Origin: Bryobacterales bacterium | GTDB lineage: Bacteria; Acidobacteriota; Terriglobia; Bryobacterales; UBA6623 | NCBI GenBank assembly: GCA_965214915.1 | Contig: CBDCCP010000002.1 | Coordinates: 766,054 to 830,053 of the forward strand | DNA: 64,000 nt | Direction of reading: 5' to 3' | In this document: positions 1 through 64,000 of the stretch, one piece after another | Position numbering within the stretch: position 1 is the first letter of the stretch | Layout: each line of letters opens with the position of its first letter | Translations under genes and position numbers: made by a program | Notes under the pieces: model-generated | Databases searched by the model: none | Told to the model about the DNA's origin: nothing | What the model saw: only the letters and a program-made list of their open reading frames with translations

Positions 1-516
1 CCGGCGCTGCACGCCGAGTTGCAGGGAGCCGCGCGCGCCGGCGGGCTGTCGCTCAACGCGTACTGCGTGCGGCGGCTTGCGGAGGCCGGCCTCGGCGTTG
101 CCGGCGACGAAGACGTGACTTCACTGCTCGGGCGCGCCCGCGCTGTGGCCGGTGACGCGCTGTCGGCGGTAGTCCTGCACGGGTCCTGGGCGCGCGGCGA
201 AGCCACCCCCGCTTCGGACGTTGACACACTCATCGTCGTTGAGTCGCGCCTCGCGTTGAGCCGCGCCTTGTACCGCGCCTGGGACGCGCAGCCGATTACA
301 TGGCGAGGGCGCCGCGTGGACCCCCACTTCGTCCACTTGGCCCCGGAAGGGGAGTTCAGCGGTCTGTGGGCCGAGTTGGCGGTCGACGGGATCGTGCTGT
401 TCGAGCGCGATTGGAAGCTGTCGGCGTATCTGGCGCGCATACGCCGAGCGATTGTCGCCGGACGGCTGGTGCGGCGCGTCGTGCATGGACAGCCCTATTG
501 GGCGGAGACCGGGTGA
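1..516 (+). CDS. MNT-type nucleotidyltransferase (antitoxin-like) with N-terminal HicB/ribbon-helix-helix-like segment; 5' end runs off the window
   Basis: The frame is open from base 1. PALHAELQGAARAGGLSLNAYCVRRL resembles HicB/RHH tails. It is followed by the minimal NTase motif GSWARGEATPASDVDTLIVV. Stop TGA 514-516 overlaps the ATG of the next gene. Confidence 0.7.
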   Translation, partial: PALHAELQGAARAGGLSLNAYCVRRLAEAGLGVAGDEDVTSLLGRARAVAGDALSAVVLHGSWARGEATPASDVDTLIVVESRLALSRALYRAWDAQPITWRGRRVDPHFVHLAPEGEFSGLWAELAVDGIVLFERDWKLSAYLARIRRAIVAGRLVRRVVHGQPYWAETG

Positions 517-938
517 TGCGCAATCGCACCCTCGCTGCCGATTACGTCCGGCGCGCCGCGGCGCGCTTGCGGGCGATAGACGTCCTGCACGAGGCCGGCA
601 GTTGGGCCGACGTGGTCCGGGAATCGCAGGAAGCGGTCGAACTCGCCCTGAAGGGTCTGTTGCGCGCCGTCGGCGTCGACCCGCCGCGCGTGCATGATGT
701 CGCCGATGTGCTGGAGGCTGAGCGGAGTCGGCTGCCGGAGAGTTTGGCCGGGGATGTCAATCGGCTTGCCGCGGTCTCCCGCGCTTTGCGGCGCGACCGC
801 GAACTCGCCTTCTACGGCGCCGAGGACCTGACGCCGTCCGACTTTTACCGCAAAAGCGATGCCGACGAGGCGCGCGACGGCGCCAGGCTCGTGGTAGAAC
901 GGGTGCGCCCGCACGTCCCGGCCGAGGCCTCCTACTGA
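516..938 (+). CDS. HEPN domain protein, partner of the MNT gene
   Basis: ATG at 516 sits in a TGATG overlap with the upstream stop. The 140-aa helical protein (MRNRTLAADYVRRAAARLRAIDVLHEAG...RRDRELAFYG) matches the usual HEPN layout, with the R-x4-6-H-like region replaced by RRDRELAFYG. The gene order is the classical MNT-HEPN pair. Confidence 0.7.
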   Translation: MRNRTLAADYVRRAAARLRAIDVLHEAGSWADVVRESQEAVELALKGLLRAVGVDPPRVHDVADVLEAERSRLPESLAGDVNRLAAVSRALRRDRELAFYGAEDLTPSDFYRKSDADEARDGARLVVERVRPHVPAEASY

Positions 939-1139
939 ATTGCCTGCCTGTCTTTCGGAACCGCTCGGCCCGCTCCTCGCGCCGGATCGGCTCCCTCTCC
1001 CGCTACGCTTCCAGGCTTCCGTCCCACCGCTGCAGCGCCGTCGCCGGCGTTCCCGGCCGGACCCCTGGTTGCGCCGCGCGAGCAATGGCGGGAAGCCGTT
1101 CGTGCAAACGCCGCGCGAAAATTCAATAGGTTCGCCGCG

Positions 1140-1307
1140 ATGTGCCGCGAGCCCGGCCTGCCCGACTACATCCCGCAAGCGCTGGTCACGATCTACCACG
1201 CAGCCGCTCAAGGCTTTCTGGGCAGGGTAACCGACGATATCGAGACCCTGACCGGCAGACCGCCCGAAAGACTCGAAAATTTTCTGGCAAGGTCTCTCGC
1301 CGCCTGA
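1140..1307 (+). pseudogene. Relic of the C-terminus of an NmrA-like / atypical SDR NAD(P)-binding protein
   Basis: The 55-codon ORF MCREPGLPDYIPQALVTIYHAAAQGFLGRVTDDIETLTGRPPERLENFLARSLAA resembles the conserved C-terminal tail of NmrA-family proteins. No Rossmann part lies upstream in any frame. Confidence 0.4.
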
Positions 1308-1376
1308 CCTCCGGCGCGAGCGGTTGTCTTCGCGGGCCAGGCCGCTTGGTCGCCCCTGACGTGCGGTCCGTTCCGG

Positions 1377-2432
1377 TCAGGGCGCTCCCCGCAACCAGAT
1401 CGCAACCAGAGCCGCCACGGCGGCGAGTCCTAAGCCAAGAATCCAGACGCCGCCCCAGTTGAGCGAGATGTCAGCGGACCCGTCCGCAAGGGCCGGCGCG
1501 GACGGATCGAGGTAGCCGTAGAGGCGATCTGTGGCCGGTGTCGAGACAGACGTCGATGCGGAAAGCTTGCGGAACTCATCGGCGATGGTCTTCATCTCAT
1601 CCCGCGCACCGTCGGCGTGACCGATCTTGACGCTCATCTCATCGCTTCCAATCATGCGGCGCATGATGACGAGAAGCAGCGGCTCGGGAAGCCATCGGAA
1701 AATGCGGTGGTTGGCCGGCGTGATGGGAATGCCCTGCGCGCTCAGAACGCTGTATCCTTCGCGAATCGCCCGGAGCATGAGCACGAGCGCATCGCGAGTG
1801 CGCGCCAGCCGGCGGTGGTCGCCTCCTGCCATGTACAACGCATTCGCCGTCGGACTGATCTTCGCGACGTGGGTCTTGAGCCAGGCGTCCATGTTCGAGC
1901 AGATCTGGACCGGAAACCCACCGGCGGTCAGGGCCTTCTCAATCGCCTCGATCCGCGGGGACCGGGCGCCGTCGAGCTCGCCAATGGTCGTCGGCTGCTC
2001 CAGCGCCGAAGTAATCAAGTAGCGGATGCGACCGTCGAGGCTCACTGCGGCGGCGCCCGGAAACCCGAGAAGCACCCGGTCGCGACCAAGCGCGTCGACC
2101 ATCTCGCGAGGCCCGGCGGCATTGTTCCCAAAGAACATGACGCTGGGTGTTTCTCGGTTGGCCGCCAGGATCGGCAAGACTTCCGCCACGTGGTTCTTGG
2201 GCAGGATGACAAGAACAAGGTCATAGGCGTCATTCGCATCGAGCCGTTCGACGGCGTCGACCCGCGCCTCGGTCGGTTCTCCGGTGACGGCATGCTCGAG
2301 CTGGAGCCCATGGACACGAATATCAGCGAGACGCTTCCCTCTCGCGAGGATGGAGACGTTCTGTCCTGACGCCCCCAGGAGAGCCGCATACAGACTGCCC
2401 ATGTTGCCGGCGCCGTATACCAGGATCTTCAT
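1377..2432 (-). CDS. Ketopantoate reductase (ApbA/PanE) family oxidoreductase with C-terminal hydrophobic tail
   Basis: N-terminal Rossmann motif MKILVYGAGNMGSLYAALLGASG. The length and central region are typical of the 2-dehydropantoate 2-reductase family. The last ~35 aa (WGGVWILGLGLAAVAALVAIWL) form a predicted TM helix. Confidence 0.8.
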   Translation of the reverse strand: MKILVYGAGNMGSLYAALLGASGQNVSILARGKRLADIRVHGLQLEHAVTGEPTEARVDAVERLDANDAYDLVLVILPKNHVAEVLPILAANRETPSVMFFGNNAAGPREMVDALGRDRVLLGFPGAAAVSLDGRIRYLITSALEQPTTIGELDGARSPRIEAIEKALTAGGFPVQICSNMDAWLKTHVAKISPTANALYMAGGDHRRLARTRDALVLMLRAIREGYSVLSAQGIPITPANHRIFRWLPEPLLLVIMRRMIGSDEMSVKIGHADGARDEMKTIADEFRKLSASTSVSTPATDRLYGYLDPSAPALADGSADISLNWGGVWILGLGLAAVAALVAIWLRGAP

Positions 2433-2682
2433 CGGCTACACGCCTTGCTGTGACGAGACATCGAACGTCTGACTGACCGCGGGCTTTGGCGGTCATCGTG
2501 CATATAGGGAAAATAACCGGCCGATCCGGGCTGAGGGGCGAGTAGCGTCAGGCCGCCGCAGGGGGCGTCAAGGGCCGGGACGCGCAACGCGCCCGCGCAT
2601 GTTGCCGGCGTCAGCATGAGCCGCGCGTGCAGAGGAATGCCGCCTTTTCGGCCCGTCAGCTCACCGGATGGACTCGAATAGC

Positions 2683-2856
2683 TTACCGCGATACCGGGCC
2701 GGCAGCGCAGATCGCCGGGTTGGCCGAGTAGACGCGGATGCGGTCGTTCGCGCCGATCACGCGCGAAGAAGAAGCCGCCGCGGGCGCAAGCGCGGCTGCT
2801 GGGGAAGCAGCCGTCAGTCCGGCGGAATTCTTCAGGAAAGAGCGGCGACTCGAGAA
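2683..2856 (-). pseudogene. Relic: Tat signal plus first Rossmann strand of a Gfo/Idh/MocA-type oxidoreductase
   Basis: The translation SSRRSFLKNSAGLTAASPAAALAPAAASSSRVIGANDRIRV then breaks off (YSANPAICAAGPVSR, stop). No in-frame start codon lies near the twin-arginine motif. Four intact genes elsewhere in the window begin in the same way. Confidence 0.3.
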
Positions 2857-3211
2857 GACATGTTGAACTCCTGGGGGATGGTTCCATTCCTGTCTCAGGG
2901 TAGTCAAGCGGCGTCCGAGACGGCAACCGCCGGCCGGCCGGGCAATGACAAGGTTGGAGAGACCCTGATGCGAGCCGTTCGCCTCGAAAAACCTCGCCAT
3001 CTCGAATACGTCCTTTACAAATAACGACAACTTCCAGCCTCAAACTTCGGTTTGGCGCCCGCGGCAGGGCTTATAATGCGTGTGACTCTCGAAGCGAAGC
3101 GGTCGGCGCAAGGGTGTAACACGATACGCGCGCAGATTCGACCGTCCAACGCTGCGCGCTCGGACTGACCTGCCGGCCGCGGCTCTCAGCCGCGCAACCG
3201 TTGGAGGAGAG

Positions 3212-6200
3212 ATGACCAAGAGATCCGTCGCGCTCGCAGCCTTGATTGCGCTGCTTTCCGTTTCTGCCGCATTCGGCCAGCAAGCGGACACGGCCGTCGT
3301 AGTCGGAGTCGTTGCCGACGCCACCGGCGCCGTGATTCCGGGAGTGGATATCCGTTTCACTCATGTCAGCACGGGCGCCGTGTACACGGCGCAAACCGAC
3401 GCAAGCGGTTTCTATCGAACTCCGCCGCTGCGCATCGGCGAATACCGCATGGAAGCCGAATCGACCGGCTTCAAGCGCATTCAACGCACCGGGGTCGTTC
3501 TGAACGCCGGCGACACCCGCCAAGTGGATTTGGCGCTCGAAGTCGGCGAAGTCACCGAAACGATCGAGGTCGTGGCCCAGGCGCCGTTGCTGCAAACCCA
3601 GGAAGGGGCGACCGGCACGGTAATGGACAATCAGCAGATTCTCGAGTTGCCGTTGAACGGACGCGATTACCTGCAGCTTGCGCGCATCTCGGCCGGCGTC
3701 ACGCCGCCGGCGCGCTCGGAGGTCGCCAACCGGCAGGGCGTCAGCGTCGGCGGCTCACAGGCCACCCAGGTCAACTTTGTCATCGACGGCATCGACAACA
3801 ACAACCAGTCGATCGCTTCCCAAGGCGGTCAAAAAGAAGCCATCAAGCCGCAAATCGACGCCGTGCAGGAGTTCAAGATACTGACCAACGCTTACTCCGC
3901 GGAATTCGGGCGCTCGATGGGCGGCGTCGTCACCATGACCACCAAGTCGGGATCCAACGAAATACACGGCTCGGTCTTCGAATTTCTGCGCAACGAGGGA
4001 CTCGACGCCAGAAATTTCTTCGTTCCGCACGGCGCCGACAAGCCGCCGTTCAAGCGCAATCAATACGGCTTTTCGCTGGGCGGTCCGGTCAAAAAGAACA
4101 ACGCCTTCCTGTTCGGCGATATGGAATTCACCGACATCCGCGAATCGACTACGCGCGTGAACACGATTCCCAACCTGATCGAACGCACGGGCGATTTTTC
4201 GGGCGAGAGCAACATCATCCGCGATCCGATGACCACCGATGCGGAAACCTTGACCCGCGCCCCTTTCCCCAACAACGTCATTCCCGAGAGCCGCATCGAC
4301 ACGGTCTCGCGGATCACCCGCGACTGGTGGCCGACGCCGACCAACAGCGGCCGCACACGCAATCACGTTTGGGTTCCGCCCCGGAACCAGGATCTGAATC
4401 GTTGGGACGTGCGCTACGACCAGAACCTCGACGATAAGAACAACTTCTACTTCCGCCTCAGCGGCCAGCAGACCGACAACGGGCGCGTGCCGGTGTTGCC
4501 CGACAGCGCGGACGGCCTGTATCTGCAAGGGAAAGACGTGGACATCACCAATCGGCAGATGGCGCTGGTTTACAACGGCGTCTGGTCGCCCAATCTCGTA
4601 GGCTCGTTCCGCACCGGCTGGAGCTACATCGACACCGGCGTCACGCACGCCAACGACGTTCCCGTGAATCCGATCATCGGCTTGAACATGGGCAACGGCC
4701 TGGACATCTCCACTCCGGGCTCGGGCAGCTTCAACCCCGCTGGTTTCCGCGGCGTCGGAAGCTGCTGCTTCAACTTCATCGCTTCGCAGACGCGGCAATT
4801 TTCGGGGGATATCACCTGGACGAAGGGTCGGCACACCGTGAAATTCGGACACACGACGTTCTGGCTGCAAAGCCAGATATTCAATGCCGGCTTCATCACC
4901 GGCAACCATCCTTTCGACGGCCGCTTTACCGAAAACCCCGGCGACCGCAGCGGCGGCGATTCGTTGGCCGATTATCTGCTCGGCTTCCCCAACAATGTGC
5001 GCAACTCGAACCACCGCCACATGGCCTTGCGCGCGCCGTGGCTGCACCAATACGTTCAAGACGACTGGCGAGTGACCGACAAGCTGACAGTCAATATCGG
5101 CTTGCGCTACGAGCTGAGCCTGCCCTGGGTCGACAAGTTCGACAAGATCTCCAACCTCGATGTCGATACCGATCTGAGCCGACCCGCTTTCGTCGTCGTG
5201 GGCGAGCGGGGCGAGGGGCGCTTCAATCGGGCGCTGGTAACATCGGACACCAACAACTTCGCGCCGCGCCTCGGGTTCGCCTACCGCTGGCGGGAGGACA
5301 CCGTTTTCCGCGGCGGTTTCGGGTTGTTCTACGCCAATACGATGAACACCGGAGGGGGCGAGTTCATGGAGACCAATCCGCCGTCTCACGTCAAGACGCA
5401 AATCGACACGAACCGCATCGCGCCGACGATCAGCTTGCAGGCGGGGCAAGGCGAGGGCGCTCTGAGACCGGAGAACTCTCCCGCTCTGGTGCCCGGCTCA
5501 TTCGAAATCGACCCGCCGTGGCCGGTGGCTGCGCAGTGGAACTTCAATATCCAGAAGCAACTGCCGAACAATATCCTGTGGGAGATCGGCTACTTCGGCA
5601 CGAAGGGAACGCACATCATCCGCAGATACAACCTGAACTACGCGATTCCCGGGCCGGGCAATCCCAACAGCCGGCGGCGCTGGCAGAGCGTGCGCTTCCC
5701 CGGAACCGACGTGGACGTGGGCCTCTCGTTCCTGCACAACTTCCGCAACGACTCCAACTCGAACTATCACGCGCTGCAGACCAAGGTCGAAAAGCGCTAC
5801 GGCAGCGGACTGAGCTTCCTGTTTTCCTACACCTGGTCCAAGGCGATCGGCGATTACAGCTTCATCCCCGGCGAAGACCGCGGCATCGGGGCGAATTGGG
5901 GCGTGCAGAACGCTCTGGACCTTCATGCCGAGCGATCCCTGCTGAACCAGCATGTCACTCACCGGGCGGTCGCCAGCTATCTGTACGACCTTCCCTTCGG
6001 ACGCCGCCGCAAATACGGTTCCGACTGGGGAGGGGCGATGAACGCCATCCTCGGCGGCTGGACGGTCGGGGGCATCAACAGCTTTATCACCGGCTTCCCG
6101 ATGAACCTGTCGGTCAGGGGCAATCCTTCGAATACCGGGGGGTTCAATCTCGACCGGCCTAACGTCGTCGGGGAGTGGAGGATTCCGCGGAATGAGCGGG

Positions 6201-6496
6201 GACCCGACCGCTGGTTCAATACCGGAGCTTTCGTCCGCAACGACCCGTTTACTTTCGGCAACGCGGGGAGAAACATCCTGGAAGCGCCGGGAACCATCAA
6301 GTTCGACCTTGCCTTGCATAAGAACTTCCAAGTCAACGAGAAGTTTCGAATACAATTCCGGGCCGAGGTTTTCAACGCTTTCAACACTCCGATCTTCGAC
6401 GGGCCGAACTTGCAGGTCGGCAACCGCAACCTCGGGGTCATCTCGAACGCGGCGCCCGGGCGCGTGATGCAGATGGGCTTGAAGGTCATTTTCTAG
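3212..6496 (+). CDS. TonB-dependent outer-membrane receptor with carboxypeptidase-regulatory-like N-terminal domain
   Basis: Signal peptide (ALLSVSAAFGQQ). CarboxypepD_reg-like stretch (VVGVVADATGAVIPGVDIRF...GFYRTPPLRIGEYRMEAESTGF). Plug-like region. Long beta-barrel ending in an aromatic terminal residue (GLKVIF). Strong GGAGGAG RBS before the ATG. Confidence 0.9.
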   Translation: MTKRSVALAALIALLSVSAAFGQQADTAVVVGVVADATGAVIPGVDIRFTHVSTGAVYTAQTDASGFYRTPPLRIGEYRMEAESTGFKRIQRTGVVLNAGDTRQVDLALEVGEVTETIEVVAQAPLLQTQEGATGTVMDNQQILELPLNGRDYLQLARISAGVTPPARSEVANRQGVSVGGSQATQVNFVIDGIDNNNQSIASQGGQKEAIKPQIDAVQEFKILTNAYSAEFGRSMGGVVTMTTKSGSNEIHGSVFEFLRNEGLDARNFFVPHGADKPPFKRNQYGFSLGGPVKKNNAFLFGDMEFTDIRESTTRVNTIPNLIERTGDFSGESNIIRDPMTTDAETLTRAPFPNNVIPESRIDTVSRITRDWWPTPTNSGRTRNHVWVPPRNQDLNRWDVRYDQNLDDKNNFYFRLSGQQTDNGRVPVLPDSADGLYLQGKDVDITNRQMALVYNGVWSPNLVGSFRTGWSYIDTGVTHANDVPVNPIIGLNMGNGLDISTPGSGSFNPAGFRGVGSCCFNFIASQTRQFSGDITWTKGRHTVKFGHTTFWLQSQIFNAGFITGNHPFDGRFTENPGDRSGGDSLADYLLGFPNNVRNSNHRHMALRAPWLHQYVQDDWRVTDKLTVNIGLRYELSLPWVDKFDKISNLDVDTDLSRPAFVVVGERGEGRFNRALVTSDTNNFAPRLGFAYRWREDTVFRGGFGLFYANTMNTGGGEFMETNPPSHVKTQIDTNRIAPTISLQAGQGEGALRPENSPALVPGSFEIDPPWPVAAQWNFNIQKQLPNNILWEIGYFGTKGTHIIRRYNLNYAIPGPGNPNSRRRWQSVRFPGTDVDVGLSFLHNFRNDSNSNYHALQTKVEKRYGSGLSFLFSYTWSKAIGDYSFIPGEDRGIGANWGVQNALDLHAERSLLNQHVTHRAVASYLYDLPFGRRRKYGSDWGGAMNAILGGWTVGGINSFITGFPMNLSVRGNPSNTGGFNLDRPNVVGEWRIPRNERGPDRWFNTGAFVRNDPFTFGNAGRNILEAPGTIKFDLALHKNFQVNEKFRIQFRAEVFNAFNTPIFDGPNLQVGNRNLGVISNAAPGRVMQMGLKVIF

Positions 6497-6528
6497 GGCG
6501 GTTTTTCGCAGGCGGCTCCGGCCGCTGT

Positions 6529-7956
6529 ATGATGACCGCGGTGCTTGCAAAGCGCGCTCTATTGTCCGCGGCGCTCGTCGTCATGGCGTCGGGCTGCTCC
6601 GATAGCGGCCGCGCGGATCTGCCGGCCGTGCCCCGTTTAGCGGAGGAGGATTTCTCGCCCGATGCGCGGGACGAGGCCGGGCGGCGCCTGGAGGCCGTCC
6701 GCGCCGCTCCGGACGATCCGCGGGTCAACGGCGAGCTCGGCATGTTTCTGCACGCCCGCGAGCGCTTCGATGCGGCCAAGGTTTTCTACCGCCGGGCCGC
6801 GGCGCTGTCCGGCGGAAATGTCGATTGGACCTATTTGCTCGGAGTCGTCGAGCAGCGCGACGGGGCTTACGAGCAAGCGGCGGAGGCGTTTCGCGCGACG
6901 CTCGCCCGGCGCGCCTCCGCACCGGCCGCGATTCGTCTCGGCGAGGTCCTCGAGTCGCTCCAACGCCGCCGGGAAGCGCGGGAAGCCTTCGAGGACGCTT
7001 TGCAGATCGACCGCAACGCGCCGGCGGCGTTCTACGCGCTCGGGCGCGCGCTGCTCGATCTCGGCGAAACGAAGCAGGCGATTGCCTTGCTGGAAAAGGC
7101 CGTGGCGCTGTCGCCGCAAGACGGAGCGGCATTCTATTCTCTGGGATTGGCCTACCGGGGCATCGGGGACGAGGCTTCGGCGAAACGGTATCTGCAACTG
7201 TCCCAAAGGCGTCCTCGGACGAAGCCGCCGATCAGGGACCCGATTCTGGCGAAAGTCGAGGAACTCAGCGCCGACCGGCACTACTATCTGAATCTCGGCC
7301 GCCGATTGGAAGCGGGCGGCCAACGAGAGAAAGCGATCGAAGCCTACCAAAAGGCGCTCGCGCTCGACCCCGGCATGGCGGCGGCGCACGCCAATCTGGT
7401 CGGCGCTTACGGTCGGCGGGGGGAGTTCGGAAAGGCCGAAGCCCATTACCGCGCAGCGCTCGCCAGCGACCCGAATCTGGAAGAACTGCACAATAATTGG
7501 GGCGTCGTGCAGGCCATGCAAGAAAACCCGGCCGCGGCGGCCGACGCATTCCGAAAAGCCCTCGGCCTCAATCCGCAATCGGCCGAGGCGCACGCCAATC
7601 TCGGCACGGCGCTCCTGCAGATGGGAGAGGGCAAAGCCGCGGCGGCGCATTTCGAGTCCGCCCTGTCCAACGACCCCGCGCACCGCGTCTCCCGCTTGCA
7701 TCTGGGGCGGCATGCGCTTGGCGCCGGGCGCTTCGCCGATGCGATCGAGCATCTCGAGAAAGCGCTCGAGGGGCCGCCCAACGACCGACTCATGCCGTTC
7801 GTGCTCCAAACGCTTGCCGAAACGTACCGCCGAGCGGGCATGGAGCGCCAGGCGGTCGAGACCGCCCGGCGCGCGCTCGATGCGGCCGAGGCGCTTGGCA
7901 TGACCGATCTGGCCGCCCAAATCCGCCGCGAAGCGCAATCCGCTTCCGGGCCTTGA
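6529..7956 (+). CDS. TPR-repeat lipoprotein
   Basis: Lipobox VMASGC. Repeated 34-aa TPR units (AxxxYxxAL..P....A..NLG pattern) continue to the C-terminus. Confidence 0.8.
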   Translation: MMTAVLAKRALLSAALVVMASGCSDSGRADLPAVPRLAEEDFSPDARDEAGRRLEAVRAAPDDPRVNGELGMFLHARERFDAAKVFYRRAAALSGGNVDWTYLLGVVEQRDGAYEQAAEAFRATLARRASAPAAIRLGEVLESLQRRREAREAFEDALQIDRNAPAAFYALGRALLDLGETKQAIALLEKAVALSPQDGAAFYSLGLAYRGIGDEASAKRYLQLSQRRPRTKPPIRDPILAKVEELSADRHYYLNLGRRLEAGGQREKAIEAYQKALALDPGMAAAHANLVGAYGRRGEFGKAEAHYRAALASDPNLEELHNNWGVVQAMQENPAAAADAFRKALGLNPQSAEAHANLGTALLQMGEGKAAAAHFESALSNDPAHRVSRLHLGRHALGAGRFADAIEHLEKALEGPPNDRLMPFVLQTLAETYRRAGMERQAVETARRALDAAEALGMTDLAAQIRREAQSASGP

Positions 7957-8048
7957 GCCTGCCGCTTGCCGCCGCTTCGGGCGTCGGGAGATTGAGGCGT
8001 CTATGTTAGTCTGAAAATTGCGGGGCGGCTTTGTCTGCCCGCCCGAAA

Positions 8049-8124
8049 GCCACGATAGCTCAGTTGGTAGAGCAGCGGTTTCGTAAACCGCAGGTCGTCG
8101 GTTCGAGTCCGACTCGTGGCTCCA
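8049..8124 (+). tRNA. tRNA-Thr (anticodon CGU), CCA encoded
   Basis: Hand-folded cloverleaf: acceptor GCCACGA/TCGTGGC, D stem GCTC/GAGC, anticodon stem GCGGT/ACCGC with loop TTCGTAA (CGT), T stem GTCGG/CCGAC with loop TTCGAGT, discriminator T, then CCA. Confidence 0.92.
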
Positions 8125-8257
8125 TTTTTCACCGAGACGGGTACTGGTAGGGCTGCTTGGCGTCTCGGACGCGCTGGGCCGATACCGGTCTGAACTGCTG
8201 AACCAAGCCGGAAGCGAATCGCAAATTCTGACCGGCCCCTCGTATTGCCTTTGATAT

Positions 8258-8280
8258 TTTGTTCGCTGAATGCGAACAAA
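8258..8280. promoter_or_regulatory. Perfect 9-bp inverted repeat (TTTGTTCGC-TGAAT-GCGAACAAA) 18 nt upstream of the RelE-like toxin start; candidate TA operator
   Basis: Read directly from the sequence. It lies in an AT-rich stretch immediately 5' of the toxin-antitoxin operon. Confidence 0.35.
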
Positions 8281-8297
8281 GTTCCATAAAGCGGGGC

Positions 8298-8567
8298 ATG
8301 AAAATCGAGTGGGCGACCAAGGCGGTAAAAGACATGCGCCGCCTCGCCGTACGGGATCGTGAGCGCATAATAGCCAAGGTGAAACAGTACGCCGGCGACC
8401 CAGCTTCGCTCGCCAATCGAGTGATCTCATTGACCGGCAGCAACCATCGTAGGATGAGAGTTGGCGCCTATCGAGTTTTGTTCGACATCAAGGCTGACAA
8501 AGTTGTCGCCATGGTTGTTCTCAGAGTTCGACACCGGAGGGAGGCTTATGACCAAGCTTGCGGCTAA
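8298..8567 (+). CDS. RelE/ParE-family type II toxin
   Basis: MKIEWATKAVKDMRRLAVRDRERIIAKVKQYAGDP...HRRMRVGAYRVLFDIKADKVVAMVVLRVRHRREAY matches the typical RelE/ParE architecture and C-terminal signature. It overlaps the downstream antitoxin gene by 20 nt. Confidence 0.75.
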   Translation: MKIEWATKAVKDMRRLAVRDRERIIAKVKQYAGDPASLANRVISLTGSNHRRMRVGAYRVLFDIKADKVVAMVVLRVRHRREAYDQACG

Positions 8568-8919
8568 GACGGAAACGGTTACGTTGATGCGGGCCGAGTA
8601 CGATGCTCTGATCGCGCGCAAAGAGGATCTTGAAGATACATTGGCTGCTATCGAGGCGGATGACGGCAGCCGCATCCCGCACGAAGCGGCGCTTGCCATC
8701 ATGCGCGGCGAGAACCCCTGTGCGGCGTTCCGTAACTATCGCGGCCTCACGCTGCGCGATCTTTCCGCCCGAACGGGTCTCTCGGCAAGCTATCTTTCCG
8801 AGATTGAGCACGGGCGCAAAACCGGCTCGGTTGCCGCGTTGTCCCGCATCGCCGGCGCGTTGGGCGCGACGGTCGACATTTTGATAGACCATGAGCTAGC
8901 GGACGGAAAACCTGCATGA
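8548..8919 (+). CDS. XRE-family helix-turn-helix antitoxin
   Basis: GGAGGGAGG RBS before ATG 8548. C-terminal HTH_XRE motif LTLRDLSARTGLSASYLSEIEHGRKTGSVAALSRIAGALG. Positioned downstream of the toxin (reverse TA order). Confidence 0.75.
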   Translation: MTKLAAKTETVTLMRAEYDALIARKEDLEDTLAAIEADDGSRIPHEAALAIMRGENPCAAFRNYRGLTLRDLSARTGLSASYLSEIEHGRKTGSVAALSRIAGALGATVDILIDHELADGKPA

Positions 8920-8947
8920 ACCGCGCGGTTTTTGCGATGCTATTGCC

Positions 8948-10000
8948 ATGATGCCGAACAAGAGCGCGCTCCGAGTTTCGTTTCTTCTCGCCGCGGCCGC
9001 GTGGGCGGCAACGCCCGACCGCGCTGCCGCGCAGCCCTATTCCAATCCGTACCGCATGGTGGAAGGCTGGGCCAAGATGCCCGAGGGCAGAAAGATGGGC
9101 GCCGTGGGCGGCGTCGCCATCGACCCCGACGGCAAGCACGTCTGGGCCGCGGTGCGCTGCGACGCGGGGCCGGAACGTTTCGGCTACGAGTGCCTCGACT
9201 CCGCTCTCGACCCCGTGGTGAAGTTCGACATGGAGGGCAACGCGGTCGCCGGCTTCGGCGGCGGCATGTTCATCTGGCCCCACGGCATCCACGTGGACGC
9301 CGAGGGCAACGTGTGGCTGACCGACGCGGTCAGCGCCGCGCGCACGCCCAAAGGAAACCGGGGCCACCAAGTCGTCAAGTTCAGCCCGACCGGAGAAGTG
9401 CTGCTGACCCTCGGCACGCCCGGCGTCGCCGGCGCCGACCGCAGCCATTTCAACGCGCCGGCCGATGTCGTCGTCGGCGATAACGGCCATATCTTCGTCG
9501 CCGACGGACACGGGGAGAACGACAACAACCGTATCGTGAAGTTCACCAAGGACGGCGAATTCGTCAAGGCGTGGGGCAAGACCGGCTACGCCCCCGGCGA
9601 GTTCCACACCCTGCACGCCCTGGCCATCGACTCCCGGGGCCGCCTGTTCGTGGCCGACCGCGGCAACAACCGCATCCAGATTTTCGACCAGGAGGGCGAG
9701 CACCTGGCTACCTGGACGCAGTTCGGCAGGCCCAGCGGCATCTACTTCGCCGGAGACGACCTCATTTACGTGGCCGACTCGGAGTCGGACGACGTGCAGA
9801 ATCCCGGCTGGGAAATGGGCCTGCGCATCGGCGACGCGCACAAGGGCTGGATTTCCGAGTTCGTCCTGTTCCCCTGGGGCGACCCGCGCGAGACCCGCGG
9901 CTCCGGCGCCGAGTTTGTCGCCGCCGACGCGGACGGCAACCTCTACGCCGGCGAGCCTTTCCGCCGCCGCTTGCAAAAATACGTCCGCGTCAGGCCCTAG
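8948..10000 (+). CDS. Secreted NHL-repeat beta-propeller protein, peptidyl-alpha-hydroxyglycine alpha-amidating lyase-like
   Basis: Signal peptide (LLAAAAWAATPDRAAA). Repeated NHL-type blades (FNAPADVVVGDNGHIFVADGHG.NNRIVKF, HALAIDSRGRLFVADRGNNRIQIF, GIYFAGDDLIYVADSES). Confidence 0.75.
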   Translation: MMPNKSALRVSFLLAAAAWAATPDRAAAQPYSNPYRMVEGWAKMPEGRKMGAVGGVAIDPDGKHVWAAVRCDAGPERFGYECLDSALDPVVKFDMEGNAVAGFGGGMFIWPHGIHVDAEGNVWLTDAVSAARTPKGNRGHQVVKFSPTGEVLLTLGTPGVAGADRSHFNAPADVVVGDNGHIFVADGHGENDNNRIVKFTKDGEFVKAWGKTGYAPGEFHTLHALAIDSRGRLFVADRGNNRIQIFDQEGEHLATWTQFGRPSGIYFAGDDLIYVADSESDDVQNPGWEMGLRIGDAHKGWISEFVLFPWGDPRETRGSGAEFVAADADGNLYAGEPFRRRLQKYVRVRP

Positions 10001-10110
10001 AAAAAGCGCCGCGCAATCACTTGGCGACGACTTGGTAGAGCAGGCCGTTCTCGGTTGCGTCGCTCATACGCATCGAAACAACCGTCCGATTTTGAGACAA
10101 TGTTTGCCCT

Positions 10111-11721
10111 ATGGCTAACGAGGTTTTACTTCTCGCCAACGGCGACCTACGCCTCTCGGCGAACCGCAAGTGCTGGCCGGCCCAACAAGAGGTCGAGGGC
10201 AAGCTCGCCGCCGCCGTTGAGCGCGAGGGTTTTGCGGTGCGGCGGGCGCACGAGTACGACGCGGCGAAGGGGCACGGGTTCATCGACAGTCAGAAGCGCG
10301 GTCTCGAGGTCTTCCGCTCCATCGACCGCAAGCTGCCGCTGATCGTCGTCGAGGCGGTCTGGCAGTATTCGCAGCACATCCTCGCCGGTTTGATGAGCCA
10401 CGAGGGGCCGATTTTGACTGTCGCCAACTGGAGCGGCCAATGGCCCGGACTGGTGGGCATGCTCAACCTCAACGGCAGCCTGACCAAGGCCGGCGTTCCC
10501 TATTCGACGCTCTGGAGCGAGGATTTCACCGACGAGTTTTTTCTCAACGGCCTGCGCCGCTGGCTCGGCGGGAAAACGGTGCGGCACGCGAGCAGCCACG
10601 TGCGGGCGGCCGGCGACATGATGCTGCCGCACAAGGCGCAGCTCGTCGGCCGCGATGTTGCGCGAGAGCTTCAGGAGCGCAAAGCCGTCATGGGCGTCTT
10701 CGACGAAGGCTGCATGGGCATGTTCAACGCGATTATCCCCGACCGCTTGCTGGCGCCCACCGGCGTATTCAAGGAGCGGCTCAGCCAATCCGCTCTGTGG
10801 GCCGCCATGCAGGAGGTGACCGAGGAAGAAGCGGCGGCAATCCGCGCTTGGCTCGACGCCAGGGGGATGCGCTTCGACACCGGCGCGGACGAGGCGAGCG
10901 AGTTGACCGACGCACAGATTCTGATGCAGTGCCGGATGTATATCGCGGCGCTGCGCATCGCCGACGAGTTCGGCTGCGACGTCATCGGCATCCAGTACCA
11001 GCAGGGGCTGAAGGACATCTGCCCGGCGTCCGACCTGGTCGAGGGGCTGTTGAACAACGTCGAGCGGCCGCCGGCCAAGTCGAAGGACGGCCGGACGCTC
11101 TACGCGGGCCGGGCGCTGCCGCACTTCAACGAGGTCGATGAGTGCGCAGGCCTCGATGCGCTGCTGACGAACCGTATCTGGAACGCGCTCGGCTACGACC
11201 CGGAAACGACGCTGCACGACGTGCGCTACGGGGCGCCGTTCGCCGTCAACGGCAAGGAAGAGTTCGTCTGGGTCTTCGAGATCTCGGGTTCGGTCCCGCC
11301 GAAGCATCTGATCGGGGGCTACGCGGGCGCCGTCAGCGAGCGCCAGCCGCCGATGTATTTCCCGCTGGGCGGCGGCACGATCAAGGGAGTCAGCAAGCCC
11401 GGCGAGATCGTCTGGAGCCGTATTTTCGTGGAAGACGACAAGCTCAAGGCGGATGTGGGTCTGGCCAAGGTCGTCGAGTTGCCGCAAGAGGAGACCGAGC
11501 GGCGCTGGGCGGCCACGACGCCGCAATGGCCGATCATGCATGCCGTGACCTACGGCATCGACCGCGACCGCTTGATGGGCCGCCACAAGTCGAACCACAT
11601 TCAGGTCGCCTACGTTCCCGACAAGGCGGCGGCGACGCAGGCGCTCAGCGCCAAGATTTCGGCTTTCCGCAACCTCGGCATCGAGACGTTCCTGTGCGGC
11701 GGCGGGCACGACCTGGCCTGA
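10111..11721 (+). CDS. L-fucose/L-arabinose isomerase family-like protein
   Basis: 536 aa. The N-terminal pattern ([18 protein letters not shown]...GFAVRRAH...[16 protein letters not shown]) and overall size resemble FucI-like sugar isomerases. Assigned from recollection of the family only. Confidence 0.5.
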
Positions 11722-11785
11722 GCGGCAAGGGTTGCGCATTCAGCCGCCGTAACGCTACGCTACTGAATCGTTAAGGAAAGAAGGT

Positions 11786-12580
11786 ATGCGAGCATTTTTG
11801 CCTTTCGCGGCCGCGGCGGCGCTGCTGTGTACGCCGGCGGCGGCCCGAACGCACGAAACTAATCCGTTCGGCTCCGCCGAAGACCTTGCCGTCGGCAAGC
11901 GGCTGTACCGCGTCAATTGCGGCGTGTGCCACGGCATGGAAGGGAAAACCGGGCGCGGCGCGCGGCTGGCGCGCAAAGTCCATCGGCGGGCGAATACCGA
12001 CGCCGAAATGTTCGATCTCATCGAGAAGGGAGTGCCCGGCACCGATATGCCCGGCGTGTGGCTGGAAGAGGACGACATCTGGAAAATCCTGCTCTTCGTG
12101 CGCACGTTCGAAAAGACGGCGGAAGAACCCTGCCTCGCCGCGCCGGGCGACGCCGCCGAGGGCAGGGACATCTTTTTCAACCGCGCCGCTTGCGCCGCGT
12201 GCCATACGGTCGGCATGGGCGGCGGACGTCTTGGCCCCGACATGAGCTTTGCCGGCGCGGCGTTTTCGCGGGAGCAGCTTCGCGTTGCCCTGGTCGAGCC
12301 GCACCGGGATGTCGCCGACCGCTACCGCACCGGGCGCGTCGAGACCCAAGACGGCAAACGGCACGAAGGCGTCGTGATGGCGGAGAACGGCTACTCGCTC
12401 TTTTTGATGGACCGCTCGGAGGAAACCCTCGGCTTTCAAAAAGCGGATTTGCGGTCTTTCGCCGTTGTGCGCGAATCGCTGATGCCGTCGTACGCGGACA
12501 TCTTGAGCGCGGCGGATATGGACCACCTGCTGGCCTATCTCTGCTCGCTGCGCGGTTCCGAAAGGGGGGCATCCGAATGA
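11786..12580 (+). CDS. Dihaem c-type cytochrome
   Basis: Signal peptide and two CxxCH motifs (CGVCH, CAACH). Stop TGA 12578-12580 overlaps ATG 12577 of the PQQ dehydrogenase. Confidence 0.8.
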   Translation: MRAFLPFAAAAALLCTPAAARTHETNPFGSAEDLAVGKRLYRVNCGVCHGMEGKTGRGARLARKVHRRANTDAEMFDLIEKGVPGTDMPGVWLEEDDIWKILLFVRTFEKTAEEPCLAAPGDAAEGRDIFFNRAACAACHTVGMGGGRLGPDMSFAGAAFSREQLRVALVEPHRDVADRYRTGRVETQDGKRHEGVVMAENGYSLFLMDRSEETLGFQKADLRSFAVVRESLMPSYADILSAADMDHLLAYLCSLRGSERGASE

Positions 12581-14172
12581 TCCGTTCGTATCTCGGCGCG
12601 GTTTTGGGCGGCGTGCTGGCTTGCGCGGCGGCGCCGGCCCAGATTTCCTACAACGACATCGTCAACGCGGAAACGCAGCCTCATAACTGGCTCAACTATC
12701 ACGGCGGGTATTCCGGGCAGCGGCACAGCCGGTTGACCGAGATCACGCCCGAGAACGTGAAGAACCTGCGGCTGAAGTGGGCGTTCCAGGAAAAAATCGA
12801 CGAAAAGTTCGAGACGACCCCGCTGGCGCTCGACGGCGTGATGTACATCACGGTTCCTCCCGGAGACGTTTATGCGCTCGACGCGGAGACCGGCACGCGG
12901 CTCTGGCGTTACTCGCGGAATTTGCCGCCGAAGCTGATCGCCTGCTGCGGGCTGGTCAACCGCGGGCTGGGCATGCTCGGCGACCGGCTGTTCATGGCCA
13001 CGCTCGACGCCTACACGATCGCGCTCGACCGCAAAACCGGACGCCTGCTGTGGGAGTCGAAGATGATCGACTATTCCCAGGGCTATTCGGGAACGCTCGC
13101 GCCGCTGGTGGTGAAAGACAAGGTGATGACGGGCACGGCGGGCGGCGAATACGGCATCCGCGGATTCATCGACGCCTACGACATCGAGACGGGCGAGCGC
13201 TCGTGGCGCTTTTACACCATTCCGGGGCCGGGCGAGTTCGGTCACGACACCTGGGCCGGCGATTCGTGGCAACGGGGCGGCGCGTCGATCTGGATCACCC
13301 CCTCCTACGACCCCGAGCTCAACTTGGTCTACTGGGGCGTCGGTAACCCCGGGCCGGACTGGAACGGGGATGTCCGCTTGGGCGACAACCTTTTTGCCGA
13401 TTCGGTCGTGGCGCTCGACGCGGATACCGGAAAACGGAAATGGCACTTTCAGTTCACGCCCCACGACGTTCACGACTGGGACGCCACGCAGGTGATGGTG
13501 CTCTTCGACAGCGAGTACAAGGGCGAGGATCGCAAGCTGCTGGTCACCTTCAACCGCAACGGCTTCAGCTACCTGCTCGACCGTGAAACCGGAGAGTTCC
13601 TGCGCGCCACTGAGTACGTCAAGCAGGATTGGGCGATCGGCATCGACGAGAACGGCCGTCCGATCCGCCGGCCGGGCAAGCTGCCGACCGCCGAGGGCAA
13701 CGAAGTTTATCCCCGCGTGGCCGGCGGCACGAACTGGATGTCGCCTACGTTCAGCCCGCAGACCAATTTGCTTTACGTGACTTGCGGCGAAGGCAGCAGC
13801 GTTTACGTCAAGGGGCCGAGCGAATACCGGCCGGGGACGCGCTACTGGGGCAGCATGTTCCTGAACGAAGAGACCAGCCACGAGTGGACCGGCGCCGTGC
13901 GGGCGTTCGACCCGCTGACCGGCAAGAAGGTATGGGAGCATCCGCTGTTCCGCCCGACGCTTGCCGGCCTGGTTTCCACGGCGGGCGGGCTGGTCTTTGC
14001 CGGCACCTCGGACGGGTTTTTCAAGGCCCTCGACGCCAAGAGCGGCGAGGAGTTGTGGCGGATCAATCTCGGCGCCCAGATCATCGCCAGTCCGATCAGC
14101 TTCGGCAGCAAGGGCCGGCAGCATGTCGCCGTCGCCGCGGGCGGCGGCATATTCGTGTTCGCCCTGCCGTAA
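12577..14172 (+). CDS. PQQ-dependent dehydrogenase (methanol/ethanol quinoprotein family)
   Basis: Signal peptide. Characteristic N-terminus (NWLNYHGGYSGQRHSRL...LKWAFQ) and repeated W-containing propeller blades (GRLLWE, GERSWRF, GKRKWHF, GKKVWEH, GEELWRI). ATGA overlap with the cytochrome c gene. Confidence 0.85.
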   Translation: MIRSYLGAVLGGVLACAAAPAQISYNDIVNAETQPHNWLNYHGGYSGQRHSRLTEITPENVKNLRLKWAFQEKIDEKFETTPLALDGVMYITVPPGDVYALDAETGTRLWRYSRNLPPKLIACCGLVNRGLGMLGDRLFMATLDAYTIALDRKTGRLLWESKMIDYSQGYSGTLAPLVVKDKVMTGTAGGEYGIRGFIDAYDIETGERSWRFYTIPGPGEFGHDTWAGDSWQRGGASIWITPSYDPELNLVYWGVGNPGPDWNGDVRLGDNLFADSVVALDADTGKRKWHFQFTPHDVHDWDATQVMVLFDSEYKGEDRKLLVTFNRNGFSYLLDRETGEFLRATEYVKQDWAIGIDENGRPIRRPGKLPTAEGNEVYPRVAGGTNWMSPTFSPQTNLLYVTCGEGSSVYVKGPSEYRPGTRYWGSMFLNEETSHEWTGAVRAFDPLTGKKVWEHPLFRPTLAGLVSTAGGLVFAGTSDGFFKALDAKSGEELWRINLGAQIIASPISFGSKGRQHVAVAAGGGIFVFALP

Positions 14173-14303
14173 CGCCCGATGGCAGTCCAGCAGCGTCCCG
14201 ATCCGCGCGGACAGGCCCATAAAGCCTTTATTATTTTGAGGACCCTTGGCTTGCACGACGTTGGTCCGATGTGCGCGGTCGCGAGGTAGGCAGGTGATCC
14301 GAG

Positions 14304-16001
14304 ATGGCGAAGGCTGAAGCCTCGGTCGAAGAGTTGGTGGGAATGATCGAACGGGGCGAGTTGCGGCTACCCGAAATGCAGCGCCGCTACGTTTGGCGTT
14401 CGACTCGGGTTCGCGACCTGCTCGATTCGCTCTATCGCGGCTACCCGTCCGGCGCCATTCTCTTGTGGGAGACAGACGAGGATGTCCCGCTACAGGACTT
14501 CGCACTTGAGCAGCAGGGCAATCCCTACCGAAGCAACCGACTATTACTGGATGGGCAGCAGCGGTTGACGTCGCTCTCCGCGGTGATTCGTGGCCAGCCC
14601 GTCGGAGTGCGCGGTCGCCGACGACCGATCGAGATTCTTTTCAATCTGGATCATCCCGAAGACCTCGAGGTCGTGACGGAGGTGAACGAGAACCTGAAGG
14701 ACGACGAACGGATCGAAGACGAAGCAGATTCGACCGACGACGAGCTTCAGAAGCGGTTCAACCGCATGACGTTCGTGGTGGCGACCAGGAAGCTGGAGCA
14801 GCTTCCGCAGTGGGTCAAGGTCTCCGAGGTCTTCAAGAGCGACAGCGACAGACCGTTCCTCAAGCGTGCCGGCATCACCGACCTCGACGACCCACGTGCC
14901 GAAAGGTACAGTAAGCGCCTCTCGCGTCTGCGCGGAGTACGGAAGTACGTCTACCGCATGGACATCCTCGAACGTACATTGTCGTACGACGAAGTCACGG
15001 AGATCTTTGTACGTGTCAACTCACTCGGGGCGAAACTGCGCAGCTCCGACCTTGCGCTGGCTCAGATTACGGCCAAGTGGCGCGGCGCGCTGGAGAGCCT
15101 GCAGGAATACCAGAAACGGTGTGCGACCACAGGCTTCGACCTCGACCTCGGTCTTCATCTACGAAACTTGGTTGCATTCGCGACCGGACAGTCGCGCTTT
15201 CTCACCGTTGGCAACCTCTCTGTGGCGAAGTTGCAGGGATCCTGGAAAGAATGCTTGCGGGGAATGGATTTCGCACTCGACTTCCTCCAGAATAATGCAC
15301 AACTCGACAGCCCGGCTCTGCTCTCGTCGCCGTTTCTGCTCGTGACGCTCGGCTACTACGGGCATCGGAGGCGCTACGAGATCAGCACCAAAGAAGCCGG
15401 GGAACTGCGTCGCTGGTTGCTCGTCGCCAACACCAAGGGACGGTACTCGCGAGGGTCGAGCGAGACGATTCTGGACCAGGATCTTTCGACGCTGCGCCAG
15501 GGTGGCGGAGCAACCGAACTCGTTGACCGCCTACGCTTGCAGGTGGGGCGTCTCGACATTGCGCCGGAGGAGCTCGAAGGCCGCAACCAACGCAGCGCCC
15601 TTTTCAAGACGATGTTCCTCGCTTTCCGCGATGCCAAGGCCCGCGACTGGCGTTCGAACCTCGCCATCGCGCTGGGACACCGCGGGGCTCAACATCGGCT
15701 CCAGTTCCACCACATTTTCCCGAAGGCGGTCTTGAAGGGCAGCTACACCAGTCGTGAGGCCGATGACATCGCCAATCTGGCCTTTATCGGCGGAAAGACC
15801 AATCGCCAGATCAGCGACAAACCTCCGAGCCAGTATTTTCCGCCGTTGATCAGGAAGTCGGGCCTTACGCCATTCCAAGCGCAGTGCATCCCCACCGACA
15901 ACGAACTCCTTGAGGTGGGTACGTACAAGTCGTTTCTCGACGAACGGCGCAGGCTCATCAGCCAGAGACTGAACGAATTCCTCGCTATCTGGCAAGCGTG
16001 A
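14304..16001 (+). CDS. DUF262 (ParB-like NTPase) + C-terminal His-Me finger (DUF1524-like) protein; GmrSD/BrxU/SspE-type nuclease candidate
   Basis: N-terminal ELRLPEMQRRYVWRSTRVRDLLDSLYRGYPSGAILLWE and DGQQRLTS motifs. C-terminal HRLQFHHIFPKAVL...NLAFIGGKTNRQISDKPP motif. Line 14701-14760 hand-counts to 55% G+C versus about 70% in the flanking genes. Confidence 0.8.
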   Translation: MAKAEASVEELVGMIERGELRLPEMQRRYVWRSTRVRDLLDSLYRGYPSGAILLWETDEDVPLQDFALEQQGNPYRSNRLLLDGQQRLTSLSAVIRGQPVGVRGRRRPIEILFNLDHPEDLEVVTEVNENLKDDERIEDEADSTDDELQKRFNRMTFVVATRKLEQLPQWVKVSEVFKSDSDRPFLKRAGITDLDDPRAERYSKRLSRLRGVRKYVYRMDILERTLSYDEVTEIFVRVNSLGAKLRSSDLALAQITAKWRGALESLQEYQKRCATTGFDLDLGLHLRNLVAFATGQSRFLTVGNLSVAKLQGSWKECLRGMDFALDFLQNNAQLDSPALLSSPFLLVTLGYYGHRRRYEISTKEAGELRRWLLVANTKGRYSRGSSETILDQDLSTLRQGGGATELVDRLRLQVGRLDIAPEELEGRNQRSALFKTMFLAFRDAKARDWRSNLAIALGHRGAQHRLQFHHIFPKAVLKGSYTSREADDIANLAFIGGKTNRQISDKPPSQYFPPLIRKSGLTPFQAQCIPTDNELLEVGTYKSFLDERRRLISQRLNEFLAIWQA

Positions 16002-16171
16002 CGAGGCATCACGACGGGGCACGGCTTTGGCTGCCTTTTCCCAGGTCAGCTTGATCTTTTTAGGGTCTTCGCCTGCTTCCAGGGACTTCAGCGCGTCGGG
16101 GTAGCCGGCGGAGCGCCCCCGGCCTCTCCAGAGAGGGGATTTTATGTTCTCCGTTGGCATCCGTCGCAAAA

Positions 16172-16207
16172 ATACATAGCATATCTATACATTGATATGC
16201 TATGTAT
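16172..16207. promoter_or_regulatory. 14-bp-arm perfect inverted repeat (ATACATAGCATATC-N8-GATATGCTATGTAT); candidate PadR operator
   Basis: Read directly from the sequence. It sits in the only AT-rich stretch of this intergenic region, about 35 nt upstream of the PadR start. The arms contain ACAT/ATGT half-sites, which are typical of PadR operators. Confidence 0.45.
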
Positions 16208-16240
16208 AGGAATAGAGTCGCTTTCCACTCGACGAGGAGC

Positions 16241-16630
16241 ATGAAGATGAACATCAGCAAGGACTTGGTAGCCGCCTCGGCCGCGCCGCTCGTGCTGGCG
16301 ATTCTGGCCGAGGGCGACAGCTACGGCTACGCGATCATCAAGCGGGTCGGCGAGCTTTCGGGCGGCCGGCTCCAGTGGACGGACGGCATGCTCTATCCGG
16401 TGCTGCACCGTCTTGAGCGGCTGGGCTACGTCGAGGCGCGCTGGGCGACCGCGGAGAGCGGCCGGCGGCGCCGCTACTACCGCATCACCAAGGCGGGGCG
16501 GGCGCACCTGGAGACACAGAGGCGGCAATGGCAGGCGGTGGACGCCACGCTGCGCGGAATCTGGATGGAGTTTTCCCTGGCGCCCGATGCAGGGCGGGGA
16601 CTACAGCGATGGGGGGTTGAACCGATATGA
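16241..16630 (+). CDS. PadR-family transcriptional regulator
   Basis: Winged-helix signature LVLAILAEGDSYGYAIIKRV...GMLYPVLHRLERLGYVEARW...RRRYYRITKAG. The start may be ATG 16241 or 16247. The stop overlaps the next gene (ATGA). Confidence 0.85.
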   Translation: MKMNISKDLVAASAAPLVLAILAEGDSYGYAIIKRVGELSGGRLQWTDGMLYPVLHRLERLGYVEARWATAESGRRRRYYRITKAGRAHLETQRRQWQAVDATLRGIWMEFSLAPDAGRGLQRWGVEPI

Positions 16631-18012
16631 CGACGCACGACGACGCGCTCGAAGCGCAAATTACCCAGTGGCGGAGTTGGCTGCGACGGCGCCCGGCGAT
16701 CCGCGATGCCGACGTGGAGGAGCTCGAAGGCCACCTGCGCGATCTGGTCGCGGCGCTCCGCGTTACCGGCCTCGCCGCCGATGAGGCGTTTCTGGTGGCC
16801 GTCAAGCGGATGGGCAACCTCGACGCCGTGTCGCGCGAGTTCGCGCGCGAGCACTCCGAGCGGCTGTGGAAGCAACTCGTGATGCCCGCGGCCGCGGCCG
16901 GCGCGCCGAACCGGAGGGCATCGCGCGAAACCGTGGTGGCGATCGTTCTGGCCGCGGCGGCGGCGGCGGCGATCAAGCTGCCCGAGCTGTTCGGCTACCC
17001 GCATATCGGAGCGGAAGAGGGACTGTTCGACGACGGGAACTTCTACTTCCCCAATCTCAGCTTCTTCGTGCTGCCGTTCCTCGCCGGCTACTTCGCCTGG
17101 AAACGGGGGCTGGACCGGGCGGGGCGCCTCCGCCTGGCGCTGGCGTTCGCCGCGGCCGCGCTCGTCATCAACGCCTTCCCGTTCACGCCGGCCGGTCACA
17201 CGTGGACGCTCGCGGCGCTGCACCTGCCGATCGCGCTGTGGCTCGCGGTGGGAATCGCCTATACCGGAGGCCGCTGGAGCGACGACGGCGGGCGGATGGA
17301 CTTCGTGCGCTTCTCCGGCGAGCTGTTCATCTACTACGTGCTCATGGCCCTCGGCGGCGGCGTCCTCACCGGTTTCACCGGCGTCACCTTCGCCGCCATC
17401 GGCGTGGACATGGAATGGTTCGCGCAGCAGTGGTTGCTGCCGTGCGGCGCCATGGGGGCCGTCATCGTCGGCGCGTGGCTCGTGGAAGCCAAGCAGAGCG
17501 TCATCGAGAACATGGCGCCCGTGCTGACGCGCCTGTTCACGCCGCTGTTCGCCGCGGTGCTGCTCGCCTTCCTGGCTACTATGGTGTGGACGGGCAGCGG
17601 CATCGACATGGAGCGGGAGGTGCTCATCGGCTTCGACCTGCTGCTGGCGGTCGTTCTGGGCCTGCTGCTCTATGCGGTCTCGGCGCGCGACGCGCAGGCC
17701 CCGCCGGACGCATTCGACGCGCTGCAGCTTCTGCTCGTGCTCTGCGCGTTGGTCGTCGACGCCGTAGCGCTGGCCGCCATCGCCGGGCGGATCTCCGAGT
17801 TCGGCCTCAGCCCGAACCGGGTGGCGGCGCTGGGCGAGAACCTCGTTCTGCTGGTCAACCTGATCTGGTCGGCGTGGCTGTACGCCCGGTTCCTCGCCGG
17901 CCGCGGCCCGTTCTCCGCCCTCGAGCGCTGGCAGACGGCCTACCTGCCGGTCTACGCCGTGTGGGCGGCCTTCGTCGTCGTCGCTTTTCCGCCGTTATTC
18001 GGCTTCATGTGA
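16627..18012 (+). CDS. PadR-coupled integral membrane protein (soluble N-terminal 'permease-prefix'-like domain plus ~10 TM helices, DUF4153-like)
   Basis: ATGA overlap with padR. The N-terminal ~85 aa are helical (ITQWRSWLRRRP...ELEGHLRDLV...FLVAVKRMGNLDAVSREFAREHSERLW), followed by many hydrophobic segments. Confidence 0.75.
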   Translation: MTTHDDALEAQITQWRSWLRRRPAIRDADVEELEGHLRDLVAALRVTGLAADEAFLVAVKRMGNLDAVSREFAREHSERLWKQLVMPAAAAGAPNRRASRETVVAIVLAAAAAAAIKLPELFGYPHIGAEEGLFDDGNFYFPNLSFFVLPFLAGYFAWKRGLDRAGRLRLALAFAAAALVINAFPFTPAGHTWTLAALHLPIALWLAVGIAYTGGRWSDDGGRMDFVRFSGELFIYYVLMALGGGVLTGFTGVTFAAIGVDMEWFAQQWLLPCGAMGAVIVGAWLVEAKQSVIENMAPVLTRLFTPLFAAVLLAFLATMVWTGSGIDMEREVLIGFDLLLAVVLGLLLYAVSARDAQAPPDAFDALQLLLVLCALVVDAVALAAIAGRISEFGLSPNRVAALGENLVLLVNLIWSAWLYARFLAGRGPFSALERWQTAYLPVYAVWAAFVVVAFPPLFGFM

Positions 18013-18157
18013 GGCCCGGACAATGCGGATGCGCACACGTCCCGGCGCCCCCGACGATCTCGGACCCGACGGCGACCGCGCTCAAGAAACCGGGCGGTAA
18101 AGAGACTTACCGCACATAACACTAAGGAGGTAGTCATGAAGAAGCGGCACAGTCGGG

Positions 18158-18352
18158 ATGGCCCTGACTTGGGCAGCCGTAGGGGCGTTCGTTGGCGTGT
18201 TCATAGAATGGATCAACGACGCCGTGCCCGGCGGTCTTGCGATAGGGTCGCTCGTCGATATCTGGCCGCCGGTGCTGGCGATCGCGGGCTTGCTTGGCGG
18301 CGCGGTCGTTTCCGCGGCGCTTCGGTTTGCAGGAGGCCGCCGCATTCAATGA
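18158..18352 (+). CDS. Possible small two-TM membrane protein; likely part of a frameshifted gene
   Basis: The 64-aa ORF has two hydrophobic helices (ALTWAAVGAFVGVFIEWI, IWPPVLAIAGLLGGAVVSAAL). A strong AAGGAGG RBS and ATG lie at 18136 in another frame. A further TM-like segment (LPLGALAVAAGVASAAV...AVAIIVVTT) follows in that frame. Confidence 0.3.
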   Translation: MALTWAAVGAFVGVFIEWINDAVPGGLAIGSLVDIWPPVLAIAGLLGGAVVSAALRFAGGRRIQ

Positions 18353-18493
18353 GTTGCCGCTTCCCCGTTTGCCGTCCGGGGTCGGCGGCCGGTCTTCCGC
18401 TGGGTGCGCTCGCGGTTGCTGCGGGGGTGGCGAGCGCCGCAGTCCCGGACTCTTGGCTGCGGGCCGTCGCAATCATCGTCGTTACGACTCCAG

Positions 18494-18622
18494 GCCCATT
18501 GGCTCGAAGACGCGCACGCGGCGCTCGATAAAGCTGTCACGTCCGTCTATGGCCGGCGAGCGGATATCGTCGACGAGGACGCCCTCCGCGAGTTGCCGGC
18601 GCTCCACGGCGGCGGGCCGTGA
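18494..18622 (+). pseudogene. Relic of the C-terminal tail of an N6-adenine DNA methyltransferase / type IIG-BREX PglX-like enzyme
   Basis: AHWLEDAHAALDKAVTSVYGRRADIVDEDALRELPALHGG resembles the conserved tail (..AH.ALD.AV..AYGW....SDEEIL..LLALN) of those methyltransferases. No catalytic region lies upstream. Confidence 0.3.
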
Positions 18623-18855
18623 GCAAGCCCAGGCAACTACGGGATGCGGCTGCAAAGCGGAAGGACCGCAGACAAAGCGGAGTGATCCGTCGGGGCCGGC
18701 CTCGGAACTCACGGGGCTTCTGGAGTGGATCGATCGGACGATGGGAACGGTGCGGTCCGCGGAGCAAGAGAGAAGTTTGACAGTCTGGACAGCTGTGCGG
18801 CACGCTTAAGCATATTTGCGCTCGCGCTGTCCTGAAATTCAAAAGGGGTATTGCC

Positions 18856-19674
18856 ATGCCTGAAACCATGCTGTTCGAAATGCGCGGCGGCGTTGCGCTG
18901 CTCACCTTCAACCGGCCGGAGCGGAACAACGCCATGACTCCGGCGATGCGCGAGCATTATTTCGATCTGCTCGAGCAATGCGCCGGCGATCCCGGCGTGC
19001 GCGCGGTCGTGCTGACCGGGGCGGGGAAGTCCTTCAGCGTCGGCGCCGACACGCAGGCGCTGCAGCAGCTCGACCCCAACGCCGCCGGCCGCGCGCGCAC
19101 GGCGCCGGCGAGGCCGGTTCATTACCCGCTGTCGATTCCGAAGCCGATCGTTTGCGCCATCAACGGCGGCTGCGCGGGAGTCTCGTTCGTGCATGCGCTC
19201 TGCTGCGACATTCGTTTCGCCGCGGCGGGGGCCAAGATGACGACGGCGTTCGTGCGCCGCGGACTGATTGCCGAATACGGCGTCTCGTGGCTGCTGCCGC
19301 GGCTGATCGGACAGTCGCGGGCGCTCGACTTGCTGCTTTCGGGCCGGGTGATCCTGGCCGAGGAAGCGCAGCAGCTCGGTCTTGTCAATGCGGTCTATCC
19401 GCAAGAGGAGTTGATCGACCGGGCGGTCGCCTACGCGCAGGATCTGGCCGATAACTGCTCGCCGGCTTCCATGGCGGTAATCAAGAGCCAAGTTTACGGC
19501 GACTTCGACGCCGGCATCGACGAATCGGCGGCGCGGGCGCGCGAAGAAATGACGGCGTCGTTCCGGCGGCCCGACTTCAAAGAAGGCGTGGCGAGCTTCG
19601 TCGAGAAGCGCAAGGCCGCGTTTCCGCCGTTGCCGGCCGATGCCGTCGAGGCGGCGGACGGCTCTACTGAATGA
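18856..19674 (+). CDS. Enoyl-CoA hydratase/isomerase (crotonase) family protein
   Basis: Typical crotonase N-terminus (GVALLTFNRPERNNAM...VVLTGAGKSFSVGAD) and oxyanion-hole region (AINGGCAGVSF). Confidence 0.85.
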   Translation: MPETMLFEMRGGVALLTFNRPERNNAMTPAMREHYFDLLEQCAGDPGVRAVVLTGAGKSFSVGADTQALQQLDPNAAGRARTAPARPVHYPLSIPKPIVCAINGGCAGVSFVHALCCDIRFAAAGAKMTTAFVRRGLIAEYGVSWLLPRLIGQSRALDLLLSGRVILAEEAQQLGLVNAVYPQEELIDRAVAYAQDLADNCSPASMAVIKSQVYGDFDAGIDESAARAREEMTASFRRPDFKEGVASFVEKRKAAFPPLPADAVEAADGSTE

Positions 19675-20971
19675 GATCGAGCACGAGGTCGCGGGGCTCG
19701 GGTACGTTGGCCGACAGGCGGAACGCATCTTCGACCAGTTGCACGGCCTCGGGCAGGTTTGTCTCGTCGGTATAGTAGAGCGCACAGAGTCCCGAACCGG
19801 CGACCACGTTATCCCCCACTTTGGCTTGCAGCACAATGCCCACCGCGGGGTCGATCTTGTCTTCCGTGTTGATGCGGCCCGCGCCCAGCAGCACTGCGGC
19901 GCGGCCGATGTCGTCGGCATTGATGCGGCTGATGTACCCGTCGCGGGGAGAGGCGATGACGTGCTCGCCGGACGCGTTCGGCAGCAGATCGAATTGCTGT
20001 AAGACGTTTGCGTTGCCGCCTTGCGCGGCGATGACGTTGCGCAAAACCTCGAGCGCCGAGCCGTCTTCGATCGCCGTGTTGGCCTGATCGCGGGCGCTGT
20101 CGATCGAGATCATCGGGTTGCCCATGAAGATCATGCGCGCCGCGGCTTCGATCCCCAGGCCGGTGAGGTCGGGCGGACCTTGTCCCTGAAGCGTCTGGGA
20201 GGCTTCCATGATCTCCAACGCATTGCCGACAGTGAAGCCCAAGGGTTGGTCCATATCGGTAAGCAGGGCCTGGACCTTCACGTCCATCCGCCGGCCGATG
20301 CTGATCATCAGTTGCGCGAGGCGGCGGGCCTCGGTGCGGCCCGAAAGCAGCGATCCCTTACCGACCTTGACGTCGAGAACGAGGCCGTCGAGACCCTCGG
20401 CAAGCTTTTTCGACATCGCCGAAGCCGCGATCAGCGCCTGGGACGAGACGGTTGCGGTTGCTTCGCGCAGATCGTACAAACGCTTATCCGCGGGGGCCAA
20501 CTCGTTGCTCTGCCCGGTGAAGGCCAGACCGAATTCCGTTACCAGGTCCTCGAAGTCGGCAAGCTCGAGTTGCGTGCGGAACCCGGGGATCGACTGGAGC
20601 TTGTCCAAGGTTCCGCCCGTATGCCCGATGCCGCGCTCGGCAATGACGGGAACCGCCAGCCCGCAAGCCGCGGCGACCGGAGCGGCAATCAGCGATATTT
20701 TGTCGCCGACGCCGCCGGTCGAGTGGTAATCGACCTTGGCTTTTTGGACTTCGGGAAGATCGACGCGCTGCCCGCAGCGGAGCATCGCCGCCGTCAGCGC
20801 GGTGGCTTCGGAGTCGTTGAATCCGTTGCACGTCCCGGCCATTAAAAAAGCAGCCATTTGCGCATCGGAAATTTCTGCGCGGATGTACCCGTTGATCAGC
20901 CGCTCAAGCTCTTCGAGAGTCAGTTCTTCGCTATTGCGTTTGCGGCGAATCAAATCTACAATTCGGTCCAT
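19664..20971 (-). CDS. deoA: Thymidine / pyrimidine-nucleoside phosphorylase
   Basis: 435 aa. Motifs: IRRKRNSEELTLEELERLINGY, QMAAFLMA, HSTGGVGDKISL, and the C-terminal PYNP domain. Confidence 0.9.
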   Translation of the reverse strand: MDRIVDLIRRKRNSEELTLEELERLINGYIRAEISDAQMAAFLMAGTCNGFNDSEATALTAAMLRCGQRVDLPEVQKAKVDYHSTGGVGDKISLIAAPVAAACGLAVPVIAERGIGHTGGTLDKLQSIPGFRTQLELADFEDLVTEFGLAFTGQSNELAPADKRLYDLREATATVSSQALIAASAMSKKLAEGLDGLVLDVKVGKGSLLSGRTEARRLAQLMISIGRRMDVKVQALLTDMDQPLGFTVGNALEIMEASQTLQGQGPPDLTGLGIEAAARMIFMGNPMISIDSARDQANTAIEDGSALEVLRNVIAAQGGNANVLQQFDLLPNASGEHVIASPRDGYISRINADDIGRAAVLLGAGRINTEDKIDPAVGIVLQAKVGDNVVAGSGLCALYYTDETNLPEAVQLVEDAFRLSANVPEPRDLVLDLIQ

Positions 20972-21154
20972 AAGTTACACATTCCTCTTAAGATAGCCCT
21001 CGATGCGGGCAACTTTTCTGCGGAACGCAAAACCTCCAGCCTAACACAGGCCGGCAGCGGGGATACAGGAGCGTCTTTTCCAATACAAGAGTGAGCCTTT
21101 AATATCGGGGGAGTGAGACTCAGGGGATATGGCCTCGTGGGCAGAGTTTCTTCT

Positions 21155-21870
21155 GGGCTGGAGGTTGTGGCGGTCAATCCGTTGCGCTTGCGGCGCTTCG
21201 CGGAAGCGCTCGGCCAGTTGGCCAAGAGCGATCGGGTGGACGCGGGGATGCCGGCGCGGGTCGGACGCTTGGCGGGTCTGCAGGGGACGCCTCCGCAGCC
21301 GGAGAGCCTGCGTCAACTCCACGATTTGTTGATTTTGCAGCGCAAGTTGAGCCAGCAGCGCACGGCGCTGGGGAAGCTGCATGAGGAGTTGGAGCGCGCC
21401 CAGGCCGGGCGGCAGGCGCGTGTGCTGTTGCGCGCGCTCGAGCGGCGCCTAGCGGCCCTGGAACCATTGATCGAGGCCATGCAGCGCTGCGGACGCGAGT
21501 TTGGCGCGACGGGTCGAACTCGTGCGCTCGATTCCGGGAATGGGTCCGGTCAACGCCGCCAGCTTGTGCGCCGACATGCTCGAGTTGGGCCAACTCGAGG
21601 GCCGCCAAGCGGCCGCCTTGTTGGGCTTGGCGCCGTTTGCCGACGACAGCGGACGCCGGCAGGGCAGCCGCCGCATCCGTGGCGGCCGCGAACATCCCCG
21701 GCGTCTACTGTACATGGCCGCTACAACAGCCGTCCGCTGGAATCCCCCAATGCGGGCCTTCTTTGAACGCCTGGCCAGAAGGACAAAAGCTACAAGGTGG
21801 CCTTGGTCGCTGTAATGAGAAAGCTGATCGTGCTCGTCAACACGCTGCTGCGGGAGGATCGCCTCTGGCA
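21155..21870 (+). mobile_element. IS110-family transposase pseudogene (5'-truncated, at least two frameshifts)
   Basis: Three consecutive frames carry IS110 signatures: LEVVAVNPLRLRRFAEALGQLAKSDRVDA (end of the DEDD domain), then LVRSIPGMGPVNAASLCADMLELGQL...LLGLAPFADDSGRRQGSRRIRGGR...LYMAATTAVRWNPPMRAFFERL, then VALVAVMRKLIVLVNTLLREDRLW. The N-terminal ~100 aa are absent. Confidence 0.75.
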
Positions 21871-22050
21871 GTTTCCCCCACGGCAGCCCCGGCGCAGGCT
21901 TGAGTACGGCCAGTCTCGGTTCCCGCTCCTCAACCACAACGACCCACAGAAAAAATCAACCGCGCACTTTTATCAGTAATCGAACTTGACAAAAAAACAC
22001 GGAAGCTGCAGGAGGGGGCGGTATTGGGGTAGTAAGGCAAGCTGTGGGCG

Positions 22051-22284
22051 ATGGGAGTGGCTATGCAGCAAGCGGAATCGTTGAGTCTGGAGCAGCTCGA
22101 GGCGTTCCCGGCGGGGACGGAGAAGGTCGCCTTTCGAGCGGAGGGCCGCAGCGCGCGCTGGCAGTTGTTCGAGGCCGTGTTGAGCCGGCATCACTATGCC
22201 CGGTTGGGCCGTGGGCAGAAGGGTCTGCTGCAGCGCTTCTTGCAGAAGCTGAGCGGTCTGAGCCGCGCCCCGCCGCGACTTTGA
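22051..22284 (+). pseudogene. N-terminal fragment (~77 aa) of an integrase-core (rve-type) transposase
   Basis: MQQAESLSLEQLEAFPAGTEKVAFRAEGRSARWQLFEAVLSRHHYARLGRGQKGLLQRFLQKLSGLSRA matches the N-terminal pattern I recall for a family of rve transposases. The reading frame ends abruptly at 22284. Confidence 0.5.
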
Positions 22285-22289
22285 TCTTG

Positions 22290-23674
22290 TCCATCGACCC
22301 GATAATCCGCCCGCCCGTCCGGGCCCAACACGGTGGAACCCCCGCCGCCGGTGAGCGTGAGCCGCTCGAGGGCGACGCCGGCATGGGTAGCCGCCAGCTT
22401 GACTTGATTCAGGGCGACTCGCGCCCCCCAGCCGGCCACGATCATCGGCCCGAACGCCGTCGCAAACTCGGCGGCCCGCGCCCCGGCCACCCGCCCGGCC
22501 AATTCGTGCGCCCGGCCGACCACAACGTCGGTGTCCGCCCGCGTCAGCCCCAACGTCTGCAACTCGCCCCGCGCGCTCCACTTCCAGCGCCGCCCGCGCC
22601 GGATCCAGCGCCGCCCGCAGGAATCCCCGCCCGACCCGTCCGACCTCGCCGCCGATCAACGACGCCCGCGCCGCGCTCTGCATGCTGCGCTCCAACGCCG
22701 CGCGCCGACCGGCGCTGCGCTGCGCCTGCTTATTCATCTGCGCCATCTTGCCCGCGGCCGCGGCGTGCGCCTCCGCCACCTCTTTCGCGATGCTGCCGAT
22801 CTTGCGCAGATCGCAACCGTAATCCTTCAGCTTCCGGCGCATCTCACCGGCCGTCTCGCTCGCCCGCTTTTGCCCCTCCGTCAGCCTTTCGCGCTCGCCC
22901 AGCGCCAGTTTGTTCTCCTGCCACAACCGAATCGCCTTGCCGCGGTCGTCCAGGCTGCGCATCTTCGCCGCCAGCGCCGCAGCATCCTTGCCCAGCTTCT
23001 CCATGCTATGCTCTACCCGTGGATCCCGAAACCCGTTGGCTCTGGCGGTCGGTGCTTGTTCTGGCGCTGCCTCCCGCGCTGGGGTACATGTGGATCATGC
23101 AGCGCTCGGCCTGCTCGCGGCCGCCGGCGGATACTTCATCGGTCTCGTCCTCGCGTTCATCGCCGTCTTCGTCGCGCTGCTCGCTTTCAATGGCGTCGTC
23201 AATCTCTGGGATACGCTGCTCGAAGAGCATCGCTCAGTGCGCTCAGCCCGCCGCGGCGCCCCCGCCGAACAACAGCTTCGCCCGCTTGACGGCCAGCGCC
23301 CGGTAGGCGAGCAGCCGACTCCACGGCATCCGCTCGATTTCATCTAGCGCCCAGTGGTTGACGGCGGCCCCAAATCCGCCACTGCCCCCCGCCGCGCCCG
23401 CAGCCGCGCTCACGATGCCGAACCCCCTCACCGCGATCTTGCCGCAGGCCCACGCCGCCCGGCCGACCTGCGCCGCCCGGCTCATTCGCCGGATGCTCCC
23501 CTCCGTCCGCTCGATCTGCTCGCGCACTTTCCACTGCGCGGATCCGAAATCGCGCGTATCGATCCCCGCCTTGTGCAGCTCCTCCCGCAGCCTGCCCAAA
23601 GACTTGCACTGCTCGTCTTGCTCGCGGCTCAACCGCGCCGCCGCTTGATGCGCGGCGGCCAACTCCCGCCGCAT
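22290..23674 (-). pseudogene. Phage tail tape-measure-like coiled-coil gene fragments (several frames), prophage debris
   Basis: Minus-strand pieces: MRRELAAAHQAAARLSREQDEQCKSLGRLREELHKAGIDTRDFG... (23674-23243). MEKLGKDAAALAAKMRSLDD...ASLIGGEVGRVGRGFLRAALDPARAALEVERA (23004 downward). Then, in another frame, LQTLGLTRADTDVVVGRAHELAGRVAGARAAEFATAFGPMIVAGWGARVALNQVKLAATHAGVALERLTLTGGGG (22562 downward). The plus-strand frames here are P/R-rich nonsense. Confidence 0.35.
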
Positions 23675-23927
23675 CGCCCTCTATGTCCTGCCTCCCCGCA
23701 GCCCCCAACTCAACGGCCGCGTCGAACGCATGCAAGCCACCTGGCGCTACGCGGTCTACTCCCTCTACTCGCTGCCCCAGCGCCTCCAGCAACTCAACCC
23801 GCTGATCGACTCCTTCGCCCATCGCTACAACCACTTCCGCCCCCATGACGCCCTTGACTCCCGCTCCCCCATCCAGTACCTTCGTACCCACAGCTTCGCT
23901 CTACCCCCGCTGTCTCATCTGTCCTGA
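23670..23927 (+). pseudogene. C-terminal fragment of an integrase-core (rve-type) transposase
   Basis: IALYVLPPRSPQLNGRVERMQATWRYAVYSLYSLPQRLQQLNPLIDSFAHRYNHFRPHDALDSRSPIQYL is the third catalytic-residue region (NG.VER) and tail of DDE/rve transposases. It has the same orientation as the N-terminal fragment at 22051. Confidence 0.55.
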
Positions 23928-24075
23928 ACCCGCACAAGCCTTGACTGAAAAGCCGCCATCGCAATACATTCAAAGATACGGGTTCTTGCCATGAATCCCG
24001 CGCGGCTGCGCCCCTTTTCGCGGCTTGCGTTTTCATCTTTCCATGTGAGCGAGCGGACGGAGAACCGAAATCCCT

Positions 24076-26025
24076 ATGGCCAATTTGACCGAGACCCACG
24101 AATTTCAAGCCGAGACCAAGCAACTGCTCGATTTGATGATCCATTCCTTGTACACCAACAAGGAAATCTTCTTGCGGGAGTTGATCTCAAACGCATCGGA
24201 TGCTCTCGACAGACTTCGTTTCGCGGCGTTGACCGATGCGGGCCTGCTGGCAGAAGGAGAAGAGTTGGAGATTCGCCTCGACGTCGATAAGCAGGCGCGG
24301 ACATTGACGGTTCAGGACAACGGCATCGGCATGTCGCGCGAGGAGGTTATCGAGAACATCGGGTCGATCGCCAAATCGGGCACGCGCGAGATGGTCGACA
24401 AGATCGAGGCCGCCAAGGGCGGGGAAGTTCCTCCCGAGCTGATCGGACGCTTCGGCGTCGGTTTCTACTCTGCCTTCATGGCCGCGGACAAGATTACGCT
24501 GGAGACCCGGCGCGCGGGAGAGGCAACTTCCACGCGATGGGAATCCGAGGCCGACGGAACGTACACGCTTGCGGAGGGAGGCCGCTCGAAACGAGGCACG
24601 GCCGTCACCTTGCGCCTGAAGGCCGTGGATGCCGACGCCGGCATCGAAGACTTCACCGACGAGTGGACGCTGGGCCGCATCGTCAAGCGGTATTCCGATT
24701 TCATCGCCTATCCGATCCGGCAGAAGACACAGCGCGAAGAAAAAGAGACGGACGAAAAGGGCATTCTCAAACCCGACGGCAAGACGACCGTCGTCACCGA
24801 AGACAAGACGCTGAACTCAATGAAGCCGATATGGGCGCGGGCCGCGGCGGACGTTAGCGAAGAGGAGCATACGGAGTTCTACAAGCACCTCTCCGGCGAT
24901 TGGAACGAGCCGTTGCTGCACTTGCGCGTGAAGGCGGAAGGCATATCGGAATACGAGTCGCTGCTTTATATTCCCTCGGAGCCGCAGCACGATCTACATG
25001 TCTGGGGAATGGAATTCGGCCTGCAAATCTATGCGCGCCGCGTTTTGATCATGGAGCGTTGCGAAGAAGCCGTGCCGCGCTATCTGCGTTTCGTTTACGG
25101 CGTCGTGGACTCGTCGGACCTGCCGCTGAACATATCTCGGCAGACGCTGCAAGAGAATCGCCACATTGCCCTGATCAACAAGTTTCTGGCGCGGAAAATG
25201 CTGGACGCTCTTGCCGATCTCCAGAAGAACGACGAAGAGAAGTACCTCAAGTTCTGGAAGCATTTCGGGAGCGTGCTCAAGGAAGGCGTCGGGGCGGCGT
25301 TCGAGCACAAGGATCGGCTTACCGCGCTCATGCTGTTCGAATCGTCTCATCATCCCGAAAAGCTTACGACCTTGAAGGAATACGTCGAGCGGTTGCAAGA
25401 GGGGCAGTCGGCGATTTTCTATCTCACCGGAGAATCCCGGTCGATGGTCGAGAATTCGCCGCTGCTAGAGGCTTTTCGCAAGAAAAACTATGAAGTGCTC
25501 TATCTGACAGATCCGGTTGACGAGCTGCTCGTGCAGTATCTGACCGAGTTCGACGGCAAAAAATTGCAATCCGCCGCGAAAGGCGAACTCGACCTCGGCG
25601 ATGAAAAAGAAAAAAAACAGTTGGAGGGAGAGCGTAAGGAGCAGGAAAAGAAATACTCGAGCCTGTTGGATTTACTGGGCAAGAAGCTCGAAAACGATAT
25701 CAAGAAAGTTAGGCTTTCGACGCGCTTGACGGACTCGCCCGCATGCTTGGCCGGCGACGAGCACGATGTGAGTCCGCAGCTTGAGCGGATGTTGCGTGTC
25801 GCGAATCCCGACGGCCCGAAGCAGAAGCGCATTCTCGAGCTCAACGGAGCGCACGAAATCGTCCGCAAGCTGCATGGGCGTTTCGACAAAGACAAGGCGG
25901 ACCCCGTCATCGACGAATATGCGGAGCTGCTCTACGGATATGCGCTGCTGTCCGAAGGCGCGGAACTGCACGATGCGGTAAAATTCAACCGGGCGCTCGC
26001 CGGGTTGATGGCGAAGTCTCTCTGA
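24076..26025 (+). CDS. htpG: Molecular chaperone HtpG (Hsp90)
   Basis: FQAETKQLLDLMIHSLYTNKEIFLRELISNASDALDRLRF, IGRFGVGFYSAFMAADK, and a 649-aa length. Confidence 0.95.
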   Translation: MANLTETHEFQAETKQLLDLMIHSLYTNKEIFLRELISNASDALDRLRFAALTDAGLLAEGEELEIRLDVDKQARTLTVQDNGIGMSREEVIENIGSIAKSGTREMVDKIEAAKGGEVPPELIGRFGVGFYSAFMAADKITLETRRAGEATSTRWESEADGTYTLAEGGRSKRGTAVTLRLKAVDADAGIEDFTDEWTLGRIVKRYSDFIAYPIRQKTQREEKETDEKGILKPDGKTTVVTEDKTLNSMKPIWARAAADVSEEEHTEFYKHLSGDWNEPLLHLRVKAEGISEYESLLYIPSEPQHDLHVWGMEFGLQIYARRVLIMERCEEAVPRYLRFVYGVVDSSDLPLNISRQTLQENRHIALINKFLARKMLDALADLQKNDEEKYLKFWKHFGSVLKEGVGAAFEHKDRLTALMLFESSHHPEKLTTLKEYVERLQEGQSAIFYLTGESRSMVENSPLLEAFRKKNYEVLYLTDPVDELLVQYLTEFDGKKLQSAAKGELDLGDEKEKKQLEGERKEQEKKYSSLLDLLGKKLENDIKKVRLSTRLTDSPACLAGDEHDVSPQLERMLRVANPDGPKQKRILELNGAHEIVRKLHGRFDKDKADPVIDEYAELLYGYALLSEGAELHDAVKFNRALAGLMAKSL

Positions 26026-26050
26026 CACGGTTGCAACCGCCCGCATCGAC

Positions 26051-26359
26051 ATGGAAGCCAAGTTCGCCATCGGCAGCGTCGTTCACCATCTGCGCTTCGA
26101 TTACCGCGGCGTGATCTACGATGTGGACCCCGTGTTTTTGGGCAGCGATGAATGGTACGAGCAGGTCGCGCGGTCGCGTCCCCCGAAAGACAAGCCCTGG
26201 TACAAAGTTCTGGTGCATCGGGGGACTCATGAGACTTACGTTGCCGAGCGGCATCTGGAGCGCGACGACAGCGGCGAGCCGATCGTTCACCCGGCCGTCG
26301 ATTACGTTTTCGAACGGTTCGAGAACGGAGTGTACGTTCCGCGCGTGCGCGTAAATTAA
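26051..26359 (+). CDS. hspQ: Heat-shock protein HspQ / hemimethylated-DNA-binding YccV family
   Basis: KFAIGSVVHHLRFDYRGVIYDVDPVF...PWYKVLVH...TYVAERHLE is the YccV/HspQ signature. It lies 25 nt downstream of htpG. Confidence 0.85.
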   Translation: MEAKFAIGSVVHHLRFDYRGVIYDVDPVFLGSDEWYEQVARSRPPKDKPWYKVLVHRGTHETYVAERHLERDDSGEPIVHPAVDYVFERFENGVYVPRVRVN

Positions 26360-26375
26360 GAACGTTTTTCCGCGT

Positions 26376-27836
26376 TCACTCCGGCCGCTCGGTGGCGGCT
26401 AATTGGGGATCGTAAGCGGGGTTCAGCCGATGGCGGATGGGCACGTTTTCTTCGATCCATTGCCGCAGCTTGCCGCGCAGCTCCGCTGTTTTTCCCGGTT
26501 TTTCAGCGGCTAGATTCCGCGCTTCGCCGATATCGTTTTCGAGATCGTAGAGTTCGATTCCGGGCGGGTCGTAATGCTCGATCAACTTGAAGCGGCCGGA
26601 GCGGACCGCCGCCCCGGGCCGCCTAGCCTGAGGGCTGTAGTGCGGATAATACCAATAAAGATCGCGGGCGGGGAAGCCGCCGCCGGCTTCCAGCAGCGGC
26701 GTCAGACTGCGTCCTTGCGTTTCGCCCGGGCGGGCTTGGCCGCCGGCCCACTCGGCGATCGTGGGGTAGAGGTCCGCAAGGCTTACCGGGACGTCGGACA
26801 CGGCGCCGGCACGGCCTCGTCCCGGCAACGAAACGATTAACGGCACGCGGATGCCCCCTTCGTAGAGATGCCCCTTGCCCTCGCGCAGCGGCGCGTTGCG
26901 GGTCGCGGCCTGTTCCCCGCCGTTGTCCGAGGTAAAGACGATCGCGGTGTCGCCGCGCAGCCCCAGGCGTTCCACTGTGTCGATCACGCGGCCGAGGCTT
27001 TCATCGACTTTTTCGATCATCGCGGCGTAAACGGCGCTGAACTGGGAATCGTCCTCCCGCAGTTTCCGTTCGTACTTGCGGACCAAGTCGGCGGGGGCTT
27101 GCAGCGGCGTATGGACGGCGTAGTGGGTCAGGTAAAGAAAGAACGATTTTTCGGCATTCCGTTCGATAAAGCGGACCGCCTCGTCGGTGAGGCGGTCGGT
27201 CAGGTATTCTCCCGGCTTGCCTCCCTGGAGTGTTGGAATTGCGGAGTTCCACTCCTTGTCGGGGTTCCGATACGGGTAGAAGTGCGTTGGCGGGCTGCCG
27301 TGATCGTAACCGGCGACGTTGAGGTCGAAGCCCTGCTCTTCGGGCCAGTACGGCTCGGAGCCGAGATGCCATTTGCCGATGCTCGCGGAGACGTAGCCGG
27401 CGGGTTTCAGAGCTTCGGCCAGAGTCGTCTCGCGCCGGCGCAGAAACATATAATCGTCGGGCGGGACGATGCGCCCGTGCTTTTTGTAGCGATGGCGGAG
27501 AATCGCGGTGATGTGTCCGGTAAACCCCACGGAACCGGGCTGCTTGCCGGTCATCAGCGCGGCTCGGCTCGGGGAGCAGACCGGGCAGGCCGAGTAAGCG
27601 CCGGTGAAGCGTATGCCCTCCGCGGCCAAGCGGTCGATCCGCGGCGTTTCGTAAAAGGAACTGCCTTGGCAGCCCAAGTCCGCCCAACCCAGGTCATCGA
27701 CCAGGAAAAGGATAATATTCGGTGGCCGCTCGCTTTCTGTGGCCCGCGCGCGCGCCGGTTGGGCGCCTGCCGCGGCGAGGCCGAGTCCCAGTCGCAAGAA
27801 ATCGCGACGGCTGCCTGTCGCGGTTTCGTTTGTCAC
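26376..27836 (-). CDS. Formylglycine-type sulfatase with Tat signal
   Basis: SRRDFLRLGLGLAAAGA twin-arginine leader. PNIILFLVDDLGWAD. Active-site CPVCSPSRAALMTG. The GTG start at 27836 has GGAG 9 nt upstream. The longer ORF from 27926 would overlap vapC. Confidence 0.9.
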   Translation of the reverse strand: MTNETATGSRRDFLRLGLGLAAAGAQPARARATESERPPNIILFLVDDLGWADLGCQGSSFYETPRIDRLAAEGIRFTGAYSACPVCSPSRAALMTGKQPGSVGFTGHITAILRHRYKKHGRIVPPDDYMFLRRRETTLAEALKPAGYVSASIGKWHLGSEPYWPEEQGFDLNVAGYDHGSPPTHFYPYRNPDKEWNSAIPTLQGGKPGEYLTDRLTDEAVRFIERNAEKSFFLYLTHYAVHTPLQAPADLVRKYERKLREDDSQFSAVYAAMIEKVDESLGRVIDTVERLGLRGDTAIVFTSDNGGEQAATRNAPLREGKGHLYEGGIRVPLIVSLPGRGRAGAVSDVPVSLADLYPTIAEWAGGQARPGETQGRSLTPLLEAGGGFPARDLYWYYPHYSPQARRPGAAVRSGRFKLIEHYDPPGIELYDLENDIGEARNLAAEKPGKTAELRGKLRQWIEENVPIRHRLNPAYDPQLAATERPE

Positions 27837-27888
27837 GCTTGAATCTCCGCCGAATCCGCGCGCTATTTTTTCATCGACCAGAGACGCA

Positions 27889-28275
27889 TCATGCCGCCTC
27901 GATGTCGGTAAGGGCGAAATCCCCACCCTTGAACAGAAGGGGTTCCCGTTGCGTTTCCGCGAGCGCGTACGCCAAGCAGTCTCCGAAGTTCAGCGCCGCC
28001 GGATGATTGCCTTTGCCGAAGCGCCGCCAAGCGCGTCGGGCGGCTTGCACATGTTCCGCCGTAACCGGCGCCGCTTCGATTGCGGAGCTTTTCATGAACA
28101 CGTCGAGTTCGTGCCCCGCCGCTGCGCCCCCTCGACTTTCCGCCACGATGTACGCTTCCAGAACATTGGCGGCCGACATGCGGCAGGGCGCTGCCGTCAT
28201 GATCGCTCTGGCGTAGCGCTCCGCATCCGTCTCGCTGAACAGAACCGCCAACACCGCCGACGTGTCGACGATCAT
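27889..28275 (-). CDS. vapC: PIN-domain ribonuclease toxin VapC
   Basis: MIVDTSAVLAVLFSE...(acidic residues D4, E, D)...NFGDCLAYALA is the classical VapC/FitB pattern. There is a 4-nt overlap with the upstream antitoxin. Confidence 0.85.
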   Translation of the reverse strand: MIVDTSAVLAVLFSETDAERYARAIMTAAPCRMSAANVLEAYIVAESRGGAAAGHELDVFMKSSAIEAAPVTAEHVQAARRAWRRFGKGNHPAALNFGDCLAYALAETQREPLLFKGGDFALTDIEAA

Positions 28276-28529
28276 TTGGGCAGGCCCCGCTCGTCGTAGA
28301 GCAAATCGCCGTGCTCCGCGGCCGAGGGCCCCGGCCTCAACAGCTTGGCGCAGCGCCGCCCTATAGCCAGCAACTCTGCGACGCGCGCATCCGCATCTCG
28401 GCCGCGCTTCTCGCGCTCCAGACGTTGGCGCAAGGCAACGGTGATCGCGCCGGTCATGGTCTCGCCGGTCAAGCGGGCGAGCTCGGCGGCGAGCCGGCAG
28501 GTTTCGACATTCTTGATATTGAGGCCCAT
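28272..28529 (-). CDS. vapB: VapB/FitA-like antitoxin
   Basis: MGLNIKNVETCRLAAELARLTGETMTGAITVALRQRLE is the typical N-terminus of this antitoxin family. Its position is immediately 5' of vapC. Confidence 0.8.
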   Translation of the reverse strand: MGLNIKNVETCRLAAELARLTGETMTGAITVALRQRLEREKRGRDADARVAELLAIGRRCAKLLRPGPSAAEHGDLLYDERGLPK

Positions 28530-28605
28530 TGCCTTTGCCAGGTAGATAGATACATATAGATTATACCCTGCGCCGTGCCGCTTGAGCTTTCCGCCGAACC
28601 CGGCG

Positions 28606-30987
28606 CTATTTTTTCATCAGCCAGACTTCGGCTACCTGCGTGCCGCGCCCGTTGCCGCCGCGGCCGGGTTCGCCGCGCCAGGTCAAGGTCAAGCCGCCGT
28701 CTTCGGTTGCGCTTTCGGGGATGTCGAATTCCATCAACTCGAAAGGGATGGGGCGCTCGAGCAGCCCGTGGACCTCGGCGCCGTCAGCCTCAAGCTCGAT
28801 GCGCACCTGCGGGCTGTCCCCGGCGTAAACGACGCGGACCCGATACTGCGCTTCGGGGTCGAGGCCGCTGTAGCGCAACTGAAGCGGCGCGTCGTTCAAC
28901 GCTTCCGCGTGCCGCCACCAGGCCAGCGGCATGTCCATCCATTCATCGCGGATGGCAAACCCGACGAGCGACGATTCCAGGTGGGCCGGGTCGTTTTCGT
29001 AGCCTTTGCCCCGAACGAGATGCGGCTGGCGGGTCAAATTGCCGAGGTCGTCGTAGAAACCTCCCGGCCCTGGATTGGTGCGATTGAGAATTGCCTCGAT
29101 CACGTCCAGCCGGTCTTGTTCGGAAGCCAGCTTGCGGATACTGGCGAACCGGCCGCTCATCCAGATGCGGTCGTTGAGCGGCATGTCGACGGTGTCGAGG
29201 TTGGCGCCGCGTCCGACGCGGATGGCCTGATAGCGGGGGACGCTGAGTTGCGCGCGGGCGCTTTGGTACAGCGCTTCGGCGAGCTCGAAGACGCGCGCCC
29301 GCCAGTCTTGCGAGACCGGTTGGGCGAGGCCGCGGTCGAGAGCGGCCTGCGCCAAGTCGAGGGCAAGCCGCGAGCCGATGACGGGCGCCCGGCGCAAGTG
29401 GCTCATGGCCTCGTCTTCGAGCGCGGTTTCGTAGAGCAGGCGGCTGCGGTTGTAGGCGTCGTAGTAGGCGCGGTAGAGGCCGTGCTGGAATCGCCAATTC
29501 AGCTTGAGTTGCGGCGAAGCCGTCTTCTCCATCGACTGGAATTGGGCCAGCGTCGTGTAAACGCCTGCGTTCTGCGCCAGCGGCCCCCGCCAGTTCTGTT
29601 CGAGAGCGAGCATGCCCTGCGCCCACGAATCGACATAGTCCGGCCCGATAAAGAACCGCGAATAGTCGTGCAGGATATCGATGACTTTCCGGTCTTGCTC
29701 CCAGCCGAGACCGCTCCAGATGAACTTGTTGACGTCGTCGTGGTTGCCTTCGGAGTAGGTCAGGAAGCCGACCGCGTACTCGTCGAGCAGGCGGTAGATG
29801 CGGGCCTGATCGACCGGGCGGGGGTTGATCACCTCGCGGGCTTCGGTAACGGCGTAGGCGAGGTCCCAGTCGGGAACCGGGTATTGGCAATGCCGGCTGT
29901 GAGTGATGTCGGGGTAGCGCCGAATCGGATACTTCTGCGGAACGCGCCGCCGCAGCTCCGGCAGGCCGACGCGTTGCTGCGGGCCGAAAACGATGCCGCC
30001 CAGCCACTCCGGCTCCTTGTCCATCAAGCCGTAAAACTCTTCCATCCATTCGGCGTTGAAGCTCTGCGGCGACATCCACATTTCGGCGTTCGGGTGGTAT
30101 TTCTTGAGCAGCGCCGTCTGCTGCTCCAGCAGATCGAACAGGTGAACGGGACGGGTGTGACCGGGGTCGCCGCCGGGGACGAACATGTAGTCGATGCGCG
30201 GCAGGCGCTTGTAAACCGTTTCCCATTCCTTGAGCGCAAACTCGATGTCCTTGGGATCGCCGTAGTTTTCGTCCAGGGCGGGATACCAGATCCAGATGTC
30301 CTGGCCGTATTCGTCGCCGATGCGCGACTGCTCGGCCATCATGTCGATCTGCGGCAGCGGGAAATGCGGGCTGTCGGCGTCGTCGTCGGAGCGCGGCGGG
30401 ATGATCTCGATGGCGTTCGCGCCGAAAAGCGCCAACTCGCGGATGTATTGCTCCCACATTTCGACCGTCCAGGCGTCGTAGGAGTTCGTCTTCGGGCGGT
30501 ATCCGAGCTGATGGCCGCGCAGCCCGGTCTCGGGCGTTGTGCTCAGGTTGAGGGGATGCGGCAAGCGGATGACGCCCGCGCGCATTTCGAGCTTGCTCAG
30601 CAGGCGCCCGACCCCGAACAGAACGCCGCGCGGGTCGGCCCCGCCGATGACGACGGCGTTATCGCCGGTGAGGATGACGTAGCCCTCGGCGCCGGGCTTG
30701 TCGGCAGAGTCGAGGCCGCGCGCAAACTCGCCGGCGAACTCCTGCGCTTTGGCGAGGGGTCCCACGGCGATGGCCGGCGCGCCGCCCGCCGGCCACGATT
30801 GACCTACGGGCAGGCGCACGGCGGTGCGCTTCTCGACCTCTTCGACGAGGGACTGGACGGCTTTGTTCTCGGGGCCGTCGAGCGATGCAGGCGTGACCAC
30901 GACGGCTCGCGTCAAGTCCAGAGCCGCGAGCGGCAGGGCAAAGAGAATTACCGGAATCGATTTGGCGGCGGTTTGTCGAATTTTCAC
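28606..30987 (-). CDS. Large secreted protein, putative glycoside hydrolase (GH67N/GH20b-like N-domain plus TIM-barrel-like core); function unverified
   Basis: Signal peptide. N-terminal segment GYVILTGDNAVVIGGADPRGVLFGVGRLL resembles alpha-glucuronidase / GH20b-type N-domains. This is followed by GLRGHQLGYRPKTNSYDAW...FGANAIEIIPP. The gene is embedded in the sulfatase/oxidoreductase cluster. Confidence 0.6.
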   Translation of the reverse strand: MKIRQTAAKSIPVILFALPLAALDLTRAVVVTPASLDGPENKAVQSLVEEVEKRTAVRLPVGQSWPAGGAPAIAVGPLAKAQEFAGEFARGLDSADKPGAEGYVILTGDNAVVIGGADPRGVLFGVGRLLSKLEMRAGVIRLPHPLNLSTTPETGLRGHQLGYRPKTNSYDAWTVEMWEQYIRELALFGANAIEIIPPRSDDDADSPHFPLPQIDMMAEQSRIGDEYGQDIWIWYPALDENYGDPKDIEFALKEWETVYKRLPRIDYMFVPGGDPGHTRPVHLFDLLEQQTALLKKYHPNAEMWMSPQSFNAEWMEEFYGLMDKEPEWLGGIVFGPQQRVGLPELRRRVPQKYPIRRYPDITHSRHCQYPVPDWDLAYAVTEAREVINPRPVDQARIYRLLDEYAVGFLTYSEGNHDDVNKFIWSGLGWEQDRKVIDILHDYSRFFIGPDYVDSWAQGMLALEQNWRGPLAQNAGVYTTLAQFQSMEKTASPQLKLNWRFQHGLYRAYYDAYNRSRLLYETALEDEAMSHLRRAPVIGSRLALDLAQAALDRGLAQPVSQDWRARVFELAEALYQSARAQLSVPRYQAIRVGRGANLDTVDMPLNDRIWMSGRFASIRKLASEQDRLDVIEAILNRTNPGPGGFYDDLGNLTRQPHLVRGKGYENDPAHLESSLVGFAIRDEWMDMPLAWWRHAEALNDAPLQLRYSGLDPEAQYRVRVVYAGDSPQVRIELEADGAEVHGLLERPIPFELMEFDIPESATEDGGLTLTWRGEPGRGGNGRGTQVAEVWLMKK

Positions 30988-31017
30988 GTTGCGTCCTATG
31001 GCGGGCGGGGGAACGGC

Positions 31018-32151
31018 TCATGCCGACTGCATCATTTCATCCCAGGTCACTTCGCGCCGGGCGTCCATGGCCATGCGTCCGAGGATGGCGGTCAGCGTGC
31101 TTTCGGCGCCGCGCACGATCGTGTTTTCGGGTTTGCCTTCGGCGATGCGTTTGACGAAAGTCTCGAGGGCGTCCGTGGTGACGTTGCGGGGAGACGCCTC
31201 CTCGAACGCCTCGTTGCGGCCGATGTAGTGCTTCCAATACTCCGCGGCGGTTTCGATGACGCCCGTCTCGCCGAAGTATTGTTCGTGTACGTGACGATAA
31301 AACGGAGGGGCCAAGGTGGTTCCGATGAGCGCGCCTTGCACGCCGTTCTCGAACAGGAACGAAACGTTGCCGTGATCGCGCATATCGCCGATCTTTCTGG
31401 CGGTCCGGCCGCCGGCGCCGACTGCGGACGCGGGCCGGGCGCCGACGAACCAGTTCATCACGTCGATCAGGTGTATGTTGTTCTCGACGATCAGGTCTCC
31501 TGACAGATCGCTCCAGACGTGCCAGCCGCGAATCTTTTCATCCAGGGTTCTCGGTTCCGGGATCTGCGGCCTTGGGTTCCAACTCGAGTTTTTGATGAAG
31601 TGCAAGTGAACCAGGCGGACGGCGCCGATCGCGCCGGAGTCGAGCAACGCCTTGGCCTTGTGATAGACCTGCCCGTAGCGCCGTTGAAAGCCGATCGTGA
31701 GGTTCAGCTTGCGATCGGCCGAGTCGGCGATCTTCATCATGCGCTTGCAGCCGGCGACATCGGGCATCGCGGGCTTTTCGATGTAAACGTGCTTGCCCGC
31801 CCGGACGGCGGCTTCGAGATGATCCGCATGGAGGAAAACAGGCGTGGCGACGATCACGGCGTCGACGTCCGATGCCAGGACGCTTTCCATGCTGCCGTTC
31901 ATCGCCGGTTTGGCGCCCCGCTCCTCGGCTTCTGCGCGGGCCTGCTGCATGCGCTCGGAACGCAGGTCGCACACCGCGTTGAGCCGGGCGTCCGTATGGC
32001 TGACGAGATCGCGCATCAGGCTGCGGCCGCGGCCGCCGCAACCGATGAGGGCTACGGAAACAGCCGAATTCGCCCGAGTGGATGGCGCGGACGCTGCGGT
32101 CGCGGCCGCTGCCAGCAGCGTTCGCCGGGATAGCTTGCTCTGCATGTTCAT
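31018..32151 (-). CDS. Gfo/Idh/MocA-family oxidoreductase with Tat signal
   Basis: LSRRTLLAAAATAASA leader. Rossmann motif VALIGCGGRGRSL. The EKP motif (YIEKP) is typical of the family. Confidence 0.85.
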   Translation of the reverse strand: MNMQSKLSRRTLLAAAATAASAPSTRANSAVSVALIGCGGRGRSLMRDLVSHTDARLNAVCDLRSERMQQARAEAEERGAKPAMNGSMESVLASDVDAVIVATPVFLHADHLEAAVRAGKHVYIEKPAMPDVAGCKRMMKIADSADRKLNLTIGFQRRYGQVYHKAKALLDSGAIGAVRLVHLHFIKNSSWNPRPQIPEPRTLDEKIRGWHVWSDLSGDLIVENNIHLIDVMNWFVGARPASAVGAGGRTARKIGDMRDHGNVSFLFENGVQGALIGTTLAPPFYRHVHEQYFGETGVIETAAEYWKHYIGRNEAFEEASPRNVTTDALETFVKRIAEGKPENTIVRGAESTLTAILGRMAMDARREVTWDEMMQSA

Positions 32152-32169
32152 CGAGGGGTCTCCCTTGGG

Positions 32170-33216
32170 TTAGTCGATTTCGCCGGACGCCCGCAAGAGG
32201 GTCTCCTGCAAGATCAGTTCATGATCGTAGGAATCCTGCAGCGGGCGGCCTTCCAGGATGGCCGAGGCCAATTCGTTCATATCGCCGATATAGCGCGGCT
32301 GCGGCGGCAACTCGATCTGCTGCCAACCGGCCCGATAGGGTCCGCGCGCTTCTCGCATGAAAACTTTCATGACGGGCGCGGGTTCCATCGGCTGGATGAA
32401 AAACGTGCCGTCCGTGCCGATAACCTCGAAGGAGCGGTGGCCGCCGCTGCCGCCCATCTTGGCGGAGCTGACGAGGATCGCCAACGCTTTTTCGTATTCG
32501 AGCACGGCGAGGGTGTTGTCTTTCAGATCGTCCGGCTCGCTGGTGTCGTGGCGCAGCCAGCGATTGACCTTGCGGGGCTTGCCGAGGAAGGCGACGACGC
32601 GGTCGACGACGTGGCCGCCGAGCTCGAACATCGAGCCGCCGGGATAACGGGCCTCGACCGCCCGCTGCTCGGGGCCGCGGTCGGAATTGATCGTGGCGCG
32701 GATCATGAAGACTTCGCCGAGCCAGCCTGTGCGGTAGGCGTCGAGCGCGGCTTGAACGCCCTTGTGAAAGCGCCACATGTAGCCGAGTTGGATCTTTTTG
32801 CCGCGTTTTCTGGCAAGCTCGACAAGATCGCGGAACGGTTCGAGTTTGTTCGTGGGCGGTTTTTCCAGGTGCAGGTGCTTGTCCGCCTCGATAATTTTCG
32901 TTCCCCAGGGAATGGCGTCGCGGACTTCGCCTTCGAAAACGATGAGGTCGAGCGTGGGGTCGCCGAGCAAGGCGTCCATCGAAACCCACTGCGGAGCACG
33001 GTCCCATTGCCAACTCGCGATGAATGCCTCGCGGGTGGCTCGGTCGGGCTCGCAGAACGAGATGACCTCGTATTTGGGGTTGTCGAACATTGCCTGCAGC
33101 TTTCCCCTGAGGTGGCCGTGCTGCACCCCGAGAATGCCCGTTCGAACCTTGCCCGCGGCGCCGGCGGCCGATGCTGGGAGCGCTGCGGATGCGGCCAGGA
33201 AAGTGCGGCGGGTCAT
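32170..33216 (-). CDS. Gfo/Idh/MocA-family oxidoreductase with Tat-like signal
   Basis: MTRRTFLAASAALPASAAG leader. Rossmann region VRTGILGVQHGH. LEKP motif. Confidence 0.85.
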   Translation of the reverse strand: MTRRTFLAASAALPASAAGAAGKVRTGILGVQHGHLRGKLQAMFDNPKYEVISFCEPDRATREAFIASWQWDRAPQWVSMDALLGDPTLDLIVFEGEVRDAIPWGTKIIEADKHLHLEKPPTNKLEPFRDLVELARKRGKKIQLGYMWRFHKGVQAALDAYRTGWLGEVFMIRATINSDRGPEQRAVEARYPGGSMFELGGHVVDRVVAFLGKPRKVNRWLRHDTSEPDDLKDNTLAVLEYEKALAILVSSAKMGGSGGHRSFEVIGTDGTFFIQPMEPAPVMKVFMREARGPYRAGWQQIELPPQPRYIGDMNELASAILEGRPLQDSYDHELILQETLLRASGEID

Positions 33217-33228
33217 AAACTCCTCCTG

Positions 33229-34152
33229 TCAGCCGGCGATGAGCTGCGACAGATAGGCGGCGCTTTTGCGCACCGCTTCGTCGACGGTCATCACGCCTTC
33301 GAAAGCCTGATGCACGGTGACGTAACCCTCATAGCCGATTGCGTGCAGCGCGGCGAAAACGCTTTCGAACTCGACTCCGCCCTCTTCCCACAAGCCGATG
33401 TGATCGACCTGCACCGGACCGCGCTTCCAGGTGTTGACCGCGGTCTCGCCTGCGGGATTCAAGCGGTGGTTCTGGACATATACGTTGAAAATCCAGGGGC
33501 GCACCTTCTCGATCGCTTCGCGGCCGTAAGGCTCGTCTGCAATCATCCAGTTGGCGGGTTCGTAGATGATGCCGAAGTTCTCCCGATCGATTTTCTTGAG
33601 AACGTCGACGGAGCCGTCGACGGTTTCGAAAATGCTGGCGTCGTGAGCTTGATGGGCAAGGCGGATATTGCGTTCTTGCGCTTCGTCGCAAGAGCGCTGC
33701 GCCCAGGCGATGTCCTCCTCTTTTTTCATGCAGACGCGGATGAGATCGGCTCCGAAGGCCGCGGCCAGATCGAGGTACGGCGTGATATTGCGCAGGCATT
33801 GCGGCCCCTCGTCGTTGTTCATCGGGATAGCGAAATCGCCCGTGACCATCGAGACGGCGAGACCGGCGGCGCGGATCTTGGCGGCGTATTCGCTGACGGT
33901 CTCCTGGGGCGAGTGCGTCCCCGCGGTCGACGCGCGCATGCATAGGGCGCGGTACCCGTTGCTCTTGGCCGTGTCGATCAACTCGTCGATCGTCATCGAC
34001 GATTCTTTCTTGTTGCTGAAGCTCTCGGCGACGCGCACCGACATGGCAAGCTTCATGCGCGGAGGAGAAGGTTCCGGCTCCGGTTCGGGTTGACTGCTGC
34101 AGGCGCCGACTCCGGCGGCGGCGCACAGTCCGAAAAAATGCCGACGATTCAT
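33229..34152 (-). CDS. Sugar phosphate isomerase/epimerase (xylose-isomerase-like TIM barrel), lipoprotein-type signal
   Basis: MNRRHFFGLCAAAGVGAC leader and lipobox. The AP-endonuclease-2/TIM-barrel family pattern runs through the body (GYRALCMR, FGADLIRVC, IRLAHQAHD, NVYVQNH). Confidence 0.8.
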   Translation of the reverse strand: MNRRHFFGLCAAAGVGACSSQPEPEPEPSPPRMKLAMSVRVAESFSNKKESSMTIDELIDTAKSNGYRALCMRASTAGTHSPQETVSEYAAKIRAAGLAVSMVTGDFAIPMNNDEGPQCLRNITPYLDLAAAFGADLIRVCMKKEEDIAWAQRSCDEAQERNIRLAHQAHDASIFETVDGSVDVLKKIDRENFGIIYEPANWMIADEPYGREAIEKVRPWIFNVYVQNHRLNPAGETAVNTWKRGPVQVDHIGLWEEGGVEFESVFAALHAIGYEGYVTVHQAFEGVMTVDEAVRKSAAYLSQLIAG

Positions 34153-34173
34153 AGTCGCTCCTTCATTCCCGTT

Positions 34174-35601
34174 TCAGGCCAGCATTTTGTGGACGACCTT
34201 GCCGGCGACGTCCGTTAACCGGAAGTCGCGGCCCATGTGCCGGTAGGTGAGCCGCTCATGGTCGAGGCCCATCGCGTGCAGAACGGTTGCCTGCAGATCG
34301 TGGATGTGAACGGGGTCTTCGACCGCCCGCAGCGCCAATTCGTCGGTTTGGCCGATGACCTGCCCGCCTGTGATGCCGCCGCCGGCCAGCCACATCGAAA
34401 ACCCGTTCGGATGATGGTCGCGGCCGACCTTGTCCCCGACGTGCTTGAGTTGCCCTAGCGAGGTGCGTCCGAACTCGCCGCCCCAGACGACCAGCGTCTC
34501 GTCCAGCAAACCGCGTTCCTTGAGGTCCTCGATTAGCGCCGTGACCGGGCGGTCGGTGATGTCGCAGTTCTTCTTGAGCCCCTCGTCCAGGTTCGTGTGG
34601 TCGTCCCAGGAAGCATGGATCAGCAACACGATGCGCACGCCCTTTTCGACGAGCCTGCGCGCCAGAAGGCAGTTCGACCCGTAAGCGGCGGTTGGCTCCC
34701 GGCGGGCGCCGTATGCTTCCAGCACGGCTTCCGTCTCGTCGGAAAAATCGAGCAGGTCGGGCGCGGCCGCCTGCATGCGGAAAGCCAATTCGTAGCCGGC
34801 GATGCGGTCGGCGATTTGCCGGTCGCCGGTGAGCTCCAGATTTTCTTCGTTGAGCTTGCGCAGCGTGTCCAGGCTCAGGCGTTGCGCTTGCCGCGTCACT
34901 CCTTTGGGGTTCGACAAGTAAAGGATTGGGTCGCCCGCCTTGCGGAAAGGCACGCCGTTGTAGCTCGACGGTAGAAAACCGCTGGAGAAATTCGAGGCGC
35001 CGCCGCTCGCTCCCCGCCCCGAGCTCAAGACGACGAAACCGGGCAGGTTTTGCGATTCGCTTCCCAATCCGTAGGTCAGCCACGAGCCGATCGTCGGGCG
35101 GCCGACCAGCGGGCTGCCGCTCATCAACAGCGACTGCCCCGGATGATGGTTCACTTGATCGCTCTGCATCGAGCGCACCAGGCAGATATCGTCGGCGATT
35201 GTTTGCAGCCGCGGCAGATAATCGCTGATCGCCATGCCGCTTTGGCCGCATCGCGTGAAACGACGCGGACTCGCCAATACCTTCGCCGTCGGCTTGATGA
35301 ACGCGAGTTGCATTTCCTTGGTCAGCGAAGGCGGCAACGGCCGGCCGTGCCACTTTTCAAGGCCGGGCTTCGGATCGAAAAGATCCATCTGACTCGGCGC
35401 CCCGGCCATGAAAAGGAAGATCAGATTCTTTGCCTTCGGCGCGAAGTGCGGCGGACGGGGGGCGAGTGGATTGTTGCCGACTGCCGCCGACCGCCCTTCG
35501 CGGCCCATCAGGTGCGCCAGCGCGGCCGAGCAGGACCCTGCGGCGCAAGCGTCCAGGAAATGCCGCCTTGTCTGGATGTTCCGGTACTGTTCGAAAGTCA
35601 T
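34174..35601 (-). CDS. DUF1501 domain protein (sulfatase/alkaline-phosphatase-fold, Tat signal)
   Basis: TRRHFLDACAAG leader, KNLIFLFMAGAPSQMDLFDPKP, and C-terminal GRDHHPNGFSMWLAGGG. These are hallmarks of DUF1501. Confidence 0.9.
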   Translation of the reverse strand: MTFEQYRNIQTRRHFLDACAAGSCSAALAHLMGREGRSAAVGNNPLAPRPPHFAPKAKNLIFLFMAGAPSQMDLFDPKPGLEKWHGRPLPPSLTKEMQLAFIKPTAKVLASPRRFTRCGQSGMAISDYLPRLQTIADDICLVRSMQSDQVNHHPGQSLLMSGSPLVGRPTIGSWLTYGLGSESQNLPGFVVLSSGRGASGGASNFSSGFLPSSYNGVPFRKAGDPILYLSNPKGVTRQAQRLSLDTLRKLNEENLELTGDRQIADRIAGYELAFRMQAAAPDLLDFSDETEAVLEAYGARREPTAAYGSNCLLARRLVEKGVRIVLLIHASWDDHTNLDEGLKKNCDITDRPVTALIEDLKERGLLDETLVVWGGEFGRTSLGQLKHVGDKVGRDHHPNGFSMWLAGGGITGGQVIGQTDELALRAVEDPVHIHDLQATVLHAMGLDHERLTYRHMGRDFRLTDVAGKVVHKMLA

Positions 35602-35607
35602 CTTCGG

Positions 35608-38136
35608 TCACTCGCGGGTAAGAAATTCATCGAGATTCAAAAGGATGCGGCCGATGCCGACCCAAGCGGCGGCTTCGCCGGTGTCGATGTCGTCGAGCGC
35701 CGCCGGAAACCATGCTTTCGCCATCTCCGGGTCGGCTTCGAGCAGCTCCTGCTGTTTGACGAAATAGCCCAACATCTCTTCCTGTTCGCTCACGCGGGGC
35801 GCTCGCGCCAAGCAAAGTTTATAGGCATGGTCGAGACGCTGCTCGAACGCGCCGCCCGGGGTTTCAGTCAAAATCCGCAGGGCCAGGCCCTGAGCGATTT
35901 CCCAGAACACCGGATCGTTCAGCAGATTCAGCGCTTGCAGCGGAGTATTCGAGCGCCCGCGCGTGCAGGAGGCGACATTGCGCTCGCCAAGATCGAAGTT
36001 GGCTAGAAACGGGTACGGCGCAGTCCGCTGATAGTGGATGTAAAGGCCGCGGCGGTAGCGGTCGCTGCCCGCGCTCTCGTTCCATTTTACCGAGCCGGCA
36101 TAGGCCAACTCGGCCACGCCGGCCGGCTGCGCAGGCCGAACGCTCCTGCCGCCGACACGGGGATCCAGCAGCCCCGAGACGGCGAGCGCCGTATCCCGCA
36201 GGCTCTCGGCCGGCAGGCGCAAGCGCACCTGGCGGGCGAGCAGACGATTGCCCGGGTCCTTGCCGGCTAACTCCGGACGGGCATTCGACGACTGGCGGTA
36301 CGCAGCCGAGGTAACGATCAGGCGGTGAATGCGCTTCAGGCTCCAACCCGAGTCGATAAGCTCCGACGCCAGCCAATCGAGCAGATCGGGATGGCTGGGC
36401 TTTTCGCCCCGGAAGCCGAAATCGTTCGTCGTCGATACCAAGCCGACGCCGAAGTATTCCTGCCAGATGCGGTTGACCGCGACTCTTGCCGTCAAGGGAT
36501 TCTCGGCCGAGGCGATCCAACGGGCAAGATCGAGCCGCGTCGGCTGTGCGCCCGCGGGCTGCAGAGGCGGCAGCGCCGAAAGCGCTCCGGGGGCAACCGG
36601 CTCGCCGGGCGCGTCCCATTCGCCGCGCTCGTGAACATGGGTCGAGCGGGGTTCCCGCGATACTTCGATGACGCGCGCCCGGCTCACGTCGGGAAACGAA
36701 TCCACGGCGGCGTTCAGTTCCTTGACCGCGTCTCGAAACCCTGTCGCGGCGTACTCTTCCTTGCCGGTCACGCGGCCGTAGTTGCGCAGAAACCACTCCG
36801 TGACAACGTAGTCGTCGCGTTCGTTGCGCTGTTCGGGCGGCGTCCGCAGGATGCGCTGGCCGTTATCGAGATAGAGGCCGATGATGTCCCAACTCGTATC
36901 CCACTGGTGCTCCACGCCGGGGTTGTCGGCGGCCCAGAGCATTTTCGCCTCCCAGGGCCGCTGCAACTCGCGCACTTTGTATTTCGTGTAGATTTCCGCA
37001 ATCTTGGCGTCGAGATCGGGCTTGGCCCGCAGATAAGGTCCGATTTCGCCTTGCAGCGGCGCGTCGATGTTGACTTCGTCCAGCTCGTTGAAAAAGGCGA
37101 AAAGGCGGTAGTAATCGCGCTGGGGGATCGGATCGAACTTGTGGTCGTGGCAGCGCGCGCACTCGACCGACAGCCCCAGCCAGACCGTGGCGCTCGTATT
37201 GGTGCGGTCAACCACTTCCTCGAAGCGGAACTGCTCGATATCGACGCCGCCCTCGCGATTTTTCAAGGTATTGCGGTAGAAACCGGTAGCCACGCGCTGT
37301 TCGACCGCGGCGCGGGGAAGAAGATCTCCGGCTAGCTGCTCGATGGTGAAGCGGTCGAACGGCATGTCGGCGTTGAGCGCATCGATAACCCAGTGCCGGT
37401 AGCGCCACGCATGAGGGCGCGCCAAGTCTTTCTCGTAGCCGTCCGAGTCCGCATAACGCACCTGATCGAGCCAGGGGGCGGCCCAGCGCTCGCCGAAGTG
37501 TTCCGACCGAAGGAGCCGGTCGACCAACGGCTCATAGCCGCCGGCCGTTTCGTCGCCGTGCGCAGCGGGAGGGAGTCCCGTCAAATCCAGAGACACGCGG
37601 CGCCGCAAAGTGTGCGCGGGGGCTTCGGGAGACGGTTGGATGCCTTCGCGCTCCAACCGCGCCAACACGAAAGCGTCGATCGGATTGCGCGGCCAATCCT
37701 TGCGGCGCGCCTCGGGCACGGCCGGCCGGCGGTTGGGACGGAAAGCCCAGTGCCCGCTGCGGGGCCGCGCCGAGATTGCCGCCGAGGACTCCCACTTTGC
37801 GCCTTGGTCGATCCATTCTCGGAACAGTTCGATCTGCTCGCGCGGCAGCGGCCCGCCGGGCGGCATCTGCTGCAAGCCGTCGAGGCTGGCGAGTCGTTTC
37901 ATCAGCAAGCTTTGGGCGCTGCGGCCCGGCTCGATCGCCGCACCGGACTTGCCGCCGTTCATCGCGTCTTCCCGGCGGTCGAGCCTCAGGCCGTTTTGCT
38001 GCAACGCGGGTCCGTGGCACGCCGTGCAGTTCTGCGCGAGGATCGGCGCGATGTCTTTGGCGAAAGACACTTCGTCCTGGGCGGCTGCCGGCGCAGCCGA
38101 AACGAGCAGACACAGCCAGAGCCGGCGGAGATTCAT
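35608..38136 (-). CDS. DUF1549/DUF1553 (PSCyt/PSD1-type) protein with N-terminal cytochrome-c-like motif
   Basis: The start MNLRRLWLCLLVSAAPAAAQ at 38136 is preferred over the long upstream extension. It shows FAKDIAPILAQNCTACHGP, then DUF1549 (NPIDAFVLARLE) and DUF1553 regions. Its ATG overlaps the sulfatase stop (ATGA). Confidence 0.9.
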   Translation of the reverse strand: MNLRRLWLCLLVSAAPAAAQDEVSFAKDIAPILAQNCTACHGPALQQNGLRLDRREDAMNGGKSGAAIEPGRSAQSLLMKRLASLDGLQQMPPGGPLPREQIELFREWIDQGAKWESSAAISARPRSGHWAFRPNRRPAVPEARRKDWPRNPIDAFVLARLEREGIQPSPEAPAHTLRRRVSLDLTGLPPAAHGDETAGGYEPLVDRLLRSEHFGERWAAPWLDQVRYADSDGYEKDLARPHAWRYRHWVIDALNADMPFDRFTIEQLAGDLLPRAAVEQRVATGFYRNTLKNREGGVDIEQFRFEEVVDRTNTSATVWLGLSVECARCHDHKFDPIPQRDYYRLFAFFNELDEVNIDAPLQGEIGPYLRAKPDLDAKIAEIYTKYKVRELQRPWEAKMLWAADNPGVEHQWDTSWDIIGLYLDNGQRILRTPPEQRNERDDYVVTEWFLRNYGRVTGKEEYAATGFRDAVKELNAAVDSFPDVSRARVIEVSREPRSTHVHERGEWDAPGEPVAPGALSALPPLQPAGAQPTRLDLARWIASAENPLTARVAVNRIWQEYFGVGLVSTTNDFGFRGEKPSHPDLLDWLASELIDSGWSLKRIHRLIVTSAAYRQSSNARPELAGKDPGNRLLARQVRLRLPAESLRDTALAVSGLLDPRVGGRSVRPAQPAGVAELAYAGSVKWNESAGSDRYRRGLYIHYQRTAPYPFLANFDLGERNVASCTRGRSNTPLQALNLLNDPVFWEIAQGLALRILTETPGGAFEQRLDHAYKLCLARAPRVSEQEEMLGYFVKQQELLEADPEMAKAWFPAALDDIDTGEAAAWVGIGRILLNLDEFLTRE

Positions 38137-39617
38137 AAGCGCCTCGCTGCTTCGATTTCGTTCATGCGGCGGCGCAGCGCCCGGTCGAGCCGCTCGACGG
38201 CCTTTCGCACTTTCGGCCGCGGGTCGTCTATCAGATTGCGCTGCTCTCCCGGATCGCTGCTCAAATGATAGAGCTCGTCCATGCCCTCCCTGCTGTCGCG
38301 CACGAGCTTCCATTCCCGGGTGCGCCACATGCGTTGATCCGCCTTCTCGACGTGTTTCTGATTGTATTCGGCATAGAACGCCGTTCGCCACGGGATGCGT
38401 TTTTGCTCGAGCAGCGGCAGAAAGTTCTTGCCGCGGATCGGCGCGCCTTCCGGCAATGCCGCGCCGGCCATGGCCAGCAGAGTCGGAAACCAATCGACAT
38501 TCAGCACGATCTCATCGACTGTCAACCCTGCGCGCAGGCGTTGCGGCCAGCGAACGACCGCCGGAGTCCGCAGGGAGTGGTCGTACATGTTGGCGCGCGG
38601 ACCTCGATTGTCGGTCAGCAGCCAACGCCCGTTGCCCTTGTGCCAGAGTCCATGATGGCTCAGGTTGTAGCCGTGATCGCTACTGAAGACGACGACCGTA
38701 TTATCCGCCGTCCCCGTCTCGTCGAGAACGTCCAAGATGCGGCCTACGTTGCGGTCGACGCTCGCCACCGACGCCAGATATTCGCGCATCATGCGCTTGG
38801 CCCGCGGAATATCGAGCTTGGGGTAGTCGGCCTGAGGCAGTATCGGGTCGAGGCCGCGGAACGGCTTCCAGTCCGCGGCGCTCAACGGCAGCCAGGTTCG
38901 GTCGCCGTCGGGCGTTCTGTTCGCGGTATTGGCGTGCGGCGCCCAGTAGTGAACGTTGACCAGGAAGGGATGTTTTCCGTCCCGTGAGCGAATGAAGCGA
39001 ATCGCCTCGTCGGTCAGAATGTCGGGCGTGTATCCGCGGATGACCTTGACCGCTCCGTCGGATTCCACCTTGGGATCTTTGGAAATGCCCGCTCCGTTGC
39101 GAAAGCCGTAAAACCGGTCGTAGCCGTTGCGCGTGGGCAGATGCTCATCGCGAGAGCCGAGATGCCACTTGCCGATGAACAACGTTTCGTACCCGGCGGC
39201 CTGCAAGATCTTCGGCCACGTCGGAATCGCGGGATCGAGGCCGTTATCGGGTTCGGCGCCCGCATTGAGATAATCGGTGATGCCCAGTTCGGAGCCGTAG
39301 CGACCGGTCATCAAGCCCGCCCGCGACGGGCTGCAAACAGGGGTTGTCGTGAAAGCGTTCGTAAACGCCGCGCCTTCCCTGTAGAGGCGGTCGATGTTCG
39401 GCGTGCGCGCCTGGTTGTTGCCCAAGGCGCCGATGGTCCAGGCGGCCTGATCGTCGGCGTACAGAAAGACGATATTCGGCCGCGGGGCGGCCGCTCCTGT
39501 TATCGCCGTGCTGAGCAGCGCAAGACAGAGATGGCGTTTCGCGGACAACGCTCCCCATTGTACGACAGAGGCCTTCAAATTGAAACCGAATCCGGCGATA
39601 GTGAAATGCGGTTTCAT
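38133..39617 (-). CDS. Formylglycine-type sulfatase
   Basis: PNIVFLYADDQ. Active-site TTPVCSPSRAGLMTG. Typical sulfatase C-terminal region. Confidence 0.9.
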   Translation of the reverse strand: MKPHFTIAGFGFNLKASVVQWGALSAKRHLCLALLSTAITGAAAPRPNIVFLYADDQAAWTIGALGNNQARTPNIDRLYREGAAFTNAFTTTPVCSPSRAGLMTGRYGSELGITDYLNAGAEPDNGLDPAIPTWPKILQAAGYETLFIGKWHLGSRDEHLPTRNGYDRFYGFRNGAGISKDPKVESDGAVKVIRGYTPDILTDEAIRFIRSRDGKHPFLVNVHYWAPHANTANRTPDGDRTWLPLSAADWKPFRGLDPILPQADYPKLDIPRAKRMMREYLASVASVDRNVGRILDVLDETGTADNTVVVFSSDHGYNLSHHGLWHKGNGRWLLTDNRGPRANMYDHSLRTPAVVRWPQRLRAGLTVDEIVLNVDWFPTLLAMAGAALPEGAPIRGKNFLPLLEQKRIPWRTAFYAEYNQKHVEKADQRMWRTREWKLVRDSREGMDELYHLSSDPGEQRNLIDDPRPKVRKAVERLDRALRRRMNEIEAARRL

Positions 39618-39644
39618 ATATCGTTACTGCCGGTTCCGATTTAG

Positions 39645-41534
39645 CTAGAACTCCGCAAGCGCCTTTTGGGCGAGGGCGGCAGCTTGCGGGTAGTCGCCGG
39701 CGGCGGCCGCCTGGTAATGTCGGCGCGCCGCCTCCGCGTCTCCGGCCGCTTTGTAGAGTCCGGCGAGATTGTAATGCACGGTTCCTAGGCCGGGGTCGAT
39801 TTCGAGCGCTTTTTCGTAGATTGCCGCCGCTTCGTCGAAGCGGCGGAGAGATACGAGAACCGCGCCGAGGTTGCCGTAGGCGTCGGCATATCGCGGATCG
39901 ACCCCGATAGCGGTCTGGAGTTGCCGCTCGGCCTCCTCCACTTCGCCCTTGTTGGCCAACGCGACGGCAAGATTGTTGTATGAGGGGCCGTGGCCGGGAT
40001 CCGCCCGGATGGCCTTGCGGTAGTAGGCGACGGCGTTCTCGATATCCCCCTTGAGGTTCCAGGCCACTCCAAGGTTGTGCAGAATGAAAACGGACGGCGG
40101 CGACTTGGCCGCCGCCGCCGTTTCGAAGTGCTCGACAGCCCGCTCGACCTCACCGGACTGGAGATAGCGGTAGCCCAGATCGACGCGTCGAGGCAGATCG
40201 TCCGGATCGACTTCGAGTTGTTTCTTGAGACCGGCGATTTGAGCCGCGGCCTCTTTCGTCTGGAACTTCTCGGCCAGAATTTTACGCTCGGCGGCTGTTG
40301 CAGGCAGCACTTGAAGCCAGAGATCGCCCATCTCCTGAGAGGTTTTCCAGCCGTAGGTCACGCGCTGTGGGGGCCGGCTCGGATTGCGGGGGTTGCCGGC
40401 GGAATTGTCGTAGCGGAAGCGCGTAAACAGCACGCTCCCCTTGGGCAGGAATACCGGTTGTTTATAACGGTATTCATCCTGCCAGTCGAAGCTCCAGTCG
40501 TCGATTCGCAACAGGGGCCGGCGCGGCCCGTCGGGCAGCATGGCCCATGCCTCGATCGATTTACCCAGGTAGTGGGCGTGGGCGTACACGTTCAGGACCT
40601 CGACAGCGACGGGCAAAACGAAAGAGTCTTCGGTGCGATAGTTCTGCTCGCCTGCCGGGATGTCGATCGTGTTTTTTCCCAACCTCAGAATGAAGGGCTT
40701 GCGGGACGGCGCTCGATCGGTGAAATAAAGTCCCAGCGCCGCCCGGATCGTTTCCGGCTTGCCGGTCGGAACCATGTGCAGTTCGAGCACCAGGTCCGTC
40801 CCGGGCTCCAACGTCCAGGCCATGTCCGGCGGACGGAGAACCGGTTGCTTGCCCGGCGTCCAGCCGATCCAGTGCCCTTCGGGATCGAACACGGCATCGA
40901 GCGCCATGCCGCCGTCGAATCCCGCTTCGGCGGTCAACGCATCTTGCGCCCGCGAGCGCCCGGAGCGGTCCAGCAACATCCGCGCGTGGTGTACCAGACG
41001 GGCGTTTCCGGGCCGGAATTCGAATCCGCGCACGAAGCGGCGCTTGGCGCCCGGGATGGGGATCACGAAGTTGTGGAAGACATCGGGGCCGTCGGCGGGC
41101 ACGGAGAACGCTTCGGTCATTGCGACGATGAGGTCGGGCGCGCCGAGGCGCCAGCCCGCGGGCCAAGCCGGTTGCGGCGGCAGATCGGCCGGATCGCCTG
41201 CCGCCAAGTCGCCGTCGAGCCAGGCGAGAAGAGTGCGGCGCTCCGCGGGCGTCAGACTGCGGTCGCCGGCGAACTCTCCGTGCCCCGCCGCGGGCGGCCA
41301 AGGCGGCATGTAGCCGCTGCGTACGACGGCTTGGATCGACTTCGACCGCTTGGCGACGTCCCGATAGCTCAGCAGCGGGAAGGGGCCGGCCTCGCCGGGC
41401 CGGTGGCAGCCGGCGCAGCGCTTCCAGACGATGCGCGCAATGTCTCGATTGAACGTCGGCTCGGCGGCCGCCGACTGTGCCGTGAACGCTAGGGCTGCAA
41501 GCGAGAAACCGGCGCAAAGGCCCTTCACAGCCAT
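39645..41534 (-). CDS. Secreted CxxCH protein with PHM/DBH-like (copper monooxygenase-like) beta-sandwich region and C-terminal TPR repeats
   Basis: The signal peptide begins at MAVKGL (41534). FNRDIARIVWKRCAGCHRPGEAGPFPLLSY is a haem-binding-type motif. The central region has HH/H-rich strands (FHNFVIPIPG..RFVRGFEFRPGNARLVHHARM, NVYAHAHYLGK). The last ~200 aa are TPR units. Confidence 0.65.
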   Translation of the reverse strand: MAVKGLCAGFSLAALAFTAQSAAAEPTFNRDIARIVWKRCAGCHRPGEAGPFPLLSYRDVAKRSKSIQAVVRSGYMPPWPPAAGHGEFAGDRSLTPAERRTLLAWLDGDLAAGDPADLPPQPAWPAGWRLGAPDLIVAMTEAFSVPADGPDVFHNFVIPIPGAKRRFVRGFEFRPGNARLVHHARMLLDRSGRSRAQDALTAEAGFDGGMALDAVFDPEGHWIGWTPGKQPVLRPPDMAWTLEPGTDLVLELHMVPTGKPETIRAALGLYFTDRAPSRKPFILRLGKNTIDIPAGEQNYRTEDSFVLPVAVEVLNVYAHAHYLGKSIEAWAMLPDGPRRPLLRIDDWSFDWQDEYRYKQPVFLPKGSVLFTRFRYDNSAGNPRNPSRPPQRVTYGWKTSQEMGDLWLQVLPATAAERKILAEKFQTKEAAAQIAGLKKQLEVDPDDLPRRVDLGYRYLQSGEVERAVEHFETAAAAKSPPSVFILHNLGVAWNLKGDIENAVAYYRKAIRADPGHGPSYNNLAVALANKGEVEEAERQLQTAIGVDPRYADAYGNLGAVLVSLRRFDEAAAIYEKALEIDPGLGTVHYNLAGLYKAAGDAEAARRHYQAAAAGDYPQAAALAQKALAEF

Positions 41535-41623
41535 AATTCTAGCTTGGGGTTCTTGGCGCCGACGCAACCGGCCGACCCGAAACCGGACCGGCCGTGTTGC
41601 GCCCCGAAGGATCGGATCGAGAA

Positions 41624-44600
41624 CTAGAACTCGAACCGCAGGCTGAATTGCGTTTCGCGGCCCGGTCTGGTGGATGTGACGCGCCCGAAGCCTCCGCGAA
41701 TGGCGTCGGAGCCTCCGCCGCGCGTGTTCGTATCGACGCCGCCGAAATTGGTGTGGTTCAGGGCGTTGAACAAATCGACCCGGATCTGCACCCGCATGCC
41801 TTCTTCGTTGAGCTTGAGACTCTTGGAGAGGGACATGTTGACCGTCCAGGCGCCTGGGCCGTAGATCGAACGCCGCCCCAGCGTACCCGGGCGAATCGTG
41901 CGGTTGCCGCGCACATTGCGCGGCACGTTCTGAAAAGCATCCGGGTTCAGGTACTGGTAGCGGCCGTTCGTCGCGGTGCGGTTATCGCTGCGGACCGCCG
42001 CCGCGTGGCTGCTGCCGATGAAGTCGGGATACGCACCCGGCCCGCTGGAGCCTTGACGGATGAGCAGCGGATTGCCGGTCTCGGCGGTCAACAGGCCGCC
42101 GATCTGCCAACCTTCGACGAGCAGACGCCGCGCCGCGCTTCCTTGCCCCCGGAATGGCAACTCGTAGATCCAGTCCGTCACGAAGCGGTGGCGGATATGG
42201 AACGGCGTCGGCGCGTGATTGAGCGTCAGGTTGGTCAGATCCTGAGGCTCTTCGCCGCCGCCGCAGCAGGTATAGTCGCCGCGGAAATACGAAGTGTTGC
42301 TGCCGTAGGTGTAGTTGAAGTTCGCCTGCAAGTTGGCTGAGAGCCGCTTCTTCAACGACGTTTGCAGACTGTGGTAGGCGCTGTTGTCGGCGCTTTGGTA
42401 GTAGCGGAACTGGCGGGCGAAGTTGGTTACCGGGAGTTGACCCGTTTGGCGGTCGTTGCGGTTGAAGCCGGGGCTGTAGATGAGCTTCACGCCGCGGTTG
42501 GCGACATAGGCGATGTCGAAGACCAACGTGTCGGTCAACTGCCGTTGAATGCCGTACGACCATTGCAGGCTGTAGGAGTTTTCCCAATTCGGGTCGACGG
42601 CCGAGCCGGTGACGATATCGCTGGCGGCGACCAGCGGCAGAACCTGTTCGCGCGTCGCCCCGTAATTGACTCCGAACTGCTGCAGTTGCGAGCGGTCGAG
42701 ACTTGCCTGCGTGGGGGTTGTCAGGTCGTTGCGCACCAGCTCGACCGGCCCCGAGAACAGATTGAACGGGATGTAGAACACGCCGAAGCCGCCGCGGATC
42801 ACGGTTTTGTCGTCCAGCGAGTAGGCGAAACCGAAGCGCGGCGACCACATGTTGTAATGCTCTTTCCACACGTCTTCCGCAGGCAGGAACGGGCCGAACG
42901 GGCCGTCGCGGTTAAAGAATCGTCCGTCGCGTTCGACCGGAACGGTTCCGTAGTCCCAGCGCAAGCCCATATTGACCGTCAGCCTCTGGGACACGCGGAT
43001 GTCGTCCTGCACGAACACGCCGAAGAAATTGCGGCGGATTTCGAACTCGCTCAAGCCGAAGTTGAAGAACGCCGATTCCGGGTTGTTGTCCAACGCATCC
43101 TGCAGGGTGTTGTACGAGAACCGCGGCGTGTCGGCGAGGATGCGGCGGGCGAAATGAACGCGGAAAAGGCCGCCGAACTTCAGCGAGTGCCTGCCTTTAG
43201 TCTTGGCGAAGTTCTGCTCGAAGGTGGTCGTGGAGCCGGTTTTGCTGAACTGCCGCGCCTGCCCGGCGTCGGGCAGTCCCGCGCCCAATACCTTGGCCAC
43301 GTTCAATGTCAGCAATTGATCGACGCGGTGCATGTCCGAGCGGTTGTAGCCGAAACGCGATTCGGTCGTCATGGTGGGGCTGAGCACGCGGTTGAAGGTG
43401 GAAGCCACGTTTTCGTTCAGGCCGTCGTGGGTGCGCGGATTGCCCCTGGCCAGCCTGGGCGTGAGTTGAAAGGGGCGTCCGCGGGTGTAGCGCACCGTCA
43501 GCAGAGAATTGGCGTCTATCTGGTAGTCGCCGCGAACAACCAAGTGGTTGTCCTGGTTCTGTTTCGCCCCGGAGCCGCTGAAGAAAGCGCGCGCGTCGTC
43601 GGGATTCGCCGGAGCTTCGGTCGGCACGTACCAAGCCTCCCAATAGGGTCTCGATTCGGGAATGGCCGCCCCGATTTCCTCGCGGAACTTCACCGAGGGC
43701 ACGAATCCCGTCAGCGGTCTTTGCTCGTTGAGACGGTAGCCCTCGAACGCTCCGAACAGGAAGACCTTGTTCTTGACGATGGGGCCGCCGAGCGAGCCTC
43801 CGTACTGGTGGTACACCCTGGAGGTCTTGCGCGCCAGGATATGGTTGTTGGCGTTCAGGCCGCCGGATTGATACTGCTCGAACAGGCTGCCGTGCAGATC
43901 GTTCGTTCCGCCCTTGGTGATGATGTTGAAGTTGCCGGCGACGGTCTGGCCGATTTCTGCGGAGAAGATGTTCTTCGAGATCTCGACTTCCTGCACGGCC
44001 TCCAGGCTGACGCCCTTGATGAAGTTGAAGTTCTGATAGAGCGAAATCGACGGGAATTCGGAATCGGGGGCGGCGTCCACGCCGTCCACGGAGAAGGAGA
44101 AGCCGCGCGGCGGCAGGCCGTTGATCGATACCGTCGTTCCGTCCCCGGCGGACAAGCCCGTGCCGTTCTGCAAGATTCCCGTGATATCGCGGCGCAAAAG
44201 CGGGAGCTCGTGGACCTGATCGCTGTTGAGGTTGACGTCTTGCTCGGCGCTGACCGTGTTGAGCAGCGGCGCTTCCGCGGAAACATTCACCGTCTCGGTC
44301 GTCACGCCGAGCTCGAGCGTGAAGGTGACATCCACCTTTTGGCCCGAAGACAACTGCAGGCCCGTTTGCTCATAGCTCTTGAAGCCCTCCGAAGAAACCA
44401 ACGCCGTATAGCTGCCGACCGTGACAAACGGTATGGTCACCTCGCCGCGTTCGTTGCTGACGGCCTCTTTGGTAAAGCCGGTATTGTCGTTAACCAAAGT
44501 AACTTGGGCGCCCGGGATCAGAGCGCCGGACGGATCTTGCACGCGGCCGTAGAGCGTAGCGGTGGTGACTTGCGCGAAGCTCGGCGCAACCAGCGCCGCC

Positions 44601-44656
44601 GCCGTCAGCGCGATGAATGCGGCCCGCAAAAAGCCGCGCGGCGTGATGTCTCTCAT
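41624..44656 (-). CDS. TonB-dependent outer-membrane receptor with carboxypeptidase-regulatory-like N-terminal domain
   Basis: Signal peptide. ATLYGRVQDPSGALIPGAQVTLVNDNTGF...GEVTIPFVTVGSYTALVSSEGF. Plug and barrel. Terminal LRFEF. Confidence 0.9.
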   Translation of the reverse strand: MRDITPRGFLRAAFIALTAAALVAPSFAQVTTATLYGRVQDPSGALIPGAQVTLVNDNTGFTKEAVSNERGEVTIPFVTVGSYTALVSSEGFKSYEQTGLQLSSGQKVDVTFTLELGVTTETVNVSAEAPLLNTVSAEQDVNLNSDQVHELPLLRRDITGILQNGTGLSAGDGTTVSINGLPPRGFSFSVDGVDAAPDSEFPSISLYQNFNFIKGVSLEAVQEVEISKNIFSAEIGQTVAGNFNIITKGGTNDLHGSLFEQYQSGGLNANNHILARKTSRVYHQYGGSLGGPIVKNKVFLFGAFEGYRLNEQRPLTGFVPSVKFREEIGAAIPESRPYWEAWYVPTEAPANPDDARAFFSGSGAKQNQDNHLVVRGDYQIDANSLLTVRYTRGRPFQLTPRLARGNPRTHDGLNENVASTFNRVLSPTMTTESRFGYNRSDMHRVDQLLTLNVAKVLGAGLPDAGQARQFSKTGSTTTFEQNFAKTKGRHSLKFGGLFRVHFARRILADTPRFSYNTLQDALDNNPESAFFNFGLSEFEIRRNFFGVFVQDDIRVSQRLTVNMGLRWDYGTVPVERDGRFFNRDGPFGPFLPAEDVWKEHYNMWSPRFGFAYSLDDKTVIRGGFGVFYIPFNLFSGPVELVRNDLTTPTQASLDRSQLQQFGVNYGATREQVLPLVAASDIVTGSAVDPNWENSYSLQWSYGIQRQLTDTLVFDIAYVANRGVKLIYSPGFNRNDRQTGQLPVTNFARQFRYYQSADNSAYHSLQTSLKKRLSANLQANFNYTYGSNTSYFRGDYTCCGGGEEPQDLTNLTLNHAPTPFHIRHRFVTDWIYELPFRGQGSAARRLLVEGWQIGGLLTAETGNPLLIRQGSSGPGAYPDFIGSSHAAAVRSDNRTATNGRYQYLNPDAFQNVPRNVRGNRTIRPGTLGRRSIYGPGAWTVNMSLSKSLKLNEEGMRVQIRVDLFNALNHTNFGGVDTNTRGGGSDAIRGGFGRVTSTRPGRETQFSLRFEF

Positions 44657-44768
44657 TCGATTCTCTCCTTCGGAAATGGATTCAAGGTTTTGCGGCTCTG
44701 CTCTACAACGGGGCTTGGTGAGCCGGCGTGACCATAAAATAGCCCTTGTCTCGAATGGATGTCAAGGG

Positions 44769-44790
44769 AATATGAAACCGGTTTCATATT
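44769..44790. promoter_or_regulatory. Perfect 22-bp palindrome AATATGAAACCGGTTTCATATT in the TBDR/IclR divergent intergenic region; candidate IclR operator
   Basis: Read directly from the sequence. It lies 80 nt upstream of the IclR ATG and 113 nt upstream of the TBDR ATG on the other strand. Confidence 0.5.
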
Positions 44791-44869
44791 ATTTTGAGAC
44801 CCGCCTTGGCGGCGCGCGGCATGCGCTGTGTTCTCATGAAGGGAGGGAAACGGCCGGCGAATCGGTTCG

Positions 44870-45646
44870 ATGAAAAAAAAAGCGCCGATCAAGGAGCCTT
44901 ATACGTCTCAGGCCGTGCTGCGCGCGCTCAAAATGCTCGAGGCCCTGGGGCAGTCGCAGGAAGCTCAATCGTTGCAGTCGCTTTGCGAGCGGCTCGGCTT
45001 GGCCAAGGCGTCGGCGTTCCGGCTGATGCATACCTTGGAGGAGGTCGGATACGTCGGCAAGGATGCTTCCGGCGGGTATTTCGCCGTCGGTCGCGGGTCG
45101 CTGCAGTCCGCCCGCTACCGCCGTCAACTGCCCGAAGCGGCGAGTCCCGAGATGCTTCGCCTGCGCCGGCGGTTTCGCGAAACGGTCAGCTTGGCGGCGC
45201 TCTTCGACAATCACGTAGAAGTCGTCGAAGTCTTTGAAAGCCCGGAGTTTATGCGCATGAGCAACACCGTGGGACGCATCCTGCCGCCGCACGCCAGCTC
45301 GCTCGGCAAGGCCATCGCCGCATTTCAAAGCGAGCAGCGGCGCGAGACGCTGGTGCGCAGCTACGGAATCTACCGCTATACCGCGAAGACCATCGTCGAT
45401 GAGAGCCGCTTGCAGCAGGAATTCGAAGAAATTCGGCGTCGGGGCCACGCAATCGATGCGGAAGAAAACACTATGGGCGGCCGTTGCCGCGGCGTGCCGC
45501 TGCTCGATGGGTCGGGCACGGCCTTCGCGGCATTGAGCGTCTCCATGCCGATCAGCCGCCACAAGACCGAGAGCATGCAGCAGCGCATTGTCGAAGCGCT
45601 CAAGGAAAGCGCCGAAAATATCGTCCGCGAGTTCGGCATGACTTAG
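44870..45646 (+). CDS. IclR-family transcriptional regulator
   Basis: N-terminal wHTH region (VLRALKMLEALG...QSLCERLGLAKASAFRLMHTLEEVGYV) and C-terminal IclR effector domain (..LPPHASSLGKAIAAF.., AIDAEENTMG..C..VPL). Confidence 0.9.
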   Translation: MKKKAPIKEPYTSQAVLRALKMLEALGQSQEAQSLQSLCERLGLAKASAFRLMHTLEEVGYVGKDASGGYFAVGRGSLQSARYRRQLPEAASPEMLRLRRRFRETVSLAALFDNHVEVVEVFESPEFMRMSNTVGRILPPHASSLGKAIAAFQSEQRRETLVRSYGIYRYTAKTIVDESRLQQEFEEIRRRGHAIDAEENTMGGRCRGVPLLDGSGTAFAALSVSMPISRHKTESMQQRIVEALKESAENIVREFGMT

Positions 45647-45701
45647 GCAAGCGCTCGACTGCAAGCGTCAATGCCGAGAACCTCTGAAAAATGAAACTTT
45701 T

Positions 45702-46685
45702 GTGCTAAAATGGAACTCTTCGAAATTCCATGCGCGCCGCCGCCTACTTTCCGCGTCTGACGCCCCGCGTTCAACACTGGAATTCCAAGTGAATAACGGC
45801 CGGGTAACATTTCTTTCGGCGCTCTTGACTCCCACTGCCGCCGGGGGGACGCTTGACCTGGACGCCTTGAGCCGGAATATCGAGTTCGTGATCGACGCCG
45901 GGGTCGACGGCGTCTGCGTGAACGGCGCCACCGGTGAGTATCCTCGTTTTACATCCTTGGAAAGGCGGGCGGTTGCCGAGAACGCGGGGGCGGTTCTGCA
46001 AGGCCGCGGTCGATTGGTCGTCGGCATCGGCGCCCCGACGCTCGACGAGTCGGTCGCCCTCGGCCGGCACGCTCTCGACCGCGGGGCGGACGCTCTGCTG
46101 CTGCCCCCGCCTCATTTTTTCCTGTACGAGCCGCAAGATGTCGCCTCTTTCTATTACGAGGCGGCGTCGCGCCTGGACGGTTCGATTCTGATCTACAACC
46201 TCCCGGCGTTTACGAGTCCCGTGACTCCCGAGTGCATTGCGCGGCTGGCCGCTGCTGCGCCCAACATTATCGGCGCGAAGGACAGCAGCGGAAGTCTTGA
46301 ATCTCTGGCCGCGCTCGAAAAGCAGCAGGCGGAGGTTCGCTGGATAGGCTATGACTCGAAAATCTCAGAGGCTTTGTCCTCAGGCGTAGCGAACGGCCTG
46401 ATTTCCGGCATTGCCGGCGTGTTCCCGGAAATCGTCGGCGCCCTGGTGAGCGCCCATCGAGCCGGCAATGACCCTGCGGCCGCCGGCGCGGTTCTGCTCG
46501 AGATCATCGAGCGCATCGAAACTCTCCCGGTTCCTTGGGGCTTGAAGCTGCTGGCGCAGCGCCGCGGCCTCGGAGAGGCGCATTTTGCCTTGCCGGTCTC
46601 GAACGGCCGGCGGCAAGAGTTGACCGTCTTGCAAGAATGGTTCGAGCGCTGGTCCGCCGGCCGGCGCCTGTTGCCGGTCGCATGA
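45702..46685 (+). CDS. Dihydrodipicolinate synthase / N-acetylneuraminate lyase family (class I aldolase)
   Basis: GVDGVCVNGATGEYPRFTSLER. Schiff-base lysine context IIGAKDSSG. The real start may be GTG 45789 (VNNGRVTFLSALLTP). Confidence 0.8.
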   Translation: MLKWNSSKFHARRRLLSASDAPRSTLEFQVNNGRVTFLSALLTPTAAGGTLDLDALSRNIEFVIDAGVDGVCVNGATGEYPRFTSLERRAVAENAGAVLQGRGRLVVGIGAPTLDESVALGRHALDRGADALLLPPPHFFLYEPQDVASFYYEAASRLDGSILIYNLPAFTSPVTPECIARLAAAAPNIIGAKDSSGSLESLAALEKQQAEVRWIGYDSKISEALSSGVANGLISGIAGVFPEIVGALVSAHRAGNDPAAAGAVLLEIIERIETLPVPWGLKLLAQRRGLGEAHFALPVSNGRRQELTVLQEWFERWSAGRRLLPVA

Positions 46686-46695
46686 GGAGGCGACG

Positions 46696-47760
46696 ATGAG
46701 CCCCACCACACGCCGTCAATTTTTGCGCAGCGGCGCCGCGCCGGCGGCCATGTCCGCCGCCGCTGCCTACAGCCCGCCCGCCCGCCCGGCCATCGACTGC
46801 CAAAGCCATCTTTTCGTCCCCGAGCTGGTCGAGATGATGGCCAAGAGGAAAGTCCCGCCGTACTCCTATAAGCAAGACGGCAACGTTTACGTCGTCACGG
46901 GGCCGCCGGGCGAATGGCGCCGCCGGCTGCGGGACAAGCACATGGACGCGGCGGCCAAACTGGCCGACATGGACGAAGCCGGGATCGAAAGGACGATGGT
47001 CAGCATCAACGATCCGGGGCCGGAAACATTCGGAACGGACGGCCCGGCCGCCGCGCGCATTTGCAACGACTGGATCGCCGATCTCGGCCAGCGCTACCCC
47101 GGCAGATTTTCCGGTCTCGCCGTGCTGCCGCTGCAAGACATGAACGCGGCGCTCAAGGAACTCGACCGCTGCGTCGGCAAGCTGGGCATGAAGGGCATCC
47201 TGCTCTATTCGAATCTCGCCGGAAAGTTTCCCGACGAAGAAGAGTTCCGGGAGTTGTTCGCGGAGGCGGAGCGCCGGGATATTCCGATTCTGCTGCATCC
47301 CGCGCACCCGGTGACGTTCGACGAAACCGAGGGTCACGGCATGACGGCGGGGCTGGGGTTGATGTTCGACACCACCATCGCGCTGGCCCGCATCATCCTG
47401 GCGGGAATCCTGGAGCGGCATCCGCGGCTGAAGCTCGTTTGCCCGCACGCGGGCGGCGCCTTGCCGTACCTGATCGGCCGCATCGATCACCAGACCCAGG
47501 TTCTCAAGCGCGGCGCCGAGCACATCGCCAAGCCTCCGAGCGAATACCTGCGGCAGGTCTATCTCGATGCGGTCTCGCCCATTCCCCTGGCGATCCGCTA
47601 CGGCATCGACTATGTCGGCGTTGAGCGCATGCTCTATTCGAGCGATCATCCCTGGGTAGATCCGAAAACCATCGCCGCGCACATCCAGAGCCTGGGGCTG
47701 CCGCCCGAGGACGAGGCGAAGATTTTCGGCGGGAACGCGGAGAGATTGTTCAACCTATGA
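46696..47760 (+). CDS. Amidohydrolase-2 (ACMSD-like metal-dependent hydrolase/decarboxylase) family protein with Tat signal
   Basis: TRRQFLRSGAAPAAMSAAAA leader, IDCQSHLF (metal-binding HxH-type start), ILLHPAHP, CPHAGGALPY, YSSDHPW. Confidence 0.8.
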   Translation: MSPTTRRQFLRSGAAPAAMSAAAAYSPPARPAIDCQSHLFVPELVEMMAKRKVPPYSYKQDGNVYVVTGPPGEWRRRLRDKHMDAAAKLADMDEAGIERTMVSINDPGPETFGTDGPAAARICNDWIADLGQRYPGRFSGLAVLPLQDMNAALKELDRCVGKLGMKGILLYSNLAGKFPDEEEFRELFAEAERRDIPILLHPAHPVTFDETEGHGMTAGLGLMFDTTIALARIILAGILERHPRLKLVCPHAGGALPYLIGRIDHQTQVLKRGAEHIAKPPSEYLRQVYLDAVSPIPLAIRYGIDYVGVERMLYSSDHPWVDPKTIAAHIQSLGLPPEDEAKIFGGNAERLFNL

Positions 47761-48683
47761 ATCCGGCGGCCCCGCCTCTGACGCGCCGCGACTGGCTGAG
47801 CATGGCCGCCGTGGCGTCATGCTCGTGCAGGCAGTCGGAACCGCCGCCTTTCCGCTTTCGGCTTGCCGTCTGCAACGAGACGTTTCAGCGCGCCGATTTT
47901 GCGGAAGGCTGCCGCCTGGCCCGCGAAACCGGCTATACGGGTCTGGAGATCGCGCCGTGGACGCTAAGCGGCGATCCCGCGTCCATCGCTCGGGCCGCCC
48001 GCGCGGACTGCCGCCGAGCCATGGCCGATGAAGGCCTGACCTGCGTCGGGCTGCACAGTCTGCTGACGGCGCCGCCGGGAGAGTTGCATATCACCACCCC
48101 CGACGACCGGGTGCGCAGCAGAAGTTGGGACTACTTCCGCAGATTGATCGACCTTTGCGCCGACCTGGGCGGCGACAAGCTGATGATCCTGGGTTCGGGC
48201 AAACAGCGCCGCACGGTCGGCGGCTCCAGCGTCGAAGATGCGCTGCGACGGCTCACGGACGGGTTGGCTGAAGCCGCGCCCCACGCGGAAGCGCAAGGCG
48301 TAACAATCTTGCCCGAAACGCTCGCGCCGCACCTCTGCGACGTGATGACGACGATGGACGAAACGGTGGAGATCGTTCGCCAAATCGACAGCCCGGCAGT
48401 GCAGACGATGTTCGACACCCACAACGCCGTTGCCGAAGAGTTGCCGCACGACCGCCTCATCAAGAAATACGGGCTGTATATTAAACATGTCCACGTCAAC
48501 GAAATGGACGGCAGCCGTCCCGGCGCGGGTGGCTACGACTTCGCGGCGCCGATGAAAACGTTGAAAGACATCTATTACCGGGGCTGGCTCTCGCTCGAGG
48601 TTTTTCGTTTCGAGCCGAGCGGCGAGGTTGTCGCCCGCGAGGCCGCGCAGTTCCTGCGTCGGGTCGAGGCCGGACTCGCCTAA
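47757..48683 (+). CDS. Sugar phosphate isomerase/epimerase (xylose-isomerase-like TIM barrel)
   Basis: ATGA overlap with the upstream gene. TRRDWLSMAAV leader. GYTGLEIAP, LMILGSG, ILPETL and HVHVNE are typical family strands. Confidence 0.8.
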   Translation: MNPAAPPLTRRDWLSMAAVASCSCRQSEPPPFRFRLAVCNETFQRADFAEGCRLARETGYTGLEIAPWTLSGDPASIARAARADCRRAMADEGLTCVGLHSLLTAPPGELHITTPDDRVRSRSWDYFRRLIDLCADLGGDKLMILGSGKQRRTVGGSSVEDALRRLTDGLAEAAPHAEAQGVTILPETLAPHLCDVMTTMDETVEIVRQIDSPAVQTMFDTHNAVAEELPHDRLIKKYGLYIKHVHVNEMDGSRPGAGGYDFAAPMKTLKDIYYRGWLSLEVFRFEPSGEVVAREAAQFLRRVEAGLA

Positions 48684-48699
48684 GCGCATGGAGGTTGCA

Positions 48700-49983
48700 A
48701 TGAATCGACGCTATTTTTTCGCCGGCGCGGCGGCTGCGGCGACGGCGGCCGCCCGCCGCTCGACGGCCGCGAGCGACAAGGTCAACCTGGCTTTCATCGG
48801 AGTAGGCGGGCGCGGGCGCGGCTTGGCCGCAAGCTTTGCGAAACTGCCCGATGTCAACGTCGCGCATCTCGTTGACGCCGACCAGGCTTCGCTCGAACGC
48901 GCCTTCGCCCGACTCGACCAGAACGGAATCGCGCGGCCGCCGACAAGCGGCGACATGCGCCGCGCTCTCGACCGCGCGGACATCGACGCCGTCGTGATCG
49001 CTACTCCCGATCATTGGCATACGCCGGCCGCGCTGCTCGCCTGCGAAGCCGGCAAAGACGTTTACGTGGAAAAACCCTGCTCCCACAACATCCGCGAGGG
49101 GCGTCTGCTGGTCAACGCCGCCCGCCACAACAAGCGCATCGTGCAGCACGGCACGCAGGCCCGCAACCGCCCTTCGACCGTGCGCGCCATCGATTATGTG
49201 AAATCGGGAAAGATCGGCAAAGTCCTGATGGCCAAGGCCTGGAATATCCAGTTGCGCGAGGACATCGGCCATAAGCCGGACGGCCCGGTTCCCGAAGGCG
49301 TGGACTACGACGCCTGGCTCGGCCCGGCGCCGTGGATTCCGTTCAACGAAAACCGCTTCCACTACAAATGGCACTGGCATTGGCATTTCGGCACCGGGGA
49401 TGCGGGAAACGACGGCGCGCACCAACTCGATATCGCCCGCTGGGCGCTGGGCGTGAGCTATCCGCAAACGATTTCGGGCATGGGCCGCAAGGTGTTCTTC
49501 GACGACGACCAGCAGACCCCCGACACGATGAACGTCACTTTCGACTACGGCGACAAGGCGATGATCTGGGAAATGCGCATCTGGACGCCCTACAAGATGG
49601 CAGGCGTCGATAACGGGGTCGCCGTGTACGGCGCGGAGGGCATGGTCCACATCGGCCGTTGGAACCGCCGCTGGGGTTTCAAGGTCTTCGACGCGCAGGG
49701 CGGGGAAGTCATGCACGACGCGGAGACCGAAGACGAGATGGCCGCTCACGGGCGGGACTTCATCGACGCGGTCAAATCCCGCAAGCTGCCCAACGCCGAC
49801 ATTGGCGTCGCGCATTTATCGGCGATGCACTGTCATTTGGCCAACATCGTCGCGCGGTCGAACCGCACCCTGCGCTTCGACCCCGAAAGCGAGACTGTGA
49901 TCGGCGACGCGGAGGCGAATCTCCATGTCAAGCGGCGCTACCGCAGGCACTGGGGAACTCCCAGGCATTTAGCCGGCGCGTGA
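48700..49983 (+). CDS. Gfo/Idh/MocA-family oxidoreductase with Tat signal
   Basis: GGAGG RBS 5 nt before ATG 48700. MNRRYFFAGAAAAATAAA leader. LAFIGVGGRGRGL Rossmann motif. YVEKP motif. Confidence 0.85.
   Translation: MNRRYFFAGAAAAATAAARRSTAASDKVNLAFIGVGGRGRGLAASFAKLPDVNVAHLVDADQASLERAFARLDQNGIARPPTSGDMRRALDRADIDAVVIATPDHWHTPAALLACEAGKDVYVEKPCSHNIREGRLLVNAARHNKRIVQHGTQARNRPSTVRAIDYVKSGKIGKVLMAKAWNIQLREDIGHKPDGPVPEGVDYDAWLGPAPWIPFNENRFHYKWHWHWHFGTGDAGNDGAHQLDIARWALGVSYPQTISGMGRKVFFDDDQQTPDTMNVTFDYGDKAMIWEMRIWTPYKMAGVDNGVAVYGAEGMVHIGRWNRRWGFKVFDAQGGEVMHDAETEDEMAAHGRDFIDAVKSRKLPNADIGVAHLSAMHCHLANIVARSNRTLRFDPESETVIGDAEANLHVKRRYRRHWGTPRHLAGA
49499..49977 (+). repeat. Direct repeat copy 1 (intact 3' end of the Gfo/Idh/MocA gene)
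   Basis: It aligns by eye, base for base, with 50558-51051 (offset 1059 nt at the left end). Roughly nine of ten positions are identical. Confidence 0.85.
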
Positions 49984-50014
49984 GGGAAGCGCCGCGACGA
50001 CCGCCCCGAACCCG

Positions 50015-50167
50015 ATGAAGGCGCTTGCGCTGCATACCTACGAGCTGCATCCGTTGAAGGGCGACCGCAAGGGAACCTTCGCCGTGACGGTGACCGGCAA
50101 CCAGCGGATAACGTTCCGCTACGACGGCGAGCACGCCTACGATGTTGCCTTGGCGGACTACCACTAG
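50015..50167 (+). pseudogene. higB: N-terminally truncated HigB (RelE-fold) toxin
   Basis: The 50-codon ORF MKALALHTYELHPLKGDRKGTFAVTVTGNQRITFRYDGEHAYDVALADYH equals the C-terminal half of HigB toxins (L.PLKGDRKG.WS..V.GN.RI.F....G.A.DV...DYH). The N-terminal ~40 aa are missing and the upstream in-frame sequence is unrelated. Confidence 0.6.
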
Positions 50168-50180
50168 AAGGGAGCAAACC

Positions 50181-50540
50181 ATGATCGCGGGAATGAACGA
50201 TAACGATTGGCTGCGGCGAAACCCGCTGCATCCGGGACAGCACATCAAGATCGGCTATTTGGATGCTTGCAACGATTACCCCGGCATGACCTTGGAAGCG
50301 GAGGCGAAGAAGTTGGGCATTAGCCGCATCACGCTGTCACGCATCGTGAACGGGCATCGGCCTGTCACGGTGGAGCTTGCGCTGAAGCTCGAAGCTGTCG
50401 GCTGGGGAGTAGCGGACAGTTGGTTGGCGCAGCAGATGCGCTACGACTTGGCGCAAGCCCGCAAGCGGTTGAATCAGCCCTTGGCCGAGGCCCCGGCCAC
50501 GCTGCGCGAGAAGCAGTTGCCGGCGGAAGCGGCGGCGTAG
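50181..50540 (+). CDS. higA: HigA-family HTH antitoxin
   Basis: HPGQHIKIGYLD...MTLEAEAKKLGISRITLSRIVNGHRPVTVELALKLEAVGWGVADSWLAQQMRYDLAQA is the canonical HigA pattern. It lies 13 nt after the higB stop. Confidence 0.8.
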   Translation: MIAGMNDNDWLRRNPLHPGQHIKIGYLDACNDYPGMTLEAEAKKLGISRITLSRIVNGHRPVTVELALKLEAVGWGVADSWLAQQMRYDLAQARKRLNQPLAEAPATLREKQLPAEAAA

Positions 50541-50557
50541 CATTCCGAAGCCGAAAC

Positions 50558-51051
50558 TCGATGACGATCGACAGACCCCCGACACGATGAACGTCGCCTT
50601 CGACTACGGCGACAAGGCGACGATCTGGGAAATGCGCATCCGGACGCCGTACCAGATGGCAGGCGTCGATAACGGAGTCGCCGTGTACGGCGCGGAGGGC
50701 ATAGTCACACGTCGGCCGTTGGAACCGCCGCTGGGGCTTCAAGGGCTTCGATGCGCAGGGCGGGGAAGTCATGCACGATGAGGAAAGCGATGCCCGGGAC
50801 GAAACGGCGATGGCCGCTCACGGGCGGGACTTCATCGACGCGATCGAATCCCGCAAGCTGCCGAACGCCGACGTCGGCGTCGCGCACTTGTCGGCGATGC
50901 ACTGTCATTTGGCCAACATCGTCGCGCGGGCGAACCGCACGCTGCGCTTCGACGCCGAAAGCGAGACCGTCATCCGCGACCCGGAGGCGAATCTCCACGT
51001 CAAGCGGCGGTACCGCAGGCACTGGGGAACTCCCCGGTATGTTTAGCCGGC
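50558..51051 (+). pseudogene. Direct repeat copy 2: displaced, frameshifted 3' fragment of a Gfo/Idh/MocA gene
   Basis: It encodes MNVAFDYGDKATIWEMRIRTPYQMAGVDNGVAVYGAEGIV. After a 1-nt indel, a second frame gives AAHGRDFIDAIESRKLPNADVGVAHLSAMHCHLANIVARANRTLRFDAESETVIRDPEANLHVKRRYRRHWGTP. This is nearly identical to the C-terminus of the gene ending at 49983. Confidence 0.85.
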
Positions 51052-51237
51052 TTGCGGCGAAATTTCCGGATAATTCCCCTCAAAAAAATTAACAAAACTG
51101 TAAAAATACAAGAATTGTTTGACGGCTGTTGATTTTGCGGCGCAGCGCGGTGTAGGGTAGCGTGCATCGGCTTAGCAGAAGGCAATAAGCGTTCGGAGCG
51201 AACATTTGTCGATAACCCTGAACAAAAAAGGTTTGGA

Positions 51238-52690
51238 ATGAGAAAGGCAGCCCGTCGACTATATCGTATAAACCGACCCTTTCACAGGCAGCAGCGCGGC
51301 GGGAAGTACGTCCAGCTATTCTTCACTGTTTGCGCCGCGCTGTCGGCTTCGGTCGCGCTGGGGCAGACCGCCGTCCCGTGGACGATCGAGACAGTCGCCG
51401 GCGCCGGATTCAGCGGCTACGGCGGGGACGGTGGCCCGGCGGCGCAGGCGCGGTTGAATCGCCCCGTCGGCGTGGCGCTGGACGGAGCGGGCAACCTGTA
51501 CATCGCCGATGGTTTCAACCACCGCATCCGCAAGGTGGACGCAGCCGGCGTCATCTCCACCGTGGCGGGCGACGGGACGGCCAGCTACGGCGGGGACGGC
51601 GGCCCGGCGGCGCAGGCGCTGTTGAGTCGACCCGCCGACGTGGCGGTGGACGGAGCGGGCAACCTGTACATCGCCGATACATACAACCACCGCATCCGCA
51701 AGGTGGACGCGGCCGGCGTCATCTCCACCGTGGCGGGCGCCGGGAGGGAAGGCTACGGCGGGGACGGCGGCCCGGCGGCGCAGGCGTGGTTGAATCAACC
51801 CAGCGGCGTGGCGGTGGACGGAGCGGGCAACCTGTACATCGGCGATCAGCACAACCACCGCATCCGCCGCCTGCGGCCGACGCCCCGGATATCTGCGGGC
51901 GGCATCGTGCTCGCTACCGGCACTCCTGTCGTGAGCCGCATCTCCCCCAACGCCATCGTTTCCGTCTTCGGACAGGATTTCGCGCCGCCGGGGAGGCAGG
52001 AGTCGAGCGCTCTGGACGCCGCAGGCAGAGTTGCCGACAGACTGGCCGGCGTCTGCCTGGAGATCGGCGGCAGGCGCACCCTGTTCACCTACATCGACGG
52101 CAAGCGCGCCCCGCTGTTCTACGTCTCCCCCACGCAGATCAACGCTCAAGTCCCCCACGATCTGACGCCGGGGCGGACGCAAGCGGCGGTCATCGACGGC
52201 TGCGGCTCGGACGCCGAATATCGCGGCCCGGAGACGCCGGTTGAGATCGGCGCGGTCTCGCCGGCCTTCTTCAACTTCGTGGACAACGGCGACGGGCGCA
52301 ACCCGCTCGTAGCCATGCACGGCGGCGGCCCCCGCCCTGGCCGGCGCGCCGGGCCTGCTGCCCGGAGCGGAGTTCACGCCCGCCGAGCCGGGCGCGATCG
52401 TCACCCTGTTCGGAACCGGCTTCGGAGCCGTCGAGCCGCCATTGGAAACGGGTCAAATCCCGGGCGCCGCGGCCAACTTGGTCAACGCGGCCGCCTTTAC
52501 CGTAGGCGGCATCGCGGTTTCCCCTGAGGATGTCCTCTACGCCGGCGCGTCGCCCTGCTGCGCCGGGCTCTACCAATTCACGCTGCGCCTGCCTGCCGAT
52601 CTGCCCGACGGCGACGCGCCCGTCATCGCCACGGCGCAAGGCGTTTCGACCCCTGAGGGGCCGTACCTTACCGTCCGCCGCCGGCAATGA
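51238..52690 (+). pseudogene. Secreted NHL-repeat protein with TIGR03437-like (Solibacter-type) C-terminal domain, interrupted by a frameshift in a C5 run
   Basis: Three NHL blades (GPAAQA.LN.P.GVA.DGAGNLYIAD..NHRIRKV) are followed by an IPT-like C-terminal domain. Frame 1 turns to R/P nonsense after MHGGGP (52329-52333 = CCCCC). The next frame continues sensibly (ALAGAPGLLPGAEFTPAEPGAIVTLFGTGFGAVEPPLETGQIPG...AGLYQFTLRLPADLPDG...) to stop 52690. Confidence 0.75.
51412..51870 (+). repeat. About 2.7 tandem copies of a 168-bp (56-codon) unit encoding NHL blades
   Basis: The string GGCGGGGACGG(T/C)GGCCCGGCGGCGCAGGCG recurs at 51421, 51589 and 51757 (period 168). The flanking sequence is near-identical at the nucleotide level. 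Confidence 0.8.
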
Positions 52691-53103
52691 AAGCTCTCCA
52701 CCGCCCGAAAAACGAAGGCGGGAATCGAAAAATGCCGCAAAGAATCGAGTCGTCCGACGCGGCGGAAGCGGTCGTCTCCGGCGGCGGTAGCGCGAGCCAA
52801 ACCGGCGTGACCGTCGCCGGCGAGTAACGATGCTATGGCATGACTCAAGAAGAGATCCGCGCGGTCAATCGCCAATCCGGATTTGCGGGCGATCGTCAGG
52901 GCAAGCGCTCGTCGCTGCGGCCGATGAGCCGGCCGGCGCTTTTGGCGGCGTTCGCGCCGAAAGCGATCCGGAAGTTCGCCGAAGCCAGGTTTCAATAGGC
53001 AGCGCTCCGCGCCGCCGCGGTCTTGCTGTCCACTATCCACTATCTGCCGCCCCGCCCCCATCGCGTATTCTGAGGGCGGAAGCATTCGTTCCGGGGAGGT
53101 CAA

Positions 53104-53895
53104 ATGGAGTTCCGTTCCATTCTCTATGCAGTTGAAGACAGTGTCGCCAAGATCACGCTGAATCGCCCGCAGGCGTACAACGCGCTCGACAAGCGGACTT
53201 TCCGGGAGTTCTTCGAGGCGGTCTCCGAGGCCGACGCCGATGAAGGCGTGCGGGTCATTACGATTACGGGCGCCGGCAAGGCGTTTTGCGCCGGCGGCGA
53301 TATCGCCGAGTTCGCCGCGGGCCTCGACCGCTCGAGTCGGCTGTTGAAGCGGATGACGCTTTTGGCGCACGGCGCGATGTCGCGGCTGGCGCGCTCGCGG
53401 AAGCCGTCGCTGGCGATCGTCAACGGGGTCGCCGCCGGCGGCGGAATCGGCATTGCTCTGGGCGCGGACCTGGCCGTCGCGGCCGAGAGCGCCAAGTTCA
53501 ATTTGGCCTACTCGGGCCTTGGGGTCAGCCCGGACAACAGCACTTCGTTCTACCTTCCGCGGTTGATCGGCCTACGGCGCGCGATGGAGATGGCCCTGCT
53601 CAACCGCGTGTTGTCCGCGCAGGAAGCCGTTGCCTGGGGCCTGATTAACCGCGCCGTGCCGGACGACGATCTTGAAGCGCAAGCCGCGGGGATCGCCGCC
53701 CGCCTCGCGGCCGGGCCGACTCTCGCCTACGGCGCGACGAAGCGGCTGTTCCACCAGAGCTTCAGCAATACTCTCGAAAGCCAGATGGAGTACGAAGCGC
53801 AATCGATCGCCGCCCTCAGCGAGACGTCCGATTTCCGCGAGGCGGTGACGGCTTTCGGGGAAAAGCGCAGGCCGGTCTTCAAGGGAGTCCGCTAA
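53104..53895 (+). CDS. Enoyl-CoA hydratase/isomerase (crotonase) family protein
   Basis: VAKITLNRPQAYNAL...ITITGAGKAFCAGGD...IVNGVAAGGGIGIAL is the canonical crotonase pattern. Confidence 0.85.
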   Translation: MEFRSILYAVEDSVAKITLNRPQAYNALDKRTFREFFEAVSEADADEGVRVITITGAGKAFCAGGDIAEFAAGLDRSSRLLKRMTLLAHGAMSRLARSRKPSLAIVNGVAAGGGIGIALGADLAVAAESAKFNLAYSGLGVSPDNSTSFYLPRLIGLRRAMEMALLNRVLSAQEAVAWGLINRAVPDDDLEAQAAGIAARLAAGPTLAYGATKRLFHQSFSNTLESQMEYEAQSIAALSETSDFREAVTAFGEKRRPVFKGVR

Positions 53896-53932
53896 TTCGG
53901 GGGATTTCACCCGAGTTCCGCCGCCGGCGGCT

Positions 53933-54382
53933 ATGCTACAGTGCAGTCCGAGGCATTGCCTCTCAGTCCGGATCGTGACCCGTTCGGTGAGCGCTTTAGT
54001 TTTGTTGGCGGCCGTTGCAGGCAGTCGAGAAACCGCCCTCCCGGCGAGCGCGGAGACTCCGCCAAGCCCTGTCGCATACTCCGCCGAATCCGTCCGCGAG
54101 GGCCGCAAGACGTATCTCCGACTCTGCCAATACTGCCACGGCCAGGATGGCCGCGCGCAGGCGAATCCCGACTTCGATGCGCCCAGCCTGCGCAGGCCGC
54201 AAGAGTGGCGGAACGGCGTGAGCGACGAGCGTCTCTTCCTGTCGATAAAGGACGGCGTCGGCCACGACATGCCCCCGTTTCGGACGCAGCTTAAAGACGA
54301 GCAGATTTGGCGAATCGTCCATTTTCTGAGAAGCATCGGCCCGGAGAAATACCGCGGTCCAGGCGGCGGCCGGCCTGAATAG
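53933..54382 (+). CDS. Monohaem class I c-type cytochrome (secreted)
   Basis: Hydrophobic leader (SALVLLAAVAG), CQYCH haem motif, and downstream Met ligand context (GHDMPPF). The start may be internal. Confidence 0.8.
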   Translation: MLQCSPRHCLSVRIVTRSVSALVLLAAVAGSRETALPASAETPPSPVAYSAESVREGRKTYLRLCQYCHGQDGRAQANPDFDAPSLRRPQEWRNGVSDERLFLSIKDGVGHDMPPFRTQLKDEQIWRIVHFLRSIGPEKYRGPGGGRPE

Positions 54383-54397
54383 TGGAGGGAAAGCAAC

Positions 54398-56323
54398 ATG
54401 GCGAGTGAAAAACAAGTGTCGCGGCGCAAGATTCTGGTAGGCGCGGCGGCGTCGGCCGCCGTTCCGACTGCGGCCGCGGCGGCAACGGAACGCGACCGCG
54501 GCATCCTGATTCCGCAAGAAGTGCCGGCGGCGTTGAGCGAAGAGCCGCGTCCGGCCGACTTCCCCATGACGGGAGCGCAGGTCTTCGCCAAGGCGTGCAA
54601 GGCGGAGGGTCTCGCGGCGCTGTTCTGCGCGCCCGGAAACTACACCGTCATCAATGCCATCGCCTCAGAGGGCATTCCCAGTTACGGCGGCAGGACCGAA
54701 GGCATGATGTGCTCCGCCGCCGACGGTTTCTCGCGCGTGACCGGCGAGGTCGCCGCCGCGTCGGGCACCGAAGGCCCCGGTTTCACCAACATGATCATGA
54801 GCGTCGCCGCGGCCAACGCGGCGCGCACGCCGCTGTTGTTGCTGGCGAGCAATATGACCGTGGGCCTGGACGACACGGAGCAGGCGATCCAGCGCGGGTA
54901 TCAGCAACCCACGACCGTCGGGCTGAGAAAGTACGGCAAGCGGCTCATCGACCCGCCCCGCGTCCATGAGTACGCGGCCTATGCTTTCCGCCAGTTGAAG
55001 ACAGGGGTGCCGCGGCCGGTCCATCTCGATTTTCCGGGCGAGGTCGCGCGGGCGGTGTTCGAGTCTCCCGAAGACCTGGCCTACTTCCACGACCGCGCCA
55101 AGTACCGCACCGAAGCGAAGCCCCATCCGGCGAAGAAAGACATCGAACGAGCCGCGCGCATGATCGCCGCAGCGGAGCGGCCCATTATCGTCGCCGGCGC
55201 GGGAGTTTTTTACAGCAAGGCCTGGGATGCGCTGCAGGCGGCGGCCGAAAAGGCCGATATCGCCGTTGTCGAATCCGGCCCCAGCCGCGGCCACTTCGGC
55301 GACGATCACCCGCTGTCGGCGAATACCGCGCCCGACGCGCTGCTGAGCGCCGACCTCGTCGTTCTCTTGGGGCAGTACGTGATGCCGACGATTGGGGAAT
55401 ACGCCTTCGACCCCGATGCCCGTTACATCCGCATCGACCCCGACCCGGCGGACATCGGCCGCAATCTGCCGATCGACCTGGGCATCGTAAGCTGCGAAAA
55501 AGCCGCGCTCGAAGCGTTGGCCGACACGCTCAAAAAGGCGCGGAGGCCCGCTTGGCGGGACGAGCTGGCCGCCGCCCGCAAGGCGTTTGCGGAGCAGAAC
55601 GAGGAATATTACAGGCTCGGCTTGCAGCACAGCAAGGCGGCGCAAGCGGTCCACCCGGCGGTGATCGCGCGCGAGCTTGGAGATTTTCTGTACAACGCCG
55701 AGCTCGACCCCAAGCAAACGACGGTGGTGTCGGGCGGCTACGGGATCGCGCGCTACACGCGGCGGTTCCTGCAGGCGCACCGTCCCGGACAAATCTGCAA
55801 CGGCGCCTATCAGTACGGCGCGATCGGGCCGGACGTGGGCTATACGGTCGGCGCCGGCGCGGCGGTCCAACAGGGAGTCGGTCCGCACAAGCCGTACAAA
55901 GGAGCGCCGGTCGTTGCCGTTACCGGCGACGCGGGCTTTGCCTACTCCGGCATGGAGCTCGAAACGCTGTCGAAGTACCGCATCCCCGCGGTGGTGATCG
56001 TCTACAACAACAACGCCTGGGGCGTTTGGCGCAGCGGCCAAACCGGCGGCAGAGCCAACACGGCGCGGGCGCAGCACATGTATCTCTTCCAGGAGAATCT
56101 GCGCTACGAGAAGATCGCCGAGGCGCTGGGCGGACGCGGCGAGTACGTCACCGCCGCCGCGGATTTCCGTCCGGCGCTGGAGAGAAGCTACCAAGCCGCG
56201 GCCGCGCGAGGCGTCTCCACCGTGATCAATTGCCAGGCGATCAAGGAATTCTGGAGCTCGCGGGACTATCCGCCGGGTTTGCTGCAGAAAGTCGAGCCGG
56301 GCTGCATGGCTTACTACCACTGA
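54398..56323 (+). CDS. Thiamine-diphosphate-dependent enzyme (acetolactate synthase / pyruvate oxidase superfamily) with twin-arginine signal
   Basis: [31 protein letters not shown] leader. N-terminal Pyr domain ([24 protein letters not shown]...[10 protein letters not shown]). ThDP-binding motif [33 protein letters not shown]. Confidence 0.85.
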
Positions 56324-56805
56324 TGATTGCCGCACAACGGACGGCCGATGACGTCGAGCGGTCGCTGCGCCGCTACGCCGACCGCGGCGTATTCCGTTCG
56401 TTCAGCGCGGCCGGCGCGCGCGGAGGCAAGCGAAAGTTTTCTTTCGAGTACGTGTCCGCGCGGCGCATTGAGCTGGTGTTCGATCCGCGGACGGGTTCGC
56501 TCACGCTCCCGCGCCTGTTGCCCAATGCCCCGGCCGATTCGCGGATTTACCGCGATCTGAAAGCGTTTGTCCGTTCGCGTACGCTGTCGGAGGTTCCCGA
56601 TCACCGCCGGATCGACCCCGCGCGCGCGACGGTGCAGTGCTCCAACCGCAAGGGGTACGTCACGCTCAAGGTGGTTCCGGCAGACGGAGACGCCGCCTAC
56701 GCCTGCCGCTCGGCGGTCAAGCTGATCGGCGAAGTCTTTCTGGGGTTCTTGAACGGCCCCTACGCGGAATACATGTTCGCCAACTTCGATCGGCCGGAAG
56801 AGTAG
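56323..56805 (+). CDS. Hypothetical 160-aa protein translationally coupled to the ThDP enzyme
   Basis: ATG 56323 overlaps stop TGA 56321-56323. The ORF is coherent and not low-complexity ([28 protein letters not shown]...GPYAEYMFANFDRPEE). I recognise no motif and see no signal peptide. Confidence 0.55.
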   Translation: MIAAQRTADDVERSLRRYADRGVFRSFSAAGARGGKRKFSFEYVSARRIELVFDPRTGSLTLPRLLPNAPADSRIYRDLKAFVRSRTLSEVPDHRRIDPARATVQCSNRKGYVTLKVVPADGDAAYACRSAVKLIGEVFLGFLNGPYAEYMFANFDRPEE

Positions 56806-56867
56806 GCCGCCGGAGAGCCTCGGACTTGTGAACCATCCGGCGGATCGAGTCTGCCGCTCAGGCGCCT

Positions 56868-58364
56868 CTAAACTTCGACGAAGAGTTTCGCCAAGCGCTC
56901 GACTTCGCCGGGTTTGGCGTCGGCGATGTTTTCGTCCTCCAGCGGGTCGTTTTCGCGGTCGTAAAGCTCGCGGCCGCGCCCGTCGAAATTTTCGACCAGC
57001 TTGTAGCGCCGGTCCTGGACGGAACGCCAGACGCCGGAGCGTATCTTCAGCGACGAGCGCGAGAACTCGCGGCGGTCTTCGCCCGCGTTTTCCAGGATCG
57101 GCCGCAGCGATTGGCCGTCCTGGTATTCGAGCGCGCCGGCTTCGCCGATGTCCATGAAGGTGGCGGTCAGGTCGATCAGGCTGACCATGGCGCCGCTCTC
57201 GTAACCCTGGCGGATTGCCGGGCCGGCCAGCAGCAGCGGCACGCCGGCCGACGCTTGGTAGGGGACGGATTTGCTCCAGCGGCCGTGGTCGCCCAACATC
57301 TCGCCGTGGTCGCTGGAGTATGCGATCACCGTGTTTTCGAGTTCTCCCCGCTCCTTGAGCTTTTCCACGAAGATGCCCAGCCAGCGGTCGATGTTCTCGA
57401 TCATCGCGGCGTAGTTTTGCCGGATTGCGACGTGCTGCTCGGGCGGAAACGGCCCGTTGTAGTCGTGGGGCTGCTCGAAGTTGTCGATGATTCTGTCGGG
57501 GCCGCGGTATCTTGCGGCCATGCTCGCGGTGATGTCCATCGGCGGATGCGGGCCGACGAAGTTGAGCGCCAGGTGCCACGGCTTGCCGTCGGGCGCCCTG
57601 TCCAGCAGCTTCAGCCCGTTGCGGGCGATCCAGTTGTCGCAGTAGGCATCGTCCGGCAGCGGGACCGGCTTGGTTTCTCCCCACCAGGTCTCTTCCTTGA
57701 GGAGACGGTCATAGTCCGGGAGGTCCGGGTTGTTGACGATCTGGTTCCACTTCTTTAGGCCCAGCCGCTTGATCTCGTCCGCCCAGAGCTTGCCGAGCGG
57801 GGGGGTGCGGGAATCGAGGTAAGCGTAATAGGGGTCTTTGGGGCCGACGGGATCGCGGTTGTACGCGCCGGCGCCGCCGCCCTTGCCGCCGTTGTCGATC
57901 ATGTCGGAGAAGCCCCACGCTTCCATGCTGCCGCGGCCGTCGAGCCCCCATTCGTAGTCGCCTTTGTGCAGGTCGAGCTTGCCGCAGCCCATGACGTGAT
58001 AGCCGCTGTTGCGCAGGGCCTTGTAGTAGCTGACCCGCTCGACGGGGTAGTTGTCGCTGTTGTTGCGCACGCCGCAGCGCTCGTAAACGCTGCCCGAGGC
58101 GAGGCACGCGCGGGACGGTCCGCAGACGGGCGAATCGACCACGGCGTTGGGGAAAGAAACGCCGCTGTTGCGCAGGGCGGTCAGGTTCGGCGTCGGAACC
58201 GGCGTCGCCGGGTTCCAGCCGACCCAGTCGGAGCGGTGCTGGTCGGGGAAGAAAAACAGGAAGTTCGGCCGCGCGGCCTTTCTCGGTCCCGGAATGGATT
58301 GGCATGCGCCTGAAAAAACGGCGGCGCCGGCGGCGGACAGGAATTCTCGTCTTGTGGCTTGCAT
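56868..58364 (-). CDS. Formylglycine-type sulfatase with Tat signal
   Basis: TRREFLSAAGAAVFSGA leader. PNFLFFFPDQ. Active-site SPVCGPSRACLASG. Confidence 0.9.
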   Translation of the reverse strand: MQATRREFLSAAGAAVFSGACQSIPGPRKAARPNFLFFFPDQHRSDWVGWNPATPVPTPNLTALRNSGVSFPNAVVDSPVCGPSRACLASGSVYERCGVRNNSDNYPVERVSYYKALRNSGYHVMGCGKLDLHKGDYEWGLDGRGSMEAWGFSDMIDNGGKGGGAGAYNRDPVGPKDPYYAYLDSRTPPLGKLWADEIKRLGLKKWNQIVNNPDLPDYDRLLKEETWWGETKPVPLPDDAYCDNWIARNGLKLLDRAPDGKPWHLALNFVGPHPPMDITASMAARYRGPDRIIDNFEQPHDYNGPFPPEQHVAIRQNYAAMIENIDRWLGIFVEKLKERGELENTVIAYSSDHGEMLGDHGRWSKSVPYQASAGVPLLLAGPAIRQGYESGAMVSLIDLTATFMDIGEAGALEYQDGQSLRPILENAGEDRREFSRSSLKIRSGVWRSVQDRRYKLVENFDGRGRELYDRENDPLEDENIADAKPGEVERLAKLFVEV

Positions 58365-58647
58365 CGTGCCGTCAGTGTAGCGCCGCGCGGGGGGCGCTTG
58401 CAGCAGCCGATATTCTAAGAAAGGGCGGAAATCCGGCGCGTCGCAAGGGCGGAACCGCGGGTAACCACGCTATGCTCGGATTCGCCTAGCCGATGGGTTA
58501 GTATGTCTTTGTCCCGACCCGGTCTTGTTGTCGATGCAAACGGTCGATGCAAACGAAGGAGGATGCAGGAGCCGCAACGCAGCGCGCGCGATGAGAGACG
58601 GTTCGGCGTCGTTGCATTACCGGCCGAGGGGTGGAAGGGCCATTGAC

Positions 58648-59901
58648 ATGGAGATGAATAGACGCCTTGCCTTGAAAGGGATCGGGGGCCTGCTGACGCT
58701 TCCCCTCTTGGAATCCGACGCCGCCGCCGCTCAGCCTCCGCCTACGCGGTTCTTGGTCGTGGGCAACCCGCTGGGGATGCATCCCGATCACTTCTTTCCA
58801 ACAGAATTCGGGAAGTCTTTCACGTTTCCCCAGACCCTTCGATCTCTCGAATGGCTTCGCGATCGACTCACGATCCTGTCTCACACGGATCATGGGATGA
58901 ACAACGGTCATGGCCGCGAGATATCGTTTCTGAACGGCGTTCTTCCCGAGAACGGTTCGGCCTACTCCGAGCGAAACGTCTCAGTAGATCAAGTGATGGT
59001 CCGCCGCACGCATGGGCGCGTACGCTTTCCGTCGGTCCATGCAGCTCTGGAAAACGGGATTCGGATGAGCTGGAATGCCAATGGCGTCGATCTGAAGCCG
59101 ATTACGGACCCGCATAGACTGTTCGACCACCTGTTTCTCAACCTGACCGCCGAGCAGCGAACGGTCCGCAAGCAGTTGATCGCGCGCAACGGCAGCATTC
59201 TGGACACGGTGGGCGAGCAGTTAGCCGGCTTGCAGCGGAGAGCCGGCAGACGGGATCGGGAGCGGTTGGATCAGTACGCGACTTCGATTCGCGAGTTGGA
59301 AGCGAGCTTGGCGGACCGCAGCGAGTGGGTTGACCGCGACAAGCCGCAGTTCGATATCTCGCGACATTTCTCCGGCTCCGAGACGACCATCGGCAACCGA
59401 TACGACGCGATCTTCGACATGGTTGCGTATGCATTCGAAACCGATCTCACGCGCGTCGCCACGGTGGCCTTCCCCAACGAACTCGGATATACCGACATCG
59501 ACGGCGTGACGCGCGGCTACCACGCATGCACCCATAACGGCAAGAAGGAAGAAGTGATTGCCGAGCTGGTTGCGATCGAGTCGTTCCAAATCGAGCAGTT
59601 GTCACGTTGCCTGCGGAAGCTGGACTCTGTTCGGGAACCCCAGGCAGACGGCACGCTGCTCGATCGCACGATCGTCTTGTTCGGCAGCGGAATGGGATAC
59701 GGCGGCACCCACTCGAACCGGAACCTTCCGATCCTGGTCGCCGGCGGAGGCTTCCGGCATTTGGGACACGTCGATACCCGCAGCGGGAGCGGCTCCAACA
59801 TGCCATTGTGCAACCTCTACGTCACGCTGCTGCAGCGCTTCGGCGTGGAGAGGGAGCGGTTCAACACGAGCACGGGCGCTTTCGAGTTACGTTATGGGTA
59901 G
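58648..59901 (+). CDS. DUF1552 domain protein
   Basis: MEMNRRLALKGIGGLLTLPLLES Tat-like leader. The C-terminal pattern LLDRTIVLFGSGMGYGGTHSNRNLPILVAGGG...NLYVTLLQRFGV is typical of DUF1552. Confidence 0.85.
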   Translation: MEMNRRLALKGIGGLLTLPLLESDAAAAQPPPTRFLVVGNPLGMHPDHFFPTEFGKSFTFPQTLRSLEWLRDRLTILSHTDHGMNNGHGREISFLNGVLPENGSAYSERNVSVDQVMVRRTHGRVRFPSVHAALENGIRMSWNANGVDLKPITDPHRLFDHLFLNLTAEQRTVRKQLIARNGSILDTVGEQLAGLQRRAGRRDRERLDQYATSIRELEASLADRSEWVDRDKPQFDISRHFSGSETTIGNRYDAIFDMVAYAFETDLTRVATVAFPNELGYTDIDGVTRGYHACTHNGKKEEVIAELVAIESFQIEQLSRCLRKLDSVREPQADGTLLDRTIVLFGSGMGYGGTHSNRNLPILVAGGGFRHLGHVDTRSGSGSNMPLCNLYVTLLQRFGVERERFNTSTGAFELRYG

Positions 59902-62446
59902 CTTGCGCCGCGCGGCGATGGCGCTGGCCGCGTTCGGCGCCATGCAATCGGCTTCCGGCGACGACCGCATCGCCGCGCCCGGCTTGGAATTGCTGAAGAC
60001 TCATTGTTCGTCCTGTCACGGCGGCGCGGAGCCGAAGGGCGGATTCCGGGTCCGTTCTCTGGCCGAAAACCAGGATTGGCACAACGCCGCTCTGTGGCGA
60101 AAGAGCTTGGAATACGTCCGAGCCGAGTTCATGCCCCCGGCGGAAGCGGGTCGGCTTGCGGCAACGGATCGCCGCCGCATCGTCGCTTTTCTCGAAGGTC
60201 GGCTTCGCGGCGGGGGAGAGCGAACCGGCGAGGCGAGCGGAGGCGCGCCGCGGCGGCTCAACAATCGCGAGCTCGCCAACAGTGTCCGCGACGTGCTGAT
60301 GATCGAAGACGTCGGGACGCATCGGCCGCTGGCCGATCTGCTTGGCGACACGCTGCACGACGGCTTCGACACGAACGCCGACGCGCTGGGGATGAGCCAG
60401 TTTCACCTGGAGCAGTACATCGAGGCGTTTCGCAAAGTCGTCGACGCTGCGATCCTTTCCGGCGAACGGCCCGAGACGCGCCGCTACGAAGTCACGGCCG
60501 GCGACATGCGCATGACGAGCCTGTCTCAGAGGAGGAGACAAGAGCGAGCGAATCGGACAGCGGAGAGCATAGACTTTCTCGATCCGAGATTGCGCGTGTA
60601 CTTCGCGAATTTCGAAAGCGCGCCGGCGACAGGGAGATATCGCATCAAGATCCGCGCCGCGGCCAAGGATCGCGGGGTGTACGACTCCGCCGAGACGGGC
60701 ATCTACGACGGTGACCCGATTCGCTTGAGCGTTCACTTGGGTGACCGTATCCGGGTTTTCGCCCTTGCCGACGAGACGCCGACCGAGATCGAGCTGGACG
60801 AATGGATCGCGGCGGGCACGCGGCTTGAACTGTCGTATCCGACGGACGGTTTGCGGCTGCGCGGCAACGGGAACTTCAAGTTTCAGTTTTCGATCGCCCA
60901 CGATCACATTCAGAAGACCGACCCGAAGCTGTATGCGGCGATCCTGAAAAGGAATCTACCCAAGGCTCCGGCGCGAACGGCGAAAAATCCGAGACACTGG
61001 AGCCACTGGACCGAGCACTGGCAAGGGCCGCGGCCGCGCTTGTTCAGCGCCGCGATCGAAGGTCCGCTGTATGCAAGCTGGCCGCCGAAGCGGCAGGCCG
61101 CTTTGCTGGGAGAGTCTCCCAAAGCGCAGAATGCCGCCTCCATCTTGCGCCCGATCGCGGAAAGGGCCTGGCGTCGCGAGTTGCGCGACGGCGATCTGGA
61201 CGCGATCGTTCGTTTCGTTGCGTCCAGGGCCGCGGAGGGAATCTCGGCGGAGAGGCATATCGAAGCGCTGAAGGAAGGCATCGTTGCGATTCTCGCTTCG
61301 CCTTCGTTCCTGCTGGTGAACTCGGGTGACGGCGCCCCCTCTGACCGATTCGCGTCGAAGCTCAGCTATTTCCTCGGCAGCACGATTCCCGATTCGCACA
61401 TCCGTGAAGCTGCTCGCAGTGGCGAGCTGGCGACGTTCGAGGCGGTGCGCGCCGAAGTCCTCCGCCGGTTCGAGCGCTCCGCAGCGGACGAGTTCGTGCG
61501 GGAGTTCCCGCATGCGTGGCTGGAGTTGGATCGCATCAACTTCATGGCGCCGGATCCGGATCGTTTTCCCCTGTACGCCCGCAAGCGGTTGAGCGAGGAC
61601 ATGGTTGACGAGGCGTTGCGGTTTTTTCGGCATGCGCTGGAAAACAACCTTCCCGTCCCCGAGTTGTTATCGGCCGACTACACATTTCTGAACGCGGATC
61701 TGGCCAAGGTCTACGGGGTCGACGACGCGCCGCAGGACTCGCAGTTGCGCAAATACACGTTTGCCGACGGACGGCGGGGCGGGCTGCTCGGCATGGGGGC
61801 TTTCCTGACCCTGACGGCGGACAGCCTTTCGACGTCGCCCATTCATAGAGCGGTTTACGTGATGGAGAAGTTCCTGGGGATTCGACCGGCGCCGCCTCCG
61901 GACGACGTCGAGATCGCCGAACCCGATGTCCGTCAGGCCAAGACGATCAAGGAAATCCTCGCCGCGCACACAGCCGACCCAACTTGCGCGTCCTGCCACC
62001 GCAGCATCGATCCGTACGGATACGCTTTCGAGAACTTCGACTCGACCGGCGCGTGGCGCGACGAATACACGATGCATATTGCCGCCAAGCCGTCGCGGGA
62101 AGCGCTGCTGGAGATCGAGCAGCAGGACCGGCAGCGAGCCGCACGGGGATTGGCGCCCGTGGAGAGACCCTGGGAGCGCGCTCCGATTCCGGTTGACGCC
62201 GCTTCGCGGTTTCCTGACGGCGCCCCGTATGACGGCATCGTCGGATACCGTCAGCGCCTCCTGGGCGACGAGTACCGAGACCGATTCGTCCGCTGCTTCA
62301 TCCAGAAGCTGCTGACCTACGCGAACGGCAGAGAATTCGAAGATTCGCCGGAAATCGAGAGCATCCTGGCGAGGTCCGCGGAAAACGACTACCGGATTCT
62401 CGACACGATCGCAGCCGTAATCGACAGTCCGTTGTTCCGCGAATAG
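59894..62446 (+). CDS. DUF1587/DUF1592/DUF1595/DUF1588/DUF1585-type multidomain protein with N-terminal CxxCH
   Basis: ATG 59894 overlaps the DUF1552 stop by 8 nt. Signal peptide. LLKTHCSSCHGG. C-terminal CASCHRSIDPYGYAFENFD (DUF1588) and FVRCFIQKLLTYANGR (DUF1585) signatures. Confidence 0.85.
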   Translation: MGSLRRAAMALAAFGAMQSASGDDRIAAPGLELLKTHCSSCHGGAEPKGGFRVRSLAENQDWHNAALWRKSLEYVRAEFMPPAEAGRLAATDRRRIVAFLEGRLRGGGERTGEASGGAPRRLNNRELANSVRDVLMIEDVGTHRPLADLLGDTLHDGFDTNADALGMSQFHLEQYIEAFRKVVDAAILSGERPETRRYEVTAGDMRMTSLSQRRRQERANRTAESIDFLDPRLRVYFANFESAPATGRYRIKIRAAAKDRGVYDSAETGIYDGDPIRLSVHLGDRIRVFALADETPTEIELDEWIAAGTRLELSYPTDGLRLRGNGNFKFQFSIAHDHIQKTDPKLYAAILKRNLPKAPARTAKNPRHWSHWTEHWQGPRPRLFSAAIEGPLYASWPPKRQAALLGESPKAQNAASILRPIAERAWRRELRDGDLDAIVRFVASRAAEGISAERHIEALKEGIVAILASPSFLLVNSGDGAPSDRFASKLSYFLGSTIPDSHIREAARSGELATFEAVRAEVLRRFERSAADEFVREFPHAWLELDRINFMAPDPDRFPLYARKRLSEDMVDEALRFFRHALENNLPVPELLSADYTFLNADLAKVYGVDDAPQDSQLRKYTFADGRRGGLLGMGAFLTLTADSLSTSPIHRAVYVMEKFLGIRPAPPPDDVEIAEPDVRQAKTIKEILAAHTADPTCASCHRSIDPYGYAFENFDSTGAWRDEYTMHIAAKPSREALLEIEQQDRQRAARGLAPVERPWERAPIPVDAASRFPDGAPYDGIVGYRQRLLGDEYRDRFVRCFIQKLLTYANGREFEDSPEIESILARSAENDYRILDTIAAVIDSPLFRE

Positions 62447-62550
62447 GCGCCGCGCAAGCTCATGACCACCACAAAGCCGTCGATCACGACCGCTCTGCGC
62501 CAGCGCCGGCCGGGGGCCGGTAAAGGCTTTGAAGTGCCTTTGAGCGGCGG

Positions 62551-63426
62551 TTAAACGGCGTTTAACTCCCTATTCCGTGAGCTTCGAGCAGCGGTCTTTC
62601 CACTCCGCGCCCTGTCTTGCTCTCCACTCTCCGGCGGCTGGCCGCTATTTTTCTTGCCGACAAGCTGCCAAGTATCCTTCCAGCCTCGGAAAACGCTTGT
62701 TACGAGAAGGTATCCGGAGCGCATGATGCTGGGGGAGGGGAGTTTTAGAGATATAAGATCGTCAATACCTCTTAACTCCAATACTTCGAGATCGAGATAT
62801 TTGGAGAGTTGAGTCAAGTCATCTAAAACATATTCCCTGACATGTCCTGTCCAGGGCCCTGGAGACCAGTAAAAAGACTCGAAGGGAGGCATATTCGTTT
62901 TTCCGAATAATAAATGTAAGCGCTTCCTGACATTTCCTGCATTGGGGACCGTCACGAACAGAAGCCCTCCCGGTTTAGTCAACTCAAGTAGTTCATTGAG
63001 AAAAACACGCGGAGAATCATGGAGATGTTCCAAGACATGGTGCATCATTACCATGTCGAAGGAACTCTTTTCGTAGGGCAGCCCCCCCCCCCCCCCGCTT
63101 ATCTGCTTAAAATCAATGCCGAATTTTTCAGCGAATGAAGTTATCGGTTCTATCTCCCCGGGTTTTGCGTCTTGCAAATTGTCGAAGGCGGAGAGACGGA
63201 ACCCAAGAGATTGCAAGACAGCCGCCTTGTGGCACGTTCCACAACCGACATCCAGGATGTTGCTTCCGGGCTTCAGATATCGCAGGCACGTGGTCGCAAC
63301 ATTCCGTAATGCGATTGGTTGCGATTCGGTTCGAAGCTCTATGCCACCGAGCGGAAACGCCGCCGTTGTGTGTCGAATTGCTTCTTCGATTCGCTCTTTC
63401 ATGCCAATATCCATGCCTGCAACCAT
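62551..63426 (-). CDS. Class I SAM-dependent methyltransferase in a low-GC islet, containing a G15 tract
   Basis: Motif I NILDVGCGTC. Acidic residue after beta-2 (LSAFD). Motif FDMVMMHHVLEHL. GGLLFVTVPN. The start is ambiguous (ATGs at 63426, 63414, 63402; the ORF is open to 63534). Line 62761-62820 hand-counts to 40% G+C. Confidence 0.8.
   Translation of the reverse strand: MVAGMDIGMKERIEEAIRHTTAAFPLGGIELRTESQPIALRNVATTCLRYLKPGSNILDVGCGTCHKAAVLQSLGFRLSAFDNLQDAKPGEIEPITSFAEKFGIDFKQISGGGGGLPYEKSSFDMVMMHHVLEHLHDSPRVFLNELLELTKPGGLLFVTVPNAGNVRKRLHLLFGKTNMPPFESFYWSPGPWTGHVREYVLDDLTQLSKYLDLEVLELRGIDDLISLKLPSPSIMRSGYLLVTSVFRGWKDTWQLVGKKNSGQPPESGEQDRARSGKTAARSSRNRELNAV
63082..63096. repeat. 15-nt C homopolymer (G15 on the coding strand) inside the methyltransferase gene, encoding GGGGG
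   Basis: Counted directly: g at 63081, then nine C and six C, followed by gctt. The translation is FKQISGGGGGLPYEK. Confidence 0.95.
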
Positions 63427-63537
63427 GAGGGGAAAACTTCGCAACCGGGTCTTTCCTAGATTATCATGGAATGCCGAGAATTCTATCGGCGGTACTCCGT
63501 TCGCTATGCCGGGGGCGGAGCGCTGCTTCCACACTAA

Positions 63538-64000
63538 CTACGCCGTCCGGCGGCGGGCTTCTTCCAACAGGCGCTTGGCGCGGTCGGGATTGTAAACGCC
63601 GCAAGGGCAGAATCGCGCCAGGGTAGCGGCGGCCTGCTCGGGCGCGCGGCGGCCTTCCCGAACCATGTCCAGCATTTTGCGGGCCATGTTGAACGACACC
63701 ATGCCGTGCCCGCACATGGTCGAGAGTTGGAGAACCTGAGAATTCGGCAGGTGATCGTGGGGGTCGGCGAAGCCCAGCGAGTATTCGACGCTGTGGCGGT
63801 GGATGCCGCAGCATTCGGCGACTTCTTTCGCGCCCTCGACCGAGGCGCTGATGTTGACCGAGAGTCCGAGATCGGCGGCGATGACGTCGCGCAGGCAGGC
63901 CTCGGCCTTCTCTCGGGAATCGAAGACAGCGGCCGCCGTGCCGGGCTTCTTGACTTCGGCAATGACGCCTTCCCAGTCGGGGTCGGCGCCGCGGCGCCAG
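63538..64000 (-). CDS. Conserved-looking hypothetical protein, C-terminal 153 aa only (5' end beyond window), Cys-rich
   Basis: This third minus frame is not in the ORF track because no start lies in the window. It translates to WRRGADPDWEGVIAEVKKPGTAAAVFDSREKAEACLRDVIAADLGLSVNISASVEGAKEVAECCGIHRHSVEYSLGFADPHDHLPNSQVLQLSTMCGHGMVSFNMARKMLDMVREGRRAPEQAAATLARFCPCGVYNPDRAKRLLEEARRRTA, with stop TAG at 63540-63538. The two listed minus-frame ORFs here are S/P/R-rich nonsense. Confidence 0.6.
   Translation of the reverse strand, partial: WRRGADPDWEGVIAEVKKPGTAAAVFDSREKAEACLRDVIAADLGLSVNISASVEGAKEVAECCGIHRHSVEYSLGFADPHDHLPNSQVLQLSTMCGHGMVSFNMARKMLDMVREGRRAPEQAAATLARFCPCGVYNPDRAKRLLEEARRRTA

Follow-up and report, generated by a model that had tools for sequence, protein, structure and literature searches.

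In Escherichia coli, the prophage e14 (and likewise phage 21) lies within the gene for isocitrate dehydrogenase, at its 3' end, and carries a replacement for that end, an arrangement known as icd/e14/icdC (PMC13626634). The icd and icdC copies differ by substitutions, and recombination between them would yield a chimeric, functional gene (PMC13626634). C-terminal displacement is also known from the orphan modules of Rhs, CDI and T6SS effector-immunity loci, where it has been attributed to homology-facilitated illegitimate recombination: DNA anchored by homology to a conserved stretch of the gene brings in a new 3' part together with a small protective gene, and the old 3' part, truncated at its 5' end and unchanged in orientation, ends up downstream as an orphan (PMC5361080). 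Homology-facilitated illegitimate recombination itself has been described in the transformable Acinetobacter, Streptococcus pneumoniae and Pseudomonas stutzeri, and in conjugation of E. coli (PMC3240628).

The locus described here lies in the window, the whole 64-kb stretch of acidobacterial DNA that was analysed. An intact Gfo/Idh/MocA (GFO) oxidoreductase gene is followed by cargo, in the form of a decayed higBA cassette, and then by a second copy of the gene's own end, truncated at the 5' side, as a preliminary description of this DNA had reported. The features are as follows, with L numbers denoting the loci used for comparison.

48700-49983, plus strand: intact oxidoreductase gene of the Gfo/Idh/MocA family, 427 aa (GFO_IDH_MocA with the C2 and C3 domains in Pfam)
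49499-49977, plus strand: R1, the upstream repeat copy and functional 3' end of the gene, with the short acidic linker that characterises the window's clade
49978-49995, no strand: junction filler, about 15-20 nt, from the end of gene homology to the start of higB homology (register comparison with the higB of L089)
49996-50167, plus strand: higB remnant, homologous to full-length HigB from about residue 43 of 95
50181-50540, plus strand: intact higA antitoxin gene, 119 aa, HTH (HTH_3 in Pfam; TIGR02607 at 67.9 bits, cut-off 47.7)
50541-50557, no strand: 17-nt spacer from the higA stop to R2, the joint between cassette and gene remnant (homology to other higA loci ends at the stop codon)
50558-51051, plus strand: R2, 5'-truncated, frameshifted remnant of the gene 3' end, starting at codon 267, with the long linker of the L084/L081 clade
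51052-51059, no strand: what is left of the native spacer behind the stop, with homology to the spacer of the empty site in L092
51060-53006, plus strand: older variable cargo, made up of an AT-rich leader plus an NHL-repeat / Soli_cterm gene that is frameshifted

Local alignment places R1 at 49499-49977 and R2 at 50558-51051 in the same orientation, with 440 of 479 aligned bases identical (91.9%), 39 substitutions and three indels, and a repeat search detects the two in three blocks without gaps, each 90-92% identical. The gene's 3' end is thus present twice, as claimed, around 580 bp (49978-50557) that contain a truncated higB and an intact higA; the divergence, earlier put at about 10%, comes to 8% when substitutions are counted. 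One indel, near 50707, gives R2 an additional base (GGTC-CAC in R1 versus AGTCACAC in R2), so the frame of R2 is shifted, in agreement with the out-of-frame second copy of the preliminary description, which had also noted correctly that this copy lacks a 5' part. The other indels are 12 nt of acidic linker and 2 nt right before the stop, both present in R2 and missing from R1. Comparison with relatives makes both gaps features of R1, and the linker "insertion" that had been taken for decay of R2 is the linker form of another clade. The junction from R1 to the cassette reads TTTAGCCGGCGCGTGAGGGAAGCG, and that from the cassette to R2 reads GCATTCCGAAGCCGAAACTCGATGACGATCG.

The protein encoded by the intact gene carries PF01408, PF19051 and PF22725 (Pfam), with an N-terminal Rossmann and a C-terminal alpha/beta domain, and its N-terminus, MNRRYFFAG..., has a twin-arginine (RR) motif that, read by eye, is a putative Tat signal. 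Amino acid identity is 96% to P0168 and 93-94% to P0162-P0173. R1 completes the 427-aa reading frame, and comparison of C-termini with relatives shows the last residue, V, swapped for LAGA because the native stop is lost with the 2-nt deletion, and the frame now ends at the TGA at 49981-49983, inside the junction. R1 shares 93.9% identity with the L091 chromosomal gene, in which there is no element (97.8% over 49457-49775), and its short linker is common to nine clade members. Judged by these similarities, R1 is an ordinary chromosomal allele of the clade. The left repeat boundary lies inside the extremely conserved stretch FFDDDQQTPDT, and mismatch density to L091, low from 49457 to 49775, gave no clear discontinuity that would mark an ancestry break at 49499, in a region conserved in all pairs.

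In R2 the native stop, TAG at 51044-51046, is preserved, followed by 13 nt of native spacer and then by an NHL promoter and start region homologous to L091 11910-12230. Since the native stop is kept and the same spacer and NHL promoter follow as in the closest relative, R2 is, from its sequence context, in the position of the resident gene end. The NHL-repeat / Soli_cterm gene itself lies in two frames (51238-52527 plus 52442-52690), and the promoter, start region and right end of this cargo are homologous to the cargo behind the single GFO gene in L091. With its frameshift, its neutral changes and a W to R replacement in an invariant motif, the downstream copy is a dead remnant.

Private changes distinguish the two copies sharply. 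Eight synonymous changes and one non-synonymous change are private to R1, compared with one synonymous and 12 non-synonymous, plus a frameshift, for R2 (Fisher p = 0.0002). R1 is under selection, and R2 is evolving neutrally, without constraint. An earlier polarisation that used only L084 and L081 as outgroups made R1 the odd copy and was superseded by closer relatives in the 90% cluster. The long-linker block of 12 nt in R2 equals that of the L084/L081 clade, the states common to R1, L091 and L092 at alignment columns 4, 396 and 423 are missing in R2, and 29 of 461 positions still differ between the copies once the columns private to R2 are taken out. By these measures the copies go back to different alleles and not to a recent identical duplication, as the preliminary description had argued from their divergence; a later homologous replacement of R1 could also give the difference. 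Along the region, identity to L091 and L092 forms a mosaic that shows frequent recombination between species. A crossover in the middle of the repeat was also considered and rejected: the reciprocal mosaic expected from it is not seen in segment-wise distances.

Flanking DNA at 45000-49977 and 52923-56000 is collinear with L091 and L092, and a single GFO gene, with no toxin-antitoxin pair, is found in L081-L088, L091 and L092. The site right behind the GFO gene is a variable spot: nothing occupies it in L092, L081 or L086, and the cargo differs between L084, L091 and the window. Of 94 loci with a GFO relative, only the window shows an intact gene followed by an orphan piece of the gene's end, so the search of related Acidobacteriota for further occupied sites, which the preliminary description had proposed, turned up none besides the window. 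A scan of genome contigs gave relatives of at most 71% identity among the matches listed. Several candidates for further C-terminal relics were discarded. The many short database proteins starting MGRKVFFDDDQQ reflect contig-edge or first-ATG effects, L093 is accounted for by a frameshift at low coverage, and L094 is a truncated homologue that stands alone.

The cassette has the toxin-first order of chromosomal type II HigBA cassettes and a HigA HTH above the NCBIfam cut-off; it differs from them in a toxin that lacks its N-terminal ~42 residues and its own promoter region, and it is therefore an orphan antitoxin and not a working module. The higB remnant, which falls short of a complete RelE-fold toxin, has an ORF of 50 aa from the ATG at 50015 (50015-50167), and the fragment matches Pfam PF05015 over positions 51-91 of 91 (E = 0.0019), at 19 bits, below the gathering score of 27, compared with positions 3-91 for the full-length HigB of L089; the remnant is 78% identical at the nucleotide level to L089 7820-8351 and is presumably inactive. 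HigA aligns over its full length with 120-aa relatives, of which the nearest (76% at the amino acid level) belong to chromosomal cassettes of sister genomes, and the truncated toxin and intact antitoxin of the preliminary description are both upheld. This family of cassettes is endemic and often decayed in related genomes, with a tandem array in L089 and an orphan higA in L090 and L097; these closest HigA loci stand elsewhere in their genomes, away from the GFO gene. A metagenome scan with HigA returned two distant matches. The 17-nt spacer has no obvious match in the gene upstream of 49499, and an integron-type attC behind higA was dismissed on length alone, as 17 nt are too short to hold one.

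We consider it somewhat better than an even bet that the locus is a one-off recombination scar between related lineages, formed without a dedicated site-specific element. The ancestral chromosome would have carried the GFO gene followed by the NHL cargo, as in L091. Incoming DNA of a related lineage would have consisted of the 3' part of the gene, now R1, with higBA in the variable spot a few bases past the stop. Its gene side would have been joined through homology, and its far side, 17 nt past higA, through an illegitimate joint to codon 267 of the resident gene, so that the mechanism would be homology-facilitated illegitimate recombination; a single homologous crossover with a circularised fragment of R plus cassette would be an equivalent route. 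As a result R1 would complete the gene, and the resident end, R2, would have moved 1,059 bp downstream, lost its function immediately on displacement and decayed by ~3% since. The present state is an intact oxidoreductase with a slightly altered C-terminus beside a dead R2 and a presumably dead HigB fragment, and HigA is an orphan antitoxin, probably transcribed by read-through from the oxidoreductase gene. The recombination route, and a donor in which the GFO gene stood beside higBA, are what we infer here.

Such an event would resemble the displacements at Rhs, CDI and T6SS loci, since here too an intact gene is followed by new DNA and by a 5'-truncated remnant in the same orientation that is joined to the old downstream DNA. 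Those loci, however, encode polymorphic toxins with hypervariable ends, arrays and diversifying selection, whereas the window has a conserved oxidoreductase, ends that were about 94% alike at origin, a decayed higBA cargo and a single displacement. Homology-facilitated illegitimate recombination likewise offers one homologous anchor, one illegitimate joint and foreign DNA trapped beside the anchor, but it is known from laboratory crosses, and here it would be read from a scar alone. Several points weigh against the scar. The postulated donor, with higBA directly behind this GFO gene, was not found in any fetched locus, in a sampling that is sparse. That higB breaks off exactly on the side of R1 requires either a donor cassette that was already truncated or a later deletion. 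Private synonymous changes are nearly absent from the inferred ancestor of R2, contrary to expectation if it belonged to a long independent functional lineage, and the allele difference could postdate the event, through homologous replacement of R1. If this reading holds, the locus is a clean natural trace of a one-sided exchange between related Acidobacteriota, homologous at one end and illegitimate at the other, in which the end of an ordinary metabolic gene was displaced and a datable fossil allele left behind, and it would extend C-terminal displacement beyond polymorphic toxin loci.

The scarcity of synonymous change in the R2 ancestor is what a fossil of the lineage's own older allele would look like, and it leads to an alternative that we regard as unlikely: a local tandem duplication of 49499-49977 in the window's lineage, with two initially identical copies, that captured a higBA fragment at its joint by end-joining repair, after which R1 was overwritten through homologous recombination by alleles of sister species. 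An order of A-R-filler-R-B is the product of tandem duplication with a junction insertion, both ends of the cassette look arbitrary, the private changes of R2 are essentially all of pseudogene type, and the mosaic identity to L091 and L092, with the frequent interspecies recombination that it indicates, would supply the overwriting. This sequence of steps requires at least two events, with the later import having to end inside R1, and the older resident allele would itself have to be recombinant, because the long linker of R2 is a derived form belonging to another clade.

The preliminary description had read the locus as the footprint of a site-specific integrative element. In that reading, R1 and R2 are the attL and attR of an element that inserts at codon 267 with a 480-bp replacement end, and of which most, including the integrase, has since been deleted; we find this improbable. 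Its appeal lies in the match to icd/e14/icdC, where, too, the gene is completed by the upstream copy, while the downstream one, beyond the inserted DNA, is a C-terminal pseudogene that occupies the resident site, in the origin of R1 and R2 from different alleles, and in a left boundary that falls within the extremely conserved FFDDDQQTPDT. Toxin-antitoxin pairs, moreover, are common cargo of islands. Yet e14 is 15 kb long, has its own integrase and excises, whereas here 580 bp hold no recombinase and the repeat is about 480 bp. The 580-bp insert and the collinear flanks contain neither a recombinase nor any further element gene, and across the scanned parts of the 64 kb the one mobile-gene trace, an IS110 fragment, lies at a distance of 28 kb. 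Unlike e14, the arrangement has no second occupied site among the 94 loci, and its gene-completing copy is the clade's ordinary chromosomal allele, whose identity to L091 and clade linker fit ordinary chromosomal DNA as well as, or better than, an element-borne attP arm. With no integrase, collinear flanks and no recurrence, the link to a site-specific element is not supported. Of the proposed surrogate end, the resident status of R2 survives, but a foreign origin of R1, a normal clade allele with no clear break at 49499, is not supported.

Neither the repeat peptide nor HigA has a relative among the IMG/VR viral contigs, and a plasmid search, made with HigA only, gave relatives of at most 45% identity. 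The phage record MT835796, considered as a mobile carrier, has a full-length GFO-family gene and not a fragment, in an unverified scaffold with a weak match. The locus yielded no tRNA and no Rfam family, nor did it show a terminator-like site or an anomaly in composition. An integrative element would also demand an ad hoc internal deletion that spared both repeats. Its most specific form, a degraded element that used the invariant FFDDDQQTPDT-coding stretch of a putatively Tat-exported oxidoreductase as attachment site, carried an unusually long replacement end of 480 bp and left only an addiction module, strikes us as quite improbable. The claim to novelty is also overstated, icd/e14/icdC being the classic case of insertion, with a replacement end, at the 3' end of a protein-coding gene. 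On the favoured reading the locus opens no new class of mobile element, and its chief practical use is cautionary: the end of a gene repeated on both sides of a toxin-antitoxin pair is not in itself evidence for an integrase-driven island.

That two full-length copies, paralogous or xenologous, once flanked higBA, and that deletions took the 5' 800 bp of the second copy and the 5' part of higB, is very doubtful. Two or three GFO-family genes do stand close together in some distant loci (L001, L020, L025 and L037), but the syntenic L081-L088, L091 and L092 have no second copy at the site, so the tandem full-length paralogues named in advance as evidence against an element were not seen either. 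A duplication or acquisition and two independent deletions would be required, and R2 abuts the resident downstream DNA exactly like the single gene of L091. An assembly artefact that stitched two strain variants of the gene end in tandem is scarcely credible: the assembly is of metagenome type, with the window's proteins on a single 1.7-Mb contig, but the variant of another strain would be expected to be intact and to differ mostly at synonymous sites, and not to be a frameshifted copy with 12 of 13 private changes non-synonymous and W turned into R, the 580-bp cassette would go unexplained, and 8% divergence is far from the near-identity that assemblers collapse or duplicate.

Apart from the origin of the repeat, varied cargo accumulates at the spot right behind the GFO gene. 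A transposase-like frame in the 600-bp gap behind the GFO gene in L091 was set aside for want of a Pfam or NCBIfam match. The insertion points lie 5, 6 and 13 nt behind the GFO stop, within or beside a 14-nt palindrome.

The direct repeat that the preliminary description placed around a decayed higBA cassette is real and lies where it was reported. By local alignment, 39 substitutions and three indels separate the upstream copy (R1, 49499-49977) from the downstream copy (R2, 50558-51051), which match at 440 of 479 aligned positions (91.9%). A repeat search also detected them, as three ungapped blocks with 90-92% identity. R1 forms the 3' end of a complete gene for a Gfo/Idh/MocA oxidoreductase with a putative Tat signal (GFO). 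A 2-nt deletion just before the native stop of this gene abolishes that stop, and the protein now terminates ...PRHLAGA, its C-terminal V replaced by LAGA.

Features of the locus and window
48700-49983: GFO gene, intact, 427 aa, with Pfam N-terminal and C-terminal Gfo/Idh/MocA domains
49966-49983: altered GFO gene end; vestigial TAG (49970-49972) out of frame and read past, TGA in the junction serving as new stop
51238-52690: NHL-repeat/Solibacter C-terminal-domain gene, split by a frameshift
21113-21763: IS110-family transposase fragment (Pfam DEDD_Tnp_IS110 positions 68-142 of 155)

The two copies are separated by 580 bp containing a HigB fragment, which matches only positions 51-91 of 91 in its Pfam profile and scores below the gathering score, and a complete HigA (HTH_3; TIGR02607 at 67.9 bits, above cut-off). 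Similarity to a sister genome's full-length higB starts near 49996, which corresponds to roughly residue 43 of the 95. The nearest relatives of the cassette are chromosomal higBA genes (76% amino acid, 78% nucleotide identity) in the genome that also carries L091, one of the related loci fetched for comparison.

Relatives of the cassette in fetched loci
L089, 5334-8363: tandem array of three higBA cassettes; toxins one full-length, one 71 aa, one 43 aa
L090, 8001-8363: orphan higA of the cassette family, 74-75% amino acid identity, without a called higB
L097, 2803-3165: orphan higA of the cassette family, 74-75% amino acid identity, without a called higB

Because two of the three L089 cassettes have a truncated toxin and L090 and L097 have orphan higA genes, this endemic family usually ends up with an intact antitoxin beside a truncated toxin. 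In the L089 array, which adjoins HEPN/DUF499 and GmrSD genes, two antitoxin genes have identical C-terminal halves.

The GFO protein falls in a 90% cluster together with, among others, P0168 (96% amino acid identity, locus L091) and P0167 (94%, L092); more distant are P0001 and P0004 (86-87%, L084 and L081) and P0006 (82%, L086). The common gene order is DHDPS, amidohydrolase, AP_endonuc_2, GFO, and then enoyl-CoA hydratase (ECH), cytochrome c and a TPP enzyme, except that L081 and L082 are without amidohydrolase and AP_endonuc_2 and that L086-L088 differ in their upstream neighbourhood. Relatives' syntenic loci have a single GFO gene each, with no second gene end or toxin-antitoxin pair. Identity to L091, L092 and L084 is 88.9%, 90.3% and 83.2% upstream (45000-49977) and 92.0%, 89.8% and 85.9% downstream (52923/53007-56000), and both flanks are therefore of the L091/L092 clade. 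The DHDPS region (45700-46900) is closer to L092 (88-90%) than to L091 (80-84%), and the gene end with downstream genes (49100-56400) is closer to L091 (93-97%) than to L092 (90-93%). Such mosaic ancestry indicates that these species recombine frequently.

R2 occupies the exact position of the single gene's end in L091, since it retains the native stop (CAT/TAT GTT TAG, as in L084, L091 and L092) and 13 nt of native spacer, beyond which lie an NHL promoter and start region homologous to L091 11910-12230. When each copy was compared with the other and with L091, L092, L084 and L081, eight of nine private substitutions in R1 were synonymous and one was non-synonymous. Outside its linker, R2 has 13 private substitutions, of which one is synonymous and 12 are non-synonymous (Fisher p = 0.0002 for the contrast), one of the latter changing the W of the invariant RIWTPY motif to R; R2 also has a 1-nt insertion. 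By this measure R1 has served as a working gene end, and R2 has drifted freely, by about 3% since function was lost.

The copies also represent different alleles. R1's short linker (DAETEDEMA) and motif VIGDAEAN are common to nine clade members, the short linker being the outgroup form too; the linker of R2 is 12 nt longer and has the sequence of the L084/L081 clade. At alignment columns 4, 396 and 423, R2 is ancestral and R1, L091 and L092 have common derived states; derived states common to R1 and R2 alone number only one or two. (Polarisation with only L084 and L081 as outgroups was misleading and has been superseded.) Because of these differences, and because 29 of 461 sites still differ once R2's private columns are removed, a recent duplication of a single allele is excluded unless other events followed, and the earlier proposal that the two ends come from different lineages holds. 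That R1 is a foreign surrogate end is not evident: it carries the clade's own states with no clear break at 49499, and its identity to L091 is 93.9% overall and 97.8% over 49457-49775.

The interval from the GFO stop to ECH varies from locus to locus. It is empty (about 50-100 nt) in L092, L081 and L086, holds a 748-aa ORF without a Pfam match in L084, and extends to 6.2 kb in L091, encoding one NHL protein of 1,272 aa and another that is cadherin-like; in the window, R2 follows the cassette and is itself followed by an NHL gene shorter than that of L091. In the empty site, the stop is followed by a perfect 14-nt palindrome, CCGCGGCGCCGCGG, and insertions begin 5, 6 and 13 nt past the stop, within or next to the palindrome.

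Spacer sites compared
Window: 49973-49995, 51047-51059 and 53007-53103
L092: 11276-11375
L091: 11273-11290

The locus thus reads as gene, newly arrived DNA, and then a 5'-truncated resident end running into old downstream DNA, an anatomy that any unit of repeat plus cassette integrating through homology in the repeat would give. A linear fragment could have entered by homology-facilitated illegitimate recombination (HFIR), with the homology anchor on the gene side and an illegitimate joint at codon 267; a circularised fragment could have entered by a single crossover; or the event could have been site specific. The first two routes require no element genes and fit R1's ordinary chromosomal nature, the arbitrary cassette ends and the variable spot behind the stop. 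HFIR is documented experimentally, and the same kind of displacement has been put forward to explain orphan effector and Rhs ends (PMC5361080); the anatomy of those C-terminal displacement loci is alike, whereas here the gene is a conserved metabolic one and the event single. On balance we favour an ordinary recombination scar as the origin of a real feature that the preliminary description characterised well. This reading is weakened in that a donor with higBA behind this GFO gene was not found in the fetched loci, and in that R2's inferred ancestor is almost without private synonymous changes.

A local duplication that captured filler, after which another allele replaced R1, would add a second event to the excluded simple duplication, and we regard this course as unlikely. 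The degraded integrative element proposed earlier is quite unlikely, and one with this gene as attB distinctly so. No recombinase or element gene occurs in the insert or collinear flanks, base composition is ordinary, and the IS110 fragment is the sole mobile-gene trace in the scanned parts of the window. No tRNA or Rfam family was found near the locus; the window's single detected RNA gene, tRNA-Thr (CGT) at 8049-8124, lies in a 58% GC kilobase. A tblastn search with the N-terminal and C-terminal protein halves, covering every one of the 94 fetched loci that contain a GFO relative, found an orphan C-terminal piece downstream of an intact GFO gene in the window only. IMG/VR held no relatives of the repeat peptide or HigA, and HigA relatives on plasmids reach at most 45% identity. 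A "phage" match considered as a mobile carrier proved to be a full-length gene, and the scaffold that carries it is unverified; short C-terminal database "proteins" considered as recurrent relics were products of contig edges or frameshifts. Insertion into a protein-coding 3' end with a replacement end is, moreover, well known from the E. coli prophage case icd/e14/icdC (PMC13626634), so that the element model, even if right, would be another case of a known type, and the novelty claimed for it is overstated; the locus falls outside that family on integrase and on recurrence. Tandem full-length copies reduced by two later deletions, set against a single GFO gene in every syntenic locus, are very improbable, and an assembly artefact is barely credible.

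Several further features were noted. L094 819-1541 is a lone 5'-truncated GFO homologue (240 aa, 62% amino acid identity to the repaired R2 peptide) with a divergent DUF6788 gene as its neighbour; it lies on a metagenome contig of 57 kb and is unrelated to the window event. The split in the NHL gene reflects either pseudogenisation or a sequencing error: the first ORF (51238-52527), which has an arginine-rich, out-of-frame tail, covers Soli_cterm profile positions 5-131, and the second (52442-52690), read in a different frame, covers 151-225. The NHL repeats of this gene are encoded at 51391-51894 by three tandem 168-nt units, 76-86% identical. In L091, about 600 bp without a called gene (11273-11890) separate the GFO stop from the NHL promoter, and an open frame there (…SESYRERGRVCKRPLANLSKLPPAGIEALRRVL…) has no Pfam or NCBIfam match. 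Window 51060-51126, which separates R2 from the NHL promoter region, is very AT-rich (CCTCAAAAAAATTAACAAAACTGTAAAAATACAAGAATTG) within a 64% GC genome and is missing at the corresponding place in L091; a motif resembling CGAAATTTCCGGATAAT recurs in L091 around 11325 and 11911.

Follow-up and report, generated by a model that had tools for sequence, protein, structure and literature searches.

To our knowledge, and in the literature searched, all characterised members of the thiamine diphosphate (ThDP) superfamily are cytoplasmic, organellar or located at the inner membrane face, and the oxidative members all need FAD or iron–sulfur clusters. Natural oxidative ThDP chemistry is represented by PoxB and PFOR, and the known oxidative members of the three-domain ThDP fold use FAD. 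In pyruvate oxidase (POX) and PoxB, which work in the cytoplasm or sit peripherally at the inner membrane face, the ThDP carbanion/enamine is oxidised and acyl-ThDP is hydrolysed or phosphorolysed, while the electrons pass through an FAD relay to O2 or ubiquinone and so to the respiratory chain. Oxalyl-CoA decarboxylase (OXC) and 2-hydroxyacyl-CoA lyase (HACL) are cytosolic or peroxisomal, CoA-dependent and non-redox. In the periplasm, alcohols and carbonyls are oxidised by PQQ alcohol dehydrogenase with cytochrome c550/cL and by PaoABC, which transfer electrons to soluble cytochrome c or the respiratory chain. PaoABC, a periplasmic aldehyde oxidoreductase, is Tat-exported together with its cofactors. 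The fructose, gluconate and sorbitol dehydrogenases of acetic acid bacteria are three-gene, Tat-dependent systems delivering electrons to haem c outside the cytoplasm.

The locus described here lies in a 64,000-nucleotide stretch of DNA that was analysed as a whole (the window). It contains three genes within about 2.9 kb, which encode a c-type cytochrome, a ThDP enzyme with a twin-arginine leader, and a small protein designated ORF3. The literature searched gives no account of such a system. The trio is probably an undescribed kind of periplasmic oxidising enzyme that recurs in many soil and marine bacteria. We consider it an even call that the three genes act as one unit, in which a ThDP oxidoreductase of the periplasm, probably free of flavin, passes electrons to a cytochrome c of its own and is matured by, or paired with, ORF3. 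The features of the locus are as follows.

53933..54382, + strand: cytochrome c gene, 149 aa as called.
53933..54052, + strand: Sec-type signal peptide of the cytochrome c, read from the translation, with a positive n-region, the h-region SVSALVLLAAVAG and predicted ASA/E cleavage.
54125..54139, + strand: haem-binding motif CQYCH, residues 65–69, read from the translation and conserved in the cytochrome seed sequences.
54384..54388, + strand: Shine-Dalgarno GGAGG, 9 nt 5' of the ThDP enzyme ATG, read from the sequence.
54398..56323, + strand: ThDP enzyme gene, 641 aa.
54398..54484, + strand: twin-arginine signal peptide of the ThDP enzyme, S8-R9-R10-K-I-L, followed by 18–19 uncharged residues and AAA/T.
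54485..54565, + strand: conserved, mostly acidic linker from leader to catalytic domain, I-x-I-P-x-E-V-P-x-S-L-x-E-x-P-x-P-A-x-F-P-M (alignment A3).
55925..56014, + strand: ThDP/Mg2+ motif GDAG...YNNN, residues 510–539, then the invariant W541-G542.
56234..56320, + strand: conserved C-terminal tail QAIKEFW... of the ThDP enzyme (alignment A3).
56323..56805, + strand: ORF3, 160 aa.

An earlier sequence-only reading had described three tightly packed genes on the same strand, with a 641-aa ThDP enzyme 15 nt behind the cytochrome c gene and its stop overlapping the ATG of a 160-aa frame. The ORFs bear this out. The 15-nt spacer contains the GGAGG, and its place 9 nt upstream of the ThDP ATG favours the start at which the Tat leader is part of the protein. 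The ThDP stop TGA (56321–56323) and the ORF3 start ATG (56323–56325) share one base (CAC TGATG ATT). The ThDP motif reported by the same reading is present as well, with a spacing one residue shorter than claimed (GDAG-x23-NNN instead of GDAG-x24-NNN).

The arrangement is not due to chance, since all three genes recur together in 70 of 84 non-redundant loci. The loci belong to at least five phyla, including Acidobacteriota, Planctomycetota, Gemmatimonadota, Pseudomonadota and Hydrogenedentota. Cytochrome c is found in 73 of the 84 loci and ORF3 in 75. The cytochrome gene is located upstream in 37 loci and downstream of ORF3 in 36, giving two gene orders, so the conservation of this neighbour, set as a check by the sequence-only reading, is confirmed. 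Reverse look-ups from three ORF3 homologues each placed the gene between a ThDP gene and cytochrome c. Among loci with enough flank, five are without the cytochrome, including that of Methylobacterium sp. J-030 (the only cultured host), and four are without ORF3.

The flanks of the module are unrelated between loci. PQQ dehydrogenases are nearby in 19 loci, and haem c plus PHM-like proteins in 15. At least two of the neighbouring PQQ enzymes, at L004 and L088/L089, have their own cytochrome domain, and some neighbours are of cytoplasmic types (F420-dependent LLM, GNAT, enoyl-CoA hydratase). The trio had also been suggested to fit the Tat-exported sugar oxidoreductases of the window. Three GFO/IDH/MocA genes with twin-arginine leaders do exist there; the link is weak, because the module occurs in many unrelated neighbourhoods.

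The ThDP enzyme has a PYR-R-PP architecture with the three domains in order, and all three score above the Pfam gathering scores (TPP_enzyme_N, 1.8e-20; TPP_enzyme_M, 7.6e-27; TPP_enzyme_C, 6.4e-22). The pattern GDA-x24-NN occupies residues 510–538 (G510-D511-A512 and N537-N538), and D511, N538 and N539 are invariant in alignment A3. E101 matches the catalytic Glu of ApbHACL/S in the alignment; 33 of the 34 family members have Glu at this position, and the remaining one has Asp. The conserved Ile164-Gln165 pair is equivalent to the intermediate-contacting pair of HACL/S. In the C-terminal tail, residues E633, P634, G635, C636, M637, Y639 and H641 are near-invariant (alignment A3). The C-terminal region of HACL/S covers the active site (PMC11271303), and the position of the ThDP tail suggests that it is the equivalent of the active-site-covering region of HACL/OXC. 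The AF2 model, which is poor in the active-site loops 153–178 and 540–566 and in the tail, has a fold closest to HACL/OXC (target-normalised TM 0.76–0.83).

Despite this resemblance in fold, no orthology to a known cytoplasmic enzyme, the objection that the sequence-only reading had raised against itself, was found in NCBIfam or the PDB. The nearest PDB entries, flavin-free oxalyl-CoA decarboxylase and 2-hydroxyacyl-CoA lyase, are 22–26% identical. The best NCBIfam score, 203 bits, compares with a cut-off of 587, and the OXC/HACL models also stay far below their cut-offs (NF006721, 178 vs 557; TIGR03254, 169 vs 739; NF058623, 151 vs 600). The family boundary is marked by a score drop from 510 to 227 bits. 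Judged by these scores, the enzyme is a distinct Tat-leader-bearing clade, orthologous to no curated family.

The R domain differs from that of its closest relatives at the ligand contacts. The ADP-binding R156 of ApbHACL/S is replaced by V204, with Val or Ile in all 34 family members, and its second ADP-binding arginine, R276, corresponds to a gap by MAFFT and to Y327 by HMMER, leaving no Arg equivalent. The CoA-binding R260 is deleted in all 34 members, while the CoA-binding R400 persists in 33 of 34 (R455 here), inside R452-x-x-R455-R456, which suggests an anionic substrate. In addition, most members have Ser in place of the first Gly in the G-x-G turn that follows strand one of the domain. 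By these contacts the enzyme is not a CoA enzyme, and it probably holds no nucleotide in the R domain; CoA would not be expected in the periplasm. As for the FAD-binding middle domain, whose retention had been singled out for checking, its fold is retained and the nucleotide-binding arginines of the closest relatives are missing.

These replacements bear on the possibility of a PoxB/pyruvate-oxidase-like flavoenzyme, in which the middle domain binds FAD and electrons run from ThDP through FAD to cytochrome c. FAD is used by POX and PoxB, the known oxidative representatives of this fold; the middle domain is present here (TPP_enzyme_M, 7.6e-27), and the FAD-binding glyoxylate carboligase is moderately more distant than HACL (147 vs 187–197 bits). 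However, POX, PoxB and AHAS match at E 1e-25 to 1e-29 compared with 1e-52 to 1e-57 for the flavin-free relatives, and both nucleotide-diphosphate arginines and, in most members, the first Gly of the G-x-G turn have been replaced. We consider a flavoenzyme distinctly unlikely.

The N-terminus of the ThDP enzyme is, as the sequence-only reading had claimed, a canonical twin-arginine leader: SRRKIL is followed by an Ala-rich h-region and AAA/T, and the GGAGG lies upstream. It thus has the S/T-R-R-x-F-L-K type of motif, a weakly hydrophobic h-region, an A-x-A c-region and a true N-terminus. A scan for the twin-arginine motif found (V)SRRxF with an Ala/Gly-rich h-region in 117 of the 120 nearest homologues; of the three exceptions, two were called with a truncated N-terminus and one (P0114) carries SRRSF outside the scanned window. 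The h-region comprises 11–22 Ala/Gly-rich residues across the homologues. By locus, the motif is found in 84 of 85, the exception being L024, where a stop-to-stop scan found none. The leader is present in all full-length relatives down to 43% identity (including those at 60%, 56% and 43%), whereas relatives at 35% identity or less have no N-terminal extension and start with the PYR domain. The N-terminus is hence not the spurious extension that had been a concern. The persistence of the leader across phyla while its sequence drifts is signal-peptide-like. The linker behind it is missing from every leaderless relative and has a net charge of −7 to +2; of the 33 members analysed, 28 have a negative linker. 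Other clear periplasmic-type proteins of the window use the same kind of leader.

The ThDP enzyme would accordingly be a Tat substrate by its sequence features. In a contrasting reading, the extension is no cleaved Tat signal, the enzyme stays in the cytoplasm or is anchored in the membrane by a leader that is not cleaved, and its link to the cytochrome is indirect. ORF3 has no signal peptide, and the neighbours of cytoplasmic type noted above would suit such a location. The full S-R-R-x-F consensus, the weakly hydrophobic h-region of 11–22 residues, the small residues at −3/−1, the conservation of the leader across phyla despite drift, and the periplasmic-type proteins of the window with the same kind of leader all argue for export instead. 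Moreover, the partner cytochrome c is periplasmic, as haem attachment requires. A cytoplasmic or tethered enzyme is very improbable on this evidence.

The first gene encodes a secreted monohaem cytochrome c with CQYCH, in agreement with the initial description. It matches Cytochrome_CBB3 (PF13442, 1.7e-14) and Cytochrom_C (PF00034, 6.5e-9), both above the cut-off, and shows the features of class I c-type cytochromes: a signal peptide, a single CxxCH and a distal Met ligand. The sixth haem ligand is likely the Met of the downstream HDMPPF. The PDB sequence matches are the CcoP haem domain and c552-type cytochromes. The start codon is in doubt because the homologues have 126–176 aa, and translation may actually begin at one of two internal GTG codons (53975 or 53987); the Sec-type signal peptide (h-region SVSALVLLAAVAG, ASA/E) is kept with either start. 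Hydrophobic N-termini are also found in the module cytochromes of L001, L002, L004 and L005. An HMM of the module cytochrome scores 75–243 bits in 73 loci and 38.5 bits on the other cytochrome c-like ORF of the window, and by these scores the module cytochrome is an orthologue group of its own.

A rival to the proposed oxidoreductase is a periplasmic non-redox ThDP lyase, carboligase or decarboxylase. Such an enzyme might cleave or condense aldehydes or acyloins that periplasmic dehydrogenases produce, or it might decarboxylate a substrate such as an oxo acid or an oxalate-like compound, and the cytochrome would belong to another enzyme of the pathway, for example a PQQ dehydrogenase or a haem c-fused copper-monooxygenase-like protein. 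Indeed, the closest sequence and fold relatives (OXC, HACL, BAL, formolase and BbmA) are non-redox. The cytochrome is weakly similar to cytochrome cL and PedF c550, and it could serve PQQ dehydrogenases because these use c-type cytochromes and flank the module in 19 loci, as haem c plus PHM-like proteins do in 15. Nevertheless, the cytochrome sits directly next to the module, in one of two gene orders, in 73 of 84 loci, whereas the dehydrogenases are heterogeneous and reach 19 loci at most. Most module loci are without such a neighbour, and at least two neighbouring PQQ enzymes (L004, L088/L089) carry their own cytochrome domain. We regard the non-redox alternative as rather unlikely.

ORF3 is a basic protein of 160 aa with the core motifs Y-A-x-R-G-x-F and P-x-H-R-R-x-D, of which the latter forms a near-invariant loop. 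It had been described as free of recognisable motifs, and searches of Pfam, NCBIfam and PDB sequences likewise gave no match for it. Across 19 homologues, Pfam and NCBIfam at E <= 1 yielded only scattered single noise hits, including a stray ACT_5 match (E = 0.07) in one of them. Two assignments were tried and rejected: a TorD/DmsD/NarJ or NapD maturation protein, for which the 19 homologues show no family match, and an AHAS small subunit (IlvN/IlvH), since the topology is unlike ACT and starts with a long helix. The AF2 model (pLDDT 90.8) predicts helices packed on a 6-stranded sheet. Its similarity to type III secretion system (T3SS) class I chaperones and to BacA is weak, with E >= 0.02 and a TM of at most about 0.56, and the best PDB fold matches, all weak, are ShcF, Spa15, ExsC, InvB and BacA. 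T3SS chaperones are typically acidic, whereas ORF3 is basic.

ORF3 is a candidate assembly/export factor or hitchhiking small subunit. As a structural or regulatory small subunit, it would be exported piggy-back with the ThDP enzyme, perhaps bridging to the cytochrome, rather than act as a cytoplasmic chaperone. Translational coupling to the ThDP gene (TGATG) and strict co-inheritance with the module are consistent with this role, and the P-x-H-R-R-x-D loop looks like a site for specific binding rather than a generic groove for peptides. The partners of some Tat substrates travel piggy-back, and AHAS-type large ThDP enzymes have small subunits encoded directly downstream. On the other hand, neither an ACT domain nor a match to AHAS small subunits was found in ORF3, whose topology also differs, and the best matches in the fold search are secretion chaperones and regulators (PMC10948618). 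A small subunit thus falls somewhat short of an even prospect.

Under the preferred reading of the trio as one oxidoreductase, the ThDP enzyme would fold, take up ThDP-Mg2+ and dimerise in the cytoplasm. It would have to be exported folded because the ThDP sites are at subunit interfaces, and it would cross the membrane by Tat through its conserved leader. The cytochrome c would be exported apart, by Sec, with haem added in the periplasm, the location that haem attachment to c-type cytochromes needs. ThDP would there add to the carbonyl group of its substrate, which may be an anionic 2-oxo acid or an aldehyde, giving the carbanion/enamine; the sequence-only reading had suggested a 2-oxo acid or sugar-derived ketone as a possible substrate. 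The carbanion/enamine would be oxidised in two one-electron steps by the monohaem cytochrome, most likely without flavin, after which acyl-ThDP would be hydrolysed to the carboxylic acid and the reduced cytochrome would pass its electrons to a terminal oxidase. Ferricyanide and similar one-electron acceptors oxidise ThDP enamines in assays of pyruvate dehydrogenase E1 and transketolase; we know of no direct ThDP-haem redox pair. What speaks for oxidative decarboxylation with an external electron acceptor is the linkage of the genes to a cytochrome c. ORF3 could stay in the cytoplasm and, like redox-enzyme maturation proteins (REMPs), keep hold of the leader and acidic linker until cofactor loading is complete, or it could be a small subunit carried out together with the enzyme.

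In its boldest form, the model describes a new class of periplasmic respiratory dehydrogenase. A Tat-exported, flavin-free ThDP enzyme would reduce a monohaem cytochrome c directly, using extracellular 2-oxo or oxalate-like acids or aldehydes as an energy source without import, and would be matured by a factor of secretion-chaperone fold recognising the acidic segment behind the signal peptide. This full combination is speculative, and we lean against it. If the model is true, ThDP would join the short list of periplasmic oxidation cofactors (PQQ, FAD, molybdenum, haem and copper), and a Tat-exported clade tied to its own cytochrome c would suggest a direct electron path from ThDP to haem. The Acidobacteriota, Planctomycetota and Gemmatimonadota among the hosts are abundant, poorly understood bacteria of soil, sponges and groundwater, and the module is also marine; it could partly explain their extracellular oxidation of small organic acids or aldehydes. 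ORF3, a compact unannotated family that occurs only with the ThDP enzyme, may represent a Tat assembly factor of a new type.

Compared with known systems, the ThDP enzyme has its three-domain fold in common with OXC/HACL (for example PDB 2q27, 2c31, 8vza, 7pt1, 6xn8; TM 0.76–0.83). Shared features include the catalytic Glu, the R-domain DDHPLS motif, the Gln at the intermediate-contacting position, the long R-PP linking helix and a C-terminal segment positioned over the active site. In contrast to OXC/HACL, to which it is 22–26% identical, it lacks both ADP-binding arginines and one CoA-binding arginine, and has a 56-residue Tat leader plus linker as well as cytochrome c and ORF3 partners. POX and PoxB belong to the same superfamily and are much more remote in sequence, with E values of about 1e-25 to 1e-29; the flavin site here looks degraded, and the proposed acceptor is a soluble periplasmic haem protein.

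ORF3 resembles the Tat proofreading chaperones TorD/DmsD and NapD in being small, signal-less and coupled beside a cofactor-containing Tat substrate. Its predicted topology recalls SycE/CesT-type chaperones, and the fold scores against this group and the YbjN-BacA fold are weak. It has a distinctive near-invariant H-R-R loop, is basic rather than acidic, and shows no sequence or profile match to any REMP or chaperone family.

As a whole, the trio is similar to the acetic acid bacteria dehydrogenases in combining a large catalytic subunit, a c-type cytochrome and a small protein. In those enzymes the large subunit carries FAD (GMC-type), the Tat signal is on the small subunit and the cytochrome is membrane-bound and trihaem, whereas here the leader is on the large ThDP subunit, the cytochrome is soluble and monohaem, and ORF3 is unrelated and leaderless. 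An assignment to the flavoprotein–cytochrome c complexes was rejected on the same features, namely a ThDP large subunit with the leader, one haem motif and a leaderless ORF3. Finally, PQQ dehydrogenases and PaoABC rely on PQQ or on molybdenum/FAD/FeS, in contrast to the ThDP of this locus.

The module is composed of three genes on the + strand, encoding a cytochrome c, a thiamine diphosphate (ThDP) enzyme and a protein here termed ORF3:

53933-54382, + strand: class I c-type cytochrome, 149-aa ORF (Pfam Cytochrome_CBB3, 1.7e-14; Cytochrom_C, 6.5e-9)
54384-54388, + strand: GGAGG, inside the 15-nt spacer between the cytochrome and ThDP genes
54398-56323, + strand: ThDP enzyme, 641 aa, with all three Pfam domains of pyruvate-oxidase/acetolactate-synthase type
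56323-56805, + strand: ORF3, 160 aa, whose ATG (56323-56325) overlaps the last base of the ThDP-gene TGA (56321-56323)

The ORF coordinates, Pfam domains, motifs and stop/start overlap bear out the three-gene arrangement described in the sequence-only reading. The cytochrome harbors its haem motif CQYCH at residues 65-69. At its N-terminus, positive charges, the hydrophobic stretch SVSALVLLAAVAG and then ASA/E together make up a predicted Sec-type signal. As the homologues have lengths of 126-176 aa, translation may instead begin at an internal GTG. The ThDP enzyme possesses the activating glutamate E101 and the ThDP motif, the latter with a spacing one residue off the earlier GDAG-x24-NNN (GDA-x24-NN is counted). 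By sequence, the enzyme is a member of the ThDP three-domain superfamily and the cytochrome belongs to class I. Promoter and terminator scans around the operon gave counts not above those of shuffled sequence.

The N-terminus of the ThDP enzyme reads as a textbook twin-arginine leader. In an RR-motif scan of the 120 nearest database relatives (71-92% identity; those with names are Bryobacterales or Acidobacteriia), (V)SRRxF followed by an Ala/Gly-rich stretch was found in 117. Among the three failing the scan, P0093 and P0103 are N-terminally truncated gene calls, and P0114 carries SRRSF outside the scanned segment. Among 1.84 billion cluster representatives, searched exhaustively with HMMER, full-length members were retrieved at 60%, 56% and 43% identity (801-510 bits), all with an N-terminal extension of about 55 residues. 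The family edge is sharp: the next matches (227 bits, at most 35% identity) are ordinary 550-aa ThDP enzymes, which begin directly at the catalytic domain without this extension. Across the family, the h-region comprises 11-22 uncharged residues, and behind it comes a conserved linker of mostly acidic character, I-x-I-P-x-E-V-P-x-S-L-x-E-x-P-x-P-A-x-F-P-M. The leader assigned by the sequence-only reading is thus not a spurious extension, as it is present in the near relatives and down to 43% identity. The enzyme is a Tat substrate by the sequence criteria applied, and we infer that it is exported by this route; that it is not exported appears very improbable. The 43%-identity member (P0140; locus L086, positions 1-330) was considered as a family member lacking the RR motif and rejected, since an apparent one-base frameshift inside its Tat leader, where MEKKNGISRRDFF in one frame carries on as LKKAAVGAGVAAAV in another, places the RR motif and h-region in separate frames. 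Either the 2.7-kb metagenome contig is misassembled at this point, or the gene is decaying.

Similar RR leaders are found in the window on three GFO/IDH/MocA oxidoreductases, a xylose-isomerase-like TIM barrel, a DUF1501 protein, an Amidohydro_2 protein and a sulfatase. These genes, with leaders of the RRxF(L) type, are located at:

31021-35607, - strand
46624-47757, + strand
48565-49980, + strand
56868-58364, - strand

The organism evidently makes heavy use of the Tat route, and its predicted Tat-dependent periplasmic metabolism seems unusually rich. The sulfatase leader, TRREFLSAAGAAVFSGAC, possibly belongs to a Tat lipoprotein. Besides these leaders, the window encodes a secreted protein (51238-52527, +) with three NHL/teneurin-type beta-propeller repeats in near-identical units (GAGNLYIAD..NHRIRKVDAAGVISTVAG); the 3' end of this gene is uncertain, because long ORFs overlap in several frames downstream. 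A DUF1552 (HXXSHH) protein (58645-59901, +) precedes a 962-aa protein (59558-62446, +) containing a cytochrome c-like motif and PSD/PSCyt domains (DUF1585, 1587, 1588, 1592, 1595). This gene pair is typical of Planctomycetota and Acidobacteriota. The DUF1501 gene (34177-35607) follows the same theme.

In NCBIfam, the ThDP enzyme scores at best 203 bits against a cut-off of 587, and the oxalyl-CoA decarboxylase (OXC) models give 169-178 bits against 557-739; judged by these scores it belongs to no curated family. Compared with solved structures, the family profile ranks BbmA first (3e-57), then 2-hydroxyacyl-CoA lyase/synthase (6e-54) and OXC (3e-52), followed by benzaldehyde lyase and formolase (about 1e-46) and glyoxylate carboligase (6e-42), with pyruvate oxidase, acetolactate synthases and PoxB much lower (1e-25 to 1e-29). 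The AlphaFold model (pLDDT 78.9, with low quality for the leader, the tail and loops 153-178 and 540-566) superposes best on 2-hydroxyacyl-CoA lyase (HACL) and OXC, with target-normalised TM of 0.76-0.83 and 22-26% identity. Orthology to a known enzyme was rejected, as the NCBIfam, PDB sequence and fold searches gave distant relatives only; the sub-cut-off scores and the low identity to the nearest folds extend this to the known cytoplasmic enzymes.

The functional residues of ApbHACL/S (F116-Q117, R156, R276, R260 and R400; PMC11271303) were mapped onto the ThDP enzyme by two independent alignments (HMMER and MAFFT), using 34 family members. F116-Q117, which contacts the intermediate, corresponds to I164-Q165 and is conserved in 33 of the 34. 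The ADP-binding R156 is replaced by Val or Ile in all 34, and R276 lacks an arginine equivalent. The CoA-binding R260 is deleted; R400 is kept as R455 within the cluster R452-x-x-R455-R456. The mapping therefore indicates that the catalytic core of the lyase/decarboxylase relatives is kept and the CoA and ADP sites are lost, with a basic patch kept at the substrate entrance. In addition, the C-terminal tail (29 residues, with a near-invariant end) is positioned like the active-site-covering segment of HACL and OXC. In these two enzymes, the ADP site of the R domain (the middle domain) is the site that accommodates the ADP part of FAD in flavin-dependent members. The FAD-type middle domain asked about in the sequence-only reading is present according to Pfam, but its ADP-binding arginines are not retained. 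This degraded site argues against a flavin without excluding one, and a flavin-containing version of a ThDP oxidoreductase is improbable.

The three genes remain together in diverse genomic settings. Relatives at 92%, 79%, 79%, 73% and 72% identity each combine cytochrome c, ThDP enzyme and a 160-169-aa ORF, with flanking genes that differ in each of the five. A one-genome-per-species scan (GTDB) found at least 174 genomes and returned 80 loci at 59-95% identity. Their hosts are Bryobacterales, Terriglobia, Thermoanaerobaculia/'Ca. Multivorans', Vicinamibacteria, Blastocatellia, Holophagales, Pirellulaceae, Planctomycetia, Gemmatimonadota, Hydrogenedentota and several Pseudomonadota, among the last the isolate Methylobacterium sp. 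J-030 and a Kordiimonas MAG. HMMs made from the module's own cytochrome and ORF3 were then applied to 84 non-redundant loci. The cytochrome is encoded on the same strand in 73 of them, ORF3 is present in 75 and the trio is complete in 70; a contig end accounts for six of the loci lacking the cytochrome and five of those lacking ORF3. The conservation of the cytochrome c neighbour, which the sequence-only reading proposed as a check, holds in two gene orders: in 37 loci the cytochrome directly precedes the ThDP gene, and in 36 it directly follows ORF3. This linkage, kept through rearrangement, is strong evidence for functional coupling of the trio.

Moreover, the module cytochromes score 75-243 bits with the module HMM, compared with 38.5 bits reached by the other c-type cytochrome ORF of the window, and by this profile form a separate orthologue group. 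An ORF3 profile search yielded 233 clusters. Proteins in the 120 listed have lengths of 147-199 aa, and those with names are all 'hypothetical'. The three ORF3 homologues looked up each have a ThDP gene of 651-667 aa on one side and a cytochrome c gene on the other. The most divergent ThDP members retain ORF3, and the 56%-identity member also retains the cytochrome; the contig of the 43%-identity member (2.7 kb) is too short to show whether a cytochrome is present. In the Kordiimonas (L065) and Hydrogenedentota (L070) loci, the cytochrome beside the ThDP gene has two CxxCH motifs rather than one, and ORF3 was not found within the flanks of L065. At locus L087 (5541-9659), the module (cytochrome c, ThDP enzyme, ORF3; 56% identity) is flanked by ubiB on one side and on the other by a PRA-PH (hisE-like) gene and then tatA/B. 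This contig holds the ubiquinone-biosynthesis genes for a ubiE-like methyltransferase and UbiB/ABC1, and the location is inside the ubi-tat gene neighbourhood, which is conserved in Pseudomonadota.

ORF3 has no match in Pfam, NCBIfam or the PDB sequence set and represents a clean new protein family. AlphaFold models it with confidence (pLDDT 90.8, pTM 0.85) as a long helix followed by four strands, one helix, two strands and a final pair of helices. The best PDB fold matches are the type III secretion class I chaperones ShcF, Spa15, ExsC and InvB together with P. aeruginosa BacA, all weak (E at least 0.02, TM 0.3-0.56, probability at most 0.97). A T3SS-chaperone/YbjN fold has been ascribed to BacA (PMC10948618). 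Across 22 diverse members, G22, F24, P92, H94, R96 and L143 are invariant, and L15, Y18, A19, R21, L66, R95, D98 and Y150 are at least 90% conserved; this core makes the motifs Y-A-x-R-G-x-F and P-x-H-R-R-x-D. Two identities considered for ORF3, an ACT-type AHAS small subunit and a TorD/NapD-type chaperone, were rejected for want of a family match. A secreted protein was likewise rejected, as signal peptides were absent from all of about 100 homologues. The pI is at least 9 in 16 of 19 homologues, a basic character that complements the acidic linker following the Tat leader. Two roles fit these data: a cytoplasmic factor holding the N-terminal region until the cofactor is loaded, or a small subunit exported piggy-back. 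The former would resemble redox-enzyme maturation proteins as well as the signal-plus-chaperone-binding-domain layout of T3SS effectors.

In the census of 84-89 loci, no universal module neighbour was found, and a fixed pathway context revealing the substrate was rejected on this ground. Recurrent neighbours are restricted to lineages: penicillin amidase (14 loci), FGE-sulfatase-like protein (12), Zn-ADH (11), GNAT (10), F420-type luciferase-like oxidoreductase (LLM; 9), glyoxalase/dioxygenase (9) and RidA (8). Rarer ones are epoxide hydrolase (6), amidohydrolase (6), GFO/IDH/MocA (4) and tannase (3); tannase, promising as a context clue in two loci, was not sustained in the full census. Upstream of the module in the window and its closest relatives lie IclR, DHDPS-like, GFO/IDH/MocA and enoyl-CoA hydratase genes. 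Vicinamibacteria-like genomes have a larger conserved block in common, which contains Zn-ADH, RidA, FGE-sulfatase-like protein, ThDP enzyme, ORF3, cytochrome c and GNAT (L088-L093, L051, L053, L057, L058, L062, L067, L072, L076, L079). Its FGE-sulfatase-like protein resembles PvdO and the EgtB C-terminal domain, and some loci add a DegT-type aminotransferase and a PQQ dehydrogenase after the block. In Blastocatellia-type loci, an inserted LLM gene (TIGR03619, 269 bits against a cut-off of 167) separates the ThDP gene from ORF3. Such loci (L040:5945-8237, L045:5887-6762 and seven others) are mostly labelled Blastocatellia, and some also carry a GNAT acetyltransferase and a nucleotidyltransferase at this position; all three inserts are cytoplasmic-type enzymes amid a predicted periplasmic module.

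With four queries, PQQ dehydrogenases of several kinds were found in the flanks of 19 loci from three phyla, one being a methanol/ethanol-family quinohaemoprotein. In addition, 15 loci, Planctomycetota among them, carry next to the ThDP module, often in tandem, genes for haem c-PHM-like proteins. These are secreted, about 440-480 aa long, and combine an N-terminal haem c motif (CQACH) with a weak copper type II monooxygenase (PHM/DBH-like) domain (L043:7050-8378, L043:8383-9834, L034:3939-5330); Cu2_monoox_C reaches 25.5 bits in one copy against a cut-off of 23. The window has one homologue:

39648-41981, - strand: haem c-PHM-like homologue (E 3.7e-75), 12 kb off, with TPR repeats fused at its C-terminus

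The module also occurs on five MAG contigs under the labels Clostridia, Heliobacteriaceae or Heliomicrobium (L037, L038, L041, L060, L073), in the order ThDP-ORF3-cytochrome c known from Blastocatellia loci. The LLM insertion recurs in L073, and a haem c-PHM-like neighbour is present in L041 and L073. These bins may be misclassified, because a periplasmic Tat and cytochrome c module seems unlikely in Firmicutes.

The picture is that of an autonomous unit plugged into varied peripheral oxidation contexts, and the context does not name the substrate of the ThDP enzyme. Flanking oxidoreductases such as the PQQ dehydrogenases could fit a ThDP enzyme that is non-redox, with the cytochrome serving a neighbouring enzyme; set beside the conserved trio and the lack of a universal neighbour in the census, we give this alternative a real but clearly minor share of the probability. 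The most economical reading, whose chances we judge to be roughly evenly balanced, is a 2-oxo acid (or aldehyde):cytochrome c oxidoreductase. ThDP sites sit between two subunits, and the periplasm has no ThDP supply. A periplasmic ThDP enzyme must therefore leave folded, as Tat substrates do, Tat being an exporter of folded proteins. The enzyme would leave by this route and find outside, as its sole conserved partner, a one-electron carrier. The ThDP carbanion/enamine is a strong reductant that one-electron acceptors such as ferricyanide oxidise readily, as in standard assays of pyruvate dehydrogenase E1 and transketolase, and an oxidative ThDP route occurs naturally in PoxB, POX and PFOR. The 2-oxo acid (or aldehyde) would be oxidised with transfer of electrons to cytochrome c, giving a carboxylic acid, plus CO2 from an oxo acid, and the reduced cytochrome c would feed the aerobic chain.

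The full-text literature, a scope with most subscription journals outside it, yielded no Tat-exported or periplasmic ThDP enzyme and none coupled to cytochrome c, which supports novelty without proving it. The module is well-defined, widespread and easily testable, and both its predicted compartment and its putative redox partner are unexpected for the ThDP cofactor. In the proposed reading, its chemistry is like that of PoxB, and its layout is like that of PQQ-dehydrogenase/cytochrome c550 pairs and of the three-subunit flavoprotein-cytochrome dehydrogenases of acetic acid bacteria, yet it is a member of none of these. The ThDP enzyme departs from OXC and HACL in family cut-offs, ADP site and CoA site, whereas the module as a whole differs from the flavoprotein-cytochrome complexes in cofactor, Tat-signal position and haem number.

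Follow-up and report, generated by a model that had tools for sequence, protein, structure and literature searches.

As assembled, the 64-kb stretch of DNA analyzed here (the window) carries a run of 15 cytosines on the plus strand at 63082–63096, which corresponds to G15 on the coding minus strand and lies in frame within the gene of a class I SAM-dependent methyltransferase. The reading that we prefer, with about even confidence, is that the gene is a recently arrived foreign orphan in which a permissive loop has become a slippage-prone G15; the gene would switch in effect. We judge the tract itself to be, most likely, a by-product that arose recently and without selection, private to an orphan accessory gene that is new to this genome; it would act as a contingency locus without being a conserved switch that has evolved as such. 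The features on which this reading is built are as follows:

62447–62550, no strand assigned: convergent intergenic region between a PSD/PSCyt (DUF1592-type) gene and the methyltransferase gene; GC 0.68, host-like
62551–63402, minus strand: class I SAM-dependent methyltransferase CDS, 283 aa from ATG 63402; Pfam Methyltransf_23, E = 4.5e-16
62657–63420, no strand assigned: core of the foreign low-GC segment; GC 0.496, 74.8% nucleotide identity to positions 308–1080 of contig L081
63022–63060, minus strand: motif FDMVMMHHVLEHL, strand 4 and the following helix; absent from every out-of-frame variant
63061–63120, minus strand: strand 3 (GIDFKQIS) and the variable-length connector to strand 4, containing the tract (from the AlphaFold model and relatives)
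63082–63096, minus strand: G15 homopolymer, predicted to be slippage-prone; five GGG codons, Gly103–Gly107 of the 283-aa protein
63232–63258, minus strand: SAM-binding motif I ILDVGCGTC, strand 1 and Gly-rich loop; D51, G53, and G55 invariant in alignment A1
63403–63537, minus strand: leader, from the stop codon of the upstream same-strand gene (63538) to the likely start codon; GC 0.54
63444 (TTG) and 63534 (GTG), minus strand: alternative upstream starts giving 297 aa (database entry P0001) and 327 aa, respectively

A preliminary description of this DNA had already placed G15 at 63082–63096 and read it as five glycines (GGGGG) between ILDVGCGTC (63232–63258) and FDMVMMHHVLEHL (63022–63060), which was confirmed from the sequence and the ORF. 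The tract has an offset of +307 in 852 nt and is thus located mid-gene. With a contingency-locus repeat defined as a G/C run of at least about 7–8 nt in a reading frame or promoter, G15 is a hypermutable repeat in a reading frame (codons 103–107). It is the only homopolymer of more than 9 nt within the 64 kb (runners-up: A9 at 44873–44881 and A8 at 25610–25617), and a search confined to the window revealed no other notable simple repeats. Four overlapping C12 matches were counted in the window versus a mean of 0.07 per window in dinucleotide-preserving shuffles. Elsewhere in the gene, the codon count for glycine was mixed (GGA 9, GGC 5, GGG 4, GGT 3).

A single minus-strand ORF (62551–63534) spans the dip in GC content. 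The database twin of its product, P0001 (100% identity), is encoded on a contig of 1,698,002 bp (NCBI, ENA) and annotated from TTG 63444. The true start is most likely ATG 63402, yielding a product of 283 aa, rather than GTG 63534 or TTG 63444, because P0002, the closest homologue, has its start codon aligned with ATG 63402 (MKERIEE...), and homology at the nucleotide level extends no more than about 18 nt upstream of this codon. At the other end, homology to all close relatives ceases near 62620–62632; the last ~27 codons (62551–62631) have no counterpart in homologues, and the sequence there is GC-richer and host-like. In the leader (63403–63537), neither homology to other loci nor a sigma-70-like minus-strand promoter or a terminator was found, and the methyltransferase gene may possibly be co-transcribed with the upstream gene. 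The convergent intergenic region (62447–62550) is strongly structured (MFE −56.6 kcal/mol, z = −2.87). All 35 family-invariant columns of alignment A1 are present in the methyltransferase, and a dN/dS value of ~0.19 was obtained versus the L081 copy; by these measures the gene is intact outside the tract and under purifying selection. Neighboring genes in the window encode DUF1552 and PSD/PSCyt proteins, a sulfatase, a TPP enzyme, and an enoyl-CoA hydratase. No glycan genes were found near the methyltransferase gene within the window, and this copy is an orphan.

The GC minimum of the entire 64 kb is the 900-nt segment starting at 62601, with a value of 0.503 (mean 0.638, sd 0.031), and the GC3 of the methyltransferase gene is 0.54 versus 0.73–0.91 in 37 host-like ORFs. 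Hand counts in the preliminary description (GC 0.40 for 62761–62820, 0.70 for 12961–13020) were reproduced exactly, and of the low-GC islet that it had drawn from 62447 to 63537, the part from about 62620 to 63537 can be retained as foreign, whereas 62447–62550 is host-like with a GC content of 0.68. A second low-GC stretch at 24.7–25.2 kb was rejected as an islet; it represents htpG with a host-like GC3 of 0.74. The closest relative's locus was found on L081, a 3-kb Logan contig (68% amino acid and 74.8% nucleotide sequence identity). Homology to this contig is confined to 62657–63420, with unrelated flanks at both loci, and the L081 copy likewise forms a low-GC islet (gene 0.507 GC, flanks 0.625 GC). 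No copy of the methyltransferase gene was found in relatives of the host. Horizontal acquisition, as suggested beforehand, is well supported because the composition is foreign, the nearest homologue sits in non-syntenic flanks, and the host's relatives have no copy.

The neighboring TPP enzyme (54398–56323) falls into a cluster of 26 sequences at 90% or more, 92%-identical, and its named matches are to MAGs from Bryobacterales and Acidobacteriia at 78–79% identity, in agreement with the earlier assignment to an Acidobacteriota genome. P0001 is the sole member of its 90% cluster, and the methyltransferase has no relative above 68% amino acid sequence identity besides this database twin. Since the TPP enzyme has close relatives and the methyltransferase has none above 68%, the gene is, on this comparison, a recent, lineage-private import into a Bryobacterales-like member of the Acidobacteriota. 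A scan of genome contigs retrieved only relatives at 52% identity or less, and a scan of JGI metagenomes only relatives at 48% or less and no near-identical sequence. A search for frameshifted variants with the N-terminal 107 aa tested three candidates and yielded no matches, and it also missed P0001 itself. Around the islet, no convincing target-site duplications, insertion scars, or direct or terminal inverted repeats were found, nor was an integrase or tRNA that would mark an insertion. Transport as phage or plasmid cargo was considered and rejected; the collections searched contained no phage match and only plasmid matches at 30–40% identity.

Copies from the close clade occur in variable surroundings. 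P0004 is wedged between nuoC and nuoD together with two small ORFs, another copy adjoins toxin-antitoxin genes, and the other close-clade copies are orphans, too, in unrelated contexts. For the family overall, the contexts comprise the nuo operon, toxin-antitoxin genes, and polysaccharide clusters, and its hosts among species-representative genomes belong to at least eight lineages (Gemmatimonadaceae, Rubrobacteraceae, Pseudonocardiaceae, Cloacimonadota, Syntrophaceae, Terriglobales, Ozemobacteraceae, and Ignavibacteria). The nuoC/nuoD site of P0004 had suggested a complex I assembly factor, a candidate that was dropped: the arrangement occurs in one lineage, with small HicB-like-looking ORFs alongside, and looks like an insertion.

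The gene product was assigned to the class I SAM methyltransferases by Pfam (Methyltransf_23, 59.4 bits, cut-off 27; Methyltransf_11, 46.3 bits, cut-off 21.2), by a PDB profile search with matches to generic class I small-molecule-type methyltransferases (E about 1e-9), by the AlphaFold2 model, and by Foldseek, all in agreement with the minus-strand enzyme described initially. The model shows a seven-stranded Rossmann-like fold (pLDDT 81, pTM 0.80), for which Foldseek gave a probability of 1.00 to many class I methyltransferases with E values down to 2.7e-12 at 13–21% identity. The GxGxG of motif I is present (ILDVGCGTC), and the acidic residue closing strand 2 is D74 (SAFD), which is invariant in A1. 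None of the NCBIfam equivalogs reached its cut-off, and matches in PADLOC and PHROGs were weak and generic, the sole PADLOC match being mad2 (32 bits). The family is small, with ~60 clusters (50% identity) at E ≤ 1e-30 among 1.84 billion representatives, and has its own conserved C-terminal motifs N-x-RKR, GHVREY, and WKD[ST]W (A1).

In a more distant clade (54–58% identity), all four contexts examined are surface-polysaccharide loci with genes for GT4/GT2, Bac_transf, Polysacc_synt_2, DegT, and Wzz/Wzy/Wzx/Poly_export. Because these relatives sit in polysaccharide loci, O-methylation of a glycan or sugar is the best functional guess; the substrate of the family is probably a sugar/glycan or another small molecule. 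The neighborhoods drawn on for this assignment are those of relatives that are only 54–58% identical. DNA, which had been listed among the possible substrates, is unlikely, as every match by sequence or fold was to a class I enzyme of the small-molecule type. The candidate role as a DNA methyltransferase in a phasevarion was accordingly rejected, with no N6_Mtase or DNA_methylase-type matches and no restriction partner next to the gene, which is flanked by the PSD/PSCyt gene and an unrelated one, and so was that of a defense-system component, for which only a weak generic methyltransferase-domain match was obtained.

In the AlphaFold model, strand 3 comprises residues 111–114 of P0001 and strand 4 residues 129–135, with residues 115–128 forming a loop, and the glycines of the tract (P0001 residues 117–121) lie within this strand 3–strand 4 loop. 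No other part of the family varies as much in length as this connector, with 10–21 aa across relatives: it has 13 aa in 72 of the 91 relatives parsed, 15 aa in the enzyme studied here, and 16–21 aa in the close clade. At the site of the tract, close-clade members have the linkers GERGEP, GKGGGDKES, RKSGADADEAA, and EQNSGGDGKVF, and the family consensus is x-G-G-x-LPF. A glycine run longer than three was found in P0001 only, among 120 relatives, and a nucleotide run of at least 8 at this site in none of 13 homologue loci, a comparison made at the family level. G15 aligns column for column with the all-purine 15-mer GGGGAAAGAGGAGAG of the closest gene, followed by a 3-nt indel. The preliminary description had taken the tract for a candidate phase-variable switch and had named non-repetitive Gly-rich linkers in homologues as evidence against this view. 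Homologues do carry such non-repetitive, Gly-rich or charged linkers, which makes the tract a private feature of this copy rather than a conserved switch.

In the simplest history, a loop rich in purines and under weak constraint would have drifted towards a run of G, which slippage then homogenized. In the course of events that we propose, a bare foreign gene of ~0.9 kb from a small, patchily distributed family would recently have been inserted between unrelated genes of a Bryobacterales-like acidobacterium. The purine-rich codons of its permissive strand 3–strand 4 loop would then have turned into a pure (GGG)5 in this one copy, the likely route being A-to-G changes with subsequent replication slippage that homogenized the run. 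If the assembly is right, the run would now be a mutational hotspot subject to slipped-strand mispairing by one base either way.

The consequences of such slips were derived in silico. The in-frame variants G12, G15, and G18 give products of 282–284 aa, whereas the out-of-frame products comprise 117–118 aa (G14/G17) or 127–128 aa (G13/G16) and are devoid of strands 4–7 and the C-terminal domain. The number of repeat units thus toggles in silico between full-length and truncated product, and the description of the gene as currently in frame stands, with a one-base shift in either direction destroying the protein. A one-base slip would end the enzyme after 117–128 aa, ahead of strand 4 and of the C-terminal substrate domain, and is therefore predicted to abolish activity. 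A second slip would restore the methyltransferase, and three-base changes would merely resize a tolerant loop. As one-base slips would truncate and a second slip would restore the enzyme, the population is expected to be a mixture of ON and OFF cells. Slippage of the tract is expected to turn the gene off and on again, which is mechanically near-certain if the tract is real.

The mutability of polyG tracts climbs steeply with length (PMC3401435). In C. jejuni, switching rates of 1e-4 to 4e-3 per division were reported for G7–G11, and lengthening from G8 to G11 brings a 10-fold increase, up to 4e-3 per division, with deletions favored at 23:1; the proven polyG loci have a modal length of 9, and in long tracts deletions prevail (PMC3401435). 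In N. meningitidis proficient in mismatch repair, G10–G12 tracts show phase variation at frequencies of 1–3e-5 (PMC3401435). If real, a G15 tract must be very unstable, with a bias for shortening. Quick decay by deletion is expected, and the tract would therefore have to be young, selected, or mis-assembled.

Selection is at the center of a second explanation, which we consider rather unlikely: an evolved contingency locus, in which stochastic ON/OFF methylation of a surface glycan (or another target) would be maintained by selection in a soil acidobacterium, with bet-hedging against phage, predators, or changing surfaces as the proposed benefit. The in-frame tract with early truncation by one-base shifts would suit such a locus, as would the use of one pure codon in the run though the other Gly codons of the gene are mixed, and the otherwise intact gene that appears to be under purifying selection. 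The polysaccharide surroundings of distant family members, seen in each of the four contexts examined (clusters with genes for Wzx/Wzy/Wzz, glycosyltransferases, and Bac_transf), point in the same direction, given that surface-modifying enzymes are the class that phase-varies in C. jejuni, where the genes cj1420c and cj1426c carry mid-gene tracts at similar gene size (PMC4965091). Against maintenance by selection, the tract is absent from the 120 relatives and from all homologue loci examined, the 64 kb contain no second long simple repeat, and the copy is an orphan that lacks glycan partner genes. Moreover, G15 exceeds the modal 9 of proven loci and lies in a range dominated by deletion, and it is located mid-gene instead of near the 5' end; Lin and Kussell described an enrichment towards the N-terminus in species seemingly adapted to phase variation (PMC3315296). 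As a general consideration, a pure in-frame run of a single codon in an otherwise conserved gene is also what a selected switch is expected to look like.

Alternatively, the length or composition of the tract may be wrong owing to a sequencing or assembly artefact, e.g. with a mixed purine stretch like GGGGAAAGAGGAGAG as the true sequence; we hold this to be unlikely. The source contig has 1.70 Mb and those of relatives 5–8.5 Mb, and long-read metagenome assemblies are suggested because the contigs of both are megabase-sized. Consensus sequences from Nanopore R10.4 are reliable for homopolymers only below 11 nt (PMC9262707), and G15 fills exactly the 15 columns of the closest gene's all-purine 15-mer. 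On the other hand, the tract is exactly in frame with well-conserved sequence on both sides, for which the chance is 1 in 3 if its length were random. The consensus quality of the window appears to be high because large genes (962–1094 aa) are unbroken and all runs of 6–9 nt leave the frames intact. It would be unusual for six A-to-G miscalls to fall within 15 nt, and long-read errors usually alter the length of a real homopolymer but seldom create one. Overlapping ORFs at 11.8–14.2 kb were inspected as possible indel errors elsewhere and are better read as tandem cytochrome c and PQQ dehydrogenase genes. Finally, protein-level selection for five glycines as a flexible linker beside the SAM pocket, with a DNA repeat of no significance, is very improbable: the family consensus at this site is already x-G-G-x-LPF, and in class I methyltransferases the strand 3–strand 4 loop adjoins the site of the cofactor, but selection on the protein needs no five identical GGG codons in a gene with otherwise mixed Gly codons, and no relative has more than three Gly here.

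With the foreign orphan gene that switches in effect as the preferred reading, the finding as it stands is that of one tract in one MAG-like assembly, and long homopolymers in long-read assemblies need confirmation at the level of reads before they are read biologically. To our knowledge, homopolymer-driven phase variation has been documented almost only in host-adapted bacteria. An intragenic homopolymer in the gene of a modification enzyme is of a known kind, and it is the host that is unusual. If switching is verified, the gene would serve as a test case for whether contingency loci operate in free-living soil bacteria and for how such loci originate, the starting point here being a permissive loop, rich in purines, of a gene that was acquired only recently.

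Among known systems, the enzyme resembles generic class I methyltransferases (PDB 3l8d, 3cc8, 3mgg, 2p7h) in its Rossmann-like fold, the GxGxG of motif I, the acidic residue that follows strand 2, and the LPF...FD segment that precedes strand 4. It differs from the solved class I structures in sequence (13–21% identity), the nearest being structural-genomics entries without assigned function, and from generic members in the C-terminal motifs of its own and in its small family. With the phasevarions of type I/III restriction-modification systems it shares a methyltransferase gene interrupted by a simple repeat, whereas families or motifs of DNA methyltransferases and a restriction or specificity partner are missing.

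The closest parallel to the tract is provided by cj1420c and cj1426c of C. jejuni, which we take to be methyltransferase genes: both have an in-frame mid-gene G run in a gene for roughly 260–280 aa, a likeness of position and size. Both belong to the capsule locus of C. jejuni, where the G9 of cj1420c (771 nt) is at +393 and the G10 of cj1426c (849 nt) at +294 (PMC4965091). G15 may share its structural loop with these polyG tracts, which would amount to convergent evolution of a slippage site within a methyltransferase loop of the permissive kind. As at the polyG loci of C. jejuni, one-base slippage gives ON and OFF states, here in silico from sequence alone. C. jejuni is a low-GC, host-adapted organism without MutS/MutL, in which tracts with a modal length of 9 recur across strains and the phasome comprises ~29 loci (PMC3401435). 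In contrast, the tract described here is a single G15, private to one copy, in an orphan gene outside glycan clusters and in a high-GC, free-living soil lineage. A poly-G ON/OFF switch that acts by replication slippage was demonstrated by maximum-depth sequencing in a pilus gene cluster of Bifidobacterium breve (PMC9187656). The B. breve case differs in that it concerns pili of a gut commensal and in that switching was measured, while the present tract is known from the assembled sequence alone; what the two have in common is a G-tract outside the classic pathogens.

A copy of the methyltransferase with 65% identity to the window gene sits between nuoC and nuoD in two loci outside the window, L082 (4598-5954) and L083 (653-2009), which derive from metagenome contig ENA ERZ23495646 scaffold_720 and Logan SRR18249234. 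The surrounding nuoA-N operon is complete apart from this interruption. Two small ORFs flank the methyltransferase gene. Their lengths are 81 and 89 aa in L082 and, by the ORF calls, 81 and 112 aa in L083; judged by eye, the L082 pair looks HicB-like.

In the window, the methyltransferase gene is bordered by the following features:
63538-63999 (-), partial gene upstream, C-terminus ...CPCGVYNPDRAKRLLEEARRRTA
62447-62560, convergent intergenic region with a strong fold, between the methyltransferase and PSD/PSCyt genes

The partial gene had no match in Pfam. Its stop comes 3 nt ahead of the start codon that would give the longest methyltransferase ORF, which makes co-transcription of this pair possible. 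The predicted folding of the intergenic region (-56.6 kcal/mol, z = -2.87) lacks a U-tract, and transcription arriving from either side may terminate in this region.

The remaining features of the window considered here were:
11786-12580 (+), cytochrome c ORF
11917-14172 (+), PQQ-dehydrogenase ORF, PQQ domain from residue 258
14304-16001 (+), GmrSD_N (DUF262) type IV restriction-like protein
24076-26025 (+), htpG (Hsp90)
35608-38493, PSD/PSCyt protein
51416-51867, tandem repeat, 168-nt unit, 2.7 copies, 90% matches
59558-62446, PSD/PSCyt protein, paired with a DUF1552 gene (58525-59901)

The htpG gene forms the second-lowest GC stretch (0.54-0.55); a second foreign islet was ruled out here, since the host-like GC3 of 0.74 indicates a native gene. 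The cytochrome c and PQQ-dehydrogenase ORFs overlap in different frames and are most simply read as two tandem genes rather than as a frameshift error. The GmrSD_N protein is a candidate for defence against modified DNA; no link was seen between its gene and the methyltransferase, which lie approximately 47 kb apart.

The 168-nt repeat corresponds to the NHL repeats of the protein encoded at 51238-52527. Many Planctomycete-type PSD/PSCyt proteins are encoded at 26376-62446, together with three sulfatases and a TonB-dependent-like outer-membrane barrel, a gene content that suggests a locus for the use of sulfated polymers.
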